Assembly (NCBI GenBank): GCA_046351595.1
Contig: JAXLYE010000005.1
Coordinates: 788,735 to 852,734 of the forward strand
Direction of reading: 5' to 3'
Origin: Polyangia bacterium
Lineage (GTDB): Bacteria > Myxococcota_A > Polyangia > Palsa-1104 > JAEUJZ01
Length of the DNA stretch: 64,000 nt
In this document: positions 1-64,000 of the stretch, piece after piece
Numbering within the stretch: the stretch's first letter is position 1
Layout of the letters: each line of letters opens with the position of its first letter
Program-made: the position numbers and the translations under genes
The notes under the pieces: generated by a model
Database searches by the model: none
What the model saw: only the letters and a program-made list of their open reading frames with translations
What the model was told of the DNA's origin: nothing

Positions 1-1058
1 CGCCCGAGATCTTCGGCCAGCGCCCGCGCCGAGTCGTAGCGCGCGCCGGGCTCTTTCTCCAGGCACTTCTGCGCCACCGCTTCCAGATCGACCGGGATCG
101 TCGGATCGACCTGCCGCAGCGGCTGCGGCTCCTGCACCAGCACCGCCAGAAGGATGTCGACCTCGGACGTCGCGGTATACGGCGACCGGCCGGCCAAAAG
201 CTCGTACAGCGTCACGCCGAGCGCGTAGACATCGGTGCGCCGATCCAGGTGCCGGGTGTCGCCGCGCGCCTGCTCCGGCGCCATGTAGCGCGGCGTCCCC
301 TCGATCACGCCGGCGCCGGTGCGGCTCTGCTCCCCGCTCTCCTGCTCGCGCGCGAGCCCGAAGTCCATCACATAGGGATGGAACTTCCCGTCGAGGGTGC
401 GCTCGATCATGATGTTGCTCGGCTTGATATCGCGGTGGATCAGCCCCTGCCGGTGCGCCGCGTGCATCGCCTCGGAGACGAGCTGCAGGGTGCGGACCTT
501 TTCGAGCTCGGACATCTCGGCCTGCGCGCGGTGCAGCGGCTGACCCGCGATGAGCTGCATGATGATGTACGGCGGCCCGGGCTCGCCGTCGCGGCTCGGC
601 AGCTCGCCGATCTCGAAGACCTTGCAGATGTGCGGGTGCGACATCGCCGCCTGCAGCCGCGCCTCGCGCAGGAAGCGCCGCACCAGGGCCGCGCTCGCGG
701 TCGGCGAGTGGCGCAGCCCGGGGCGGATGATCTTCAGCGCCACCATCCGGTTGAGCCGCGGATCGCGCGCCTTGTACACCGCGCCCATGCCGCCGGCCCC
801 CAATAGCTCCAGGACCTCGTAGCGATCCCAGTCGCGCAGCGCCGCCGGGATGGCCGCGGCGAGCGGCGGCACGGGCAGCGCGTCTTGCGTCTCGTCCGCG
901 TCGCTGCCGGTCTGCGTGCGCGCGGCGGCCGGGCCGGTCGCGGTGACCGCGCCGCCGCCGGATTGCGGGCCGGAGCGCGGGGTCGGAGCGCTCGCGGACA
1001 GAATCCCGCTCGCGGTCACGCCGAGCGCGTCTCCCCGTCCAGGGTTCGCCCGGTCCAT
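1..1058 (-). CDS. Serine/threonine protein kinase. The N-terminal catalytic domain is in the window; the 3' end of the gene lies beyond the window start.
   Basis: Minus-strand translation from the ATG at 1058 gives a GxGxxG loop (LGAGGMGAVYKA), VALK, HRDIKPSN, DFG and TPRYMAPE motifs. GC3 is strongly high. It sits 1 bp downstream of the ADYC lipoprotein gene, so the two are probably an operon. Confidence 0.85.
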   Translation of the reverse strand, partial: MDRANPGRGDALGVTASGILSASAPTPRSGPQSGGGAVTATGPAAARTQTGSDADETQDALPVPPLAAAIPAALRDWDRYEVLELLGAGGMGAVYKARDPRLNRMVALKIIRPGLRHSPTASAALVRRFLREARLQAAMSHPHICKVFEIGELPSRDGEPGPPYIIMQLIAGQPLHRAQAEMSELEKVRTLQLVSEAMHAAHRQGLIHRDIKPSNIMIERTLDGKFHPYVMDFGLAREQESGEQSRTGAGVIEGTPRYMAPEQARGDTRHLDRRTDVYALGVTLYELLAGRSPYTATSEVDILLAVLVQEPQPLRQVDPTIPVDLEAVAQKCLEKEPGARYDSARALAEDLG

Positions 1059-1059
1059 G

Positions 1060-2073
1060 TCAGTACAGCGCGATGTTGAGGCCGGACTGGTTGTCCATGC
1101 GCACGCTGCTGCGCGCAAGGTCCGTGCGCTTGACGCCGCAGACGTCCAGCGGATCGACGGGGCTGGTCTCGAGCAGCGGGAACAGGTCCAGGAACTTGAG
1201 CTTGCACGCAAGCGTCACGGTCAGAAGCTGCGAGAGCTTGAGCCAGCGATCCTTGGTCATGCAGTACGCCCCCTGCGGCGTCCAGGCCGCGTCGAAGACC
1301 AGCGGCGACAGCGGATCCGGCGGCGACTTCACCTGGATCTGCAGGTTGTCGTAAAGGTCGATGAGGGTGCCGCTGGCGGTGTGGCTGGTGCCGTCGCCGC
1401 AGTAGTCGGCGCGGGCCATGCGCGTGCAGGTCTGGTGGTAGTCCGCGAGCGACACGCCGTTCACGCTCTTCCACGGCCGGTATCCCCAGCGCACGCACTT
1501 GGCGACCACGCCGCTCGTGCAGCCGAACATGAACTGCGTGGCCGAGCCGATGTGCGCGCCGGTGCTGTCCCAGGTGCCGGAGACCGGTGTCGCCCACTGC
1601 TGGCCCCAGGGGTCCGGGGCGCACAGGTTCTCGACGGCGCCGGTGCTGGCGTTGTGGGTCGTGAGGGTGTAAAGGAGGATCTCGCCCGTGGCATCCTGCG
1701 GATCGCTCTGCACGTTCTCGATGGTTGACGTGAACGTGCTGCCGTCCGGGTTCTGCTGCGTGACGGTCGCGCCGATGAAGTCCGTGCCCGCGATCTGCGC
1801 GCCTCCCAGAGTCCCGACCAGCACCGTGCCCGCGAGGTGGACGTCGGTGACCGGGGCTCCGGCCAGGCTGACCTGCAGCACCGTGGCGACCGCGGTGTCG
1901 CTCCCCTGCAGGCCGCGGCCCTGCAGCCCGCGGCCCTGCAGCCCGTAGCCGGCCTGCCGCGTCTCGCCCAGGGTGTCCGTCGCGCCCGCGGGCAGCGCGC
2001 CCGGTGCGCCGTCCGAGCACGCGGGCAAGAGCAGCGCCAACGGAGAGAGCAGCAGCGAGAGGAACTTCGCCAT
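1060..2073 (-). CDS. ADYC-domain lipoprotein with a short pentapeptide-like repeat linker.
   Basis: Start MAKFLSLLLSPLALLLPAC gives a signal peptide with a lipobox. An AAAGGGGG RBS lies upstream. The C-terminal region carries CVRWGYRPW...ADYCGDGTSHT, the motif the ADYC family is named for. It is a paralogue of 55674..56711. Confidence 0.75.
   Translation of the reverse strand: MAKFLSLLLSPLALLLPACSDGAPGALPAGATDTLGETRQAGYGLQGRGLQGRGLQGSDTAVATVLQVSLAGAPVTDVHLAGTVLVGTLGGAQIAGTDFIGATVTQQNPDGSTFTSTIENVQSDPQDATGEILLYTLTTHNASTGAVENLCAPDPWGQQWATPVSGTWDSTGAHIGSATQFMFGCTSGVVAKCVRWGYRPWKSVNGVSLADYHQTCTRMARADYCGDGTSHTASGTLIDLYDNLQIQVKSPPDPLSPLVFDAAWTPQGAYCMTKDRWLKLSQLLTVTLACKLKFLDLFPLLETSPVDPLDVCGVKRTDLARSSVRMDNQSGLNIALY
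1906..1950. repeat. 15-bp tandem repeat x3 encoding GLQGR units inside the ADYC lipoprotein gene.
   Basis: ctgcaggccgcggcc / ctgcagcccgcggcc / ctgcagcccgtagcc is read directly in the sequence. Confidence 0.6.
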
Positions 2074-3447
2074 GACGACCCCCTTTGCCTGCAGAAGCTC
2101 TGCAGATCGGCTGAAGTACACAAGCACCGGACTTGTCCGGTGCAAGACCCGGCGCGCGGGAAGCGCGGCCCAGGAAGATAGAAGACGCGGCGCTCCTACG
2201 GCCTGGCAGGGGCACGGGAGAGTGCCCCCTGTAAAGGAACGCTGGACAGACCGAGCGGACCGGCCTGCGCTCGTGGCGAGTACCGGCCGGCTCTGCCCTC
2301 GGGTTCGGTGCGCACCGCGATGTTACGAGCGGCGCGAGAGTCGCTGCTGCCTGGTCCTCGGACGTTGACGACTACACGGCGGCACCGGGCCTGCACCACG
2401 ACCCTGCGGCCGTGAGCACGCCCCGCGCCCAACCTTACCCTCTCGGAGGTCCACCCAGAGACTCGGGACGGACTCCGGGACGGATCCGGACTCCCTGCAT
2501 TGGTGGCTCCCCCGTTATGCCCCTTCCCAACAGGAACCATGAAGGAGCCCTCCCAGAGTGTCAAATGAATTTTCCGCGCCAGGAATCTTCCAGCCCGGAT
2601 GGAAAATACGGAGCGCTGTTCCGTAATCGTACTTGGGAGTCTGTCTGTTCGGTACATCGCCTCATCGGGAGTTCCCGGGGCGGCCGATCGCTCGGAACCC
2701 GCTCCGAACCCGCTCGGAGCCCGCTCGCCGTCGAGAGCGTCTCTGCGCGACGGGGTTCTGCTTGAGCAGACAGGGTTCCGTTCGAGCAGAAATGGGGTCT
2801 GTTCCAGCAGACATGGGCGCTCGCGCCGATGCACTGGACCGGTAGCGCATCCCGCGCACTGCCCGTTTCATTCCCGACTCCGAACGGACTCGGAGCCGTG
2901 CGCGCGCCGCCGGCAGACTCCGGACCGTGCACTCTGTCCCTCCATCCGGACGTCTGCCGCGCACAGGAACCCCGGATCAGGAGCTCCAGAATGCGCCGCG
3001 GGCGCGGAAGGAAACCCGCGCCGGGCTCCCTCTGGGAGATGCGGGAACCCCGCGCAGGTCCTGGCAGTGCGTGTACGGGCGCGGGCCCGGGCCAGCGCAA
3101 CGTTTCCTAAGGTCGCCCAGGTCGCAGCCGGCGTCGCCCGCAGGCCGGCTCGCGGCCGCGGCGCCCGATCGGCTCCGCCCGCAGCGACCGGGCGGTCTGA
3201 TCACCTCCAGCCCCTCCAACTCCCTCCGCCGCTTCGTTTCTCTGCGCCTCTTTTCGCTTCGCTTCTGCCGGCTTCCTCCGCCTCCCTCCGGCCTGGCGGC
3301 CGGTTCCGGATCGTCCTGGCTCCGGGCCGCGCGCAAATGTGCGATCCGGATGGCATCGCAGCCCGGTCGAAGAAGCCGCATGACAGGCGGGCTGCTCCGC
3401 CCTGAAGATGGTCCTCTCATCCCCCTTCAGGATCAGGAGGCCTGCGT

Positions 3448-4173
3448 ATGTCCCTCGCCAAGCGCTGCGTCGCGGAGCTCGTTGGTACGTTCTGGCTGGT
3501 GTTCGGAGGCTGCGGTGCGGCCGTGCTCGCGGCGGCGTTCCCACATGTCGGAATCGGACTCCTGGGAGTCTCCCTCGCCTTCGGACTCACCGTGCTCACC
3601 ATGGCGTACGCGGTCGGCCACATCTCGGGGTGCCACCTGAACCCGGCAGTCACCGTCGGATTGGTGACCGGGAGCCGCTTCCCGGCGCGCGAGCTCGTCC
3701 CCTACGTACTCATGCAGGTGCTCGGCGGCATCCTGGGCGCGGGTCTGCTCTACGTAATCGCCTCGGGCAAGGCCGGCTTCAGCCTGGCCGGAGGTTTTGC
3801 GTCCAACGGCTACGGCGAGCACTCTCCGGGCGGCTACTCCCTGGTCGCGTGCCTGACCGCCGAGGTGGCGCTGACCTTCATGTTCCTGGTCATCATCCTG
3901 GGCTCCACGCACGGCCGCGCACCGAGCGGCTTCGCGCCGATCGCCATCGGCCTTGGGCTGACCCTCATCCACCTGATCGGGATCCCGGTGACCAACCTGT
4001 CGGTCAACCCGGCGCGCAGCACCGGGCCGGCGCTGCTCGTCGGCGGCTGGGCGCTCAAGCAGCTGTGGCTGTTCTGGGTCGCGCCGATCGCGGGCGCGGC
4101 GCTGGCGGGCTGGTTCTACGGCTGGCTGTCGCCCGGCTCGACCGAGGAGCCGGACGTCCGCGGCCGGGCCTGA
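3448..4173 (+). CDS. aqpZ: Aquaporin Z (MIP family water channel).
   Basis: 241 aa with two NPA boxes (HLNPAVT, NPARS) and six TM segments. An AGGAGG RBS lies 8 nt upstream of the ATG. Confidence 0.9.
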
Positions 4174-4464
4174 TTCCGCGCTTCATGTTCCGCTACGGAC
4201 CGCAGCTGCTCGGCGTGCCTCCGGATTGAGCTCGCCTCCGCTCCCTTCCTGCACGGAATCGCAGCGCGCGGACATTACCTCTGCGAGCGGAGGTCGCCGT
4301 CTGTCTCCTCTCTCTGGGGACGAGCGTCCGGATCACTGAGCCCCGCCTCCGTCTGCGCAGAGGCGCGCAGCGGCCCGGATTCCGGAGTCAACGTGCGCAG
4401 CCCGCATGGCCCGCATGGTAGGATGAGGGCGGTCAGCCTGTGCGCTTGACCTGCGTGCCTGCCG

Positions 4465-5184
4465 ATGAGCCGATCCCGGTCGCAGCCCTCCAAGTCTCTG
4501 CCGGAGAGAGATCCGCGCGCGCTCATCGGCAGCACCATCGCCGGTCGCTACCAGGTCGAGGCGCTGCTGGGCAAGGGCGGCATGGGCAGCGTCTACCGGG
4601 TGCAGCACCTGGCTATCCGCAAGCCCATGGCGCTGAAGGTGCTGTCCGACAAGATGATGAGCGTGCCGGCCGTGGTCGCGCGCTTCGAGCGCGAGGCGAC
4701 GCTGGCCGCGCACCTGGACCACCCGCACGTCGTCTCCGCCTCGGACTTCGGCCGCACCGAGGACGGCCGCTTCTACCTCGTCCTGGAGTACGTAGAGGGC
4801 AAGGAGCTGCGCGACCTACTCGACGAGCTGGGCGGCCCGCTGCCACCGGTGCGCGCTTTCTACATCGCGCGCCAGATCGCCAGCGCCCTGACCCGCGCCC
4901 AGTCGCTGGGCATCGTGCACCGCGATCTGAAGCCCGAGAACGTCATGCTCGTGCGGCGGGATGGGCATGAGGACTACGTGAAGGTGCTCGACTTCGGGCT
5001 GGCGCTGCTGTCGCGGCACCTCGAGTCGACCGGCGGGGATGAGCACACGGTCGAGACCGCGCCCAAGATCACGCAGGTCGGTGAGATCTTCGGGACGCCG
5101 GCGTACATGGCGCCGGAGCAGACCATCGGCGCGGCGACCGACATCCGCACGGATCTGTATGCGCTCGGCGTGGTGCTGTACGAG
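4465..5184 (+). pseudogene. Ser/Thr protein kinase, N-terminal about 240 aa (through subdomain IX). The gene is interrupted after ...DLYALGVVLYE.
   Basis: Motifs GKGGMGSVYRV, ALK, HRDLKPEN, DFG, GTPAYMAPE and DLYALGVVLYE are present. The protein-like sequence stops abruptly at about 5185 and is replaced by unrelated, locally AT-richer sequence. The matching C-terminal lobe is at 28308..29064. Confidence 0.7.
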
Positions 5185-5199
5185 GAGCACTCCTCCGTC

Positions 5200-6125
5200 G
5201 AGAACTGCCGAAAATCATTCCCCAAGGCGATGCAACGGCTTGCAGGTCAAGGGCGTAGGGTTGGGGAACGGCTGTCCAGCGCGAGAGTGGTGTGAGAGGC
5301 TGGTCGAGGTGCAGCGGCTTGCCCGCGCTCTGCCAGACCGCTTCCTGCAGATCCCCAAGCAGCTACTCCAGCTTCCCATCAAAGACCGTGTTCAGCCGCT
5401 TCCATCCGCCGTGCACCTGGAACTGCCCCTCGTCGAGAGAGGCTCGGCCGACCAGGCACTCGCTCTGCAGCTTCTTCGCGATGCGATCCAGCCACTGCTT
5501 CTGGATGTCCGTGAAGCGACCACGCGAAAGGAGCCGCTGCACCGCGCGCCGCACCCGCTCCTCATACGGGACCAGCGGCTCGCCGCGGGCCTGCTGGCGG
5601 ATGTGGCCGAGGATCGACGCGACGATGTCCTGGTTCTTGGCCAGGCGCCAGGCCGTGCGCAGCTGCGCCTCGGTGTAGCCGTCCTCCGCGAGCTTGAGCT
5701 GCAGCTCGCGCAGCGCCTGTCGTGTGAGCTCGCGCGGCCGCTGCGTGATGACCCAAGCGCGGGCAGCTCGTTCATGGGGTCGCGCAGGTAGCGGCCGAAG
5801 GACTCCAGGTAGTCGTCCGGCCGGCTGCTGCCGCCCTTGCCGTAGCCGCGCTCGACGGCGACGATCTGATCCTCGCGCTCGGACAGGACGACCGCGCCGC
5901 GATCCCTGTGGTCGGCAGATCCACGGTCACCGCGATCGTCGGCTCGCGCTCGTTGCGGGAGCGGCGCAGGTGCTGACCCGGCCGATCACCGAGCCCGTGA
6001 TCTTCGCGACCGTGTCATCCGTGCCATCGGGATAGCGCGTCGCCAGCGAGCGCTTGAGCTGCGCGACGACACAGCGCGCGTGCTCGTCGTTCACGCAGAA
6101 CACCAGCGTCTTGCCCGGCAGCGCC
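5200..6125 (-). pseudogene. hsdR: Type I restriction enzyme R subunit (HsdR) remnant: C-terminal helicase motif region plus EcoEI_R_C-like tail. It carries frameshifts and an in-frame TAG.
   Basis: Minus-strand translation gives KTLVFCVNDEHA...KITGSV...RNEREPTIAVTVDLPTTGI... (helicase motifs V/VI), but only when the reading frame is switched several times. The tail reads ...RFTDIQKQWLDRIAKKLQSE...FQVHGGWKRLNTVFDGKLE(TAG)ELLGDLQEAVW. The N-terminal roughly 700 aa are absent. Confidence 0.6.
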
Positions 6126-6750
6126 GGATCAAGTGACCGGCCAGGCAGCCGCGCAGGTCGTCATGAAAGACGTGCTCGGCCAGCGCCCCAGTCTCGGCCA
6201 GCAGCCGGTCGGTGCGGGCCAGGAACCCGGAGTTGGGCGACGCGGCGGCGAGATCTCGGTTCATGAGCTGCGCGCCGGCGGTGGCCATGCGGCTCCAGGC
6301 GGCGTCGCGCGTGACCTCGTTGAAGGTGCCCGATGCGTCGGTGACCACGAACACCTCGAACCCCTCGGCCAGCGCCGACAGGGTCGGGAAGGCCACGCAG
6401 ACCTCGGTCACGACGCCGGCGATCACGAGCTGCTTCTTCCCCGTGGCCTTGACCGCGCGCACAAAGTCCTCGTTGTCCCAGGCGTTGATCTGGCCGGGGC
6501 GCGCAATGAAGGGAGCGTTCGGGAAGATCTGCTTGAGCTCCGGCACGAGCGGCCCGTTCGGACCGTCCTCGAAGCTCGTGGTCAGGATGGTCGGCAGCTC
6601 GAAGTACCGGGCCAGATCGGCCAGCGCGAGCACGTTGTTCTTGAACCGGTCGGGATCGAAGTCGCGCACCAGCGACAGCAGCCCGGCCTGGTGATCGACC
6701 AGCAGGACGGCGGCGTTGTTCTTATCGAGGCGGGTGTAGGGCTTGCTCAT
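6091..6750 (-). CDS. Isochorismatase-family hydrolase (YcaC-like).
   Basis: MSKPYTRLDKNNAAVLLVDHQ...VIAGVVTEVCVAFPT...FVVTDASGT is the cysteine hydrolase fold signature. An AGGAGAG RBS is present. It is divergent from the LysR gene. The exact 3' end is uncertain because it runs into the hsdR remnant. Confidence 0.8.
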   Translation of the reverse strand: MSKPYTRLDKNNAAVLLVDHQAGLLSLVRDFDPDRFKNNVLALADLARYFELPTILTTSFEDGPNGPLVPELKQIFPNAPFIARPGQINAWDNEDFVRAVKATGKKQLVIAGVVTEVCVAFPTLSALAEGFEVFVVTDASGTFNEVTRDAAWSRMATAGAQLMNRDLAAASPNSGFLARTDRLLAETGALAEHVFHDDLRGCLAGHLIRRCRARRWCSA

Positions 6751-6765
6751 GTCTCTCTCCTGTCT

Positions 6766-6814
6766 TGGGTGGGTCGGGTCCGGGTTCGGGTCCGGGTTCG
6801 GGTTCGGGTCCGAG
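6766..6814. repeat. Hexanucleotide tandem repeat (GGGTYC)n, about 8 units, in the divergent promoter between the isochorismatase and LysR genes.
   Basis: gggtcgggtccgggttcgggtccgggttcgggttcgggtccg is read directly. Confidence 0.6.
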
Positions 6815-6925
6815 GTTGCGCAGGCTCCGAGGAGCTCGACAAGCAGAGAGTACATATGGGACGCTGGGCGCAATAGGTCCAAAAAGTGGCTCTCATCGTC
6901 CTACTGATAGGACAATGAAGCCGTC

Positions 6926-7831
6926 ATGCAGGACCTCAACGATCTCTACTTCTTCGTCCAGGTCGTGGATCACGGCGGGTTTGCGCCGGCCGGCCGCGCG
7001 CTCGGCGTGCCCAAGTCCAAGCTGAGCCGGCGCCTGCTGCTCCTGGAGGAGCGCCTCGGCGTGCGCCTCGTCCAGCGCTCGACCCGCCGCTTCGCGGTGA
7101 CCGAGCTCGGGCGGACCTACTACGGCCACTGCAAGGCCATGCTGGTCGAGGCCGAGGCCGCGCAGGAGGCGATCGATCGGACGCGCACGGATCCCTGCGG
7201 CATCGTGCGGGTGACCTGCCCGGTCGCGCTCCTGGACACCCGCGTCGGCGAGATGCTGGCCGCGTTCATGGCCCAGAACCCGCGCGTCGAGGTGCACCTG
7301 CAGGCCACCAACCGCCGCGTCGATGTCGTCAGCGAGGCGGTGGACGTGGCGATCCGGGTGCGGCCGCCGCCGCTCGAAGACAGCGAGCTTTTGACGCGGG
7401 TGCTGGCCGATCGAGGGCAGTGCCTGGTCGCCAGCCCCGGCCTGCTCGCGTCCGCGCAGGCGCCGCGTGTGCCGACCGACCTGCGCCGCTTCCCCAGCCT
7501 GGCCCTGGGCGCTCCCGAGAACGAGCACGCCTGGCACCTGCTCGGACCCGACGGCGCGCAGGCCGTGATTCCGCATAGGCCGCGCCTCGTCACGCGCGGC
7601 ATGTTCGCGCTGCGCGCCGCGGCGCTCGCGGGCGTCGGGGTGGTGCAGCTGCCGACGATGATGGTCGGTGATCTGCTGGCCCGCGGCCAGCTCGTGCGCC
7701 TGCTGCCGGGCTGGGCGCCGCAGCGCGAGATCGTCCACGCGGTGTTCGCGACGCGCCGCGGCCTGCTGCCCTCGGTGCGGGCCCTGCTCGACTTCCTCGC
7801 CGAGCGGTTCCGCGAGCTGCAGGAGGACTGA
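6926..7831 (+). CDS. LysR-family transcriptional regulator.
   Basis: N-terminal HTH (LNDLYFFVQVVDHGGFAPAGRALGVPKSKLSRRLLLLEERLGVRL) plus a LysR substrate-binding domain. It has the classic divergent arrangement with a neighbouring enzyme gene. Confidence 0.85.
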   Translation: MQDLNDLYFFVQVVDHGGFAPAGRALGVPKSKLSRRLLLLEERLGVRLVQRSTRRFAVTELGRTYYGHCKAMLVEAEAAQEAIDRTRTDPCGIVRVTCPVALLDTRVGEMLAAFMAQNPRVEVHLQATNRRVDVVSEAVDVAIRVRPPPLEDSELLTRVLADRGQCLVASPGLLASAQAPRVPTDLRRFPSLALGAPENEHAWHLLGPDGAQAVIPHRPRLVTRGMFALRAAALAGVGVVQLPTMMVGDLLARGQLVRLLPGWAPQREIVHAVFATRRGLLPSVRALLDFLAERFRELQED

Positions 7832-7883
7832 TCACGCTGCCCGGCACACCGCGACCGCACGGGTCCGTTCGAGAGGAGCCGCG

Positions 7884-8465
7884 CTACTTCTTCGCCCGCA
7901 CCCGGAGCTGCTCGACCAGGCCGAGGCGGTACCAGCCTTTTTGCGCCTGTCCCTCGACGCCGCGCACCAGATAGTGAATGAGCTCGCCGCTCCAGCCGCC
8001 GTCCTTGCCCCGGCGCAGCGCGATGCTCAGCGTCTGCTCGGCGCAGGCGCGCTTGACCGAGACGTCGCCGGGGCACTCGGTGCCGAGCTTGTCGTCGGCG
8101 CAGGTCGGACACAGCGGCGCCGGATCGGTGAGGCGCCCCTGGCCGATCAGCAGGTCCGCCTCGTCGGTGGATAAGAGCTCCAGCTCGAAGGGGATGCGGC
8201 CGCCGGCGGGCACCACGAGGTAGTAGCGGCCCTGGCGCAGCTCCACCGTGCACGGCCGCGGCTTGTAGCTGCCCAGGCCGCACAGGTACGGGCCGACCGG
8301 CATCCGCTGGCCGGGCGAGTCCTTCGTGCCGTTCTCGTACCGGCCCGCCCGCGCGGCACCGCCGGGGGCGAGCACGAGACAGCCGAGCAGACCGAGGGAT
8401 GCACACAGAGCGCGACGGACGGTGCGGGCCACAGGACCTCCTTGGGGAGCGCGGATCGGGCGCAT
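7884..8465 (-). CDS. Secreted cysteine-rich hypothetical protein.
   Basis: An N-terminal signal-peptide-like segment (RRALCASLGLLGCLVLAPGGAARA) is followed by a Cys-rich mature part. No recognisable family. The start codon is uncertain. Confidence 0.45.
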   Translation of the reverse strand: MRPIRAPQGGPVARTVRRALCASLGLLGCLVLAPGGAARAGRYENGTKDSPGQRMPVGPYLCGLGSYKPRPCTVELRQGRYYLVVPAGGRIPFELELLSTDEADLLIGQGRLTDPAPLCPTCADDKLGTECPGDVSVKRACAEQTLSIALRRGKDGGWSGELIHYLVRGVEGQAQKGWYRLGLVEQLRVRAKK

Positions 8466-8703
8466 CAGACAAGGTTCCCGCAGGATCGGCGGGACTGGCT
8501 CGCCTTATCGCAGGACCGCCCACCGCCTCGCCGCTGGGGCTGCGACCCCGCCTGCCCGATCCTGGGCCGCAGGATCCAGCTGAGCGCATGTATCCTACGA
8601 GATCACTGTCGAAAAAACTCGCCATCTAAAAAGGTCGGCTTTTGAAGTAGAACTTGGGAAGTGGGTGGGTCGGCGCGAGGCAGCACGCAAGGGAAGCGAC
8701 GGG

Positions 8704-10302
8704 ATGACTGTGTCCAATCCGATTGAAGCGAGCAGAGAGTTCTTGCGGGAGTATGTTGCTGAGACAGACCCCGACGAGCTGGTCAATGCGCTTGAGGCCG
8801 GCGTCATGGTGAACGCCGGCCCCTTCTTGCAAGCCCTCAAGAGCGTGGAGCACCTGCTCGCCCACCCGCCTCCGGGGGACACGCTGGTCCAGCTGGTGAC
8901 CGTGGATGCCGGCATCCGGCTGGAGGACCCGTGCGGCGAGAGCGCTCGGAGCTGGCTGGAGTGGCTGGCGCGGCAGATCCGGATAGAGCTGGAGGAGAAC
9001 CTTTTGCCCTTCCAGCCCATGCGCGCGCAGCTTGTGCGGAGCGCGCCGCCGGCCGATGAGCGGTTTCCGCACGATCTGCGGCTCTACCCCACGGACGAGC
9101 CCTGGCCGGAGTGTTGGAATCCGGTCTGGGGAAAGAACGTTTTTTATTCCGCGTTCAGGAAGGAATGGGACGGCCGCACCTGCCCCAGCTGCAGAACCCC
9201 CACGGTGCAATGTACCGCTGAGCGCAAGGACAGCAGCGAGACCGACCGCTCCCGCGCGTATCCCGAGCGCGTCGCCGTCTACCGATGCACCCGCTGTCGC
9301 TGCGGCTGGACAGAGCGCACCGAAGGGAGCGGCGCGCCCGGGAAGGCACAGCCCCAGGCACCGCTCCTCCTTTTTGCACAGGGCGGCTCGGTGCTCCTGC
9401 GGTCTGCCAGCGGCACGGTGATCGGCCTGGACTTCACCACGCTCGCGCCGCGTTATGTGTGCGCCGGGCGGCTCATCGGCGTCAGCGGATCCGGCCGGAT
9501 CCTGGCAACGGAAAAGGAGCCCGGTGTCTTTGCGTTCTGGGACAGCGCAAGCGGACAGGAAAGAGCGCTGGGCCAGGCCGACATCGCGGACTTCCCTTTC
9601 GAGGTCCGCTACCGCGTGAGCTTGAGGCAGACAGCGGGCGGGCGGTACGAAGGGTTCTGGACTGACATCACCGGTCAGGACGCTCCTTTGCTCTTTTCGA
9701 TCCGCCCGTCCGGGACGACCCGGAGCGAGCAGATCGACAACTGGACCGTGGTGTCCGCGCGTCGCTGGCTGGCCCTTGCGTGGTCCTGGCAGGACGCAGA
9801 CTTCGATGGCTCGTTCGGCAGCTACTACTCCCCTTCCGGAGACACCCCGGCCCGTGTCACCCTGAAGGTTTCTCGCTTCCACTCCGTCCCTCCGATGTAC
9901 TTTTCGCGCCAGCACGACTGGCTGGTCACGGGTGAGCAGACCGGCTTCAATGTATATGTGGCATCGACCGGACAGCCCGTCGGCACCGGTGCCGGAAAGT
10001 TCGATCTGCTGGATGGCGGCGGAGACCTCGTGGCGTTTCACCCCCAGCAGCGGTCCTGGCTGGCCGTCAACCGCCGTCCCTATCTGACCAGGGACCGAGA
10101 CAAACAGGGATTCCGCCTGCTCGACATCGCCGTCCCCACGAGCGAGGCCCGCGAGCTGCGGAGCTTCCCTGAGCCCCGGCCGGTCGCGTACCTGGCCTTC
10201 CACCCAAGCGGTGAGTGGATCGCTGCCTTGCTCGATGACGGGACGATCCACATCTGGGAGACGGCGACCGGGCACAGGCGCTCCGATGCGGCCGCGGAGT
10301 AG
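8704..10302 (+). CDS. Hypothetical protein with a zinc-ribbon (CPSC...CTRCRC) and a C-terminal WD40-like beta-propeller region.
   Basis: Diverse amino-acid composition with Trp/Phe/Tyr. The last repeat reads DGTIHIWE. The fully overlapping antisense 624-aa ORF is Arg/Gly-rich junk. The start is either ATG 8704 or the upstream 8665. Confidence 0.55.
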   Translation: MTVSNPIEASREFLREYVAETDPDELVNALEAGVMVNAGPFLQALKSVEHLLAHPPPGDTLVQLVTVDAGIRLEDPCGESARSWLEWLARQIRIELEENLLPFQPMRAQLVRSAPPADERFPHDLRLYPTDEPWPECWNPVWGKNVFYSAFRKEWDGRTCPSCRTPTVQCTAERKDSSETDRSRAYPERVAVYRCTRCRCGWTERTEGSGAPGKAQPQAPLLLFAQGGSVLLRSASGTVIGLDFTTLAPRYVCAGRLIGVSGSGRILATEKEPGVFAFWDSASGQERALGQADIADFPFEVRYRVSLRQTAGGRYEGFWTDITGQDAPLLFSIRPSGTTRSEQIDNWTVVSARRWLALAWSWQDADFDGSFGSYYSPSGDTPARVTLKVSRFHSVPPMYFSRQHDWLVTGEQTGFNVYVASTGQPVGTGAGKFDLLDGGGDLVAFHPQQRSWLAVNRRPYLTRDRDKQGFRLLDIAVPTSEARELRSFPEPRPVAYLAFHPSGEWIAALLDDGTIHIWETATGHRRSDAAAE

Positions 10303-10376
10303 CAGCAGATCGTCGGTGGCGCGTGTCTGCTCGGCTGCTTGGAAGGAGCTCCGCGACGTTCCTGTCTTCGTGGCCG

Positions 10377-10739
10377 TTACGGAGCCTCCGGCGCCGTTGC
10401 GGCATCGAGCTCGCTGCCGGCGGTCTCGGGGAGCCACCACAGGATGAGCAGGAGCGCGACGGCCGGGAATGCGGCCGACAGAAGGAGCGTGCGACGCCAC
10501 CCCAGCGCCGGGACCAGCTCGGCCACCAGGAGCGGCGCCAGCACGAAGCCCAGGCGACCGAGCAGGCTGTTGGCCCAGCCGAAGCAGTCGCCGCGCAGCG
10601 CGGTCGGGAAGCTCTCGGCGGTCCAGGTGCTGAGCAGCGTCACCGCCGCGGCCATCCCCCCGATCAGCAGCAGCATCGCGCCCGGCAGCAGCGGCTCCGG
10701 AACCTGCGTATAGGCGCCGAGCACGCCGAGCGCCGTCAA
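10377..10739 (-). pseudogene. MFS transporter, C-terminal about 120 aa fragment only.
   Basis: ESFPTALRG..FGWANSLLGRLGFVLAPLLV is the typical last MFS helices. An in-frame stop lies immediately upstream and no hydrophobic continuation exists in any frame. It abuts the mcrB upstream region. Confidence 0.55.
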
Positions 10740-10815
10740 CCGGCCGCCCGTGCTATATCGCCTTGGCCGCCAGCAGTCGGCTCGGAATCACGGACGCGCA
10801 AAGAAGGAGTGAGCC

Positions 10816-12645
10816 TTGGCGAACCAGGACCTAGCCAGCGAGCGGGCGGCAACGGAGCGTCGGTACTTTGCCGGCGGCATCTACTGGGACAAGGAGCGCA
10901 AGGTCGAGGAGTTCCTTGAAGGCTCCTACTGGCAGCTCGGTCACAAGCCAGACACCACGGATCCGGCCGGGCAGCGCGCCTGGGGCGTATTTCAGCAGAT
11001 CCGGGCGGGCGACTGGCTCGCCATCAAAGGGCTCGGCGGGCGCTACGATCTGAAGGTCTACCTCGTCGGCGAGGTGAAGCGGATCGACCGCAAGAGCGGG
11101 CGGCTCGAGCTAAAGAAGCTGACGGTGCCGCTTTATCACGGAAAGGCGCCTTCTTCCGGCGCGGGCGGCCGGCACTGGTTCGATGCCCTGCTCGAGATCA
11201 AGGAGCCGGCAGCGATCGCTGCGATCTTCCAGCAGGCAGCACCGCGCAATGCAGCGCCTTCCGGAGCGCCGCACATTGAGCCGTGGAGCCCGCAGAACCT
11301 GATCCTGTTCGGCCCTCCGGGCACGGGCAAGACACACACGCTACAGCGGATCCTGGACCAACATTTCGGGCCGATCGAGAGCCTCAGCAGCGACGATGAA
11401 CGGCTGCAGGAGCACGCACGGTCCCTGACGTGGTTTGAAGCGGTTGCGCTGGCCCTGAACGACATCGCAGAAGCAGCCACGGTACCCAGGCTGAGCGCTC
11501 ACCCGCTAATCCAGGCCAAGAGCGCGGTCAGCCAGCGGAGCCACCTCGGCCCTGCGATGTGGGCGATCTTGCAGGCCCATACCGTTCAAGGCTCCACGAC
11601 CGTCAACTACTCCCATCGTACGGACCCGCTGATCTTCGACAAGGGAGAGGACGGAGCGTGGCGGATCGTCGAGGCGCTGCCCGACTACCTGCACGCCCGG
11701 GCAGAAGAGATCTTCGGCACCGAAGATCGGACGCCGCCGAAGCCGCGCTCTGCGTTCGTGACCTTCCACCAGTCCTTCTCGTACGAAGACTTCGTCGAGG
11801 GCATCCGTCCGAACCTGGAGGAGGATCAAGAAGGAGGAGCCGACAGGCTGGCCTACCTCTTGGTCGAGGGCGTCTTATTGGACGCAGCCAGGAGCGCGCT
11901 CGCGCTGGCCGAGTATCCCGGCACCGTGCACGAGTTCTGCACGAAGCAGACAAGGGAAGAGCGCCATGCGCAGACCGCCGGCAAGCCGCAGTACGCCCTC
12001 GCCATCGACGAGATCAACCGCGGCAACGTGTCGCGCATCTTCGGCGAGCTGATCTCGCTGATCGAGCCGAGCAAGCGGCTGGGCGAGCACAACGAGCTGA
12101 TCGTGACGCTGCCGTACTCGCGGCTGAAGTTCGGCGTGCCGGCGAACCTGTGCTTCCTGGGCACCATGAACACCGCGGACCGCAGCATCGAGTCGCTGGA
12201 CACGGCGCTGCGGCGGCGCTTCCGGTTCAAGGAGATGCGGCCGGACTACGAGCTGCTCGACGGCGTAGTCGTCGACGGAGTTGACGTGAAGCGGCTGCTC
12301 GAGCGGATCAACGCGCGCCTGGCCGTGCTGCGCGATCGCGACCACCAGATCGGGCACGCCTACTTCTGGCCGCTGAAGCAGACGCCGACCCTGCCGCTCT
12401 TGCGCGAGATCTTCCAGAACGAGATCATCCCGCTCCTGCAGGAGTACTTCTACAGCGACTACAACAAGCTGGCGCTGGTGCTCGGGCTGGACTTTTTCAG
12501 GAAGACCGAGCCGGCGGTCTTCCCAAGCGGCGTCGACAGCGAGCTATTCGAGGATCTGAAGGATGTGCGGCGGTACGAGCTGCACCCGGCCAGCGAGCTG
12601 GCGGCGCTGCCTCCTGACTCCTTCCGCAAGATCTACGAAGGCTGA
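10816..12645 (+). CDS. mcrB: McrB-family GTPase (AAA+ subunit of a 5-methylcytosine-dependent restriction system) with a divergent N-terminal DNA-recognition domain.
   Basis: LILFGPPGTGKT (Walker A), FHQSFSYEDFVEG, IDEINRGNVSRIFGELISLIE, NLCFLGTMNTADRS and RRRF are McrB hallmarks. The first roughly 150 aa (GDWLAIKG...LKVYLVGEVKRI) may be EVE/PUA-like rather than the canonical McrB-N. Confidence 0.85.
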   Translation: MANQDLASERAATERRYFAGGIYWDKERKVEEFLEGSYWQLGHKPDTTDPAGQRAWGVFQQIRAGDWLAIKGLGGRYDLKVYLVGEVKRIDRKSGRLELKKLTVPLYHGKAPSSGAGGRHWFDALLEIKEPAAIAAIFQQAAPRNAAPSGAPHIEPWSPQNLILFGPPGTGKTHTLQRILDQHFGPIESLSSDDERLQEHARSLTWFEAVALALNDIAEAATVPRLSAHPLIQAKSAVSQRSHLGPAMWAILQAHTVQGSTTVNYSHRTDPLIFDKGEDGAWRIVEALPDYLHARAEEIFGTEDRTPPKPRSAFVTFHQSFSYEDFVEGIRPNLEEDQEGGADRLAYLLVEGVLLDAARSALALAEYPGTVHEFCTKQTREERHAQTAGKPQYALAIDEINRGNVSRIFGELISLIEPSKRLGEHNELIVTLPYSRLKFGVPANLCFLGTMNTADRSIESLDTALRRRFRFKEMRPDYELLDGVVVDGVDVKRLLERINARLAVLRDRDHQIGHAYFWPLKQTPTLPLLREIFQNEIIPLLQEYFYSDYNKLALVLGLDFFRKTEPAVFPSGVDSELFEDLKDVRRYELHPASELAALPPDSFRKIYEG

Positions 12646-12651
12646 GTAGCC

Positions 12652-13947
12652 GTGCGCGGCGCAGTCCAAGTCTTTGAGCACCAGCGGCTCGCGATCGGAG
12701 CGCGCTGCCGCACCAGCCTTCTCGGCACGGAGATCGAGTTCACGCGCGCGCACTTCGAGGCGCTGACCCGCTACGCGGAGCGGCACACCTCGCCGCCGTT
12801 TTTCATCCGCCACCGCGCGATCGTCTTCAAGCAGTACGTCGGCGTGGTCCAGGTCGGCGGCCTGACGATCGAGATCCTGCCGAAGGTCGATCGGGAGCCC
12901 GCGGGCGCGGATCCGCAGCCCAAGCTGTGGCGGAATCTTCTGCTGCAGATGCTGCGGCTCTGTCCGCAGCTCGGCCTGCGCGAGCTGCGGCGGGCCCAGC
13001 TCGGGATCGAGCCGGAGGATCTGCTGGACCTGTACGTCGCGCGCTTCCTTGTGGAGGTGGAGCGCCTGCTGCACGAAGGGCTCGCGCGCAGCTACCGGAC
13101 GGTCGAGCAGGACCGCACCGCGTTCTGCGGCCGGCTGCTCGTCGTCGAGAACCTGCGCAGGAACCTGGTCCACGCCGAGCGCGTCTACGTCGCCACGCAC
13201 GAGCTGGGACCCGATCGACTAGAGAACCGCATCCTATGGCAGGCCTTGCGGGTGCTGAGCGGGCTGCGCCTCCGCAGCGCGCTCGCCGAGCGTGCGCAGC
13301 AGCTGCTGCGCGAGTTTCCTCCGGTCGGCACACGGGCCGTGTCGAGCGAGGACTTCGCGCGGATCGCGCCCGGCCGCCACACCGACCGCTACGAGGAAGC
13401 GCTGGCGCTGGCGCGCCTGATCCTCTTGCACTACTGCCCGGCGCCCAAGGCCGGAGCCGCGGACACGCTGGCGCTGCTCGTCGACATGAACCGGCTGTTC
13501 CAGGGCTTCGTGCTGGCGGTGCTGCGGCGGGTCGCTCCTCCAGGCTGGTCGGTCGACGGCCGCGCGCACGCGGACTTCTGGCCCGACGGAGCGGACGAGC
13601 CCAAGCGGCTGCTCCCGGACATCGTGCTGCGGCGTGATGGGAAGCCGGCGCTGATCGTCGACACCAAGTGGAAGCTGTCGGACGGGCAGTGGCCGTCGGA
13701 CGCGGATCTGCGCCAGGTCTTTGCGTACGGCGAGTACTTCGGCGCTCCGCGCGTGGCGCTCTTGTATCCGGCGCGCGGCCAGCAGCCTCCGGGGCGCACC
13801 GGCCGGTTCCTGAGCCGCGCGCTGCACGGCGAGATCCACCACCTGGACCTCTTCGTCGCGGGCGCTGGGCCGGAGCGGCTCGACGCCAGCCGGGTCGGTG
13901 AGCGGCTGTGGCGGCAGCTCGTCCCGGGGACGCTGACCGATCGGTAG
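12652..13947 (+). CDS. mcrC: McrC-family PD-(D/E)xK endonuclease subunit.
   Basis: It lies 7 bp downstream of mcrB. LPDIVLRRDGKPALIVDTKWK is the D...D-x-K catalytic motif. Length 431 aa. The start is GTG according to the ORF track. Confidence 0.8.
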   Translation: MRGAVQVFEHQRLAIGARCRTSLLGTEIEFTRAHFEALTRYAERHTSPPFFIRHRAIVFKQYVGVVQVGGLTIEILPKVDREPAGADPQPKLWRNLLLQMLRLCPQLGLRELRRAQLGIEPEDLLDLYVARFLVEVERLLHEGLARSYRTVEQDRTAFCGRLLVVENLRRNLVHAERVYVATHELGPDRLENRILWQALRVLSGLRLRSALAERAQQLLREFPPVGTRAVSSEDFARIAPGRHTDRYEEALALARLILLHYCPAPKAGAADTLALLVDMNRLFQGFVLAVLRRVAPPGWSVDGRAHADFWPDGADEPKRLLPDIVLRRDGKPALIVDTKWKLSDGQWPSDADLRQVFAYGEYFGAPRVALLYPARGQQPPGRTGRFLSRALHGEIHHLDLFVAGAGPERLDASRVGERLWRQLVPGTLTDR

Positions 13948-14013
13948 CGGGCCGCGGGCGCATCCGCGGCCGACCTCCGAAGGATCCGACGGCGCATCTC
14001 GCGCCGTTGACGC

Positions 14014-14772
14014 GTGGGCGCGTTGGACGAAGCAGCTTCCCACACGGCTCAAGGCGAGCCGCGGTTATCCTTGAGCACGATGAGCGTGTCAGCCGACTCG
14101 ATCCTGGCGGCGATTCGCCAGGCTGCCGCCGCGGGTTACTCCGAGCGCCTCGATCTGCTCGCGAGGGCGGCGCAGCTCACCCGCTCGTTCTGCCGCAAGC
14201 TGACCCGGGTCGAGGCCAGGCGCGCACGCGCGGTCCTCGTCGCCGTGCTCGAGATGCCGCTGGTCGGCAAGTGCGCGCTGCAGTGCTGCAACGCCTCGTA
14301 CGTACACGCGGTCCAGCTCGAGGCCAAGAGCGACGTGCTGGCCGCGTATGCCCACCTCGATGCGGACGCGGTCATCGAGCTCTCCCCGGGGCTCCTGGCG
14401 CGGCTCGCGGCTCCAGAGTCACGGCGCATCGCGCTCGCGGCCGTAAAACTGATCGGACGCTCGCCGGAGGGACGTCGCGTGCATGCCGCGCTGCTGCTGG
14501 GCGCCCTGGTGCACAGCCGCTGGCAGGTCGTCGAGTCCGCGGCGTGCAGCCTCGGCAGGCTGGGCCTGGATGCACCTGACCGGGCGCGAGGTGCTCTGGC
14601 GCAGGCGCTGCGACACGAGCAGTGGCAGGTTAGGCGCGCCGCGGCCAAGGCGCTGGGCGCGATCACAGGAGGGAGGCACGCCGCGCTCGATCGCGCCGCA
14701 GAGCGCGATACACACACCGCGGTCCGCTATGCGGCCTGCAAGGCGATCGGCAAGAAGCTACCGTGGCCGTGA
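14014..14772 (+). CDS. HEAT-repeat (PBS-lyase-like) protein.
   Basis: Three tandem HEAT-like units (HSRWQVVESAACSLGRLG, HEQWQVRRAAAKALGAI, DTHTAVRYAACKAIGK). It lies between mcrC and the CHAT gene. Confidence 0.6.
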   Translation: MGALDEAASHTAQGEPRLSLSTMSVSADSILAAIRQAAAAGYSERLDLLARAAQLTRSFCRKLTRVEARRARAVLVAVLEMPLVGKCALQCCNASYVHAVQLEAKSDVLAAYAHLDADAVIELSPGLLARLAAPESRRIALAAVKLIGRSPEGRRVHAALLLGALVHSRWQVVESAACSLGRLGLDAPDRARGALAQALRHEQWQVRRAAAKALGAITGGRHAALDRAAERDTHTAVRYAACKAIGKKLPWP

Positions 14773-15335
14773 ATCAAGGCAGCTCAGAGTGTCTTGGCTT
14801 TATCGGCGCACCAGCCGCTTGCGCCGCACCACCTGCGGTCTGCTTGATCCCTGCAGCAGGCCGGGCGCTCCCGCCTGCCCGCGGGGCAGCGCCGCAGCAG
14901 ACGGCCCTTGATCGGAGCGCTCATACTCCGCGAACGGATGGATGTAGCCGACGCGGAGGAGACGCCGCTCGAGCTCGGGGTCATCATTAGGACTCCGAGT
15001 GGTTAGGTTCCTTGTTTAGAGCCATGATTGCTCGCCTACGGCATTCACCGCCCTTGGCATTCAGGCTGGAGCGCCGGAGGCCAGAGCAGCCTTCTGTGAC
15101 TGTCGGACCTTCTCGGAGGCAACGTCGGCATCTAGCCGTAGCCGGCGACGGCATCCGTGCTCTGCGCGCCTGGCGGCAGGTCGCGCTCACGCGTATCTTG
15201 TGGCGGCATCGCCGGCAGGGACCTGGCCAAGTCTGCCGGCCGGCGCTGCCGGGTCGGGAGGGACCAAGGGCGATCGCCTCGGCATCCAGGTTGCTTCGTG
15301 ACCCCTGCAGCCGAACGAGCAAGGGAGCCACGAGC

Positions 15336-17948
15336 GTGCAGCACAGAGGCCGGGTCTTCAGATGGGTTTGGGTCGCTGCGCTCGCTGCTGCGCTGTGGCT
15401 GTCCTCACTCCTCTTCAAGGGGGTTCCTGAGCGCCCCGCTTCGCCGCCCAACCCGGTGCGGCAGGCGCTGCGGCTCTGCAATGATCCGATTCTGCGGAAC
15501 CAGCCCGCGCAGAGCGCCGCCGCATGCGAGCTGGTGGCAGCGGCGGAGCCGGACGAGCCGAGACAGCCTGGCGCCTACGTGCGCGCGCTCACCGTGCTCG
15601 GCCACCTGCACGATGTGCACATGGCGCTCGCCACCTACGAGCGCGGGGACTTTGTGCTGCTCCGGCGGAGCCAGCGGAAGCCGCTGACCAAGACGGCCCC
15701 GTCTCCCCCCGAAGAGCATCTCCTCGGGCTGGCGCGCGCCCTCTCGGCGCTGCAGGCGTCGCCGGGACCGGAAGGCGGCGGTCCTGATCTGTACCAGGCC
15801 GTTCTCCAGCAGCTCGGAGAGAGCCCGAGCGCGACCCAGCTGAGCAACCTGTCGCTGTTCTTTCTGCAGGACCCGCGCTCCTTCGAGCTCTCCCGCGTGC
15901 TCGCGCTGCAGGCCTTCGATCGCGGACTGCGTACCGGCGGGTCTCGGAGCCGGATGGAGGCGCGGATGCTGGCGAACCTGGGGCTCATCCTTGCTATGGG
16001 AGGGTACGAGGACAGGGCGCTTCGGCAGTACGAACTGGCGCTGAAGATCTATCGTAGCTGGCCCGAAGATCCCGACGTACCGATCCTCCTGAACAACATG
16101 GCCCTGCTCCAGGCGAGGTGTGCGGATCCCGATGGGGCCGACACGCTCTATCGCCAGGCGAGCGCCCTGGTCGAGAAGCAGGATATCGAGGGGCGAACGC
16201 TCCGCTCGCTGATCCTGATGAACCAGGCCGCCCAGGCTGTCGCGCGCGGGCGGCTTGTGGATGCGGTGCCGGTGCTGGAGCAGGTCGCGTCGCTCCAGGA
16301 GTCGCTCCTTCGTGCGTCACGCAGCGAGCAGCGCATCCAGGCCGTGCTGATTCAACAGGAGTCCGTTCAGCAGTTCATCTACGGGCTGCTGCTGCGGCCT
16401 GGCCCCGTGCCGGAGCGCCTGGCGCAGCTCGCCCTCCGCCTCAGCCTCACCTTCAAGGGAAGTACGGCGGAGGCCAGCGCGCGCCGCGCCGCACCGGACG
16501 ACCCCGAGCTGCGCGCGCTACAGACCGCGTGGGACAGCCTGCACGCCGAGCGCGAGCACCTCTTGTTCAGCGGTGCCAGAGAGTCGGACGCAGCGCAGCG
16601 ATCCGCGCGCCGGCAGGAGCTCGATCTGCGCATCCAGAAGCTTGAGCACGAGCTCTCGGTGGCGTCCAGAACGCTTGCACCTGACTGGCCGCAGCTCGAG
16701 GACATCACGGAGTCTGTCGCCGTCAAGCTCCCTGCGGGCAGCGCGCTGCTGGAGGTGATCGTTGTGGTTCCCTATGTCCTTGACGAAGAGGCCAGGGGCG
16801 CATCTGCCGGGCGCTGGGGCCAGGCTCACTATGTGGCGCTCCTCTTGACCCCGGACCGAGACGTTACGGTCCACATGCTCGGAACCGAGGAGGAGATCGA
16901 TCGCCGGGTCGCAGAGCTCCTGCTGCGGCTCCAGGATCCCAGCAGTGATCCCCTGCCGGCCGCGCATGCGCTGCACCAGCAGGTGATGCAGCCGCTGATG
17001 CAGCGCCTGCACAGAGTGTCCCGGATCTACCTGTCGCTCGACGGCGCGCTCAACGCGGTTCCCATTGCCGCGCTCCATGACGGAGCGCAGTACCTGCTGC
17101 ACCGCTTCAAGCTCAGCTACCTGTCGTCTGGCCGTGAGCTCCTGCGCACTCCGGATGCCACGTCGAAGGGGCCGGCTCTTATCCTGGCCGATCCCGTGCC
17201 GCTCATGCCAGCTGCCGCAGACGGTGCAGCGGGCTCGATCTACTCGCAGCTCGGTGGGCTGCCGCGGCTTCCTGGAGCTCGCCGAGAGGCGGAGCGGCTG
17301 GCAGGGCTCTTATCCAGGGCCACGGTCCTGCTGGGAGCGGAGGCCTCCGAGTCCGCGCTCAAGCGGGCCGGCGCGCCGCCCATCTTGCACATCGCCACGC
17401 ACGGCGCCTTCTTGGAGGGAGCGCTGCGGATCCAGGCGTCCGCGCGCGGGCTCCGCCCGCTGACCGGGCCGCTGCAGGGACAGGATGTGGACCGGGTGCT
17501 GGGCCGCGGAGCCGAAGAGCCGCTGATCCGCTCGGCGCTCGTGCTGTCTCGCGGCCTGCCTGACAAGACGCCCGTCGATGAGGATGGGCTGGTCACGGCC
17601 GAGGAGGTACGCGCTCTGAACCTGCGCGGCACCGAGCTTGTAGTGCTCGCGACCTGTGAGAGCGGACGCGGCACAGCGAGCGCGGGTCAGGGCATCTACG
17701 GACTCCGGCGCGCCTTCTTCGCAGCGGGCGCCCAGACCCTGGTCGTCAGCCTGTGGCGGATCGCTGACGGAGAGACCAGTGAATTGATGGCTCGGTACTA
17801 CCAGAAGCTGGTCAAGGAGCGGAGGCCGCGAGCCAGAGCGCTGCAAGAAGCCGAGCAGGAGCTTCAGCGCAGGAGGCCGCACCCGTACTACTGGGCGCCG
17901 TTCGTCGCCATCGGTCAGGACGCACCGCTCAGCCTGAGCAGCCGTTGA
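15336..17948 (+). CDS. TPR-repeat protein with a C-terminal CHAT (caspase-like) protease domain.
   Basis: The C-terminus carries the CHAT hallmarks LHIATHG, ATCESG and YYWAPFV. The N-terminal roughly 500 aa is TPR-like. A GTG at 15336 preceded by an AAGGGAG RBS is the most plausible start. The ORF is open from 15012. Confidence 0.8.
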   Translation: MQHRGRVFRWVWVAALAAALWLSSLLFKGVPERPASPPNPVRQALRLCNDPILRNQPAQSAAACELVAAAEPDEPRQPGAYVRALTVLGHLHDVHMALATYERGDFVLLRRSQRKPLTKTAPSPPEEHLLGLARALSALQASPGPEGGGPDLYQAVLQQLGESPSATQLSNLSLFFLQDPRSFELSRVLALQAFDRGLRTGGSRSRMEARMLANLGLILAMGGYEDRALRQYELALKIYRSWPEDPDVPILLNNMALLQARCADPDGADTLYRQASALVEKQDIEGRTLRSLILMNQAAQAVARGRLVDAVPVLEQVASLQESLLRASRSEQRIQAVLIQQESVQQFIYGLLLRPGPVPERLAQLALRLSLTFKGSTAEASARRAAPDDPELRALQTAWDSLHAEREHLLFSGARESDAAQRSARRQELDLRIQKLEHELSVASRTLAPDWPQLEDITESVAVKLPAGSALLEVIVVVPYVLDEEARGASAGRWGQAHYVALLLTPDRDVTVHMLGTEEEIDRRVAELLLRLQDPSSDPLPAAHALHQQVMQPLMQRLHRVSRIYLSLDGALNAVPIAALHDGAQYLLHRFKLSYLSSGRELLRTPDATSKGPALILADPVPLMPAAADGAAGSIYSQLGGLPRLPGARREAERLAGLLSRATVLLGAEASESALKRAGAPPILHIATHGAFLEGALRIQASARGLRPLTGPLQGQDVDRVLGRGAEEPLIRSALVLSRGLPDKTPVDEDGLVTAEEVRALNLRGTELVVLATCESGRGTASAGQGIYGLRRAFFAAGAQTLVVSLWRIADGETSELMARYYQKLVKERRPRARALQEAEQELQRRRPHPYYWAPFVAIGQDAPLSLSSR

Positions 17949-18133
17949 GGAAGTACGGCTGCCGATGGTAGCAGTTCAGCCCACACGAACTCCTGTCCAG
18001 GACCGCTCCCTGATCCCCTCCTGATCCCCGCCTGGGACCGATTCTTCGGAGGGGATTTGTGAGCTTGTGAAAGGCTTTACTGTTTGGGTAAGATCAAGAC
18101 AGACAAAGCCGACTCGGGCAGTAACGGGGCGAG

Positions 18134-18958
18134 ATGAAGAAGTGGATCTTGCTGAGCATTTTGTTTGGAGCAGTCGTTCCAAGAAAAGCTGCGGCCGAGC
18201 CTCCTCCGCAGCTTGCCGTGCGGGACAGGACCGCGCTTCGAGGTTGGGCACATATCAAGTTCGGCCAAGATATCGGATACACGATCACGAACGGCGTGGA
18301 TACCATCGCATTCTTACGTGTGCCGCCCCAGTTCCGGAAGGATATCGAGTCGATGCAGAGCCCTGATGGCCGCAGCTACCCGAGGGTCATCTTGAGCTGT
18401 GCCAACGAGATGTACGCGGTGATTGGCGATTTCGGGGGCAGGCAAGACGCGAAGACATTGGCCCCCATGACTGCTTTCGGTTGTCCACGCAGCGATGCCG
18501 AGCACTTCGAGTTTCCCGACGAAGAAGACTTTCAGGAACTGGTTTCTGTGCGAGAGCCTAGGCGCTTCCTACATTGGGATGGTAACAAGAGTCGTCGAGG
18601 GCCGGTCGCGATGTATGCTTCAGACGAAGAGACCCTGGTCGTTCAAGCTGCACTCCCTGCAGCTGACCGTACTGAAGCGGGCATCCGCAAAAAGGTGCAA
18701 GCGCTGGTCTGTAGAGATGAGCAAAGCGAAGGCCTTCGGGTCGAGACCCGGAGCGGCGTCAGGCTTTTTATAGGACATGACGGTACGGAGGCAGTCGCCG
18801 CTCGGTTCCTCTCCTGTGAACGTGGCACGCTGTTCATCATCAGCAGAGTCGAGAAGGGCAGCCAGGAAAGAGCGGTCTCGAACGCGCTGCAAGTGATCTG
18901 TCGAGCGGGCAAGTCCCAGTCGCTCCGATCACTCGTCAAGCCAGCGCCAGGCACATGA
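18134..18958 (+). CDS. Secreted hypothetical protein, in a lower-GC patch.
   Basis: MKKWILLSILFGAVV is a signal peptide. There is no family match. Local GC is about 55% against about 70% background. Confidence 0.55.
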   Translation: MKKWILLSILFGAVVPRKAAAEPPPQLAVRDRTALRGWAHIKFGQDIGYTITNGVDTIAFLRVPPQFRKDIESMQSPDGRSYPRVILSCANEMYAVIGDFGGRQDAKTLAPMTAFGCPRSDAEHFEFPDEEDFQELVSVREPRRFLHWDGNKSRRGPVAMYASDEETLVVQAALPAADRTEAGIRKKVQALVCRDEQSEGLRVETRSGVRLFIGHDGTEAVAARFLSCERGTLFIISRVEKGSQERAVSNALQVICRAGKSQSLRSLVKPAPGT

Positions 18959-31574: not shown

Positions 31575-32000
31575 TCACGTCGCGCGGACCGGGCCGGCGG
31601 AGCGGGCCATACCCTGGCGCTCCCGAAGCCAGGCCAGCGCCTCGTCCGTGCCGGCGAAGAACTCGATCTGGAAGTCACGGCCCGTGACCCGCTTCGCCGC
31701 ATCGAGCGTCAGCCGGAACAGCGTGCGTGTGATCATTCCGGTTCCTACCACCGCAGTAGGAATCGTGCGATGTTTGCTCTGGGAGCGGTCTACGAAGACG
31801 CGCCGGGTCGCGGCCGGAGCCGTCAGCCCGCCCTCGGTATTGAAGAGCAGCACCAGCCCGGGGCTGCTCGCGCGCAGCGTGTCGAGGAGGTCCATCAGGC
31901 CCCGGGCGTCCTGCGGCGTGAACTCGCCGCCCGTGTGCAGGTGGATCTGCTCATCGATGATTCGGTAGCGGTGCTTGCCGAGCGCGGTCCAGAGCTCCAT
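31575..32000 (-). CDS. Small STAS/SpoIIAA-like fold protein (function unknown) upstream of the kinase.
   Basis: A GGAGGGA RBS is present. It is 141 aa starting MELWTALGKH. The alpha/beta pattern resembles an anti-sigma-antagonist fold. Low confidence on family. Confidence 0.45.
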   Translation of the reverse strand: MELWTALGKHRYRIIDEQIHLHTGGEFTPQDARGLMDLLDTLRASSPGLVLLFNTEGGLTAPAATRRVFVDRSQSKHRTIPTAVVGTGMITRTLFRLTLDAAKRVTGRDFQIEFFAGTDEALAWLRERQGMARSAGPVRAT

Positions 32001-32285
32001 GACTCTATCGTCCCTCCGGGCCGGCGTTGGCGCGGGCGCCAGCGTCGGCGGGAGCGCGGCGCAGCCCGGGCGCGAGCCACATCCGCCGCGACAGCCTCCG
32101 CCCCTTGATTCCGCTCTGCATTCGTTCCAGTATGCGTCCGCAGCAGCGCGAAAGGGAGCGCGGATCCGGCTTCTGCAGGATATCAATGGGGATCTCGGGG
32201 AGACAGAACAAGCGTTGCTCTGCGCACAAACGTCCAACTAACATGAGACGTCGCTGCCCCCCGCAGCCGCGCCCCCAGGACTCAG

Positions 32286-32789
32286 ATGGCGTCCAACTTC
32301 AACCGGGTCGATCACCTCCTCCGCAGCGCGCAGGCCGACGAGCCGGATGAACCTCGCGAGGAGACGCTGCCGCTGGTGCTGGTCGTCGACGACGATCCGG
32401 CGGTGCGGCGCGCGCTGCAGGTGCTGCTGACGCCGAAGTATCGCGTGCGCCTGTGCAGCACCGCGATCGAGGGTGTGGCCGCGGTGTCCGAGAGCGAGGT
32501 CGCGGTGGTGGTGCTCGACGTCAAGATGCGCGGGCACGACGGCTTCTGGGCCTGCGACGAGATCCGCAAGAAGAACCCGCTGATCCCGATCATCTTCTTC
32601 TCCGCGTTCCAGGACGCGAAGAACCCCTACGACATCATCAACGATCACAGACCGTTCGCATACATCATGAAGGACGGCGAGCCGTCGCGGCTCCTGTCTG
32701 CGATCGGCAACGCGGTCTCACACTACCTGATGGTCCAGGTGAGCCGGCGGCTGAGCGCGCGCTTCGGCAAGCAGACACCAGGTAGGTAG
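32286..32789 (+). CDS. Single-domain response regulator (CheY-like receiver).
   Basis: LVLVVDDDPAVRRAL...VVLDVKMRGHDGF...PIIFFSA is the receiver-domain signature with its acidic pocket and conserved K. Confidence 0.8.
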   Translation: MASNFNRVDHLLRSAQADEPDEPREETLPLVLVVDDDPAVRRALQVLLTPKYRVRLCSTAIEGVAAVSESEVAVVVLDVKMRGHDGFWACDEIRKKNPLIPIIFFSAFQDAKNPYDIINDHRPFAYIMKDGEPSRLLSAIGNAVSHYLMVQVSRRLSARFGKQTPGR

Positions 32790-32797
32790 GAATACCG

Positions 32798-33190
32798 ATG
32801 GTACGGATCGCGAGCTACACCCTCGTGGATCGGATCCACGATGGGGCTGAGACCTGCATCTACCGCGCTGTCCGCGATGCGGATCGCCTGCCCGTCATCC
32901 TGAAGACCCCGAACGTCCCGTATCCCAGCCGGCGTCAGCTCGCGCGCCTGCAGCACGAGTACGCGATGCTGAAGAAGGCGGGCGGCCGGGGCGCGGTCCT
33001 GCCCATCGAGCTGATCCAGACCGCGGACGTCGTGGCGCTGGTCACCGAGGACTGGGGCGGCCAGACGCTGCACAGCCTGATCGCAGCCGGCGCCCTGGGC
33101 TGGCGCGAGGCCGCAACCCTGGGCCTGCACATCGCCGACGCGCTGGCCGCGCTGCATGACCAGGGCATCCTGCACAAGGATCTCAAGCCG
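32798..33190 (+). pseudogene. N-terminal kinase-like domain of a large multidomain sensor. It is interrupted after ...ILHKDLKPQ.
   Basis: Y.L...I......IYRAVRDADRLPVILK...HKDLKPQ is the N-terminal pseudokinase/kinase module of kinase-AAA-GAF-HisKA proteins. The ORF then degenerates into Arg-rich sequence. The continuation is found at about 40759. Confidence 0.65.
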
Positions 33191-33278
33191 CAGGCGGTCG
33201 CCGCTCGCTGTCTCCGTCGGGGCAGCGGGCGGGGGGCGGTAGGGCGGAGCGGCTGCGGACGGTTTGTGCGGGGCGCCG

Positions 33279-34706
33279 CTAGGCGTCGTAGGTGCGCTTC
33301 CAGATCTCGCCGTGGGCGCCCATGAAGGTGACGGTGAGCTCGCGGCGGATCGGATCGGCGCGGAACATCGTGTAGTTCTTCTCGCCGATGACCTGATCGA
33401 ACTGGCCGGTTGGGAGCGACGGTGAGCGCGCGTCCGTGCCGCCCGGTCCCATCAGCACCTCGTGCATCTTGCGGCGCGGGCCCGACGGACCTACGCCGCC
33501 GATGCTGCCGAAGTGCAGGTCGCCCGAGAGCCACCACACGCCCTTGAGGTCGCGCGCCTCGATGAAGTCGAGGATCTCCTCACGCTGCGCGGGGTAGCCC
33601 TCCCACTTGTCCGCCTCGCCCGCGGCCGAGATCGGGAAGTTCGAGATCGGGACCGAGGTGACCACGAACTTGAAGACCGCGGTCGAGCGCGCGAGGCGGT
33701 CCTTCAGCCACGCCATCTGCGCCGGCGAGATGAACTGCGCGCGCGCCGTCTCGCGCGTCGAGGGCTTGCGCTCCGAGCGCGCGTCCAGCACCAGCACCTC
33801 GAGCGTCTTGCCCCACACCAGGCTGCGCCAGATGCGGTCCGGCGCGGCGGTGTTGCGGCGCAGCGCGCGGTGCTCGAAGAACGCGCGGCGCGCGGCGTCG
33901 AGGCGGGCGGCGGAGATCGTCTCGGGGTTCCAGTTGTTGAGGATCTCGTGATCGTCCCAGGTCAGCACCATGCCCGTCGAGCCGTGCAGCGCGCTCATGC
34001 CGGCCGCGCCCCAGGCGTAGCCGTACTTGACGCGGTACTGCGCGAGCGTGGTCGCGTCGGTCCCGGAGTCGGTGTAGACGTGGTCGCCGCAGTGGATGAA
34101 AAAGTCGAGGTTGCGGCGCGCGGCGTCGGAGAGGACGGGGTAGGGCGCGCTCACCTGGTGCGTGCACGAGGTGCCGCCGAAGGTGACGATCTCGCGCGCG
34201 GTGGGCTCGAGCGCGGCGCGCACGCGACCGAACGGGCTGCGCGCCACGACCTTGCCGCTGCCGTCGGTGACATAGAAGGCATAGCGGTAGCGCTTGCCGC
34301 CCTCGAGGCCGGCGAGGTCGACGTGCATGAAGCCGGCGTCGCCCTGCTCGGCCGTGGTCAGCGCGCGCGAGGCCACGGCCATGCCGCCGCCGCCCTCGGC
34401 CTCGAGCTGCACGCCGAGGGTGCCGCTGCCGCTGTACTTCGTCCACAGCATGGCGCGTGCATCCGTCGCGTCACCGGCCATCACGCCGTAGGGAAAGTCC
34501 GCGGCGCGGACCGGGACCGAGTCCAGGTCGAGGCCGGGGACTGCGGCGGCGCGCTGCAGGTCGACCTCGGGCCTGGGATCGAGCCCCGGCGCGGGAGGCG
34601 TGTCGCCTCCGGGCTCGACATCCGGGCTGCTGAGGGGGTCGCTGCAGGCGCTGGCGGCCAGCGCGGCCGAGATTTGCAGGAAGCTTCGTCGGGTCGTCTT
34701 CGCCAT
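33279..34706 (-). CDS. PhoD-like alkaline phosphatase / phosphodiesterase (Tat-secreted).
   Basis: A twin-arginine signal (RRSFLQISAALAASAC) is present. Calcineurin-like/PhoD motifs are present: FIHCGDHVY, TWDDHE and WLSGDLHF. Confidence 0.8.
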   Translation of the reverse strand: MAKTTRRSFLQISAALAASACSDPLSSPDVEPGGDTPPAPGLDPRPEVDLQRAAAVPGLDLDSVPVRAADFPYGVMAGDATDARAMLWTKYSGSGTLGVQLEAEGGGGMAVASRALTTAEQGDAGFMHVDLAGLEGGKRYRYAFYVTDGSGKVVARSPFGRVRAALEPTAREIVTFGGTSCTHQVSAPYPVLSDAARRNLDFFIHCGDHVYTDSGTDATTLAQYRVKYGYAWGAAGMSALHGSTGMVLTWDDHEILNNWNPETISAARLDAARRAFFEHRALRRNTAAPDRIWRSLVWGKTLEVLVLDARSERKPSTRETARAQFISPAQMAWLKDRLARSTAVFKFVVTSVPISNFPISAAGEADKWEGYPAQREEILDFIEARDLKGVWWLSGDLHFGSIGGVGPSGPRRKMHEVLMGPGGTDARSPSLPTGQFDQVIGEKNYTMFRADPIRRELTVTFMGAHGEIWKRTYDA

Positions 34707-34962
34707 GGGAGCCGCACCATATCACCCGGCTGTGCCCACAGAGCAATCTCGGAGTCCGCGAGCGCGCTCCCGCGGCCGGACGGACTGCGGAGGGAGACGG
34801 TGATACACGGCTCGGCCGTGAATTTTAGGAGCAGCAAGCATACCGACAGGCGGGCTGCCGTGTCTTCGCTTGCCGCACGACGAATACGGTCCGTACGAGG
34901 TGCAGGTCCAGCCGGACTGCTGGACCGGGCAGAGACAGCGTTCGGAATCCCTCCGCGCGATC

Positions 34963-37900
34963 TCAACCCGCGACAGACTCGGATGCGGAATGCGTGTGTA
35001 CGCGCAGGAGCCGGGCGGCGTGCCCCTCGGCTCGCGCCCGTGCCGCTGCGTCGGGAGCGTCTGCGCGGATGCGGGACAGCTGCTGCGCCGCTTCGTGCCG
35101 CAGCGCCTGCGCCCGCGCCGCATCGCCGGCCGCTTCGAAGGCTTCCGCCGCGGCCAGCCACAGCGGGACCGCGAGCGCCCCGGCGCCGTCCTGCTCACCG
35201 AGTACCCGCAGCGCCGCGGTCGCCGTCGCCACCGCCGCGTCGAGCGCGCCCTGCCGCCGCAGCGCGGTGAGCAGCGGGATCTGTGTCTCGAGCCAGTGCA
35301 GCGGCCAGCCGGCGTGCTCGGTCGCGGCGCTGCGCGCCTCGTGCTCCGCGCGCTCCAGATCGGCCGCGGCCAGAGCGAGCCACGCCCTGGCGCACCGCGC
35401 GATCCCGCGCTGCATCGCCGTGGATCGCCCGGATGTGAGCACGCGCTCGCACAGCTCCGCGGCCTGCCGCGCGAGCTCGGTGCCTGCCTGCAGGCCCGCC
35501 TGCTGCGACAGCCCGAGCGCGCCGCTCGCCGCCACCTCGCACGCCGGCAGCTCCTCGGTCAGCGCCTCGGCCAGCGCCAGCGCGTCGCGCAGCACCGGTG
35601 CGGCCGACGCGCCCTCGCCGAGCGCGCACAGACTCGCGGCCTCAAGGGCGCGCGCCAGCACCAGGCTGCGCAGCTCCGAGGCCTCCTCGAACGCCGCTGC
35701 TGCGCGCCGCGCCGCATCGAGCGCGACCCACGGCTGCGGCGCGAAAAAGAGGATCAAGCGGGCGCGCGCGTACAGCGCCCAGCCGCGCGCCCGCAGCGCG
35801 CTCATGGCGAGCGGACCGGCGCCCGTCGTCTCGCGGCTCCGCTCGATGCAGCCGGTCAGGTGCGCCAGCAGCCGCTGCGCCGGGGGCCGCTGCCCGCAGC
35901 CGGCCAGCGCGATCGCCAGCGTGGCGCAGCTCTCGGCGTGCGCGCCCAGGGCGAGCGGGTCCGGCACCGCAGCCTCGATGCGCGCGGCGAGCTGCAGCAG
36001 CGGCTGCGGCTCGTGCGCCGCCGTGGCCAGCACGCACAGCGCGCGCGACGCCGCCAGGGTGCCGCCCGAAAGCAGCGCCACCGCCTCGGTCGCGAGCTCG
36101 GCGGCCTGCTCGAGCTCACCGCGCCGCAGGCGGATCCAGGCGGCGAGCGCGCGCAGCCCGCCCAGCACCTCGCCGCCGGCGCCGCAGCCGATCCCGAGCT
36201 GGCACAGGGCCAGCGCCGCGTCGGCATCGTAGCCCTCGAGCAGGCGCTCGGCGGCGTGCAGGTACAGGGCCGCTGCGCGCTCGGACTCGCCGCCGCGCTG
36301 GTAGTGCCCGGCGATCAGGGCGGTGTCGCTCTCGCGCTGCGACTCCAAGAAGCGCGCGGCGGTGCGGTGCAGGCGCGCGCGCTCCGCATCGGTGAGCAGC
36401 TCGTAGGCGGCGTCTCGCAGCGGCGCGTAGCGGAAGCGCAGCTCGGGGTCGTCGGCGCAGCGGCTCTCGGGGACCGGCACCAGCACCTCGGCATCGACGA
36501 GCGCCTGCAGCGCCTGCGTCACCGCCGCGGGCTCGACGTCGGGCAGCAGCGCCCGCACGCACGCCGGGCACAGCGTCCCCCCGAGCACGCTCGCCGCGCG
36601 CAGCACCCGGCGCTGCAGGCGATCGAGCCGCGCCATGCGCGCCTGGCCGATCGCCAGCACGGTCTCGGGCAGCTCCTCGCCCCGGCCGGCGGCGGCGGCG
36701 CGGATCAGCTCCTCGATCAGCAGCGGGCTGCCCGCGGACTGCTCGACGATGCGCAGCACGGTCGGGGAGCTCGCGGGCAGCGCCAGGGTGGCGGCGACCA
36801 GGCGCTCGGTGGCGCGGCGGCTCAGCCCGCGCAGGCGGATCTCCTGCACCGCGCGCTGCCGCCACAGCCCCGGAAAGCGCTCGAGCAGCTCGGGGCGGGC
36901 GGTGACCAGCACGAACAGCGGCGAGTCCGCGAGCGCCCCGAGCAGGTGCTCGATCAGGCGCACCGTGGCCCCGTCGAGCCACTGCCCATCGTCGATAAGC
37001 AGCAGCACCGGCTGGCTCTGGCACTCGGCGCGCAGGAGCCGGGCCAGCGCGGACGCGACCTGCGCCTGCCCGCGCCGCGGATCTTCGTGTGCGTCGCTCG
37101 GGCTGCTCGCGGGCGGGCTGGCGGTGGCGACGCCGCACAGCTCCGCGAGCAGCGCGAGCGTCGCCTCGGCCTGCTGCGGCGGCAGGCATCGGCCCAGGCG
37201 CGAGAGCAGCGCGCTGCGGCGCTGCGGCAGCGGCTCCGCCGGCGAAACCCCGCACAGCGCGTGCAGCGCCTGGACCAGCGGGGCCAGCGGCGGACCCCCG
37301 AGCTCGTCGCAGCGAGCGCTCAGGCAAAGGAGCGGCTTGGGCTCGCCGCGGAGCTTGCGCAGAAGCTCGCTCCGCAGCCGCGACTTGCCGATGCCCGGCT
37401 CGCCGATGACCAGCGCCGCCCGCGCCGCCGGCTCGCTCAGGCACTCCTCGAGCAGCGCCTCGAGCAGCGTCAGCTCGCGCTCGCGCCCGAAGAACGGCGT
37501 CGGGCGGCCGAGCAGCGGCCGGCCCTCGTCCGGGCGGGTCGACAGGCCGAGCAGCACCGAGCCGCCGGCCCCGTCCTCGGCCAGCTGGAACCGGGCATCC
37601 AGCAGGCCCGCGGTCACTTCGTCGAGCCGCACCCGCGGGGGCGCTCCGGCGGCGAGCGACCCGGCGGCGAGCGGCCCGGCCGGGACCGCGCGGCTGCCTG
37701 CCGGCTCGGTGCGCGGCTCGCGCGTGCATACGGCTTGCTGCGGCAGCAGCGCGAGGGCGCGCTCGATCGCGCTGCCGACCCGCAGCGCCGGGCCGAGCAC
37801 GCCGCGACCGGTGGCCACCGCGACGTCCGCGCTCGGCAAGAGCTCCTGCAGGCGCAGCGCGCAGCGGGCCGCCTGCGCGACCTGATCCGTAGCGCTCTCG

Positions 37901-38560
37901 TTCGGCACAAGGACCGCGACCAGCGTCCCGTCGAGCAGCTGCTCGACCGTGGCCCCGAGTGACGCCAGACCTAGTGACTCTGGATCGGGCACGAGCTCCG
38001 AGGTCGCCACCGCGCCGGCCGGTGGTGTCTCCTGCGCCGAAAGGGGCCCGGGCGCCGCGGCCGGATCGCGCGCCACCACCACGCTGACGAGCGCCAGCTC
38101 CTGCTCGGTCGGCGCCGCCGCCTGCCGCGCCGGCAGCGCGCCGCCCGCGTCCGCAAGGTGCTCGAGATCCGGCAGCGCATCGAGGCAGTACACGAGCGCT
38201 GCGCCGTCGGCCGGTCGCAGCCGCGGGTCCTTCTCGAGCAGCCGGCTGAGCAGCCCCGCCAGCTCGCGCGGGACGTCGGGCCGCAGCGCGCGCACGAACG
38301 GCGCCGGATCGAACAGCAGCTTCGCCAGCAGCGCCGTGACGTGGTCGGCCGTGAACGGCGGGCGCCCGGTCAGGCACTCGAACAGCACGGAGCCCAGCGA
38401 GAACACATCGGCGGCCGGCGTGAGGTCGGTGAGGTAGCGCGCCTGCTCGGGAGCCATGTAGTCGGGCGTGCCGATGAGGGCGTTGGTCGCGGTCAGCGGG
38501 TCCACCAGCGAGGCCGCGCGGGCGACGCCGAAGTCCAGCACCACCACCTGGTCGAGCTGG
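34963..38560 (-). pseudogene. 3' portion of a Ser/Thr kinase - AAA ATPase - TPR gene. It begins inside the catalytic loop (..PSNLFLRNGQ..VVLDFG).
   Basis: The minus-strand ORF begins at a TAG immediately before PSNLFL. DFG, APE and subdomain XI follow, then Walker A (IGEPGIGKSRL) and extensive TPR/helical repeats. The matching 5' part is at 39480..39976. Confidence 0.7.
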
Positions 38561-39479
38561 CCGTTGCGCAGGAACAGGTTGCTCGGCTAACTGTCCGCCC
38601 CGAGGGAGCCGGGGCGGCAAACCGTCCGCAGCCCGTCGGTGGCGCGGAGCGGACGGTTTGCGCCGCGCGGCGGTTCCCGGTGACCTGAGCCTGCCCCGCC
38701 GAGACGTGCGCGCGGCGGGCGGCCGTGCGCCCCGCGCCGCGGTGGTGTACCGTCCGCGCTGTGACGATGAGCACGGCGCTGCGCAAGTACACGGTCGAGA
38801 GGCGCGAGGAGCCCAGCGGGGCGCGGCACTATGTCACGCCGCTGGGGACGCTGCCGAGCGTGACGACCATCCTCAAGGGCTCTACGAGCTGGGGCTTCTA
38901 TCAGCGGACCTCGGTGCACGCAGCGCAGGCCCGGCGCCGCGGTCATGACTTCCATGAGGACATGGCGGCGTTCCTCGAGCAGGGGCGTCCCAGCAGCTCG
39001 GCGCATTTTCCGTCGGTGCTCTCGTTCCTGCGGCGCCTCGGCAGCGTGCGGCTCGTCGAGGGCCACGTCTGGCACCGCGACGGGTTCGCCGGAGCCGTGG
39101 ACTGCGTCGCCGAAGTGGATGGGGTGCTGAGCGTGATCGACTGGAAGACCAGCACCGAGCCCCGCTCCCCCGGAGCGTTCGACGCGGCGCAGATGCAGGT
39201 CGCCGCCTACCGCGCCGCCGTCCAGTCCTTGTACGGCATCGACATCCCGCGCGGGTTCGTCGTCGTCGCGCTCCCCAGGGGCGACGCGCAGGTGCTACCG
39301 ACCGAGAACCTCGACGGCGAGTACGAGGGCTTCCTGGCTCGACTGGCGAGATTCCGCGCGCGGCCGGTGCGCTCCCGAGCGTGGGTCGGGCGATAGGCAG
39401 CAGCGGCCTGGGCGCGCACGGTCCGTGACTCCCGCGGCGGCCGGTCCCGCACCCTGCACGCAGCCGTTCCGCACAGCGA
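38561..39479. mobile_element. Roughly 0.9-kb cassette inserted into the kinase catalytic-loop codons (HRDIKPS|NLFL). It carries a single RecB-family nuclease gene and is flanked by 7-bp repeats AGCCGAG.
   Basis: The N-terminal kinase half ends ...IIHRDIKPS at about 39480 and the C-terminal half starts PSNLFL at about 38560. aagccgagt and tagccgagc are the two junction sequences. Confidence 0.4.
38767..39396 (+). CDS. RecB-family PD-(D/E)XK nuclease (Cas4/YqaJ-like fold, no Cys cluster).
   Basis: Motifs GHDFHED, VDCVAEVDG (motif II Asp), VIDWKTS ((D/E)xK) and QMQVAAY (QhxxY) are present. About 210 aa. It is on the opposite strand to the kinase it interrupts. Confidence 0.65.
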   Translation: MSTALRKYTVERREEPSGARHYVTPLGTLPSVTTILKGSTSWGFYQRTSVHAAQARRRGHDFHEDMAAFLEQGRPSSSAHFPSVLSFLRRLGSVRLVEGHVWHRDGFAGAVDCVAEVDGVLSVIDWKTSTEPRSPGAFDAAQMQVAAYRAAVQSLYGIDIPRGFVVVALPRGDAQVLPTENLDGEYEGFLARLARFRARPVRSRAWVGR

Positions 39480-39976
39480 CGCCACCGACGAGCGGATCGC
39501 GCCTCGACCGTACTCGGCTTGATGTCGCGGTGGATGATGCCGGCGCGGTGGGCGGGGGCCAGGGCGGCGGCGGCGGCACGCACGAGGCGCACGCTCTCGG
39601 CGAGGCTCAGCGGGCGCGCGGCCAGGCGGTGGCTGAGATCCTCGCCGGTGAGCCACTCCATCACCAGGTACGGGCGGCCGGCGCCCGGTCCGGCGTCGCT
39701 GAGGTCGCCGATCCCGTGGGCCACGTAGGCCACGATGCCGGGGTGCTGCAGCGTCGCCAGGACCTCGGCCTCACGGCGGAACCGCTCGGCCGCGGCCCGG
39801 TCGCCCCGGTCCCCCCGTTCGGCGAGTTCGCCGTGCAGGATCTTGACCGCGACCTTCTGGCCGGTGCGCCGATCGTGCGCCGCGTAGACGCTGCCCATGC
39901 CGCCGCGCCCCGCCTCGTGCAGGAGCACGAAGCGACCGCCGATGAGGGCCTCGGTGCGCAGGGAGGTTCTCGACAC
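39480..39976 (-). pseudogene. 5' portion (N-lobe through HRDIKPS) of the kinase-AAA-TPR gene.
   Basis: LGRGGMGSVYAAHDRRTGQKVAVK, AERFRREAEVLATLQHPGIV, YLVMEWLTGEDL and HRAGIIHRDIKPS are present. The frame then runs into unrelated sequence. A GTG at about 39976 is the likely start. Confidence 0.6.
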
Positions 39977-40084
39977 GACTCCGACCTGTCCGCACCCTGG
40001 CAGGCGGCCTGGGGGAGGGCCCGGTGTGCGGTCGATCTCATTAGAGCACGCCTGTCCGCCAGGGCGCGAGCACCGAGAGCCGAT

Positions 40085-40176
40085 GCCCTGCCGATGCGCC
40101 GCCGATGTGCCGCCGATGTGCCGCCGATGTGCCGCCGATGCGCTGCCGATAGGCTGCCGATGCGCCGGCGATGCGC
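40085..40176. repeat. 12-bp tandem repeat (GCCGATGYGCCG), about 7.5 units, in the divergent region between the kinase 5' fragment and the small membrane protein gene.
   Basis: ccgatgcgccgccgatgtgccgccgatgtgccgccgatgtgccgccgatgcgctgccgataggctgccgatgcgccggcgatgcgcc is read directly. Confidence 0.7.
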
Positions 40177-40284
40177 CCGCGCTGTCGCGGCAAGGCTCCC
40201 GGAAGACGACGGCTCCGGCTCGCCGTTGGCACCGCGGTCGGTGGCTGCCTTGACGGCGGCGGCGAGCGGCGCGCACCATGGCGC

Positions 40285-40671
40285 ATGTCCGGTCCCTTCC
40301 CGCTCCGTCGCGCGCTGGGTGCCGTGGCCCTGCTGGTGCTGCTGTGGCCCGGGCCGGCGGCGGCGAGCCCGGTCGCGATCGGGCCGCTCGGCGGCGTGTT
40401 CCTGCTGTGCGTGCTCGCCTTCCCGGTCTGGCTCATCAGCCTGGCCGCGACGCTGGTGAGCGCGGTGAAGGGCCGGGTGAACCTCGTCGCCCGGATCCTC
40501 GCCGTGCTGGATCTCTGCGCGGTGCTGGTGCTGCTCGTGGCCGCGCTCGCGGATCCGCCCAAGACCTCCGATGATCTCGTCGTGGCCTGCCTGATCGGCG
40601 GCCTGCCGCTCGCGGTCGCGGCCTGGACCCTGTGGATCTGGACCCACCCGCGCGCCAGACCGCGGCCGTAG
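40285..40671 (+). CDS. Small polytopic membrane protein (about 128 aa, 4 TM).
   Basis: Hydrophobic segments LGAVALLVLLW, GGVFLLCVLAFPVWLISLAATLV, ILAVLDLCAVLVLLVAALA and LVVACLIGGLPLAVAAWTLWIW. No family is recognised. Confidence 0.4.
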   Translation: MSGPFPLRRALGAVALLVLLWPGPAAASPVAIGPLGGVFLLCVLAFPVWLISLAATLVSAVKGRVNLVARILAVLDLCAVLVLLVAALADPPKTSDDLVVACLIGGLPLAVAAWTLWIWTHPRARPRP

Positions 40672-40758
40672 ACCTTGCGGCCCGTCGGAGCGGGCGCGCG
40701 CCGCGAAACCTTCCGCGGGCCGCTCCCGAGTCAGCGCGGACAGGCTGGCGCGAGCCCG

Positions 40759-45778
<5,020 letters not shown>

Positions 45779-45839
45779 GACAACCCGACGGCCAGCCGAG
45801 CGTCGACCCGATCGGGTCCTACTCTTCTTCGCTCTCGTC

Positions 45840-46322
45840 CTACGCCTCGGGCCACGTCTCCGGCCACTCGGTCTGCGGCGCGCGCTCGGTCCACGCGCCC
45901 AGCTCGTCGAGCTCGAGCACGCAGGCGCCGCAGTCGTCGTAGGGCGCCTGGCCTTCCAAAAACAGCACGACGCGGTGCTCGCCGATCTCGTCGAGCGGCA
46001 GGTCTTTGTAGGACCAGGCGCCGCGCAGATCGGTCCAGGCCGTGAGCGCGTCCTCCTGCAGCCAGGCCGCGAGCGCGGACCTTGCCACGGGCTCGTCGGT
46101 CCCCATGGTGAGCATGAACTCACCGACGCGGCGTAGCGCCTGCGCGAGCGAGCCGCTGGCGCCGGCGAACCGCCACTCGCCGATGCGCGCCTCGATCGGG
46201 ATCATCACGAAGGTCAGGAACGCGCCCGGTATCGCGGCGCGCTGGTCCGGATCGGACACGATCTCGAGCGCGTGCTCGCGGCTGAGCGGCAGGGGAGCGG
46301 GGTACTGAGACATCGGGATCAT
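45840..46322 (-). CDS. Hypothetical protein (about 160 aa).
   Basis: A GAGGA RBS lies before ATG 46322 (MIPMSQYP...). Acidic and Trp-rich. No family match. Confidence 0.45.
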   Translation of the reverse strand: MIPMSQYPAPLPLSREHALEIVSDPDQRAAIPGAFLTFVMIPIEARIGEWRFAGASGSLAQALRRVGEFMLTMGTDEPVARSALAAWLQEDALTAWTDLRGAWSYKDLPLDEIGEHRVVLFLEGQAPYDDCGACVLELDELGAWTERAPQTEWPETWPEA

Positions 46323-46463
46323 GGAGGTCCTCGCGACCGGCGGCTGCGTGCAGGCTATCAGACCCGGGCTGCGGTCGGCGCGCCCTTGCACCGCATCCTG
46401 CGATTCACGGAGCCGACGCGCCGAGCCTGGCGCATACTGGGCCCAGACTCAAGCGAGCAGCCG

Positions 46464-47150
46464 ATGAGCAAAAGCACGCGCGTCTTCCTCGTCCGTCACG
46501 GAGCCACCGAGCTCTCTGCCGAAGATCGTTTTGCCGGAGCGACCGATGTCCTCTTGTCCGAGGCCGGCGAGCAGCAGGCCGCGGCCCTGGCGCGCCGCCT
46601 GGCCTCCGTCGAGCTGGCCGCGATCTACGCCAGCCCGCTGCGCCGCACCATGCGCACCGCGGAGCTGCTCGCGGCGCCGCACAAGCTCTCGGTCAGCCCC
46701 GAGCCGACCCTGGTCGAGATCAACCACGGCCGCTGGGAGCAGCACACGCGCGCCGAGGTCGAGGCGACCTTTCCCGACGAATACGCCGCGTGGGAGCAGG
46801 ACCCCTTCACCTTCGCACCGCTCGGCGGCGAGACCGGCCTGTCGGTGCTGGCGCGGGCGCTGCCGACGCTGCGGGCGATCGTGCAGCGGCACACCGGGCG
46901 CTCGGTGCTCATCGTCTCGCACAAGGCGACGCTGCGGCTGCTCATCGGCAGCCTCCTCGGCTTTGACCTGCGCGGCTACCGCGACCGCCTGGACCAGAGC
47001 CCGTGCTGCCTGAACCTGGTCGACTTCCGCGACGCCACGCACGCGCGCCTGATGCTCTACAACGACGTGTCGCACTACGCCGATCACCCGGCCACGACCC
47101 AGTCCTCGCTGTCCCGCTGGTGGGACGCGCCCCGGCGGCGCTCGCAGTAG
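46464..47150 (+). CDS. Histidine phosphatase family protein (phosphoglycerate-mutase-like).
   Basis: VFLVRHGATE carries the RHG catalytic motif. SHKATLRLLIGSLLG carries the second His. Confidence 0.8.
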   Translation: MSKSTRVFLVRHGATELSAEDRFAGATDVLLSEAGEQQAAALARRLASVELAAIYASPLRRTMRTAELLAAPHKLSVSPEPTLVEINHGRWEQHTRAEVEATFPDEYAAWEQDPFTFAPLGGETGLSVLARALPTLRAIVQRHTGRSVLIVSHKATLRLLIGSLLGFDLRGYRDRLDQSPCCLNLVDFRDATHARLMLYNDVSHYADHPATTQSSLSRWWDAPRRRSQ

Positions 47151-48221
47151 CTACACGCCCATGCGGAAGTAGTACGTCCAGAACGCCGCGGTCTCGCGCC
47201 CGAGCTGGAACAGGAGCTGCGACGGCCGCGGCAGCTCGCGCACCGGCACCGTGAACACCTGCTGCCCCGCCAGCTGGTACGTCAGCTTGATGCGCGGCAG
47301 GTGGGTGAAGTCGCTGACCACCAGGATGCGCTGCAGCCCGCGCTGCGCGAACAGGGACCGGGTGTTGGCGACCGTGGCCTGGGTGTTCAGCCCCTCGCGA
47401 TCGAGGATCATGTCCTGCGGGCGCACGCCGGTGCGCAGCGCCAGGGCGCGCATGGCCTCGGTCTCGTGCACGGCGCCGTCGCCCGGACCGCCCGAGAAGA
47501 GGAGCAGGCGGGCGTAGCCCTTGTGGTAGAGCTCGCAGCCGGTCAGCACCCGGTTGGCCAGCACCGTCGACGGCGTGCCGTCGGCGTAGGTGCGCGCGCC
47601 GAACACGACGATCGCATCGGCGGCGCGCCGGTAGTCGGTCCGGCCGAAGCAGAAGATCTGCGCGATCGGAAACAGGATTCCCAGAGCCAGGTGGACGGCC
47701 AGGAAGAACACCAGCGGCATGCGAGAGGAGGGCTCGGGGGCCGCTCCAGCCGCGGGACTTTGGGGCGCGCGCAGCAGCGTCCAGGTAAGGAACAGGAGGC
47801 CGGCAAAGACCAGGAGGGAGAAGGGAATGAGCGGCGCGCTGTAGACCAGGTGGCGGCGGAGCAGGACGTAGTAGGTCACGACGTTGCGTCCGGCGAAGAA
47901 CAGGAACAGGAACAAGACGCAGGCCGCGGCCGCCCGGTGCCAGCGCGCGCGCGGCAGCGTCCAGGCGACGGAGAGCAGGCCGAGCGACAGCAGCAGCACG
48001 GCCAGCACGCGCAGCGTGTCGGAAGGTAGGAGGGTGAGGTCAAACCACCACAGGTTGGTGTGGAAGCTGATCACCCCGAAGCCCAGCGTGAGCAGCAGGA
48101 AGAAGCCCAGGAAGAATGCGAAGGTGCGGGCGAGCCACTCGGTGATCAGGCGCGTGCGCGACCGTCCGTCCGTGCCGTCGTGCATCCAGCCGCGCCTGCG
48201 GCCCAGCATGAAACCGATCAT
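47151..48221 (-). CDS. Membrane protein with a C-terminal DUF218 (SanA/YdcF/ElyC-like) domain.
   Basis: An N-terminal multi-TM region is present. The C-terminus reads AIVVFGARTYADGTPS...LLLFSGG...ILVVSDFTHLPR, typical of DUF218. The start is chosen at MIGFML (48221). The ORF is open to 48434. Confidence 0.7.
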   Translation of the reverse strand: MIGFMLGRRRGWMHDGTDGRSRTRLITEWLARTFAFFLGFFLLLTLGFGVISFHTNLWWFDLTLLPSDTLRVLAVLLLSLGLLSVAWTLPRARWHRAAAACVLFLFLFFAGRNVVTYYVLLRRHLVYSAPLIPFSLLVFAGLLFLTWTLLRAPQSPAAGAAPEPSSRMPLVFFLAVHLALGILFPIAQIFCFGRTDYRRAADAIVVFGARTYADGTPSTVLANRVLTGCELYHKGYARLLLFSGGPGDGAVHETEAMRALALRTGVRPQDMILDREGLNTQATVANTRSLFAQRGLQRILVVSDFTHLPRIKLTYQLAGQQVFTVPVRELPRPSQLLFQLGRETAAFWTYYFRMGV

Positions 48222-48384
48222 GCGCCGATCATGCCTGGAATTCCCAGCGGATCGAGTTTCCCCAGGAAGCGGCCAGGCACGTCGCTGAACGCGTCGCTGA
48301 ACGCGTCGCTGAGTGAGTATGAGGCAGCGGACGGAAAGAGTGTCTGGGAGCGGCGCGGGCGCGATAAGATGTGCGCCAATAGGA

Positions 48385-48792
48385 ATGACACAGCCCGTAC
48401 GGAAGAGCGAGGCGCTGGAGTGCTTCCGGCGCATCCGCGGCGATCGCCTGGTCGACCGCTTCTACGAGCTGTTCCTGCACTCGGACGAGCGCATCCGGGC
48501 GTTGTTTGCCGAGACGGACTTTGCGCGCCAGAAGCAGATGCTGCAGCACGGCATCCTGATGCTGCTCAACCACTCGCGCGGCGATGCCATCGGCGGCCTC
48601 GCGCTCAAGCGGCTGGGCCAGCGCCACCACGGCGAGCTCGGTGTCGAGCCGGAGCTCTATAAAAATTTCGTCGAGTGCCTGCTCAAGGCGGCGGCGGAGC
48701 TCGATCCGGAGTGGAGCCCGCGCCTGGAGCGCACCTGGCGCGCCGACCTCGAGCGCGGAATCGGCGAGATGCGGCGGTACGGCGACCGGTAG
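48385..48792 (+). CDS. Globin-like domain protein (sensor/truncated-globin family).
   Basis: Helical pattern RFYELFLHSDERIRALF...QMLQHGILMLL...LKRLGQRHH.ELGVEPELYKNFVECLL with a candidate proximal His. Family assignment is tentative. Confidence 0.5.
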   Translation: MTQPVRKSEALECFRRIRGDRLVDRFYELFLHSDERIRALFAETDFARQKQMLQHGILMLLNHSRGDAIGGLALKRLGQRHHGELGVEPELYKNFVECLLKAAAELDPEWSPRLERTWRADLERGIGEMRRYGDR

Positions 48793-49646
48793 GCGGCGAT
48801 CGGGACCCCGCGCAGGGAAGCGCCGCGCGGCTCTTTGGGACGTGGATCCGGAACCCTTCCGCAGCGCCGCGCGCGTCGGCTTCTGCGACGGAGCCGCGCA
48901 GGGCGGACCTTCAGCACGGTGCCGTCCCGCCGCCGCGCGCGCAGCTCCTGGGTGTCGCCGCTCTTGCGCTCGCCGGTCATAAACTCCTGGAACATGCCGA
49001 GGGAGTGATCGTGCTCCTCGGGCGGCAGGATCTTGCTGAACAGGCGGCCGATGAGCTCCTCGGGGCGGAACCCGAACAGCTCGCAGAAGGCACGGTTGAC
49101 GCTGACGAAGCGGCCGCGCTGATCACACAGGCACAGGCCGACGGCGCAGGTCTCCAGGATCGCGCCGAGCAGCGACTCGCTCTCGCGGTGGGCCCGCTCG
49201 CCGCGCACCCGCTGCGTCACGTCGGCGGCGTGGACCAGCACCAGGGCGCCGCGGTCCTTGACGGTGACGGCCTGCGGCTCGCCCGCTGCCTGCGCGCTCG
49301 TCGCGGCTACAGGCGGGTAGGGGCGGACCAGGAGCTCGAACCAGCGCGGCTGCGAGCCGGGCCGCAGCTCCAGCACCGCGGTCGCGGAGGCGGCACCGGC
49401 AAAGACCTTGCGCAGCGCCTGCTCCAGCGCCTCGGGCAGCGCGCCGCCCTCACCCAGGCCGGGCAGGCCGGCGCGGAAGGCGCGGTTGCGCAGGCACGGG
49501 CGCAGCGTCCCGTCGGCGCCCTGCTCAAACAGGGCGACACAATCGGGGAGCATGTCGAGCAGCGACACGGCCTCCGCGGACAGGACGCCCGGCGGACCGG
49601 AGCCCGGTCCGAGCGGGGCGCTTAAGGGCTCGCTCTGTCCCAGCAT
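48657..49646 (-). CDS. PAS-domain protein (two PAS-like modules). The 3' end is uncertain because the ORF overlaps the globin-like gene.
   Basis: ESLLGAILETCAVGLCLCDQRGRFVSVNRAFCELFGFRPEELIGRLFSKILPPEE is a PAS core. After ...DGTVLKV the frame becomes Arg-rich, so there is possibly a frameshift or an earlier true stop. Confidence 0.5.
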   Translation of the reverse strand: MLGQSEPLSAPLGPGSGPPGVLSAEAVSLLDMLPDCVALFEQGADGTLRPCLRNRAFRAGLPGLGEGGALPEALEQALRKVFAGAASATAVLELRPGSQPRWFELLVRPYPPVAATSAQAAGEPQAVTVKDRGALVLVHAADVTQRVRGERAHRESESLLGAILETCAVGLCLCDQRGRFVSVNRAFCELFGFRPEELIGRLFSKILPPEEHDHSLGMFQEFMTGERKSGDTQELRARRRDGTVLKVRPARLRRRSRRARRCGRVPDPRPKEPRGASLRGVPIAAYRSPYRRISPIPRSRSARQVRSRRGLHSGSSSAAALSRHSTKFL

Positions 49647-49872
49647 TCAGGGAATTCGCTGATTTTAAGGGAATCATCCTCGGCGGGCCTCTGTCAACCG
49701 TCGCATCGGCGCGCCGCGGGTTCCGGGCGGGGGGACTCGGGCCAGGGCGCCGCGGCAAACTTCCCGTGAGCTCTGCGGTTCGTCCTGATTCGGGAGCGGG
49801 ATCACGTGATATATTGAATGGGTTTGGGGAGCGGGGGGCAGGGTCTGCCGGGGCTTTGCTGATGACAGGACC

Positions 49873-51294
49873 ATGGTAGGGAAGACATCCCAGCGCACAC
49901 AGTCCGGGGTGGGGCCGCGCCAGGGGACGAGTTCTGGCACGGGGGCGGGCCTCATCGATCTGCCTGCGCCCAAGCGGGCACCGGCGACGGAGACCTCGGG
50001 GTCGAGCGCCGCGCTGACCGGTCGCGGCGGCGGGGCCGTCGAGCGCCGTGCGCAGCTGCCGGGGGCCGGGGGCTCGGCGGGCAGCTCGCTGACCGGGGCC
50101 GCGGGCGGGCGCGTCGTGACGAGTGATCTGCCGGCGCCGCTGGGACCGCGGCCGCGCAGCCGCAGCAAGAACCCGCGCATGCCCGCACGGATCGACGCCG
50201 GCCCGCGCTCGCAGGTGAACCTGCCGCGCAGCGCGCCGGAGATCGACGCCAGCCTCGAGATCACGGCGGACATGCCGAAGTCGCTGCTCGATCTGGAGCT
50301 GCCGAGTGAGGTGCTGCTGCCGCCGAGCCCGGCGCCCGAGGCGGCCCCGGTACCGAAGCGCGCGCTGGGGGTCGCGCTGAGCCCCGCCGCGGGCACCACC
50401 GGGGCCGCCCTGCCGGCGGTCGCACCGACGGTGAGCCCGGCGGCCCCGGTGGTGCCCGCGATCGTTCCGCCGGCGGCGGCAGCGGCGCCGCGCGAGGCGA
50501 CGGTGTCGGGGCTGGCGCTCGCGCCGGTGGCGGTGCTGCCGACCGCGGGCGCGCCGGGTGGAGCAAGGGGCAGCGCGGCGGCGGGGCCGGACCCCGGGGC
50601 CGCGGCGGGCGGGGGGCGCGGGTCCAAGCCCGGCCCGTCGCCGGCGGTGCCCGTGGCGCTGCCGCGGACGTCGTCCGAGCCGGTGGCGCTGCCGCCGCCG
50701 CCCGGGACGCCGCTGGTGCTCGGCGCGCTCGGCGACTCGGGCCGCCACCCGGCCCTGGTGGTGCCGTCGGTGCCGTCGGTGCCGTCGGTGCCGTCGGTGC
50801 TGGCGCCTGCGGTGAAGCCTGCGGGCCCCGCGGCCGCGCCGGCGCAGGCTGCGGCCGCCGCGCCTGCGGCCGAGGCGACCGCGCCCGCGGCGCCGCCACC
50901 GTCGGGGTCACCGGGCCCCGCGTCAGCGCCCGCGGCGCCAGCCGCACCGTCCAACGCACCGTCCAGCGCACCTTCCACTGGGCCCGCGGCTCCGCCGGCC
51001 GCGCCGTCTCGCGCCGCCGCACCCGGCTCCGCCTCGGCCGAGACCCTCGACGAGAAGAGCGCCGCGGCGCCGCGCCCGCCGTCGACGGACTCCGAGTCCA
51101 CCGCCGAGCCCAGGCCGTCCGCGGGCAGCGAGCTCTCGGCCAGCGACAGCTCCATCCCCAGCTCCGACACGGCGCAGCAGCGCGCGGCCCTGGCGCCGAG
51201 CGTGGTGCGGCTGCGCGGCCTGCTGATCTTCCTGGCGCTGCTGGTCATCGCGCTGCTCGTCCTGATTGCGCAGAAGACCGGCCTGTTGCCCTGA
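49873..51294 (+). CDS. Pro/Ala/Ser-rich low-complexity protein with a C-terminal TM anchor.
   Basis: Strong GC3 bias in this frame. It ends with LLIFLALLVIALLVLIA followed by a stop. It contains a 9-bp tandem repeat (gtgccgtcg x4, VPSVPSVPS) at 50761-50799. The antisense 683-aa ORF is Gly/Arg-rich. Confidence 0.5.
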   Translation: MVGKTSQRTQSGVGPRQGTSSGTGAGLIDLPAPKRAPATETSGSSAALTGRGGGAVERRAQLPGAGGSAGSSLTGAAGGRVVTSDLPAPLGPRPRSRSKNPRMPARIDAGPRSQVNLPRSAPEIDASLEITADMPKSLLDLELPSEVLLPPSPAPEAAPVPKRALGVALSPAAGTTGAALPAVAPTVSPAAPVVPAIVPPAAAAAPREATVSGLALAPVAVLPTAGAPGGARGSAAAGPDPGAAAGGGRGSKPGPSPAVPVALPRTSSEPVALPPPPGTPLVLGALGDSGRHPALVVPSVPSVPSVPSVLAPAVKPAGPAAAPAQAAAAAPAAEATAPAAPPPSGSPGPASAPAAPAAPSNAPSSAPSTGPAAPPAAPSRAAAPGSASAETLDEKSAAAPRPPSTDSESTAEPRPSAGSELSASDSSIPSSDTAQQRAALAPSVVRLRGLLIFLALLVIALLVLIAQKTGLLP

Positions 51295-51418
51295 AGCACA
51301 GCGACGGGACGGGGTGAACGACGCGGCGGGGTCCGGCCGCATCCCGGCCCGCGTGAATGCGCGCAGGCAGTAGCCAGTCTGCTGCAGGGCGCGATACGAT
51401 CGCGAACCGGAGGAGTCC

Positions 51419-52807
51419 ATGACCATCCGTCTCTCTCGGAGCAGGACCGCCGAGCTCCTGGCCCTTCTCGCCGCCACCGCGTCTGTCGGCTCCGCGGTCG
51501 CGGTCGCGGCCAAGCCGGCGGCCAAGGCCAAGCCCGCGCCTGCGGCCAAGGCCAAGGCCGCGCCGGCCGCCGGCAAGCCCGGTGCCCCGGCCGCCCCGGC
51601 GCCGGTCGCGCCCGCCGCCGCGCCCGCCGCCGCGCCCGCCGCTCCGGCCCCGGCCTCGACGCCTGCTCCGGCTCCGGCCCCGGCCGCCCCGACGACAGCG
51701 GCTCCCAGCGCGTCGGCCGCGGCACCTGCCGTCCCGCCGCCGGCTCCGCGCCCGCCGCCGGGCAGCGCCCTGGTCAGCACCTGGGTGCAGGCCGCGGACA
51801 GCAGCGGCTACCAGGACGGCCCGCCGGCCGAGGCGCGCTTCGACGAGGTCGCGGGCGCCGCGGTGATCGGCGACGAGCTGTATCTTAGCGACAGCGGCAA
51901 CGGCGTGATCCGGCGCGTCACCCTGCCAGGCGGTGTGGTTTCGACGCTGACCGGCAAGCAGCGCGACTTCAACACCGTCAACGGCACCCTGGCCGAGTCG
52001 CGCTTCTACAAGCCCGGCCCCCTGGTCGCCGTCGGCAAGACGCTGTACGTCGTGCAGCTTGCCACCGAGCACGGCGGCTCGTGCATCCGCAGCATCGACC
52101 TTGCGGCCGGCCGCACCGCGACGCTGACCGGCAGCTGCCAGCGGCAGGGAAACCTCGACGGCGGCCCCGACACCGCCCTGTTCTCCAGCCCGCGCGCGCT
52201 CGCCACCGACGGGCAGAACCTGTACGTCGGCGACTACGTCCGCGTCCGCGCCGTGTCGCTGGCCACCGGCGCCGTCACCACGCTGGTCGGCGAGGCCGAC
52301 GCGCAGTGCGACTTCGGCCTGCAGCGGATCTGCAAGGGCGGCTGGGTCGACGGCGTCGGCAACGAGGCGCGGCTGTCCGGCATCCGCGCCCTGACGCTAG
52401 CCGGCAGCACCTTGTACATCGCCGACGGCGACGCCATCCGCGCGCTCGATCTGCCGTCGCGCAAGCTGAGCACCGTGATCGGCGCGCAGCGCTCGCAGAA
52501 CAGCGGCAACGACGGCATCGGCGCCAAGGCGGGCCTGACCAGCATCGCCGCGCTCGCGCCCCAGAGCGGCGGCCTGCTCGTGCTGCAGGGCCCGTACTTC
52601 GCCGGCCTGCGCTCCCTCAACCTGGCGAGCAACGCCCTCGTCTCGGTCACCGGCCTGTCGATCCCCGGCTTCGCCCGCGGCAGCCGCGACACCGACGGAC
52701 CCGCGCCCCAGGCCGACTTCAAGAACCCGAAGCTGCTGGTGCCCTACGGCGACCGCGTGCTCGTCATCCACCAGCACGGCCGCGTGCGCGCCTTCGAGAA
52801 GTTCTAG
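51419..52807 (+). CDS. Secreted NHL-repeat beta-propeller protein with an Ala/Pro-rich N-terminal linker.
   Basis: A GGAGGAG RBS and a signal peptide are present. There are repeated units of the form LY.SD..N..IRRV / LYVGD...VRAV / LYIADGDAIRALDL, which are NHL repeats. Confidence 0.7.
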   Translation: MTIRLSRSRTAELLALLAATASVGSAVAVAAKPAAKAKPAPAAKAKAAPAAGKPGAPAAPAPVAPAAAPAAAPAAPAPASTPAPAPAPAAPTTAAPSASAAAPAVPPPAPRPPPGSALVSTWVQAADSSGYQDGPPAEARFDEVAGAAVIGDELYLSDSGNGVIRRVTLPGGVVSTLTGKQRDFNTVNGTLAESRFYKPGPLVAVGKTLYVVQLATEHGGSCIRSIDLAAGRTATLTGSCQRQGNLDGGPDTALFSSPRALATDGQNLYVGDYVRVRAVSLATGAVTTLVGEADAQCDFGLQRICKGGWVDGVGNEARLSGIRALTLAGSTLYIADGDAIRALDLPSRKLSTVIGAQRSQNSGNDGIGAKAGLTSIAALAPQSGGLLVLQGPYFAGLRSLNLASNALVSVTGLSIPGFARGSRDTDGPAPQADFKNPKLLVPYGDRVLVIHQHGRVRAFEKF

Positions 52808-52809
52808 GC

Positions 52810-53559
52810 TCACTCGATCAGCAGCAGCCCGCGCTTCTTCCCCGCGATCGGATCGACCGTGTCCACCGCTTCGTACAGCCGATCGGCGCGCACCAGCCAC
52901 GGCCCGTACTCGCGGTTTACGTCGAGGACCAGCACCAGATCCGCGTCCGGCAGGTAGCCGCCGAGCGGCGCGTGGTGGCCGCCGCCGCGCCCGAACAGCG
53001 GGCCGCGGTGGAAGTTGACGAGGTAGCGGCGCGACGGATCGAACGTGCGGGCGAGGTGGCGCCGGAACTCCGCGCGATCGAGCCCGCGCAGCACCGTGAC
53101 GCGCCGCTCGGTCCTGCTGCGCACAACCTCGGCTAGGCGATCCAGCGTCAGCCCGCCCGGCAGGAGCCCGAGTACCGTGGTGATCCCGGTGCCTTCGAGG
53201 ATGTGCGCCTGATCCGCGGGCTGGCCCAGCGAGCGCAGCAAGGTGACGACGCTGGCCGGGCCGCAGAAGCTGGAGTTCTTCTGCCAGTCGATGCCGCCGC
53301 GCCGGTACTGGGTCGCCACCGGCAGCGCCCACGCCCGCTGCAGCAGCGCCGGATCTTTGTACTCGCGGCTGCGATCGATCGCAGCGACCGGCGCGCAGCT
53401 CTCCCTACCGCGGCGCAGCGCCAGCGCGAGCAGCACGGTGAGCGCGCACAGCACCACGGCGAAGAGCGGCGCCACGACGAGCACGAGCCTGCGGCGGCGC
53501 GCGCGGGGAGCCGCGGCAGGCGGCGGAGCGTCCATGTCCGCAGTATGGATCGCACGCAT
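52810..53559 (-). CDS. Phytochelatin-synthase-like (papain-fold) protein with an N-terminal membrane anchor.
   Basis: FCGPASVVTLLRSLG (catalytic Cys), HHAPLGGY (His) and a downstream Asp match the PCS-like Cys-His-Asp triad. Confidence 0.7.
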   Translation of the reverse strand: MRAIHTADMDAPPPAAAPRARRRRLVLVVAPLFAVVLCALTVLLALALRRGRESCAPVAAIDRSREYKDPALLQRAWALPVATQYRRGGIDWQKNSSFCGPASVVTLLRSLGQPADQAHILEGTGITTVLGLLPGGLTLDRLAEVVRSRTERRVTVLRGLDRAEFRRHLARTFDPSRRYLVNFHRGPLFGRGGGHHAPLGGYLPDADLVLVLDVNREYGPWLVRADRLYEAVDTVDPIAGKKRGLLLIE

Positions 53560-53678
53560 CCGGTACGGAATCGCCTGATTTAGGAATCCTCCTGATGCAA
53601 AAGGAGCCGCAAGGCAGACTCCGTCCGCGTGCAAAGGGAGTACGGGCGCGCGCGCCCCGGACCGTTACTCTTGAGAGT

Positions 53679-55454
53679 ATGGACGACAAGTTCGCCGTCG
53701 CCCGCACGCTGCGAGAGATCGGGCTCCTCCTCGAGCTCAAGGGCGAGAACCGCTTCCGGGCCCGCGCCTACGAGACGGGAGCCCGCGCGCTCGAGGAGCT
53801 GCGCGAGGAGATCCCGACCCTGCTCGCGGAGCACCGCCTGACCGCGCTCCCCGGCATCGGGCCCGCGCTCGCCTCGGTGATCTCGGAGCTTGCGACGACC
53901 GGGCGCTGCTCGCAGCTGGATCGGCTGCGGCAGGAGGTGCCGCGCGGCGCGCTCGAGCTGGCCGAGCTGCCGGGGCTGAACCTGAAGAAGATCCAGCAGC
54001 TCGCGGCGGGCCTGGGCATCGACAGCGTGGCGTCGCTGAAGACGGCGTGCGACACGGGCCGGCTGACCGAGGTCAAGGGCTTCGGGCCCAAGACGCAGCA
54101 GAAGCTGCTCGACAACATCGCGCGCAGGGAGCGGCGCGACGAGCGCGTGGTGCTGGTCGATGCGCTGGCCGAGACCGAGCCGCTGGCCGCGTACCTGCGC
54201 AGCCACGCCGCGGTGCACAGGCTCGAGCGGGCCGGCGCGCTGCGCCGCTGGGCCGAGACCGTGACGGACGCGGAGCTGGTCGCGGCCAGCCCGGAGCCCG
54301 AGACCGTCATCGAGCACCTGCTCGCGTATCCCAAGGTCGTGCGCACCGTGTCGCGGCGGCCGGGCGCGGTGACCGTGCGCCTGTCGAGCGGGCTCTTTGT
54401 CGCGCTGCACGTCGTCGCGCCGAGCGAGCTCGCGGCGGCGCTGTGGCGGCTGACCGGCAGCCCCGAGCACGTGGCGCGGCTGGAGGCGCTGGCCGCGATG
54501 CGCGGCGTCGACCTGGACGCGACGCTCGAGCTGGCGCCCGCGGACGAGCCCAAGGGCGAGCCAGAAGGCGAGTCAAAAGGCGAGTCCAAGGGCGGGTCCA
54601 AAGACGACGTCGAGGCCGTGGAGCGAAGCTTGTACGCGCGGCTCGGCCTGTCCTATATCGCGCCCGAGCTGCGCGAGGATCACGGTGAGATCCAGGCCGC
54701 AGCCGACGGCAGCCTGCCGCAGGATCTGGTCACGCTCGCCGACATCCGCGGCATGACGCACTGCCACACCGTGTACTCGGACGGCAAGCACACCGTCGAA
54801 GAGATGGCGCGCGCGGCCGAGGCCATGGGCATGCAGTACCTGACCATCACCGATCACTCGCCGAGCGCGCACTACGCCGGCGGCGTGCAGCTCGATCGGC
54901 TCAAGCGGCAGTGGGACGAGATCGCGCGCGTGCAGGAGCGCGTGAAGATCCGCCTGCTGCGCGGCACCGAGAGCGACATCCTAGCCGACGGCGCGCTCGA
55001 CTACCCGGACTCCATCCTCGAGAAGCTCGACGTCATCATCGCCAGCATCCACTCGCGCATGAAGATGGACGAGGACGCGATGACGCGGCGGCTGGTGAGC
55101 GCGATGCGCCTGCCGTTCTTCAAGATCTGGGGGCACGCGCTCGGTCGGCTGCTGCTGCGCCGCGAGCCCTTCGCCTGCCGTGTCGAAGAGGTGCTGGACG
55201 CGGTGGCCGAGTCGCGCGCCGCCATCGAGATCAACGGCGATCCGCACCGCCTCGACCTGGCGCCGGAGTGGACGCGCCGGGCGCGCGCGCGCGGCATCCG
55301 CTTCGTCATCTCGACCGACGCGCACTCGATCCATGGCCTTTGCAACCTGCGCTACGGCGTGCACGCGGCGCGGCGCGGCTGGCTGCGGCGCGGCGAGGTC
55401 CTGAACACGCTGGCCGCGGCCGAGTTCGCGGCGGTCGTGAAGCCCACCGGTTGA
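53679..55454 (+). CDS. polX: Family X DNA polymerase with a C-terminal PHP phosphoesterase domain (PolX).
   Basis: N-terminal HhH/8-kDa module (LPGIGPALASVISEL) and a Pol beta-like palm. The C-terminus reads GMTHCHTVYSDG...ITDHS...DAHS, which is a PHP domain. The start at MDDK is placed from the ORF-track frame. Confidence 0.85.
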   Translation: MDDKFAVARTLREIGLLLELKGENRFRARAYETGARALEELREEIPTLLAEHRLTALPGIGPALASVISELATTGRCSQLDRLRQEVPRGALELAELPGLNLKKIQQLAAGLGIDSVASLKTACDTGRLTEVKGFGPKTQQKLLDNIARRERRDERVVLVDALAETEPLAAYLRSHAAVHRLERAGALRRWAETVTDAELVAASPEPETVIEHLLAYPKVVRTVSRRPGAVTVRLSSGLFVALHVVAPSELAAALWRLTGSPEHVARLEALAAMRGVDLDATLELAPADEPKGEPEGESKGESKGGSKDDVEAVERSLYARLGLSYIAPELREDHGEIQAAADGSLPQDLVTLADIRGMTHCHTVYSDGKHTVEEMARAAEAMGMQYLTITDHSPSAHYAGGVQLDRLKRQWDEIARVQERVKIRLLRGTESDILADGALDYPDSILEKLDVIIASIHSRMKMDEDAMTRRLVSAMRLPFFKIWGHALGRLLLRREPFACRVEEVLDAVAESRAAIEINGDPHRLDLAPEWTRRARARGIRFVISTDAHSIHGLCNLRYGVHAARRGWLRRGEVLNTLAAAEFAAVVKPTG

Positions 55455-55673
55455 ACCGGCTGCTGTGCTGCTCCAGCGCACGCCTGTGCTGTTCCGCTAC
55501 AGCCCCGTAACCTTCCCCAGCCAGCGACGGCATCCGGAAGATCTCCGGTTGTGATCGAGGCAATCGGCAGCCACTCCGGAGGATCCGGCGGAAGGGGGCT
55601 CGCGAGGGAGTGAAGACCTTCGGTCCTTGGCACTCCGCCTGCTAATCCCAGCGCAGTGGGAGGGAGTAGACAG

Positions 55674-56711
55674 ATGACCACCTTTGGCTCTCGGGTCCTG
55701 CCCCTGGTCGCGCTGCTGTTGGGCGGCTGCCTGCAGTCGGAACAGCCCGATCCGTCGCGCGCACCCCGGTCGCCGCCGCCGCCGCCGCCGTCATTCTTCA
55801 GCGACGCCGTGGTGACGAACGGCGTTCAGCTCAACGGCGCGCAGCTGAACGGCGTTCAGCTCAACGGCGTACAGCTGAACGGCGTTCAGCTCAATGGCGT
55901 GCAGCTGAACGGCGTTCAGCTCAATGGCGTGCAGCTGAACGGCGTTCAGCTCAACGGCAGCCAGCTCAGCGCCTCGGCGATCGACGGGACCCAGTCGATC
56001 ATGTCGGGCGTGGCGCTCAGCGGCGCGGTCTTCACGCTGACCGTGACCGAGGCCGGCGCGCAGCTCGGCTACGAGCTCAAGCTCGACTCGGTCTACGTCG
56101 ACCCGCTGAACCCGAGCGGCGACGTCTACCTGTATGACGTCTCGTTCCGGCGCCCGGGCGCCACGGCGTGGGCCAGCCTGTGCAAGGACGGCGCGGGCAA
56201 GGCCGTGCCGGCGCTGCTGCTCGCCAACTACTGGGATCCGAGCACCGGCAGCCGGGTCGACGCGCCGGGCGCGATCACGCTGGCCTGCAGCAACGCGGCG
56301 CTGGGCAAGTGCGTGCGCTGGGGCTACCGGCCGTGGGCCACCTCTACGATGTGCTCGGAGGGCGTGTGCCGCACGGTCTCGCTGGCCGATCACCACCAGG
56401 CGTGCACGCGCATGGTGCGCGCCGACTACTGCGGCAACGGCACCGCGCACACCGTCGACGGCACGCCGATCGACGTGTTCGACAACCTGGCGCCGCAGGC
56501 GCAGTCGCGCAGCACCAGCTGGCAGGTCGAGGCGAAGTGGACGCCGCGCGGCGCGACCTGCCTGGGCAAGACGCGGGCGACGCAGCTGCTCGACGAGGCC
56601 AAGTACCCGGACTGCAACGGCGACGGCAAGAAGGACGACTTCAGCAAGTGCGACAACGACGACTACACGCTGTCGCTGCCGAACCTGCTCGGGAACGGGT
56701 TCGACAGGTAG
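55674..56711 (+). CDS. ADYC-domain lipoprotein with an N-terminal pentapeptide-repeat array.
   Basis: A GGGAG RBS is present. LLLGGC is the lipobox. About 10 units of NGVQL follow, then [10 protein letters not shown]...[11 protein letters not shown]. It is a paralogue of 1060..2073. Confidence 0.8.
55818..55968. repeat. 15-bp tandem repeat (aacggcgttcagctc), about 10 units, encoding pentapeptide repeats NGVQL.
   Basis: Read directly in the sequence. Units show only synonymous or conservative variation. Confidence 0.7.
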
Positions 56712-56739
56712 CGCGCGCGAGCCGCTCGCGCCCCGGGCG

Positions 56740-60666
<3,927 letters not shown>

Positions 60667-60943
60667 TCGCGCCCTGTCCCCACCTCCGAGCTGCTGCGCG
60701 CGGGCCGCTGCCCCGCAAGAGTGCGGACATTCCGCGCTCTCCCCGTGCTCCCTTATTGTAGGGATCGCCGGCAAGGGTGCGCAACGTCGGAGCGGCGCAC
60801 GCAGACACGTCGCTGCGCGCGGAAGGGGCCGCGGACCGGACGCAGCCCCGACACCCTAAGGGAGAGTCCGGGGGCGCGCAGGGAGAGCCGCCAGGGGACT
60901 GCGGGAATCCCGGAGTCTGGGAGCGGGAGTGGGAGGAACCGCG

Positions 60944-61396
60944 CTAGCGGCCGGCGTAGCGGCGGTGGTCGACCATCAGGCAGCGATCCTGCACGACGGT
61001 GATCCCGGCCTCGGCGAGGCGGCGGGCGGTGGTGTTGTCGCGGATGCCGAGCTGCAGCCACACCGCGCGCGGTCGCGCCGCGAGCAGATCCGGCAGGTGC
61101 GCGGCCACGTCCTCGGAGCGCCTGAACACATCGACGATGTCGATGGTGCCAGGACCTGGCACGTCGGCGATCCGGCGGTACACGGGCCGGCCGAGGATGG
61201 TCTTGACCTCGGGGTAGTAGACCGGCACCGGGATGACCTCGACGCCGGCGTCGGCGAGGTAGCGCGCGACATAGAAGGCGGGCTGCGTCGCCTGCTGCTC
61301 GGTCTTGATGCCGAGCACCGCGATGCGGCGCGCGCCGCGCACGAGCTCTGCGACCCGCGCCTCGTTGTCTTCGATCAGGAACTGGCTGACGTCCAT
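60944..61396 (-). CDS. CoA-binding domain protein (YccU-like).
   Basis: RIAVLGIKTEQQATQPAFYVARYLADAGVEVIPVP...ILGRPVY..IADVPGPIDIVDVFRR is the CoA_binding_2 pattern. Confidence 0.75.
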   Translation of the reverse strand: MDVSQFLIEDNEARVAELVRGARRIAVLGIKTEQQATQPAFYVARYLADAGVEVIPVPVYYPEVKTILGRPVYRRIADVPGPGTIDIVDVFRRSEDVAAHLPDLLAARPRAVWLQLGIRDNTTARRLAEAGITVVQDRCLMVDHRRYAGR

Positions 61397-61477
61397 CCCG
61401 CCACTTTAACCGCGCCCCGGCGCTACAGCCACAAGAACGGGGGCGCCCGGCGGACCCGGGAGGCCGAGAGGAGTCGC

Positions 61478-61584
61478 AGAGGGAATCCGGACGGGAGGAA
61501 AGGAAACTGAAGGGAATCCGAAGGGAGTCTGAATGGAATCTGAAAGGAAGCTGAAGGGAGCCCGAAAGGAGTCTGAAAGGAGCG
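61478..61584. repeat. Degenerate 11-bp tandem repeat (GGGARTCTGAA-like), about 8 units, at a GC-content boundary.
   Basis: ggaaactgaa gggaatccgaa gggagtctgaa tggaatctgaa aggaagctgaa gggagcccgaa aggagtctgaa agg is read directly. Confidence 0.6.
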
Positions 61585-61690
61585 GCTCAGTAGGAGCCGT
61601 TGAGCAGGACGCCGATGCGGCTGGCCCCGGGGTAGCGCAGCACCACGTCGGGGCGGCCGTCGCCGTTGACGTCCCTGTCAAGAACTTTTT
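61585..61690 (-). pseudogene. About 30-codon C-terminal remnant of an FG-GAP/VCBS-repeat protein.
   Basis: Minus-strand translation gives ...LDRDVNGDGRPDVVLRYPGASRIGVLLNGSY* (D.NGDG motif). Stops lie immediately upstream. Confidence 0.3.
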
Positions 61691-62072
61691 TCTTACCGTC
61701 GGCGTCGGCTTAATTTAGCAGGCAGCCGAACGACGCTCTCCTGGCCATTAACAGTAGGATTAATTACGAACTTGTAGTTGCATGTAGGCTGCAAGCGTGA
61801 GCGGACATTACCGGCCGTAAGGCTGCGCACTGATACGGAACGCTTGGATTTGTGAGCACTCACCGTCGGGCGCGATTGTGAGCGGTCAGTCAGCGTGCGC
61901 CTTGGAGCAAACGAAAGATGCGCTGGGAACATTGAGACTGGAAATAGCTCGCTCACCGACGGAGGTCAGAGCGATGAGGGCGCAGCCAAGGAAAGGAGCA
62001 GCGCCAAGTGGATGTCAGCTGGGCGGCTTACTTGCCGAGACTGCCTACATCATGGTGGCCACTGCCTTCCCT

Positions 62073-64000
62073 TCATATGGCGCCGCCTGTCTTATACTTA
62101 AAACTTCTGTTTTCAAAAGCTGGCCGTGTTCCCTCTAACACATCGACTATATGCCTACTAATGATTCCATCTTCTAGTGAGCCGCTATCATAACGCACTT
62201 CATGTCCATTAGTCTTATCGATCGAAGTAAAGATGACCTGCTCCGAATCGCATACTACCGCGATGTTGGGATTGTGAGTTATGACAAACAGTTGCCTTCG
62301 CTCCTTTGCCGCTTTCATGCACGGAACTAACACGTTCTTAATTGACTGGTTATCAAGGTTTTCTTCAGGCTGATCAATAATGAGCGGACTACTCCCCTTA
62401 TCAATAAGCAAGTAGAAGACTAAAAGCAGAAGTCCACGTTCACCGGGCGACAGTTCTTGAAGTCCTTTATTTCCGACTCGGAGCGCATATCTTGGTTCAA
62501 GGTATTCCATTTCATAAAGAAAATTATATAGGCCCTCAATCGAAACGTTCTTTTTTAGCTGCCGCTCAATAGGATGTCCGGTCGATCTCTTGCTGGGAGC
62601 ACGCCTATCTTCTTTCAAAGCTCCCATGATGTCTTCGATAATGTCAATTGCAGATGTTTCCTTACCAAAGATCCCTTCCTGTAACATGTCATCAAGGCGC
62701 TTGCGGCTCTCGTCCACTCCGCAGAACGAACCACCCACGCCATGATTGATATGACCTAAGAATCTCTCTGCAAACGGAGAACTATCAATGATAACCTCAA
62801 AAGATACTCGGAAAGCGTTGAAGGCAAGCTGTGATTTATTCTTCTGCTCGCGCTCGATAAAATCGAGAACTGGTCCATAGTATTCTCGGTAGACATTGGC
62901 TCGTTTCGTTACTTCTTGATAGATTCTTGTGGCCGTTATGCGCCGTTCGCTGTAAAGGGACTCCAACTCTTCAGGATAACGTTGTGCAAGTTCAATCTGA
63001 TGCTTATAGTAAAGCAGCGAGTCAGGCGTGTCTTGACTGCCAAGTATCTGCTTCCGTCGCTTCTCCCAATTGCTAAGCTCTGTGAGATACCGCTGATAGC
63101 CTTGATTCGGCGCATCCAGGGCAGCTTGCAAAGTAGTCTGCTCTGCCTCGAGGGCTGCTAATTGCCTGGCAAAGCCTTGAGGATCCTGAGAGTCTAGAAT
63201 AGCAGTAAGACTAAGTATGCGTTTGTCGGTTTCCTGTAGAAGCTCTTCAACCGGATGCTTCTGCACCTTGGCTTCAATCAACCCCGAGTGCTCGAACTCT
63301 AACTCAGCCGTCTCTTTTTCTACAAAGGCTAGAACATCGAGGTAGTAGTTGTGAAATTTATTCAGCCTCTCAAGTATTTTCGCCGCCCTCTCGCGCCTGA
63401 CGTATTGCGAAGCCAGCTCTCGCTCATGCTCTGCTTGCCTTTCGAGCAAATCCTTTACGCTGTCTTTCAGGGCATCGATTTTTTTGATGACCTCAGTGCT
63501 TTCAGCGGACATGGACTGATCCGCTCTAGGGTCACGCACTTCTACCGGGCGGCTTGCCTCGTGTATACTTAACTCTAGTTCCTTTGCCTTCACTTTCTCA
63601 TCTAAGAAAATGGCAATAGCTTCAGTGGATTTTTGCTCAAGGACTACTATTTTATGGTTAATGTCTCGAAGGTGGCGCTTTAGGCTGGAAGTGGTGCGAA
63701 TTATCTCATCAGTCCGATAATCGATGAGTTCTTCAAGGGTGGCTTTGCCGAGACGCAGCGGCGGCTCTACATGAGAAAAGATGACCCGGTCTAGCTCGTT
63801 GCGAAACTCCTTCTGTGCTTCCTCCTCATGCTCATTGCACAGTTTTTCTAGATACCCTTGTGGCAGATAACGAACGCGCTCAAGCTCATCTTGACTGCTC
63901 GAGCAAGCTAGCTGCCGTTCGAACTCCTCCGATGTGCTCCACACGGCGTTAGCGGCAAAATCTTCCGAGCGATTCCTTCTCAAACCAGCATCACGCCGTT
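62073..64000 (-). CDS. SMC-like ABC-type ATPase (coiled-coil, RecF/RecN/SbcC-like). It is 5' partial: the Walker A region lies beyond the window end. It is probably a defence or DNA-repair ATPase.
   Basis: The C-terminus carries the ABC signature LSPGERGLLLLVFYL, Walker B LIIDQPEENLD, a D-loop and an H-loop FVITHNP. A long heptad/coiled-coil middle is present. The ORF stays open to the window edge. Local GC is about 45-50%, against about 70% background. Confidence 0.75.
   Translation of the reverse strand, partial: RRDAGLRRNRSEDFAANAVWSTSEEFERQLACSSSQDELERVRYLPQGYLEKLCNEHEEEAQKEFRNELDRVIFSHVEPPLRLGKATLEELIDYRTDEIIRTTSSLKRHLRDINHKIVVLEQKSTEAIAIFLDEKVKAKELELSIHEASRPVEVRDPRADQSMSAESTEVIKKIDALKDSVKDLLERQAEHERELASQYVRRERAAKILERLNKFHNYYLDVLAFVEKETAELEFEHSGLIEAKVQKHPVEELLQETDKRILSLTAILDSQDPQGFARQLAALEAEQTTLQAALDAPNQGYQRYLTELSNWEKRRKQILGSQDTPDSLLYYKHQIELAQRYPEELESLYSERRITATRIYQEVTKRANVYREYYGPVLDFIEREQKNKSQLAFNAFRVSFEVIIDSSPFAERFLGHINHGVGGSFCGVDESRKRLDDMLQEGIFGKETSAIDIIEDIMGALKEDRRAPSKRSTGHPIERQLKKNVSIEGLYNFLYEMEYLEPRYALRVGNKGLQELSPGERGLLLLVFYLLIDKGSSPLIIDQPEENLDNQSIKNVLVPCMKAAKERRQLFVITHNPNIAVVCDSEQVIFTSIDKTNGHEVRYDSGSLEDGIISRHIVDVLEGTRPAFENRSFKYKTGGAI

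What the first reader, a model, noticed from the sequence alone, without database searches (positions are those of the whole stretch)
10377..17948. McrBC with a non-canonical N-terminal reader domain, inserted into an MFS gene and followed by HEAT and TPR-CHAT genes
McrB has the full GTPase motif set, but its first roughly 150 aa (YFAGGIYWDKERKVEEFL...GDWLAIKG...LKVYLVGEVKRIDRKSG) do not look like the E. coli McrB-N fold. They may be PUA-like (EVE/YTH-type), implying a different modified-base specificity. The 120-aa MFS C-terminal remnant directly upstream indicates that the cassette displaced the 5' part of a transporter gene. Downstream, a HEAT-repeat protein and a TPR-CHAT caspase-like protease follow in the same orientation. 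CHAT proteases act as effectors in some defence systems, so co-function is conceivable but unproven.
Basis: partly seen in the sequence, partly recalled or inferred. Interest (0 to 1): 0.55.

Follow-up and report, generated by a model that had tools for sequence, protein, structure and literature searches.

The report
McrBC restriction system with PUA-like reader
This is an ordinary two-gene McrBC restriction system whose DNA-reading domain belongs to a small, unannotated family that looks like EVE/YTH modified-base readers. The neighbouring HEAT and CHAT genes and the broken transporter gene are not part of it.

Summary
mcrB (10816-12645) and mcrC (12652-13947) form a complete NxxD-type Type IV restriction pair.

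McrB residues ~15-140 match no Pfam family, including E. coli MrcB_N, and no PDB sequence. An AlphaFold model (pLDDT 86) hits only PUA-like folds (EVE, YTH, ASCH, TgMcrB-N), with modest scores (TM 0.44-0.49). The profile finds only 312 clusters among 1.84 billion proteins, mostly McrB-like, some fused to KAP NTPases.

McrB also carries an unannotated ~125-aa insert after Walker A that weakly resembles a winged helix.

The other two interpretations fail. A ~93%-identical sister contig (L094) has an intact 412-aa MFS gene next to the same mcrBC locus. So the cassette did not insert into the MFS gene; the window lost ~1 kb later. The sister lost mcrB codons 18-540 in frame.

Synteny with the sister ends at 14979, and the CHAT gene is absent there. 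HEAT orthologues at 58-76% identity have no McrBC nearby. None of 80 CHAT-relative loci has McrB, McrC or HEAT, and none of seven distinct McrB-relative neighbourhoods has HEAT or CHAT. The CHAT protein has an N-terminal membrane segment.

Verdict: a new member of a known kind, of modest interest.

The parts
10377..10739 (-). 3' remnant (120 aa) of an MFS transporter gene. It is a neighbour, not part of the system.
   Evidence: MFS_1 and TIGR00895 C-terminal match. It is 98% identical at protein level to the C-terminus of the intact 412-aa MFS in sister contig L094.
10741..10756 (.). Deletion junction. About 1,042 bp present in L094 are missing here, replaced by ~15 unmatched bases. The missing DNA is 874 bp of MFS 5' coding sequence plus 168 bp of the MFS-mcrB spacer.
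   Evidence: blastn of the window against L094 and junction sequences. The MFS 5' half is not found anywhere in the window.
10816..12645 (+). mcrB, 609 aa: reader domain, AAA+ GTPase with an insert, and C-terminal region.
   Evidence: AAA_5 and NCBIfam McrB matches. PDB sequence matches to T. gammatolerans McrB (6.6e-53) and E. coli McrB (2e-29).
10858..11235 (+). McrB N-terminal reader domain (aa ~15-140), PUA-like fold.
   Evidence: AF2 model with pLDDT 86, core above 90. Top Foldseek PDB hits are all EVE/YTH/ASCH/TgMcrB-N. No Pfam or PDB sequence match. Invariant residues: F33 W39 D66 K71 G72 G74 L79 P112 W121.
11311..11334 (+). Walker A motif GPPGTGKT (aa 166-173).
11350..11730 (+). Insert of ~125 aa in the GTPase domain (aa ~179-305), between the Walker A helix and FHQSFSYEDF. 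Possibly winged-helix-like.
   Evidence: Absent from TgMcrB (alignment jumps from q178 to q300) and from homologues P0057 and P0067. AF2 model pLDDT 87. Foldseek hits are not significant (best E 0.78), but MarR, FoxP3, TrmBL2 and Cdt1 winged helices predominate.
12004..12027 (+). Walker B region IDEINRGN (aa 397-404).
12166..12186 (+). McrB GTPase signature MNTADRS (NxxD motif, aa 451-457).
   Evidence: The NxxD clade is defined in PMC11090510.
12652..13947 (+). mcrC, 431 aa (DUF2357 plus PD-(D/E)xK nuclease). It starts after a 6-bp gap from the mcrB stop.
   Evidence: PF10117 4e-56. PDB sequence match to TgMcrC, 3e-21.
13615..13674 (+). McrC nuclease motif PDIVL...VDTKWK (aa 322-341).
   Evidence: Aligns with TgMcrC PDYVV...LDAKYR.
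14080..14772 (+). HEAT-repeat protein (230 aa as annotated). A resident neighbour, not linked to McrBC.
   Evidence: HEAT_2 and HEAT matches. Orthologues at 58-76% identity lie in loci without McrBC or CHAT.
14979..14980 (.). End of synteny with sister contig L094. DNA to the right, including CHAT, differs between the two genomes.
15336..17948 (+). TPR-CHAT protein. It is 870 aa from GTG 15336; NCBI aa from 15054. It has an N-terminal hydrophobic segment and a His/Cys dyad. Not linked to McrBC.
   Evidence: CHAT 2.5e-68 and TPR_12. Start-site, ribosome-binding-site and GC3 analysis. Two gene calls. Segment WVWVAALAAALWLSSLLF, HIATHG and ATCESG. No close relatives, best 39% identity.

Best explanation

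Architecture (shown):
- McrB has an N-terminal ~125-aa domain with a PUA-like (EVE/YTH-like) fold.
- It has an AAA+ GTPase domain with Walker A, Walker B and NxxD motifs. This domain carries a ~125-aa, possibly winged-helix, insert after the Walker A helix.
- It has a C-terminal region homologous to that of T. gammatolerans and E. coli McrB.
- McrC supplies the DUF2357 activator and a PD-(D/E)xK nuclease with its motif intact.

Mechanism (inferred by homology with E. coli and T. gammatolerans McrBC):
- The N-domain recognises a modified base in foreign DNA, probably by flipping it into a pocket lined by the invariant aromatic residues.
- GTP-bound McrB forms hexamers, McrC stimulates GTP hydrolysis, and DNA is cleaved.
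- The modification recognised is unknown.

Neighbours and history (shown):
- The pair sits between an MFS transporter gene, divergently oriented, and a resident HEAT-repeat gene.
- In this genome a later ~1-kb deletion removed the 5' 70% of the MFS gene and most of the MFS-mcrB spacer.
- In a sister genome a different in-frame deletion removed mcrB codons 18-540.
- The HEAT gene and the TPR-CHAT gene, which encodes a membrane-anchored and probably extracytoplasmic protein, are unrelated neighbours.
For: - System identity: Pfam and NCBIfam matches and motifs. PDB sequence matches to TgMcrB (6.6e-53), EcMcrB (2e-29) and TgMcrC (3e-21), with catalytic motifs aligned. A 6-bp mcrB-mcrC gap.
- N-domain fold: AF2 model pLDDT 86.2, pTM 0.77. 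The top 22 Foldseek PDB hits are all PUA-like. They include EVE proteins 1wmm and 2p5d (E ~2e-4, probability 1.00), YTH domains, VcaM4I EVE-HNH, TgMcrB-N 6p0f and ASCH, plus one chain of the DrmAB complex.
- N-domain is modular. It is present in 90 of the other 119 listed homologues. It sits where other close GTPase homologues carry EVE, Mrr_N or other domains. It occurs alongside MrcB_N in P0177 and is fused to KAP NTPases in four proteins.
- Context of relatives: type I RM (hsdS), DISARM-like and MmeI-like neighbours. This matches the census in PMC11090510.
- No link to MFS, HEAT or CHAT: sister contig L094, HEAT orthologue loci and CHAT-relative loci.
Against: - Activity and specificity are untested.
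- The 1-kb deletion leaves only ~60 bp of native sequence upstream of mcrB, so expression is uncertain.
- No sigma-70-like promoter was found, although that scan is not calibrated for Myxococcota.
Confidence: 0.8

Rival explanations
1. McrBC, the HEAT protein and the TPR-CHAT protease form one composite defence system, with the CHAT protease as a second effector triggered by McrBC.
For: The genes share orientation and lie close together. The CHAT His/Cys dyad is intact. TPR-CHAT proteases act in type III-E CRISPR and in the Myxococcus DdvA sensor.
Against: - CHAT is absent from the 93%-identical sister locus, where synteny ends at 14979.
- None of 80 CHAT-relative loci has McrB, McrC or HEAT.
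- None of seven distinct McrB-relative neighbourhoods (12 contigs) has HEAT or CHAT.
- HEAT orthologues occur without McrBC.
- CHAT has an N-terminal membrane segment, which would place TPR-CHAT outside the cytoplasm.
- There is a 280-560 bp gap after HEAT.
- PADLOC has no hit for HEAT or CHAT.
Confidence: 0.04
2. The mcrBC pair in this genome is silent or decaying. The ~1-kb deletion removed its promoter, as part of ongoing loss of the system in this lineage.
For: The deletion leaves ~60 bp of native upstream DNA. The sister genome has inactivated mcrB by an internal deletion. No promoter-like site was found.
Against: Both ORFs are intact with all catalytic motifs, and third-position GC is high (0.86 and 0.91), giving no sign of decay. 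Sixty bp can hold a promoter. The promoter scan uses an E. coli consensus.
Confidence: 0.15
3. The N-terminal domain does not read modified bases. It is instead a general nucleic-acid-binding or protein-interaction module that resembles PUA-like folds only superficially.
For: TM-scores are below 0.5. There is no sequence-profile match to EVE, YTH or ASCH. The family is small, with 312 clusters.
Against: All of the top 22 structural hits are PUA-like chains, and three of them are restriction or defence proteins. The domain occupies the slot where homologues carry EVE, Mrr_N or MrcB_N readers. Several Trp, Tyr and Phe residues are invariant or nearly so.
Confidence: 0.2

Closest known systems
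Thermococcus gammatolerans McrBC (PDB 6UT3-6UT8; N-domain 6P0F)
   Same: It is the best PDB sequence match for both the GTPase (6.6e-53) and McrC (3e-21). Walker A, Walker B, NxxD and PD-(D/E)xK motifs align. Its N-domain (6P0F) is among the PUA-like structural hits to the window's N-domain (rank 19).
   Different: The N-domains share no detectable sequence similarity. TgMcrB lacks the ~125-aa insert after Walker A.
E. coli K-12 McrBC
   Same: The same two-gene system, with an NxxD GTPase and a PD-(D/E)xK McrC. The closest relatives of the window's pair sit in type I RM operons, as reported for the E. coli branch (PMC11090510).
   Different: The E. coli reader is MrcB_N/DUF3578 ('ADAM'). The window's McrB has no match to it, and it is not among the 50 listed structural hits. 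The E. coli protein has no GTPase insert.
EVE/YTH-fused McrB homologues (Bell et al. 2020, PMC7641849; Bell et al. 2024, PMC11090510)
   Same: A PUA-superfamily reader is fused N-terminally to an McrB GTPase. These papers describe this as the most frequent EVE fusion and note that GTPase-domain insertions are frequent.
   Different: It is not in the Pfam copy used here or in the precomputed Pfam lists for these proteins.
[quoted passage not shown]
   Same: This applies to the neighbouring CHAT gene only. It has a single N-terminal membrane segment followed by a large TPR-CHAT region with a His/Cys dyad, and it comes from a member of the Myxococcota.
   Different: No zinc-binding anti-sigma domain was recognised. 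No ECF sigma gene is adjacent. There is no PDB sequence match apart from TPR proteins.

Membership tests
McrBC Type IV restriction system (NxxD clade) | [quoted passage not shown] | tested here: met
   AAA_5 2.5e-13; GPPGTGKT 166-173; IDEINRGN 397-404
McrBC Type IV restriction system (NxxD clade) | McrB GTPase signature NxxD (MNTADRS) | tested here: met
   MNTADRS at 451-457 aligns with the TgMcrB motif
McrBC Type IV restriction system (NxxD clade) | Adjacent McrC with DUF2357 and an intact PD-(D/E)xK motif | tested here: met
   PF10117 4e-56; PDIVL...VDTKWK aligns with the TgMcrC motif; 6-bp intergenic gap
McrBC Type IV restriction system (NxxD clade) | GTP-dependent cleavage of modified DNA | not testable with these tools
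   Needs biochemistry or an in vivo restriction assay
E. coli-type McrB-N (MrcB_N / DUF3578 / ADAM) | Sequence match to PF12102 | tested here: not met
   No hit at E<=0.01 for the full protein or at E<=1 for the N-domain set. The model does detect P0177 at 5.8e-22.
E. coli-type McrB-N (MrcB_N / DUF3578 / ADAM) | Structural match to E. coli McrB-N | tested here: not met
   Not among the 50 Foldseek PDB hits listed, out of 555 with E<=10
PUA-like superfamily (EVE / YTH / ASCH) | Fold similarity to solved PUA-like domains | tested here: met
   Top 22 hits are all PUA-like; best E 1.6e-4, probability 1.00, TM 0.44/0.49. This is moderate strength and rests on one method only.
PUA-like superfamily (EVE / YTH / ASCH) | Sequence-profile match to EVE (PF01878) or YTH models, or to PDB sequences | tested here: not met
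   No such hits
PUA-like superfamily (EVE / YTH / ASCH) | Aromatic or basic pocket that binds a flipped modified base | tested here: inconclusive
   W39, W121, F33, D66 and K71 are invariant; W56 and Y17 nearly so. Their positions in three dimensions could not be inspected.
Defence-associated TPR-CHAT effector (Csx29/Craspase-like) | Conserved genomic association with a defence partner | tested here: not met
   None of 80 relative loci has McrB or McrC. The gene is absent from the sister locus. No PADLOC hit.
Defence-associated TPR-CHAT effector (Csx29/Craspase-like) | CHAT domain with a His-Cys dyad | tested here: met
   CHAT 2.5e-68; HIATHG and ATCESG
DdvA-like transmembrane anti-sigma factor with TPR-CHAT | Membrane segment followed by TPR-CHAT | tested here: met
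   Hydrophobic stretch of 18 aa preceded by HRGR.FR, then TPR and CHAT
DdvA-like transmembrane anti-sigma factor with TPR-CHAT | N-terminal zinc-binding anti-sigma domain and an adjacent ECF sigma gene | tested here: not met
   No Pfam domain in the N-terminal tail. The neighbours are HEAT and a 274-aa orphan.
Insertion of a cassette into the MFS gene | Both gene halves flank the insert, or a relative with the intact gene lacks the cassette | tested here: not met
   The 5' half is absent from the window. The relative with an intact MFS gene still has the mcrB start, the mcrB tail and mcrC next to it.

The most novel reading that the evidence does not exclude
The N-terminal domain represents a previously undescribed, sequence-orphan branch of PUA-like readers. 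It is a mobile module, found on McrB GTPases and KAP NTPases. It may recognise a modification other than the 5mC/5hmC read by E. coli McrB, for example 6mA or a hypermodified base. The unannotated winged-helix-like insert in the GTPase domain may add a second DNA contact.
Probability: 0.3. Interest if true: 0.45.

Novelty: new member of a known kind. Interest (0 to 1): 0.3.

Why it matters
McrB homologues with swapped reader domains are a natural toolbox of modified-base sensors. A small reader family with no annotation could yield a new specificity for epigenetic detection or for understanding phage DNA modifications. It occurs on McrB GTPases and KAP NTPases, sometimes alongside MrcB_N, EVE or Mrr_N.

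The case is also a useful caution. A truncated neighbouring gene and same-strand neighbours looked like an insertion and a composite system. One close relative showed both to be coincidental.

The reciprocal deletions in the two sister genomes illustrate how quickly Type IV systems and their surroundings erode.

Tried and rejected
- A profile search of the N-domain against PDB sequences and Pfam gave only chance-level hits, such as alcohol dehydrogenase GxGG-like stretches.
- Foldseek on the GTPase insert gave no significant hit, best E 0.78. The winged-helix reading is only a lead.
- I looked for the missing MFS 5' half elsewhere in the window by tblastn and found nothing.
- The first MFS relative found (L093) was not syntenic and was itself frameshifted.
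- I looked for tRNA genes and att-like repeats that could bound an island between 14980 and the integrase at 26991-28226. None were found.
- I considered that Pfam McrB_lid (PF28529) might be the GTPase insert. I rejected this because homologues lacking the insert (P0057, P0067) still carry that family.
- I considered a DdvA-like anti-sigma role for the CHAT protein. No anti-sigma domain or sigma gene was found.
Full report
**Observation.** The window has ~70% GC. Its McrB is identical to a protein named 'MAG: AAA family ATPase [Polyangia bacterium]' on an 855-kb contig. ORF listing, third-position GC and family scans confirm these genes:

| Gene | Coordinates | Size | Evidence |
|---|---|---|---|
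| MFS C-terminal remnant | 10377-10739 (-) | 120 aa | stop codons directly upstream in frame |
| mcrB | 10816-12645 (+) | 609 aa | AAA_5, NCBIfam McrB |
| mcrC | 12652-13947 (+) | 431 aa | PF10117, 4e-56 |
| HEAT-repeat gene | 14014 or 14080 to 14772 (+) | 252 or 230 aa | HEAT_2, HEAT |
| TPR-CHAT gene | ending at 17948 (+) | 870-978 aa | CHAT, 2.5e-68 |

**The McrBC core.**
- McrB carries Walker A (GPPGTGKT, 166-173), Walker B (IDEINRGN, 397-404) and the McrB signature MNTADRS (451-457, the NxxD form).
- Its best matches among solved structures are T. gammatolerans McrB (6.6e-53) and E. coli McrB (2e-29).
- McrC matches TgMcrC (3e-21), and its PDIVL...VDTKWK aligns with the Tg nuclease motif.
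- The two genes are separated by 6 bp.
- This is a complete canonical pair. By homology it should act as a GTP-driven, modification-dependent endonuclease. That step is inferred, not shown.

**The N-terminal domain.**
- Residues ~15-140 match no Pfam family, including MrcB_N/DUF3578, and no PDB sequence.
- The domain is conserved. 90 of the other 119 listed homologues contain it, usually at residues ~230-370 behind a further variable N-terminal module such as DUF8425.
- An alignment of 34 copies (A1) shows these invariant residues: F33, W39, D66, K71, G72, G74, L79, P112 and W121.
- AlphaFold2 on this alignment gave pLDDT 86.2, with the core above 90.
- In Foldseek against the PDB, the top 22 hits are all PUA-like chains. 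They are EVE proteins PH1033 and MJECL36 (E ~2e-4, probability 1.00, TM 0.44-0.49), several YTH domains, the EVE-HNH enzyme VcaM4I, Atu2648, the T. gammatolerans McrB N-domain, one chain of the DrmAB complex, ASCH and THYN1.
- E. coli McrB-N is not among the 50 listed hits.
The strength is moderate, because the TM-scores are modest and only one structure-comparison method was available.
- The profile finds only 312 clusters among 1.84 billion representatives.
- Besides McrB-like proteins, the domain is fused to KAP-family NTPases in four proteins. It is combined with MrcB_N in P0177, with EVE in P0115, and with Mrr_N in P0074, P0085 and P0093.
- Close GTPase homologues that lack it carry EVE or other domains in the same slot.
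- This behaviour fits an exchangeable specificity module.
- Bell et al. 2024 (PMC11090510) report that EVE-superfamily fusions to McrB are the commonest EVE fusions, and that insertions into the GTPase domain are frequent. The kind is therefore known.

- Between the Walker A helix and FHQSFSYEDF lies a ~125-aa segment (aa ~179-305). TgMcrB lacks it, as do some homologues such as P0057 and P0067.
- Its model is confident (pLDDT 86.9).
- Foldseek gives no significant match, best E 0.78. The hit list is mostly winged-helix DNA-binding domains such as MarR, TrmBL2, FoxP3 and Cdt1.
- I treat 'winged-helix-like second DNA contact' as a lead only.
- It is not Pfam McrB_lid, because insert-less homologues still carry that family.

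**'Inserted into an MFS gene'.** A search with the HEAT protein found orthologues, including one at 93% identity on a 19.7-kb contig, L094. By blastn, L094 is ~93% identical to and collinear with window 5216-14979.
- L094 has an intact 412-aa MFS gene. The window's remnant is 98% identical to its C-terminus.
- Downstream of a 228-bp spacer, L094 has the same mcrB start.
- L094 positions 4391-5432 are replaced in the window by ~15 unmatched bases at 10742-10755. The missing stretch is 874 bp of MFS 5' coding sequence plus 168 bp of spacer.
- Conversely, L094 lacks window ~10867-12434. Its 86-aa ORF is McrB residues 1-17 fused in frame to residues 541-609, followed by a 95%-identical McrC.
- The common ancestor therefore had an intact MFS gene divergently adjacent to an intact mcrBC. 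Each lineage then suffered a different deletion.
- The cassette did not displace the transporter's 5' end. That 5' half is nowhere in the window.

**HEAT and CHAT.**
- Collinearity with L094 stops at window 14979. L094 continues with a 2,318-aa gene on the other strand and has no CHAT gene.
- HEAT orthologues at 76%, 67%, 61% and 58% identity lie in loci with no McrB, McrC or CHAT.
- The CHAT protein has no close relative. The best is 39% identical.
- None of 80 relatives' loci, each with up to 10-kb flanks, contains McrB, McrC or the HEAT protein.
- The McrB relatives examined lie on 12 contigs forming seven distinct neighbourhoods. They sit next to hsdS of type I RM, DISARM-like MZB and PLD genes, an MmeI-like enzyme, or unrelated genes, and never next to HEAT or CHAT.
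- The likely CHAT start is GTG 15336, which has an AAGGGAG ribosome-binding site 8 nt upstream. NCBI uses 15054.
- Either start leaves a single hydrophobic segment (WVWVAALAAALWLSSLLF), preceded by basic residues, ahead of TPR-CHAT.
- This predicts an extracytoplasmic domain, as in the Myxococcus sensor DdvA (PMC11506125). However, no anti-sigma domain or sigma gene is present.
- PADLOC has no model matching HEAT or CHAT.

**Caveats.**
- The fold assignment needs an independent method.
- The ligand is unknown.
- The deletion leaves only ~60 bp of native DNA upstream of mcrB, so expression is uncertain.
- The right-hand boundary of the variable region is undefined. A tyrosine recombinase at 26991-28226 and a GC dip at 18-27 kb hint at an island. 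No tRNA gene or att repeat was found.

**Verdict.** This is a standard McrBC system with an unannotated PUA-like reader, so it is a new member of a known kind. The MFS-insertion and HEAT/CHAT ideas are not supported. Interest is modest at 0.3.

Noticed in passing
L094 5493-5753 (corresponds to window 10816-10866 joined to 12435-12645): The 93%-identical sister genome carries an in-frame internal deletion of mcrB (codons 18-540). This leaves an 86-aa stub and an orphan, 95%-identical mcrC. It looks like recent inactivation of the system in a close relative.
   Followed up: yes
window 26991-28226 (+), with 18000-27000: A tyrosine recombinase (Phage_integrase, 5e-13) lies at the far end of a lower-GC stretch (0.58-0.65 against ~0.70). 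That stretch begins just after the CHAT gene. Together with the synteny break at 14979, this hints at a variable or integrated region. No tRNA gene or flanking repeats were found.
   Followed up: partly
window 62073-63983 (-): The last 2 kb of the window drops to 46-50% GC. It encodes the C-terminal 636 aa of a TrlF-family AAA-like ATPase (NF045780, 7e-97; also related to the anti-phage Ppl model). The gene runs off the window, and the DNA is probably foreign.
   Followed up: partly
P0168, P0180, P0195, P0208, P0177 (proteins): The same N-terminal reader domain is fused to KAP-family P-loop NTPases in four proteins. In P0177 it sits between an E. coli-type MrcB_N domain and the McrB GTPase. 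It therefore behaves as a mobile module.
   Followed up: partly
L001-L005 (loci of P0002 and P0003): The closest McrB and McrC relatives (68-70% and ~77% identity) lie immediately downstream of a type I RM hsdS gene. The window's pair has no hsd genes nearby.
   Followed up: partly
window 6926-7831 compared with L094 1245-1539: Most of the LysR regulator gene present in the window is missing from the sister contig. This is a third indel difference within ~10 kb between the two genomes.
   Followed up: no
window 19819-21288 (+): A 489-aa protein contains several internally repeated TonB C-terminal-like units. These appear as DNA repeat family D1 at 20125, 20431 and 21079, and as TIGR01352 and myxo_SS_tail matches.
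   Followed up: no
window 15012-15336: The CHAT gene start is ambiguous. NCBI annotates 964 aa from TTG 15054. Another gene caller gives 870 aa from GTG 15336, which has the better ribosome-binding site and third-position GC support.
   Followed up: yes
window 34870-38547: This stretch has very high GC (0.77-0.79) and two long overlapping ORFs on opposite strands (1,030 and 1,194 aa). I did not determine which one is real.
   Followed up: no

Follow-up and report, generated by a model that had tools for sequence, protein, structure and literature searches.

How a single nuclease gene came to lie in the catalytic-loop codons of a protein kinase, and whether the DNA that carries it is mobile, is the question raised by a split kinase gene of a soil myxobacterium (Polyangia bacterium, MAG). 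The stretch of DNA analysed (64,000 nucleotides; GCA_046351595.1, JAXLYE010000005.1:788735-852734; hereafter the window) contains a minus-strand kinase-AAA-TPR gene (kinase B) that is interrupted by a 924-bp insert (38589-39512) harbouring one gene, for an exonuclease. The original prediction described a 0.9-kb cassette in the HRDIKPSN codons with AGCCGAG flanks and likened it to a homing endonuclease element. Its description is accurate: the unit is discrete, holds a single gene, has precise bounds and an exact 7-bp repeat, and its removal restores the frame. Kinase B and the cassette comprise the following features.

34963-38581, minus strand: C-terminal part of kinase B (C lobe from N-L-F-L, AAA_16, TPR-like; Pfam Pkinase positions 126-253 and AAA_16)
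38582-38588: direct repeat CTCGGCT on the side of the C part (read from the sequence)
38589-38766, plus strand: left end of the cassette, 178 nt that precede the nuclease gene and contain two hairpins and, in four copies, A(A/C)C(C/T)GTCCGC
38767-39396, plus strand: gene for an MGME1-type PD-(D/E)XK exonuclease of 209 aa (NCBI MFO0577422.1; PDDEXK_1, 27 bits)
39397-39512, plus strand: non-coding right end of the cassette, 116 nt (read from the sequence and by comparison with the sister lineage L002)
39513-39519: direct repeat CTCGGCT (AGCCGAG in kinase sense) on the side of the N part (read from the sequence; the same in L002)
39520-39976, minus strand: N-terminal part of kinase B (N lobe up to HRDIK; Pfam Pkinase positions 4-126)

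On the plus strand, the left junction (38582-38588) reads GGTTG-CTCGGCT-AACTGTCC and the right junction (39513-39519) CGACCGTA-CTCGGCT-TGATGTCG; the empty site expected after loss of the cassette would be GTTGCTCGGCT followed by TGATGTCG. The chance of a 7-bp repeat occurring at both junctions is ~1e-4. In kinase sense, the N part closes with GIIHRDIKPS; after a stop codon, the C part (MFO0577421.1, 'AAA family ATPase' in the NCBI annotation) opens with PSNLFLRNGQLDQVVVLDFG. In silico deletion of the insert plus one repeat copy yields a single frame of 1461 aa, which reads HRDIKPSNLFL and has no internal stop. That both parts derive from one gene is borne out by an intact homologue (P0097/L111; 62% identity over 100% of the query), which reads IIHRDLKPSNLFL and by comparison with which the probable start codon, GTG at 39976, was placed. 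No intact paralogue of kinase B was detected among the best 120 matches of the protein search. The cassette junctions are not an assembly artefact, since they recur in an independent ENA contig from a sister lineage (L002, 88-92% nucleotide identity) and in a Logan contig (L001, 100%); the predicted junction repeats are thus reproducible.

As had also been proposed, the cassette is nested in a larger insert, which splits a second kinase gene (kinase A).

33182-33193: left copy of direct repeat CTCAAGCCGCAG, at the end of the N part of kinase A (32798-33193)
33194-40771: outer insert in kinase A, 7,578 bp, holding kinase B and the cassette; its right junction is also present in L002
40672-40771, plus strand: non-coding right end of the outer insert, resembling the left end of the cassette and including AAACCTTCCGC-N19-GCGGACAG (pattern search)
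40772-40783: right copy of direct repeat CTCAAGCCGCAG, at the start of the C part of kinase A (40784-45778)

In addition to kinase B with its cassette, the outer insert carries genes for a PhoD-like phosphatase (33279-34706, minus strand) and a small membrane protein (ORF 40285-40671, plus strand). Removal of the insert restores a kinase A frame of 1796 aa. The split point, between Q and N of HKDLKPQN, falls on Lys-Pro codons homologous to those of the kinase B site, and the 7-bp and 12-bp repeats both contain AGCCG at homologous codon positions, so that both are compatible with a single crossover point; an overlap of this kind has a chance of ~0.4%. A paralogue has been hit at the same AGCCG of these Lys-Pro codons.

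A third disruption, at the LYE motif of kinase C, proved equally real: a 23,124-bp segment (5185-28308), bracketed by the 9-bp repeat CTGTACGAG, leaves a 488-aa kinase upon removal. This island carries its own integrase (26991-28223), and site-specific elements thus do use kinase genes as landing sites here. All three inserts combine direct repeats with restoration of the interrupted gene on removal. An own recombinase is encoded solely by the 23-kb island: neither the outer insert (33194-40771) nor the cassette (38589-39512) contains a recombinase gene, and no recombinase other than that of the island, which sits at a different kinase motif, was found elsewhere in the window. The disruptions at LYE, LKPQ and IKPS, presented earlier as one pattern, do not share one mechanism, since the LYE event is an ordinary integrase-bearing island.

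Judged by sequence profile and structural model, the cassette protein belongs to the bacterial and phage homologues of MGME1, an exonuclease. The profile of its family matches human MGME1 over the full length (E 4e-41), the AF2 model (pLDDT 91) retrieves MGME1 as top Foldseek matches (TM about 0.7), PHROG 298 'exonuclease' is matched with E 4e-30, and weaker matches are to Cas4. The predicted strand and PD-(D/E)XK motifs are confirmed, the length being 209 rather than 210 aa; E98, D112, D125-x-K127 and Q144-x3-Y148 are conserved in 31 homologues. Compared to other members of the MGME1/Cas4/RecB nuclease-domain family, the protein lacks the Cas4 cysteine cluster, has neither cas genes nor a helicase gene adjacent, and is encoded on a mobile-looking cassette. 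The MGME1 family acts on free single-stranded DNA ends in an end-dependent manner, and homology predicts the same for this nuclease. No transposase domain was detected in the cassette ORF with Pfam or NCBIfam, PDDEXK_1 being its sole domain match, which sets the unit apart from insertion sequences and transposons with their DDE, DEDD, HUH or serine/tyrosine transposases. A group I or II intron or an intein is ruled out by the lack of any Rfam ribozyme match in the cassette, the antisense orientation of the ORF relative to the kinase, and stop codons at the junction.

The insertion is old and common to the sister lineage, in which the cassette junctions are identical. Neither the nuclease gene nor either half of kinase B contains stops or frameshifts in either lineage, and purifying selection acts on the nuclease (dN/dS versus L002, 0.23), on the N part (0.36, p=0.008) and C part (0.36, p=5e-7) of kinase B, and on the C part of kinase A. 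Synonymous divergence of the nuclease gene exceeds that of its flanks by a factor of 2.35 (p=1.3e-4), consistent with a cassette lineage that predates the split of the hosts.

Further cassette copies in kinase genes, as anticipated for a homing element, were not found: the cassette is single-copy in the protein set of the MAG, no relative of the nuclease at 46-68% identity lies inside a kinase, the same holds for five Myxococcales genomes, and a kinase-borne nuclease occurs only in the window and at the orthologous locus of L002. In cyanobacteria and other Myxococcales, the family has ordinary chromosomal contexts. Two pairs of close relatives (L103/L110 and L105/L109, 82% nucleotide identity per pair) have only the gene plus 20-130 nt in common, their flanks being unrelated; in L107, a breakpoint is apparent only at the left edge of the module. 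The closest non-orthologous nuclease (68% identity) is encoded on a contig (L142, run SRR30909894) that begins and ends with the same 30-mer, the feature by which Logan itself recognises circular contigs (PMC12424806), corresponding to a 971-bp circular or tandem unit of the gene plus 341 nt. This is the only circular form seen; it contains no kinase-like site, and no integrated counterpart of it came to light.

The left end of the cassette forms two hairpins (38596-38618 and 38617-38661, the latter GCAAACCGTCCGC-N19-GCGGACGGTTTGC; DNA fold z=-3.2), the stems and flanks of which (40 nt) are identical in L002, while the loop differs at 8 of 19 bases. No match to the hairpin pattern was obtained elsewhere in the metagenome collection. 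The cassette termini show a weak inverted match at 5 of 7 positions (left, AACTGTC; last 7 bases on the right, GACCGTA = TACGGTC). Alignment of the right end of the outer insert (40672-40771) to 38589-38668 was equalled by only 5 of 2000 shuffles (one of 6 tests), and a 16-mer common to the ends of the two inserts recurred in 6 of 1000 shuffles (one of 8 tests), the similarity being weak. Sites of the motif AACYKTCCGC (5 versus 0.43 expected) are confined to the vicinity of the insert ends, in both inserts.

Signs of excision come from contig ends, not reads. Contig L001 corresponds to 38559-39542 of the window, i.e. the cassette plus exactly 30 nt on each side. As Logan assembles with k=31 (PMC12424806), both ends lie exactly k-1 outside the junctions, so that the assembly graph branches exactly there. 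Such branching would be expected with an uninterrupted allele alongside, and the contig ends suggest an empty allele in one sample. Contig L113 has its first base exactly at 33182, where the outer repeat begins, as would result from a circle junction, a tandem junction or a further kinase that harbours a second copy. Each end has a possible other cause: L001 extends on its right into the best-conserved stretch of kinase DNA, in which k-mers of paralogues also break contigs, and the end of L113 could reflect a synonymous GAT/GAC polymorphism at 33181.

Tentatively, the 924-bp unit is best explained as a small single-gene DNA cassette that integrates and excises by short-core recombination, the recombinase probably being provided in trans. 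A short core on a circular form would recombine with its identical counterpart, AGCCGAG, in the catalytic-loop codons for Lys-Pro-Ser, leaving one core copy at each junction, and the reverse reaction would restore the kinase exactly. The recombinase would most likely be supplied in the manner of integrase-less units mobilised by the integrase of an island, and the exonuclease would be cargo or an accessory end-processing enzyme rather than a sequence-specific homing enzyme. The 7.6-kb segment around kinase B may have entered kinase A in the same way, in another event at the homologous AGCCG. Indirect signs of mobility are the identical junctions in the sister lineage, selection on the kinase halves, the k-1 contig ends, the 971-bp circle and the relatives that share the gene only; we infer a circular intermediate, ongoing excision and a trans-acting enzyme. 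The explanation is weakened by the lack of a recombinase in cassette and outer insert, with the window's only one being that of the 23-kb island at a different motif, and by the absence of a kinase-like site from L142, the left-only breakpoint of L107, the weak similarity of the insert ends and a hairpin found nowhere else.

Known systems offer partial parallels. Integron gene cassettes are ~1 kb in size, contain one ORF and, at one end, a hairpin-forming imperfect inverted repeat, have a circular free form and rely on a recombinase in trans. The present unit resembles them in size, single ORF and hairpins, with a circular contig only for the 68% homologue. In contrast to integron cassettes, it lacks RYYYAAC/GTTRRRY boxes in attC arrangement (R''/L''-L'/R') and the crossover between G and TT of GTTRRRY at its junctions, the site that it occupies is no attI, the insert lies between copies of a 7-bp repeat, and the gene comes with an upstream region of its own; no attC-like RNA or DNA family matched the cassette. 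Cyanobacterial nifD, fdxN and hupL elements (XisA, XisF, XisC) and Bacillus skin likewise lie inside functional genes between short direct repeats and restore the frame on removal, as do the inserts here (repeats of 7 and 12 bp, exact restoration, signs of an empty-site allele). They differ in encoding a tyrosine or serine recombinase, where the cassette encodes an MGME1-type exonuclease only, and host (myxobacterial) and target (kinase catalytic loop) are distinct. In a survey of gene-interrupting elements (PMC4874684), each encoded its recombinase; direct repeats delimit such elements, their size goes down to ~1 kb, and variants occupy one and the same position in orthologues. Integrase-less units that excise as circles and integrate via short att cores are exemplified by CR2-sul2, which employs the GIsul2 integrase (PMC9376610); here, neither a cognate integrase nor a parent island was found, the one integrase gene in the window (26991-28223) being that of the 23-kb island, which sits at another kinase motif.

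Rather unlikely is an origin in one-off illegitimate events, in which a fragment bearing the exonuclease gene was trapped in a staggered double-strand break or acquired by template switching at microhomology and has been immobile since, the kinase halves persisting because each still acts on its own. This would account for the absence of a transposase or integrase in cis, the unequal repeat lengths (7 and 12 bp, as microhomology events would give), an insertion old and fixed in two lineages, the host-like GC3 of the cassette (0.90), the unique hairpin and the ordinarily chromosomal nuclease family, and is in line with the NCBI label of the kinase B C part as an ATPase. However, it is improbable that homologous codons were hit twice independently at the same 5 nt, and contig ends exactly k-1 from both junctions and at the start of the outer repeat, a homologous cassette on a circular contig and close relatives with only the gene in common are not expected of a fossil; purifying selection on a 150-aa N-lobe fragment is hard to explain for a dead stub.

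The cassette is probably not a homing endonuclease gene. Such genes (T4 seg/mob; the PD-(D/E)XK enzyme I-Ssp6803I) are intergenic or intronic, come from families of sequence-specific enzymes and are not known to leave a target repeat behind. The original proposal that the nuclease itself, as homing-type endonuclease or nuclease-only transposase, cuts HRDxKPxN-coding DNA and thereby spreads its own gene, by copying or relocation, to kinase paralogues is quite unlikely, although the parallel to free-standing homing endonuclease genes, a single nuclease gene as selfish unit at a conserved target, stands, as do the precise bounds, the same site in a paralogue and the indirect signs of mobility. 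The nuclease is the sole gene of the unit and under purifying selection, its raised dS is what independent site-specific acquisitions in two lineages would give, the conserved module of relatives consists of the gene alone, which is also the sole content of the circular contig, and the confinement of AACYKTCCGC to the vicinity of the insert ends would also agree. Against it, the best matches are MGME1 and PHROG 298 rather than a sequence-specific endonuclease family with a long site, the 209-aa protein is a minimal core with no added DNA-recognition or DNA-binding domain, and we know of no homing members of the MGME1 family. None of the relatives examined resides in a kinase, the termini of the 7.6-kb outer insert lack a nuclease gene of their own, and a 7-bp repeat flanks the cassette, which to our knowledge recombination-dependent homing does not leave. 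Furthermore, GTACCGTCCGCGC, directly before the nuclease ATG, also occurs in homologues elsewhere (L105 and L109) and therefore looks like gene regulation, not an element end.

Programmed interruption, with the nested inserts excised in some cells or conditions to switch on two kinases as in heterocysts (nifD/fdxN/hupL) or Bacillus (skin), is improbable, even though both frames are restored exactly, the graph branches exactly at the junctions, the kinase B halves and the kinase A C part remain under purifying selection after an ancient insertion, and myxobacteria have developmental cell fates. The known elements, bracketed by direct repeats and down to ~1 kb in size, all encode their own recombinase (PMC4874684), which this cassette does not, and the selection could reflect independent functions of the halves or, if the cassette arrived separately in each lineage, divergence before insertion.

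The insertion of the cassette is precise, direct repeats bracket it, and removal of cassette and outer insert restores both kinase frames exactly; several indirect signs suggest that the unit is mobile and represents a hitherto undescribed kind of small cassette.

Within the window, in high-GC DNA (70–79 %), the minus-strand gene of a protein kinase (kinase B) is interrupted in its catalytic-loop codons by a cassette of 924 bp (38589–39512), which carries a single nuclease gene and lies between two copies of the 7-bp repeat CTCGGCT.

38582–38588, repeat at the left junction, plus-strand reading GGTTG[CTCGGCT]AACTGTCC
39513–39519, repeat at the right junction, plus-strand reading CGACCGTA[CTCGGCT]TGATGTCG

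In kinase sense, the upstream part terminates in AGIIHRDIKPS and the downstream part opens, past a stop codon, with PSNLFLRNGQLDQVVVLDFG. Both parts together with one repeat copy form a 1461-aa frame with a single terminal stop. They match positions 4–126 and 126–253 of Pfam Pkinase, the second part running on into AAA_16. An intact 1307-aa homologue encoded on a Logan contig (P0097, reading IIHRDLKPSNLFLRGG) is 62 % identical across the whole 755-aa query, the following matches to kinase B being only ~46 % identical. Since this homologue spans both parts, the N and C parts represent one gene, as had been anticipated. The same junctions are present in L002, the orthologous locus of a sister lineage (ENA contig from another project, 88–92 % nucleotide identity, collinear with 36880–42614), and in the Logan contig L001, which is 100 % identical over both; the insert is therefore not an assembly error, and its exact placement in catalytic-loop codons next to a short repeat is confirmed. 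The C-terminal part (34963–38547) is deposited at NCBI as a 1204-aa protein of its own, "AAA family ATPase" (MFO0577421.1), and the split gene has therefore gone unseen in public annotation; labels of this type can mask split signalling genes.

The nuclease (ORF 38767–39396, 209 aa; NCBI MFO0577422.1, encoded on an 854,962-bp contig of this Polyangia (Myxococcota) MAG) has conserved E98, D112, D125-x-K127 and Q144-x3-Y148 and no additional DNA-binding domain. Pfam yielded PDDEXK_1 only, NCBIfam a Cas4 match below threshold and the defence-system libraries just weak Cas4 and DruK matches. A profile built from 31 homologues matched human MGME1 almost end to end (E 4e-41), and the AlphaFold model (pLDDT 91) likewise had MGME1 as its top structural matches (E about 1e-12, TM about 0.7), with the nuclease domains of Cas4 and AdnAB ranking far below. 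The protein also matched PHROG 298 "exonuclease" (E 4e-30), and relatives occur in at least 246 viral contigs. Nucleases of the MGME1, Cas4 and RecB types process free ssDNA ends; we know of no homing enzymes among them.

Relatives sharing 46–56 % identity reside in unrelated genomic contexts, in one lineage directly after a methionine aminopeptidase gene. The best matches in GTDB representative genomes belong to Myxococcales MAGs (52 % identity) and lie outside kinases, as does the gene in five Myxococcales MAGs; dozens of cyanobacterial chromosomes harbour it as well. A tblastn search with both kinases revealed no split kinase adjoining any examined relative. The cassette is single-copy in the protein set of the MAG (a cluster of one member on one contig), and its kinase-borne form is known at one locus only, that of the window and the orthologous L002. 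Further kinase-borne copies, which the original prediction had led one to expect, were thus not recovered in this protein set or among the relatives examined. The same prediction had regarded the nuclease as a homing endonuclease directed at kinase catalytic-loop DNA. Membership in an end-processing family, relatives outside kinases, the single copy and the 7-bp repeat together speak against this proposal, and to our knowledge recombinational homing leaves no target repeat of such a kind.

In two pairs of loci with related nuclease genes, L103/L110 and L105/L109, gene identity is about 82 % within each pair; homology ends 20–130 nt beyond the gene on its upstream side and about 25 nt beyond it on the downstream side, and the neighbouring genes differ. 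Another Logan contig, L107, starts 30 nt ahead of the left edge of the L105/L109 module (L105 403–433) and continues through the right edge, so a breakpoint in the population is indicated for the left module edge only. In the lineage of the homologues P0015 and P0018 (L003–L022, e.g. L013 5628–5998), the methionine aminopeptidase gene and the nuclease gene are followed by a 42-bp tandem array, GCGCAGATCCGTGCATGGCAGGCTGTCCGCGATCCCGAAGTC, at which most assemblies break; tandem repeats are also located downstream of the homologue in L109 and L026, and upstream in L103 and L105.

The cassette is nested, as predicted, in a larger insert of 7,578 bp (33194–40771) interrupting the plus-strand gene of kinase A at HKDLKPQ/N. 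This outer insert is bracketed by the 12-bp repeat CTCAAGCCGCAG (33182–33193 and 40772–40783), and its removal restores a 1796-aa kinase-AAA-TPR-GAF-histidine-kinase protein. It contains a PhoD-like phosphatase, kinase B with the cassette and a small membrane ORF; no recombinase was found between 33194 and 40771. AGCCG is common to the two repeats and occupies homologous codon positions, ATC-A[AG-CCG-AG]C in kinase B and [CTC-AAG-CCG-CAG] in kinase A, so that a single point of crossover would fit both insertions. For random insertion into genes of 4–5 kb, the chance of such overlap is ~0.4 %.

A third gene, kinase C, is interrupted at LYE/M by an island of 23,124 bp (5185–28308) with the 9-bp repeat CTGTACGAG, so that three of the six kinases in the window are split.

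4465–5184 and 28309 onward, parts of kinase C on either side of the island
10816–13947, McrBC
15012–17948, CHAT-TPR protein
26991–28223, tyrosine integrase adjoining the right junction of the island

Further genes of the island specify a GH43 enzyme and an isochorismatase. As an integrative island it is unremarkable; it differs in kind from the other two inserts and looks like a defence island with the kinase gene as attachment site; it shows that site-specific elements do land in kinase genes of this genome. All three predicted disruptions are hence real, while the common mechanism proposed for them fails with the integrase-bearing LYE event. Elsewhere in the window, a family X DNA polymerase with PHP domain (53595–55454; HHH_8, DNA_pol_B_thumb, PHP) represents a repair enzyme, which might serve to fill staggered breaks. 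Between 62000 and 64000, GC content falls from ~0.72 to 0.46–0.50, and a minus-strand ORF (62073–63983) has AAA_21 (AbiEii-like) and SMC_N matches; this segment is probably foreign DNA.

The insertion is older than the split of the host from L002 (dS about 0.12). Neither kinase B half contains stops or frameshifts in either lineage, and dN/dS amounts to 0.36 in both of these halves (N part p=0.008, C part p=5e-7), to 0.29 in the C part of kinase A and to 0.23 in the nuclease; the unit does not resemble a defunct chance insertion. Synonymous divergence from L002 is 0.26 for the nuclease against 0.10–0.14 for its surroundings (kinase parts, membrane ORF), i.e. the nuclease dS is 2.35 times that of the flanks (Fisher p=1.3e-4) at similar GC3 (0.90 vs 0.90–0.95). 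This could reflect gene-to-gene rate variation or cassette lineages older than the host split, as from independent site-specific acquisition.

The left end of the cassette (178 nt) folds into two hairpins (z=-3.2), the larger of which is GCAAACCGTCCGC-N19-GCGGACGGTTTGC. Compared with L002, 40 nt of its stems and flanks are identical and the loop differs at 8 of 19 bases, so the stems are constrained. A metagenome scan for AAACCGTCCGC-N19-GCGGACGGTTT retrieved just the contig of L002 and 27 unrelated gut-bacterial terminators. The motif AACYKTCCGC, defined after its sites had been seen, occurs five times in the 64 kb vs 0.43 expected, each time at most 75 nt from a junction of the 0.9-kb or the 7.6-kb insert:

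33255, AACYKTCCGC
38589, AACYKTCCGC
38620, AACYKTCCGC
38649, AACYKTCCGC
40707, AACYKTCCGC

The related GTACCGTCCGCGC directly precedes the start codon in the cassette and also in homologues of other contexts; at least part of the motif therefore probably serves gene regulation rather than marking an element end. Common ends of the two inserts were mostly not significant in local and semi-global alignments assessed with dinucleotide shuffles, except for one 16-mer and one orientation, and are not claimed here; when the non-coding DNA at the right of the outer insert (40672–40751) was aligned with the cassette left end, 5 of 2000 shuffles were as good. An inverted repeat between hairpin loop and right end (38631–44 / 39480–93) is not conserved in L002 and hence due to chance. 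Neither a sigma-70-like promoter nor an intrinsic terminator was found in the cassette.

Every indication of excision or of a circle derives from where contigs end rather than from reads. Logan contigs are assembled at k=31 after singleton k-mers have been discarded, and each is a maximal unbranched path (PMC12424806). L001, listed in Logan as SRR26348423_260061, corresponds to 38559–39542, i.e. the cassette with exactly 30 nt per side. Its path thus halts at the earliest possible position on both sides, which implies a second sequence in the sample that has the same flank as far as the junction and departs from it there, most simply an uninterrupted allele. On the left, the flanking 30-mer (PSNLFLRNG codons) is specific to the gene, and no intact close paralogue of kinase B was among the best 120 protein-search matches. 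The right flank falls in kinase DNA of the highest conservation, and k-mers from paralogues could also break the contig there. Short-read graphs of myxobacteria do break in catalytic-loop DNA, a caveat on contig ends there; the contig L111 (6426–7025), carrying the intact kinase B homologue, stops within VHRDIKPEN of a neighbouring kinase. For the outer insert, the Logan contig L113 (SRR26348422_402481; 33182–35057) begins with the first base of the repeat. A circle or tandem junction would give this start, since C rather than T stands before the right-hand repeat copy; a copy in another kinase would give it too, and so, trivially, would a GAT/GAC polymorphism at 33181.

The closest non-orthologous relative of the nuclease (P0003, 68 % identity) is encoded on the Logan contig L142 (SRR30909894_683305, 1–1001), whose first and last 30 nt are identical, yielding a circular or tandem unit of 971 bp; identical terminal 30-mers are the circular-contig criterion of the Logan authors (PMC12424806). 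The unit consists of the nuclease gene and 341 nt of non-coding DNA including the 9-bp inverted repeat TTCCGACGG / CCGTCGGAA. Identical 30-nt ends were found in none of the other loci (L001–L141). Further homologues are likewise encoded on short contigs: P0017 (959 bp), P0020 (944 bp) and P0026 (951 bp). L142 begins 180 nt ahead of the ATG, the cassette left end in the window measuring 178 nt. A match of the circle to a kinase-like attachment site was not significant.

We tentatively favour a small cassette whose integration and excision proceed by recombination at a short core via a circular form, following the logic of attP x attB, with the recombining enzyme supplied in trans and the exonuclease as cargo or accessory. 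Excision would leave an empty kinase B site reading GTTGCTCGGCT-TGATGTCG, the cassette circle junction would read CGACCGTA-CTCGGCT-AACTGTCC, and the outer circle or tandem junction GAGAGCGAC-CTCAAGCCGCAG-GCGGTCGCC. No recombinase was identified for the cassette, the tyrosine integrase in the window belonging to the 23-kb island. A one-off capture, since fixed, is less probable; the age of the insertion speaks for it, the contig ends and the circular relative against it. Rather improbable is an undescribed class of minimal mobile elements (~0.93–0.97 kb) that circularise, have an MGME1/Cas4-like PD-(D/E)XK nuclease as sole protein and insert by core repeats into Ser/Thr kinase catalytic-loop codons. 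Their target would be the codons conserved best within a very large family of paralogues, in which loss of one copy among hundreds would cost little; the strongest form of this idea is regulated excision as programmed gene interruption in myxobacteria. More doubtful again is that the nuclease itself acts as mobility enzyme: it is the sole protein of the cassette and of the circular unit, and of an end-processing type. Regulated excision that re-creates the kinases, an account overlapping with the favoured one, is the least probable, the restorable frames and intact halves notwithstanding.

Several other origins were discarded: an intron or ribozyme (no Rfam matches), an inversion between the two kinases at the motif (joints unclean when worked by hand), and integron attC or IS200/IS605-type ends (ruled out by junction sequence and target repeat). 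Cyanobacterial gene-interrupting elements resemble the cassette in bracketing repeats, gene restoration and a size down to about 1 kb, but always carry their own recombinase (PMC4874684), and integrase-less units are mobilised by the integrase of an island (PMC9376610). Integron cassettes are similar in size, hairpin and circle, whereas the present cassette lacks attC boxes and a G/TT junction. As one defining test fails for each family, the cassette is placed with site-specific integrative or interrupting elements as a member of no single family. No relevant report on kinase-targeting elements in myxobacteria was found in the literature.

In mobile elements a recombinase or transposase can usually be recognised, and myxobacterial genomes encode hundreds of such kinases. 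A ~1-kb unit that integrates, excises and circularises with only an MGME1-type exonuclease would, if true, imply either a hidden trans-acting system, using kinase catalytic-loop DNA as attachment site, or nuclease-driven mobility. The huge paralogous family would offer many cheap, near-identical landing sites, an idea testable in myxobacterial genomes. Excision restoring the kinases, if true, would give Myxococcota their first reported gene-interruption switch.

What the first reader, a model, noticed from the sequence alone, without database searches (positions are those of the whole stretch)
61478..64000. Low-GC segment at the right edge with a 5'-partial SMC-like ABC ATPase, bounded by an 11-bp repeat array and an FG-GAP gene fragment
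GC drops from about 70% to about 45-50% at about 61.7 kb. The only gene there is a long coiled-coil ABC ATPase (signature LSPGER, Walker B LIIDQPE, H-loop ITHN) with an 80-aa C-terminal extension. It is of the kind found in anti-phage systems (Lamassu/Septu/DndD/Wadjet-like) or RecN/SbcC repair proteins. The boundary is marked by about 8 degenerate 11-bp repeats and a 30-codon FG-GAP remnant. This is the signature of a second foreign insertion whose remainder lies outside the window.
Basis: partly seen in the sequence, partly recalled or inferred. Interest (0 to 1): 0.6.

Follow-up and report, generated by a model that had tools for sequence, protein, structure and literature searches.

The report
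Recently acquired TrlF nuclease-ATPase gene islet
The low-GC stretch at the right edge is a real and very recent foreign insertion in a myxobacterial (Polyangia) genome; it carries one large gene of the named but functionally untested TrlF family, a nuclease-like domain fused to a Rad50/SMC-type ATPase that probably acts as a single-gene defence against phages or plasmids.

Summary
GC falls from about 0.72 to 0.43-0.51, and third-codon-position GC falls from 0.93-0.96 to 0.48. The minus-strand ORF 62073-64000 is the C-terminal 641 residues of a 1068-residue protein from a Polyangia MAG. The full protein matches NCBIfam TrlF family AAA-like ATPase end to end (627 bits, cutoff 350).

Its architecture is an N-terminal PHP phosphoesterase domain, then a Rad50/SMC-like ABC ATPase head split by a roughly 300-residue coiled coil, then a conserved C-terminal module. 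The nuclease is therefore fused, not a partner gene. All catalytic motifs are intact. The nearest validated defence protein is Ppl, but this protein is not a Ppl member (97 bits, cutoff 1000).

The insertion is demonstrated. Relatives at 94-95% identity carry an intact 400-codon FG-GAP gene where the window keeps only the last 28 codons. Homology breaks at 61670-61673, in a 4-nt microhomology. An independent single-run assembly reproduces the junction exactly.

The 11-bp array is a native repeat of variable copy number. It is also present in relatives without the island, so it does not mark the boundary.

TrlF relatives have no constant partner gene. They sit beside restriction-modification genes, recombinases and insertion sequences, and on plasmids.

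This is a new member of a known kind, of modest interest.

The parts
62073..64000 (-). 3' part of the trlF-family gene: codons 428-1068 plus the stop codon of a 1068-codon ORF. It encodes most of the coiled coil, the ABC signature LSPGE (residue 943), Walker B IIDQPE (967), the H-loop ITHN (1000) and a conserved 65-residue C-terminal module. The 5' part, with the PHP domain and Walker A GNKGGGKS (392), lies beyond the window at extended coordinates 64001-65279.
   Evidence: Translation. 100% identity to P0001. NCBIfam NF045780 TrlF scores 327 bits for the fragment and 627 bits for the full protein, covering profile positions 1-944. Motif positions. AF2 model and Foldseek hits to Rad50, MukB, SMC, JetC, LmuB and RecN heads.
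61674..62072 (-). 399-nt stretch of island DNA downstream of the trlF stop codon, GC about 0.56. No gene, RNA family, terminator or repeat was detected. It is not conserved in the closest trlF relatives.
   Evidence: 100% identical to Logan contig L001 down to position 61670. No Rfam match. No promoter or terminator pattern. No blastn or tblastx match to other loci. No remnant of a TrlG-like gene.
61670..61673 (.). Recombination junction. A 4-nt microhomology (GACG on the minus strand) is shared by the island end and by codons 373-374 of the FG-GAP gene.
   Evidence: Island homology (L001) runs down to 61670. Native homology (L164, L167) starts at 61673. The junction was reproduced with 0 mismatches over 2079 nt in an independent single-run assembly, L171.
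61587..61673 (-). Remnant of a native FG-GAP repeat gene: the last 28 codons (DVNGDGRPDVVLRYPGASRIGVLLNGSY) and the stop codon. The first 372 codons are missing at this position.
   Evidence: Pfam FG-GAP E=1.1e-5. The intact 400-residue orthologue in L167 ends with the same 28 residues and scores FG-GAP_3 133 bits. GC3 of the remnant is 1.0.
61498..61581 (.). Native intergenic 11-bp tandem array (7.6 copies) between the FG-GAP stop codon and the CoA-binding gene start. It is not part of the island.
   Evidence: TRF result. The array is present with different copy numbers in L164, L165, L167, L168 and L170; L167 has an intact FG-GAP gene there, and the other four show native FG-GAP coding sequence up to their contig start, with no island sequence. 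Other short-period arrays occur elsewhere in the window.
60944..61396 (-). Native flanking gene, a CoA-binding protein. It was used as the anchor to find the uninterrupted site in relatives.
   Evidence: Pfam CoA_binding_2 E=8e-33. Orthologues at 94-95% identity found and their contigs fetched.

Best explanation
Shown.
- A small islet of foreign DNA has been spliced into a native FG-GAP gene of a Polyangia bacterium. The low-GC tract is about 4 kb: window 61670 to about 65.6 kb in extended coordinates.
- The splice used illegitimate recombination at a 4-nt microhomology. No integrase, transposase, tRNA or terminal repeats were found in the ~4.25 kb recovered (L001, L172); the left boundary of the foreign DNA was not reached.
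- The event is recent. There is no GC amelioration, and the island is 100% identical to a copy that continues into a different flank in a sibling sequencing run.
- The islet carries a small Xre-type HTH gene followed by one 1068-codon gene of the TrlF family.
- TrlF is a single polypeptide with three parts. First, a PHP-fold metal-dependent phosphoesterase domain (residues about 12-350, with conserved H21, H23, D60, E109, H144, D300, H302). Second, a Rad50/SMC-type ABC ATPase head (Walker A at 392; signature, Walker B and H-loop at 943-1003) split by a roughly 300-residue antiparallel coiled coil. Third, a conserved C-terminal module.

Inferred mechanism.
- TrlF works as a self-contained, single-chain analogue of the SbcCD or Mre11-Rad50 machines. 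Two ATPase heads would engage around ATP and DNA, and the nucleotide state of the heads would gate the fused PHP nuclease, which degrades DNA from ends or nicks.
- By analogy with Ppl, the one characterised protein with this architecture, the enzyme would be held off by cellular NTPs. It would be released when infection depletes nucleotides and exposes free 3' ends.
- On this reading TrlF is a one-gene defence against phages or other invading DNA, with the upstream HTH as its repressor.

The confidence of 0.58 is for the whole statement including the inferred defence mechanism. The identity of the gene and its foreign origin alone I put at about 0.95.
For: Identity and architecture.
- TrlF NCBIfam hit, end to end, 627 bits against a cutoff of 350.
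- PHP domain: 5 of 30 family members hit Pfam PHP (best E 1.5e-10) and 2 hit PHP_C; the metal-ligand residues are invariant or nearly so.
- The N-terminal AF2 model (pLDDT 85) matches RNase AM and the PolC and Pol III PHP domains, E 3e-5 to 1e-3.
- The full model (pLDDT 81) matches Rad50, MukB, SMC, JetC, LmuB and RecN heads, E 1e-9 to 1e-5.

Foreign origin.
- GC and GC3 contrast.
- Intact 400-codon FG-GAP gene at the same site in relatives at 94-95% identity, with homology breaking at 61673.
- Junction independently assembled from run SRR26348423 with 0 mismatches over 2079 nt.

Defence-type context of the family.
- No conserved partner gene in 163 loci.
- Genes of the five R-M-type clusters (type I hsdM/S/R, an N6_N4 methylase, an SNF2/ResIII helicase) lie within 6 kb in 37 loci.
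- Serine and tyrosine recombinases and a Schlafen-AlbA_2 protein recur nearby.
- 204 plasmid records carry a match covering at least 80% of the protein; the examples inspected sit between insertion sequences.
- Across 136 loci the gene is on average 4 GC points below its flanks, and 55 are more than 5 points below.

Ppl comparison.
- Ppl is the best PADLOC hit.
- Ppl is described as a single-gene PHP 3'-5' ssDNA exonuclease plus NTPase, inhibited by NTPs and activated by nucleotide depletion and 3'-OH ends (review PMC12904381). It protects against T7 (PMC11482910).
Against: - No TrlF-family protein has been shown to protect against phage.
- In the only experimental study of the founding locus, the Photorhabdus trlR-trlF-trlG operon, the temperature-restriction phenotype mapped to trlG and no role was found for trlF (PMC7554251).
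- Similarity to Ppl is limited: 97 bits against a cutoff of 1000, best over the C-terminal 120 residues. The mechanistic analogy therefore rests on shared architecture.
- Nuclease activity of the PHP domain is inferred from conserved ligands and fold only.
- Only 37 of 163 loci have these R-M-type genes nearby, and many contigs are too short to judge.
- The HTH pairing is seen in just 2 of 163 loci.
- The far junction of the islet was not recovered, so a simple insertion cannot be told apart from an insertion plus deletion.
Confidence: 0.58

Rival explanations
1. TrlF is a DNA-repair or recombination enzyme, a fused SbcCD/Mre11-Rad50 analogue. It would process hairpins or broken ends for the cell's own benefit, not for defence.
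For: The ATPase head is structurally closest to Rad50, SMC and RecN. A phosphoesterase joined to a Rad50-like ATPase is the logic of SbcCD.
Against: - The distribution is patchy. The gene is absent from the same site in relatives at 94-95% identity.
- GC3 of 0.48 in a genome at 0.95 marks it as recent cargo.
- It is frequent on plasmids and next to R-M genes and recombinases.
- RecN and SMC_N models are not met.
Confidence: 0.1
2. TrlF is one component of a TRL-type module (TrlR regulator, TrlF, TrlG Schlafen-AlbA_2/HATPase_c_4 protein), with TrlG as the active partner. This copy lacks trlG and would be an orphan, inactive or only partly active.
For: The family name comes from that operon, and its phenotype maps to trlG. 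A TrlG-like gene lies within 6 kb of trlF in 10 of 163 loci, directly adjacent in several. Here a small regulator gene precedes trlF, as trlR does.
Against: - More than 90% of loci have no TrlG-like neighbour.
- No trlG remnant lies downstream here.
- The ORF and every catalytic motif are intact.
- In the plasmid examples inspected the gene stands alone between insertion sequences.
Confidence: 0.15
3. TrlF targets plasmids or other mobile elements in competition between elements, in the manner of Wadjet exclusion or an addiction module, instead of targeting phages.
For: It has an SMC-like head and coiled coil, as JetC and LmuB do. It is abundant on conjugative plasmids: 822 of 1143 matching plasmid records, though that count includes partial matches.
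Against: There is no kleisin, KITE or JetD-like partner gene. The coiled coil is short compared with loop-extruding SMCs. The closest validated relative, Ppl, acts on phage.
Confidence: 0.12
4. The low-GC segment is an assembly chimera: DNA from another organism wrongly joined to the Polyangia contig.
For: Logan contig L001 (run SRR26348419) carries the identical island, but after 61670 it continues with 13 different bases. Contig L166 (run SRR26348422) carries the native flank preceded by 4 bases that match the intact FG-GAP gene.
Against: - A separate single-run assembly (SRR26348423, L171) spans the junction and matches the window with 0 mismatches over 2079 nt.
- The overlap at the junction is only 4 nt, too short to mislead a k-mer assembler.
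- The closest trlF relatives are likewise low-GC genes inside high-GC contigs, one of them flanked by myxobacterial-type genes.
Confidence: 0.03

Closest known systems
TrlF (PluDJC_RS01880) of the Photorhabdus laumondii temperature-restriction locus; NCBIfam NF045780 'TrlF family AAA-like ATPase'
   Same: Full-length match above the curated cutoff (627 against 350 bits, profile positions 1-944). Same PHP ('histidinol phosphatase') plus ATPase protein. A small regulator gene sits directly upstream, as trlR does.
   Different: There is no trlG (AlbA_2/HATPase_c_4) gene downstream. The host is a high-GC myxobacterium, not a gammaproteobacterium. The HTH could not be compared with TrlR because no TrlR sequence was available. 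TrlF itself has no demonstrated function.
Ppl (Gao_Ppl), the single-gene anti-phage system of E. coli
   Same: Same architecture: one polypeptide with an N-terminal PHP domain and an ABC/SMC-type NTPase, acting alone. It is the best PADLOC hit, and it shares the conserved C-terminal module after the H-loop. Ppl's reported mechanism is the model used here.
   Different: This protein is not a member. NCBIfam Ppl scores 96.6 bits against a cutoff of 1000. The best-scoring stretch on the PADLOC Ppl model covers only profile positions 774-888 of 894.
SbcCD and Mre11-Rad50
   Same: A Rad50-type ABC head with an inserted coiled coil, coupled to a metal-dependent phosphoesterase nuclease. These are the best structural matches for the ATPase part.
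   Different: The nuclease is a PHP fold, not a calcineurin-like fold. It is fused in cis instead of being a separate subunit. No CxxC zinc hook was seen at the coiled-coil apex on reading residues 660-702 (not formally tested). The gene is mobile and patchily distributed, not a core gene.
   Same: Shared ABC/SMC-type head. Foldseek hits to JetC, LmuB and AriA. Weak PADLOC hits to AriA, GajA and PtuA over the signature and Walker B region.
   Different: The sequence hits cover only 60-90 residues at 17-31 bits. None of the partner genes (LmuA, JetABD, PtuB, DndBCE, AriB) is present in the islet or recurs beside TrlF genes.

Membership tests
TrlF family AAA-like ATPase (NCBIfam NF045780) | Whole-protein score above the curated cutoff (350 bits), with end-to-end coverage of the 944-position profile | tested here: met
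   P0001 scores 627.1 bits, E 8.5e-188, residues 11-1063 on profile positions 1-944. The window fragment alone scores 327 bits on positions 366-944.
TrlF family AAA-like ATPase (NCBIfam NF045780) | N-terminal PHP phosphoesterase domain with its metal-ligand residues | tested here: met
   H21, H23, D60, E109, H144, D300 and H302 are invariant or nearly invariant in 30 members. Pfam PHP is hit by 5 of 30 members, best E 1.5e-10; this protein itself scores only 18 bits, below the cutoff. Foldseek matches RNase AM and the PolC and Pol III PHP domains.
TrlF family AAA-like ATPase (NCBIfam NF045780) | Operon context trlR-trlF-trlG, as in the founding Photorhabdus locus | tested here: not met
   An upstream small HTH gene is present, but there is no TrlG-like gene or remnant downstream. 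This context is not general in the family: it is found in 10 of 163 loci.
Ppl anti-phage protein (NCBIfam NF042955; PADLOC PDLC02208) | Equivalog score of at least 1000 bits, or near-full-length coverage of the Ppl model | tested here: not met
   96.6 bits on NCBIfam. On PADLOC, 70.8 bits, with the best stretch covering profile positions 774-888 of 894.
Ppl anti-phage protein (NCBIfam NF042955; PADLOC PDLC02208) | Protection against phage by a single gene, and NTP-inhibited 3'-5' exonuclease activity | not testable with these tools
   Needs plaque assays and biochemistry. These properties are known only for E. coli Ppl.
Spaf_1101 family AAA-like ATPase (NCBIfam NF045781) | Score of at least 475 bits | tested here: not met
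   124.9 bits; best-scoring stretch C-terminal (residues 904-1064).
RecN, SbcC and SMC housekeeping ATPases | Match to the RecN, SMC_N or SbcC models above cutoff, in a native-GC, syntenic context | tested here: not met
   RecN PRK10869 scores 12.9 bits against 418. Pfam SMC_N scores 37 bits against 40. GC3 is 0.48 against a host value of 0.95. The gene is absent from the same site in close relatives.
Lamassu, Wadjet, Septu and Dnd SMC-like defence systems | Match to the LmuB, JetC, PtuA or DndD models, together with the cognate partner genes | tested here: not met
   PADLOC gives only a weak PtuA hit (16.6 bits) and no LmuB, JetC or DndD hit at E <= 1e-3. No partner genes are in the islet or recur near relatives.

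The most novel reading that the evidence does not exclude
TrlF may be an autonomous anti-phage or anti-plasmid nuclease-ATPase in its own right. It would be a large sister family of Ppl, about 1800 clusters at 50% identity, and would not need TrlG. This locus would then show such a gene in the act of transfer: the recombinant junction, the apparently empty recipient site and a copy with a different continuation all coexist at 100% identity in one sample series, and the join was made by 4-nt microhomology without any recombinase. That would make it a natural example of how single-gene defence cargo enters high-GC genomes.
Probability: 0.4. Interest if true: 0.45.

Novelty: new member of a known kind. 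Interest (0 to 1): 0.3.

Why it matters
On its own this is an ordinary piece of accessory DNA: one more member of an already named protein family that is widespread on plasmids and in defence-island-like neighbourhoods.

Two things give it modest value.

1. TrlF is a large family (about 1800 clusters at 50% identity, in many phyla) whose function has never been tested. Its only characterised relative by architecture, Ppl, is a defence nuclease with an unusual nucleotide-sensing trigger. An intact TrlF paired with its own regulator in a myxobacterium is a reasonable test case.

2. The insertion is unusually well documented for a metagenomic locus. The break point is mapped to a 4-nt microhomology. 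The uninterrupted gene is seen in relatives. The junction is reproduced in an independent assembly. This shows integrase-free capture of a defence-type gene.

Tried and rejected
- Source genome. It is not in the genome-contig collection, so the contig beyond 64000 could not be read directly. The rest of the gene came from Logan contigs L001 and L172.
- Mobility signals. No tRNA in 55-64 kb. No convincing terminal direct or inverted repeats in the islet. No Rfam family, promoter or terminator pattern in 61.3-62.3 kb.
- The 399-nt spacer and the left flank of L001. Neither matches any other locus or the window.
- Conserved partner gene. None found in 163 loci. The upstream HTH recurs only in the closest relative, L083.
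- Flank conservation. DNA homology to the closest relatives, L082 and L083, is confined to the coding region, so no conserved element ends could be defined.
- Solved structures. A sequence search of the PDB with the protein and with the N-terminal profile gave nothing useful: one ABC transporter and some designed TIM barrels.
- Literature. Text searches for 'TrlF family' and for a primary paper on the Ppl mechanism found nothing in the held library. The origin of the name was found through trlG.
- Phage genomes. They rarely carry the gene: 7 partial hits.
- Far junction. It was not found. The gene fragment to the left of the HTH (60 residues) has no Pfam match and is not the FG-GAP gene.
- Junction-spanning ORFs. 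Looking up the minus-strand ORF 61406-61681 found nothing. The plus-strand ORF 61533-61718 did succeed.
Full report
**1. Observation**

The window averages about 0.70 GC. No 1-kb bin falls below 0.579 except the last two, at 0.457 and 0.498. At 300-nt resolution GC is 0.70-0.75 up to 61.5 kb, 0.55-0.58 from 61.5 to 62.1 kb, and 0.43-0.51 from there to the edge.

Third-codon-position GC makes the contrast sharper. It is 0.48 for the ATPase gene, against 0.96 for the neighbouring Ser/Thr kinase gene, 0.93 for the CoA-binding gene and 1.0 for the FG-GAP remnant.

The minus-strand frame 62073-63998 is open to the window edge. The tail after the H-loop is 65 residues, not 80.

Tandem Repeats Finder confirms an 11-bp array at 61498-61581, with 7.6 copies and 78% matches. 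No tRNA gene lies in 55-64 kb.

**2. What the gene is**

The fragment is 100% identical to the C-terminal 641 residues of P0001. That protein has 1068 residues and is annotated as hypothetical (locus tag U1A78_25810) in a Polyangia MAG, on a contig of 854,962 bp.

A Logan contig from run SRR26348419 (L001, 4166 bp) holds the whole gene. It is identical to the window over all 2331 overlapping bases.

The full protein matches NCBIfam NF045780, 'TrlF family AAA-like ATPase', end to end: 627 bits against a cutoff of 350, on profile positions 1-944. The next families are far below their cutoffs:
- Spaf_1101: 125 bits against 475.
- Ppl: 97 bits against 1000.
- RecN: 13 bits against 418.

In PADLOC the best hit is Ppl at 71 bits, with the best stretch covering only the last 115 profile positions. 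After that come short hits to MAD3, AriA, GajA and PtuA.

**3. Architecture**

N-terminal domain. An alignment of 30 N-terminal regions shows H21, H23, D60, E109, H144, D300 and H302 invariant or nearly invariant. That is the metal-ligand pattern of the PHP superfamily, by my own knowledge of that family. Five of the 30 members hit Pfam PHP (best E 1.5e-10) and two hit PHP_C. This protein itself scores only 18 bits, below the cutoff. An AlphaFold model of residues 1-352 (pLDDT 85, pTM 0.86) finds RNase AM and the PHP domains of PolC and Pol III alpha as its only significant PDB matches (E 3e-5 to 1e-3, probability 1.0), though with low TM-scores because of insertions.

ATPase part. The full-length model (pLDDT 81) has an ABC head formed by residues about 358-500 and 825-1035. 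Long helices between about 515 and 813 interrupt the head and form an antiparallel coiled coil. The best PDB matches are Rad50, MukB, SMC, JetC, LmuB and RecN heads (E 1e-9 to 1e-5).

Motifs. Walker A GNKGGGKS (392), signature LSPGE (943), Walker B IIDQPE (967) and H-loop ITHN (1000) are all intact.

**4. The family and its name**

'TrlF' comes from the temperature-restriction locus of Photorhabdus laumondii (PMC7554251). That operon has three genes:
- trlR, a 79-residue putative regulator.
- trlF, annotated there as a histidinol phosphatase.
- trlG, with AlbA_2 and HATPase_c_4 domains.

Deleting the whole operon, and point mutations in trlG, allowed growth at 36 C. No mutation fell in trlF, and the authors could assign it no role.

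The family is large. A full scan of 1.84 billion representatives found 1784 clusters at E <= 1e-30. In the plasmid collection, 204 records carry a match covering at least 80% of the protein, and those listed are annotated as TrlF family. Phage genomes rarely carry it.

**5. Genomic neighbourhood of relatives**

I called ORFs within 6 kb of the gene in 163 loci and clustered them. No neighbour is shared by more than 17 loci, so there is no obligatory partner.

The recurrent neighbours are:
- Type I restriction-modification subunits HsdS, HsdR and HsdM.
- An N6_N4 DNA methylase, often with an SNF2/ResIII helicase.
- Large serine recombinases and tyrosine integrases.
- A Schlafen-AlbA_2/HATPase_c_4 protein, which is the TrlG type, in 10 loci.
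- RhuM and ParB-like proteins.

Thirty-seven loci hold at least one gene of the five R-M-type clusters (HsdS, HsdR, HsdM, N6_N4 methylase, SNF2/ResIII helicase).

On a Burkholderia plasmid and a Vibrio plasmid the gene stands alone between insertion sequences. Across 136 loci with enough flank, the gene's GC is on average 4.1 points below its surroundings, and 55 loci are more than 5 points below. This is the pattern of mobile defence-type cargo. It is association, not proof of function.

**6. The closest relatives**

P0002 (55-59% identity; locus L083) and P0004 (45-50% identity; locus L082) are also low-GC genes, at 0.44, inside high-GC contigs at 0.61-0.65. L082 carries a Ser/Thr kinase gene and an FHA-sigma54 activator gene next to it, typical of myxobacteria.

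L083 has the same small HTH gene directly upstream. jackhmmer finds this HTH only in L001 and L083 among the 163 loci. DNA similarity among the three loci is confined to the coding region, so no conserved element ends exist.

**7. The insertion**

I used the native CoA-binding gene (60944-61396, minus strand) as an anchor to find orthologous loci.

The uninterrupted site. In L167 (94% identical protein, GC 0.72) an intact 400-codon FG-GAP gene lies directly upstream of the CoA-binding gene (FG-GAP_3 133 bits, FG-GAP 86 bits). Window homology to L167 is 87.5% over 777 nt and starts exactly at window 61673, which is codon 373 of that gene. The last 28 residues are identical: DVNGDGRPDVVLRYPGASRIGVLLNGSY. 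L164, an ENA contig from a relative at 95% identity, shows the same break.

The junction. Island homology (L001) runs down to 61670. The junction is therefore a 4-nt overlap, GACG on the minus strand, at 61670-61673.

Assembly artefact. This was a concern for two reasons. L001 continues after the overlap with 13 unrelated bases (CCTAGGCCAATTA). And L166, from sibling run SRR26348422, carries the native flank at 100% identity but begins with CGGC, as in the intact gene. However, Logan contig L171 from a third run, SRR26348423, equals window 60575-62653 with no mismatch over 2079 nt. It spans the CoA-binding gene, the repeat array, the remnant, the junction and 580 nt of trlF. The junction is therefore real.

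Interpretation. Three forms seem to coexist in one sample series: the recombinant, an apparently uninterrupted recipient site (supported by only 4 nt), and the island with another continuation. This fits a very recent, possibly polymorphic acquisition, or a truncated copy of a longer element.

Left boundary. The left end was not determined. L172 extends 99 nt further than L001 and shows the C-terminal 60 residues of an unidentified gene (GC about 0.63) upstream of the HTH. It is not the FG-GAP gene. No integrase, transposase or terminal repeats were found.

**8. The 11-bp array**

The array occupies the native intergenic region, 100-185 nt upstream of the CoA-binding start codon. It is present in every relative examined, with a different number of units; the intergenic length ranges from 158 to 190 nt. 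L167 has an intact FG-GAP gene at the site, and the others show native FG-GAP coding sequence up to their contig start.

The window holds other short-period arrays, for example 11 bp x 9 at 40079-40177. The array is a habit of this genome, not a scar or boundary mark of the insertion.

**9. Mechanism**

Shown:
- The domain composition.
- The intact catalytic motifs.
- The foreign origin.
- The stand-alone, mobile distribution of the family.

Inferred:
- TrlF acts as a single-chain analogue of SbcCD or Mre11-Rad50, in which ATP-driven engagement of two heads around DNA gates the fused PHP nuclease.
- It serves as a one-gene defence, as Ppl does. Ppl is described as a PHP 3'-5' ssDNA exonuclease plus NTPase, inhibited by bound NTPs and activated by phage-induced nucleotide depletion together with free 3'-OH ends (review PMC12904381). 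It restricts T7 and is countered by a Bas63 protein (PMC11482910).
- The upstream HTH is most simply a repressor of the module.

I put the defence reading at about 0.55-0.6. The rivals are a housekeeping repair role (0.1), dependence on a missing TrlG partner (0.15), plasmid or element competition (0.12) and chimera (0.03).

**10. Verdict**

The family is TrlF, with Ppl as the nearest validated relative, not Lamassu, Wadjet, Septu or Dnd. The partner nuclease is fused to the ATPase. The repeat array is unrelated to the insertion.

This is a new member of a known, named family whose function is still untested. Interest is modest. It rests on the clean documentation of a recombinase-free capture event and on TrlF being an untested sister of Ppl.

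Noticed in passing
window 61498-61581; L164 167-350, L167 1538-1695, L170 940-1097: The 11-bp purine-rich unit array upstream of the CoA-binding gene is conserved in position in relatives at 94-95% identity, but the number of units differs (intergenic length 158-190 nt). The period is about one helical turn and the array lies in the likely promoter region, so it may be a regulatory or DNA-bending element.
   Followed up: partly
window 40079-40177, 2689-2727, 54545-54607: Other short-period tandem arrays (11 bp x 9.0, 11 bp x 3.5, 12 bp x 5.2) occur elsewhere in the window. An 11-bp period is not a multiple of three, so the two 11-bp arrays are probably intergenic. This genome seems to accumulate them.
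   Followed up: no
window 18001-19000 and 22001-27000: A second region of lowered GC (0.58-0.65 against about 0.70). It was not examined.
   Followed up: no
window 50001-52000: Very high GC (0.77-0.82), with a dense cluster of degenerate 9-33-bp tandem repeats. This is likely a low-complexity Ala/Pro/Gly-rich coding region.
   Followed up: no
window 55817-55958: A well-preserved 30-bp (or 15-bp) tandem repeat: 4.7 copies at 95% matches for the 30-bp period.
   Followed up: no
L001 4154-4166; L166 1-8: Sibling-run contigs diverge from the window exactly at the junction. The island continues as CCTAGGCCAATTA in run SRR26348419. The native flank is preceded by CGGC, as in the intact FG-GAP gene, in run SRR26348422. 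This suggests that the island exists in a second context and that an uninterrupted allele is present in the same sample series.
   Followed up: partly
L082 8314-11484; L083 860-4033: The two closest trlF relatives (45-59% identity) are also low-GC genes (0.44) embedded in contigs at 0.61-0.65 GC, with the low-GC tract confined to the gene. This clade seems to stay unameliorated, or to be repeatedly re-acquired, in high-GC hosts.
   Followed up: partly
L167 2-289: In the uninterrupted relative, the gene upstream of the FG-GAP gene ends in an AAA_21-type ATPase domain (Pfam E 1e-9) at native GC. It is unrelated to TrlF.
   Followed up: no
L052, L107, L120, L121 (gaps of 16-52 nt to trlF): In these loci a Schlafen-AlbA_2/HATPase_c_4 gene of the TrlG type lies directly next to trlF, recreating the Photorhabdus trlF-trlG pair in unrelated bacteria and metagenomes. 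Ten of 163 loci have such a gene within 6 kb.
   Followed up: partly
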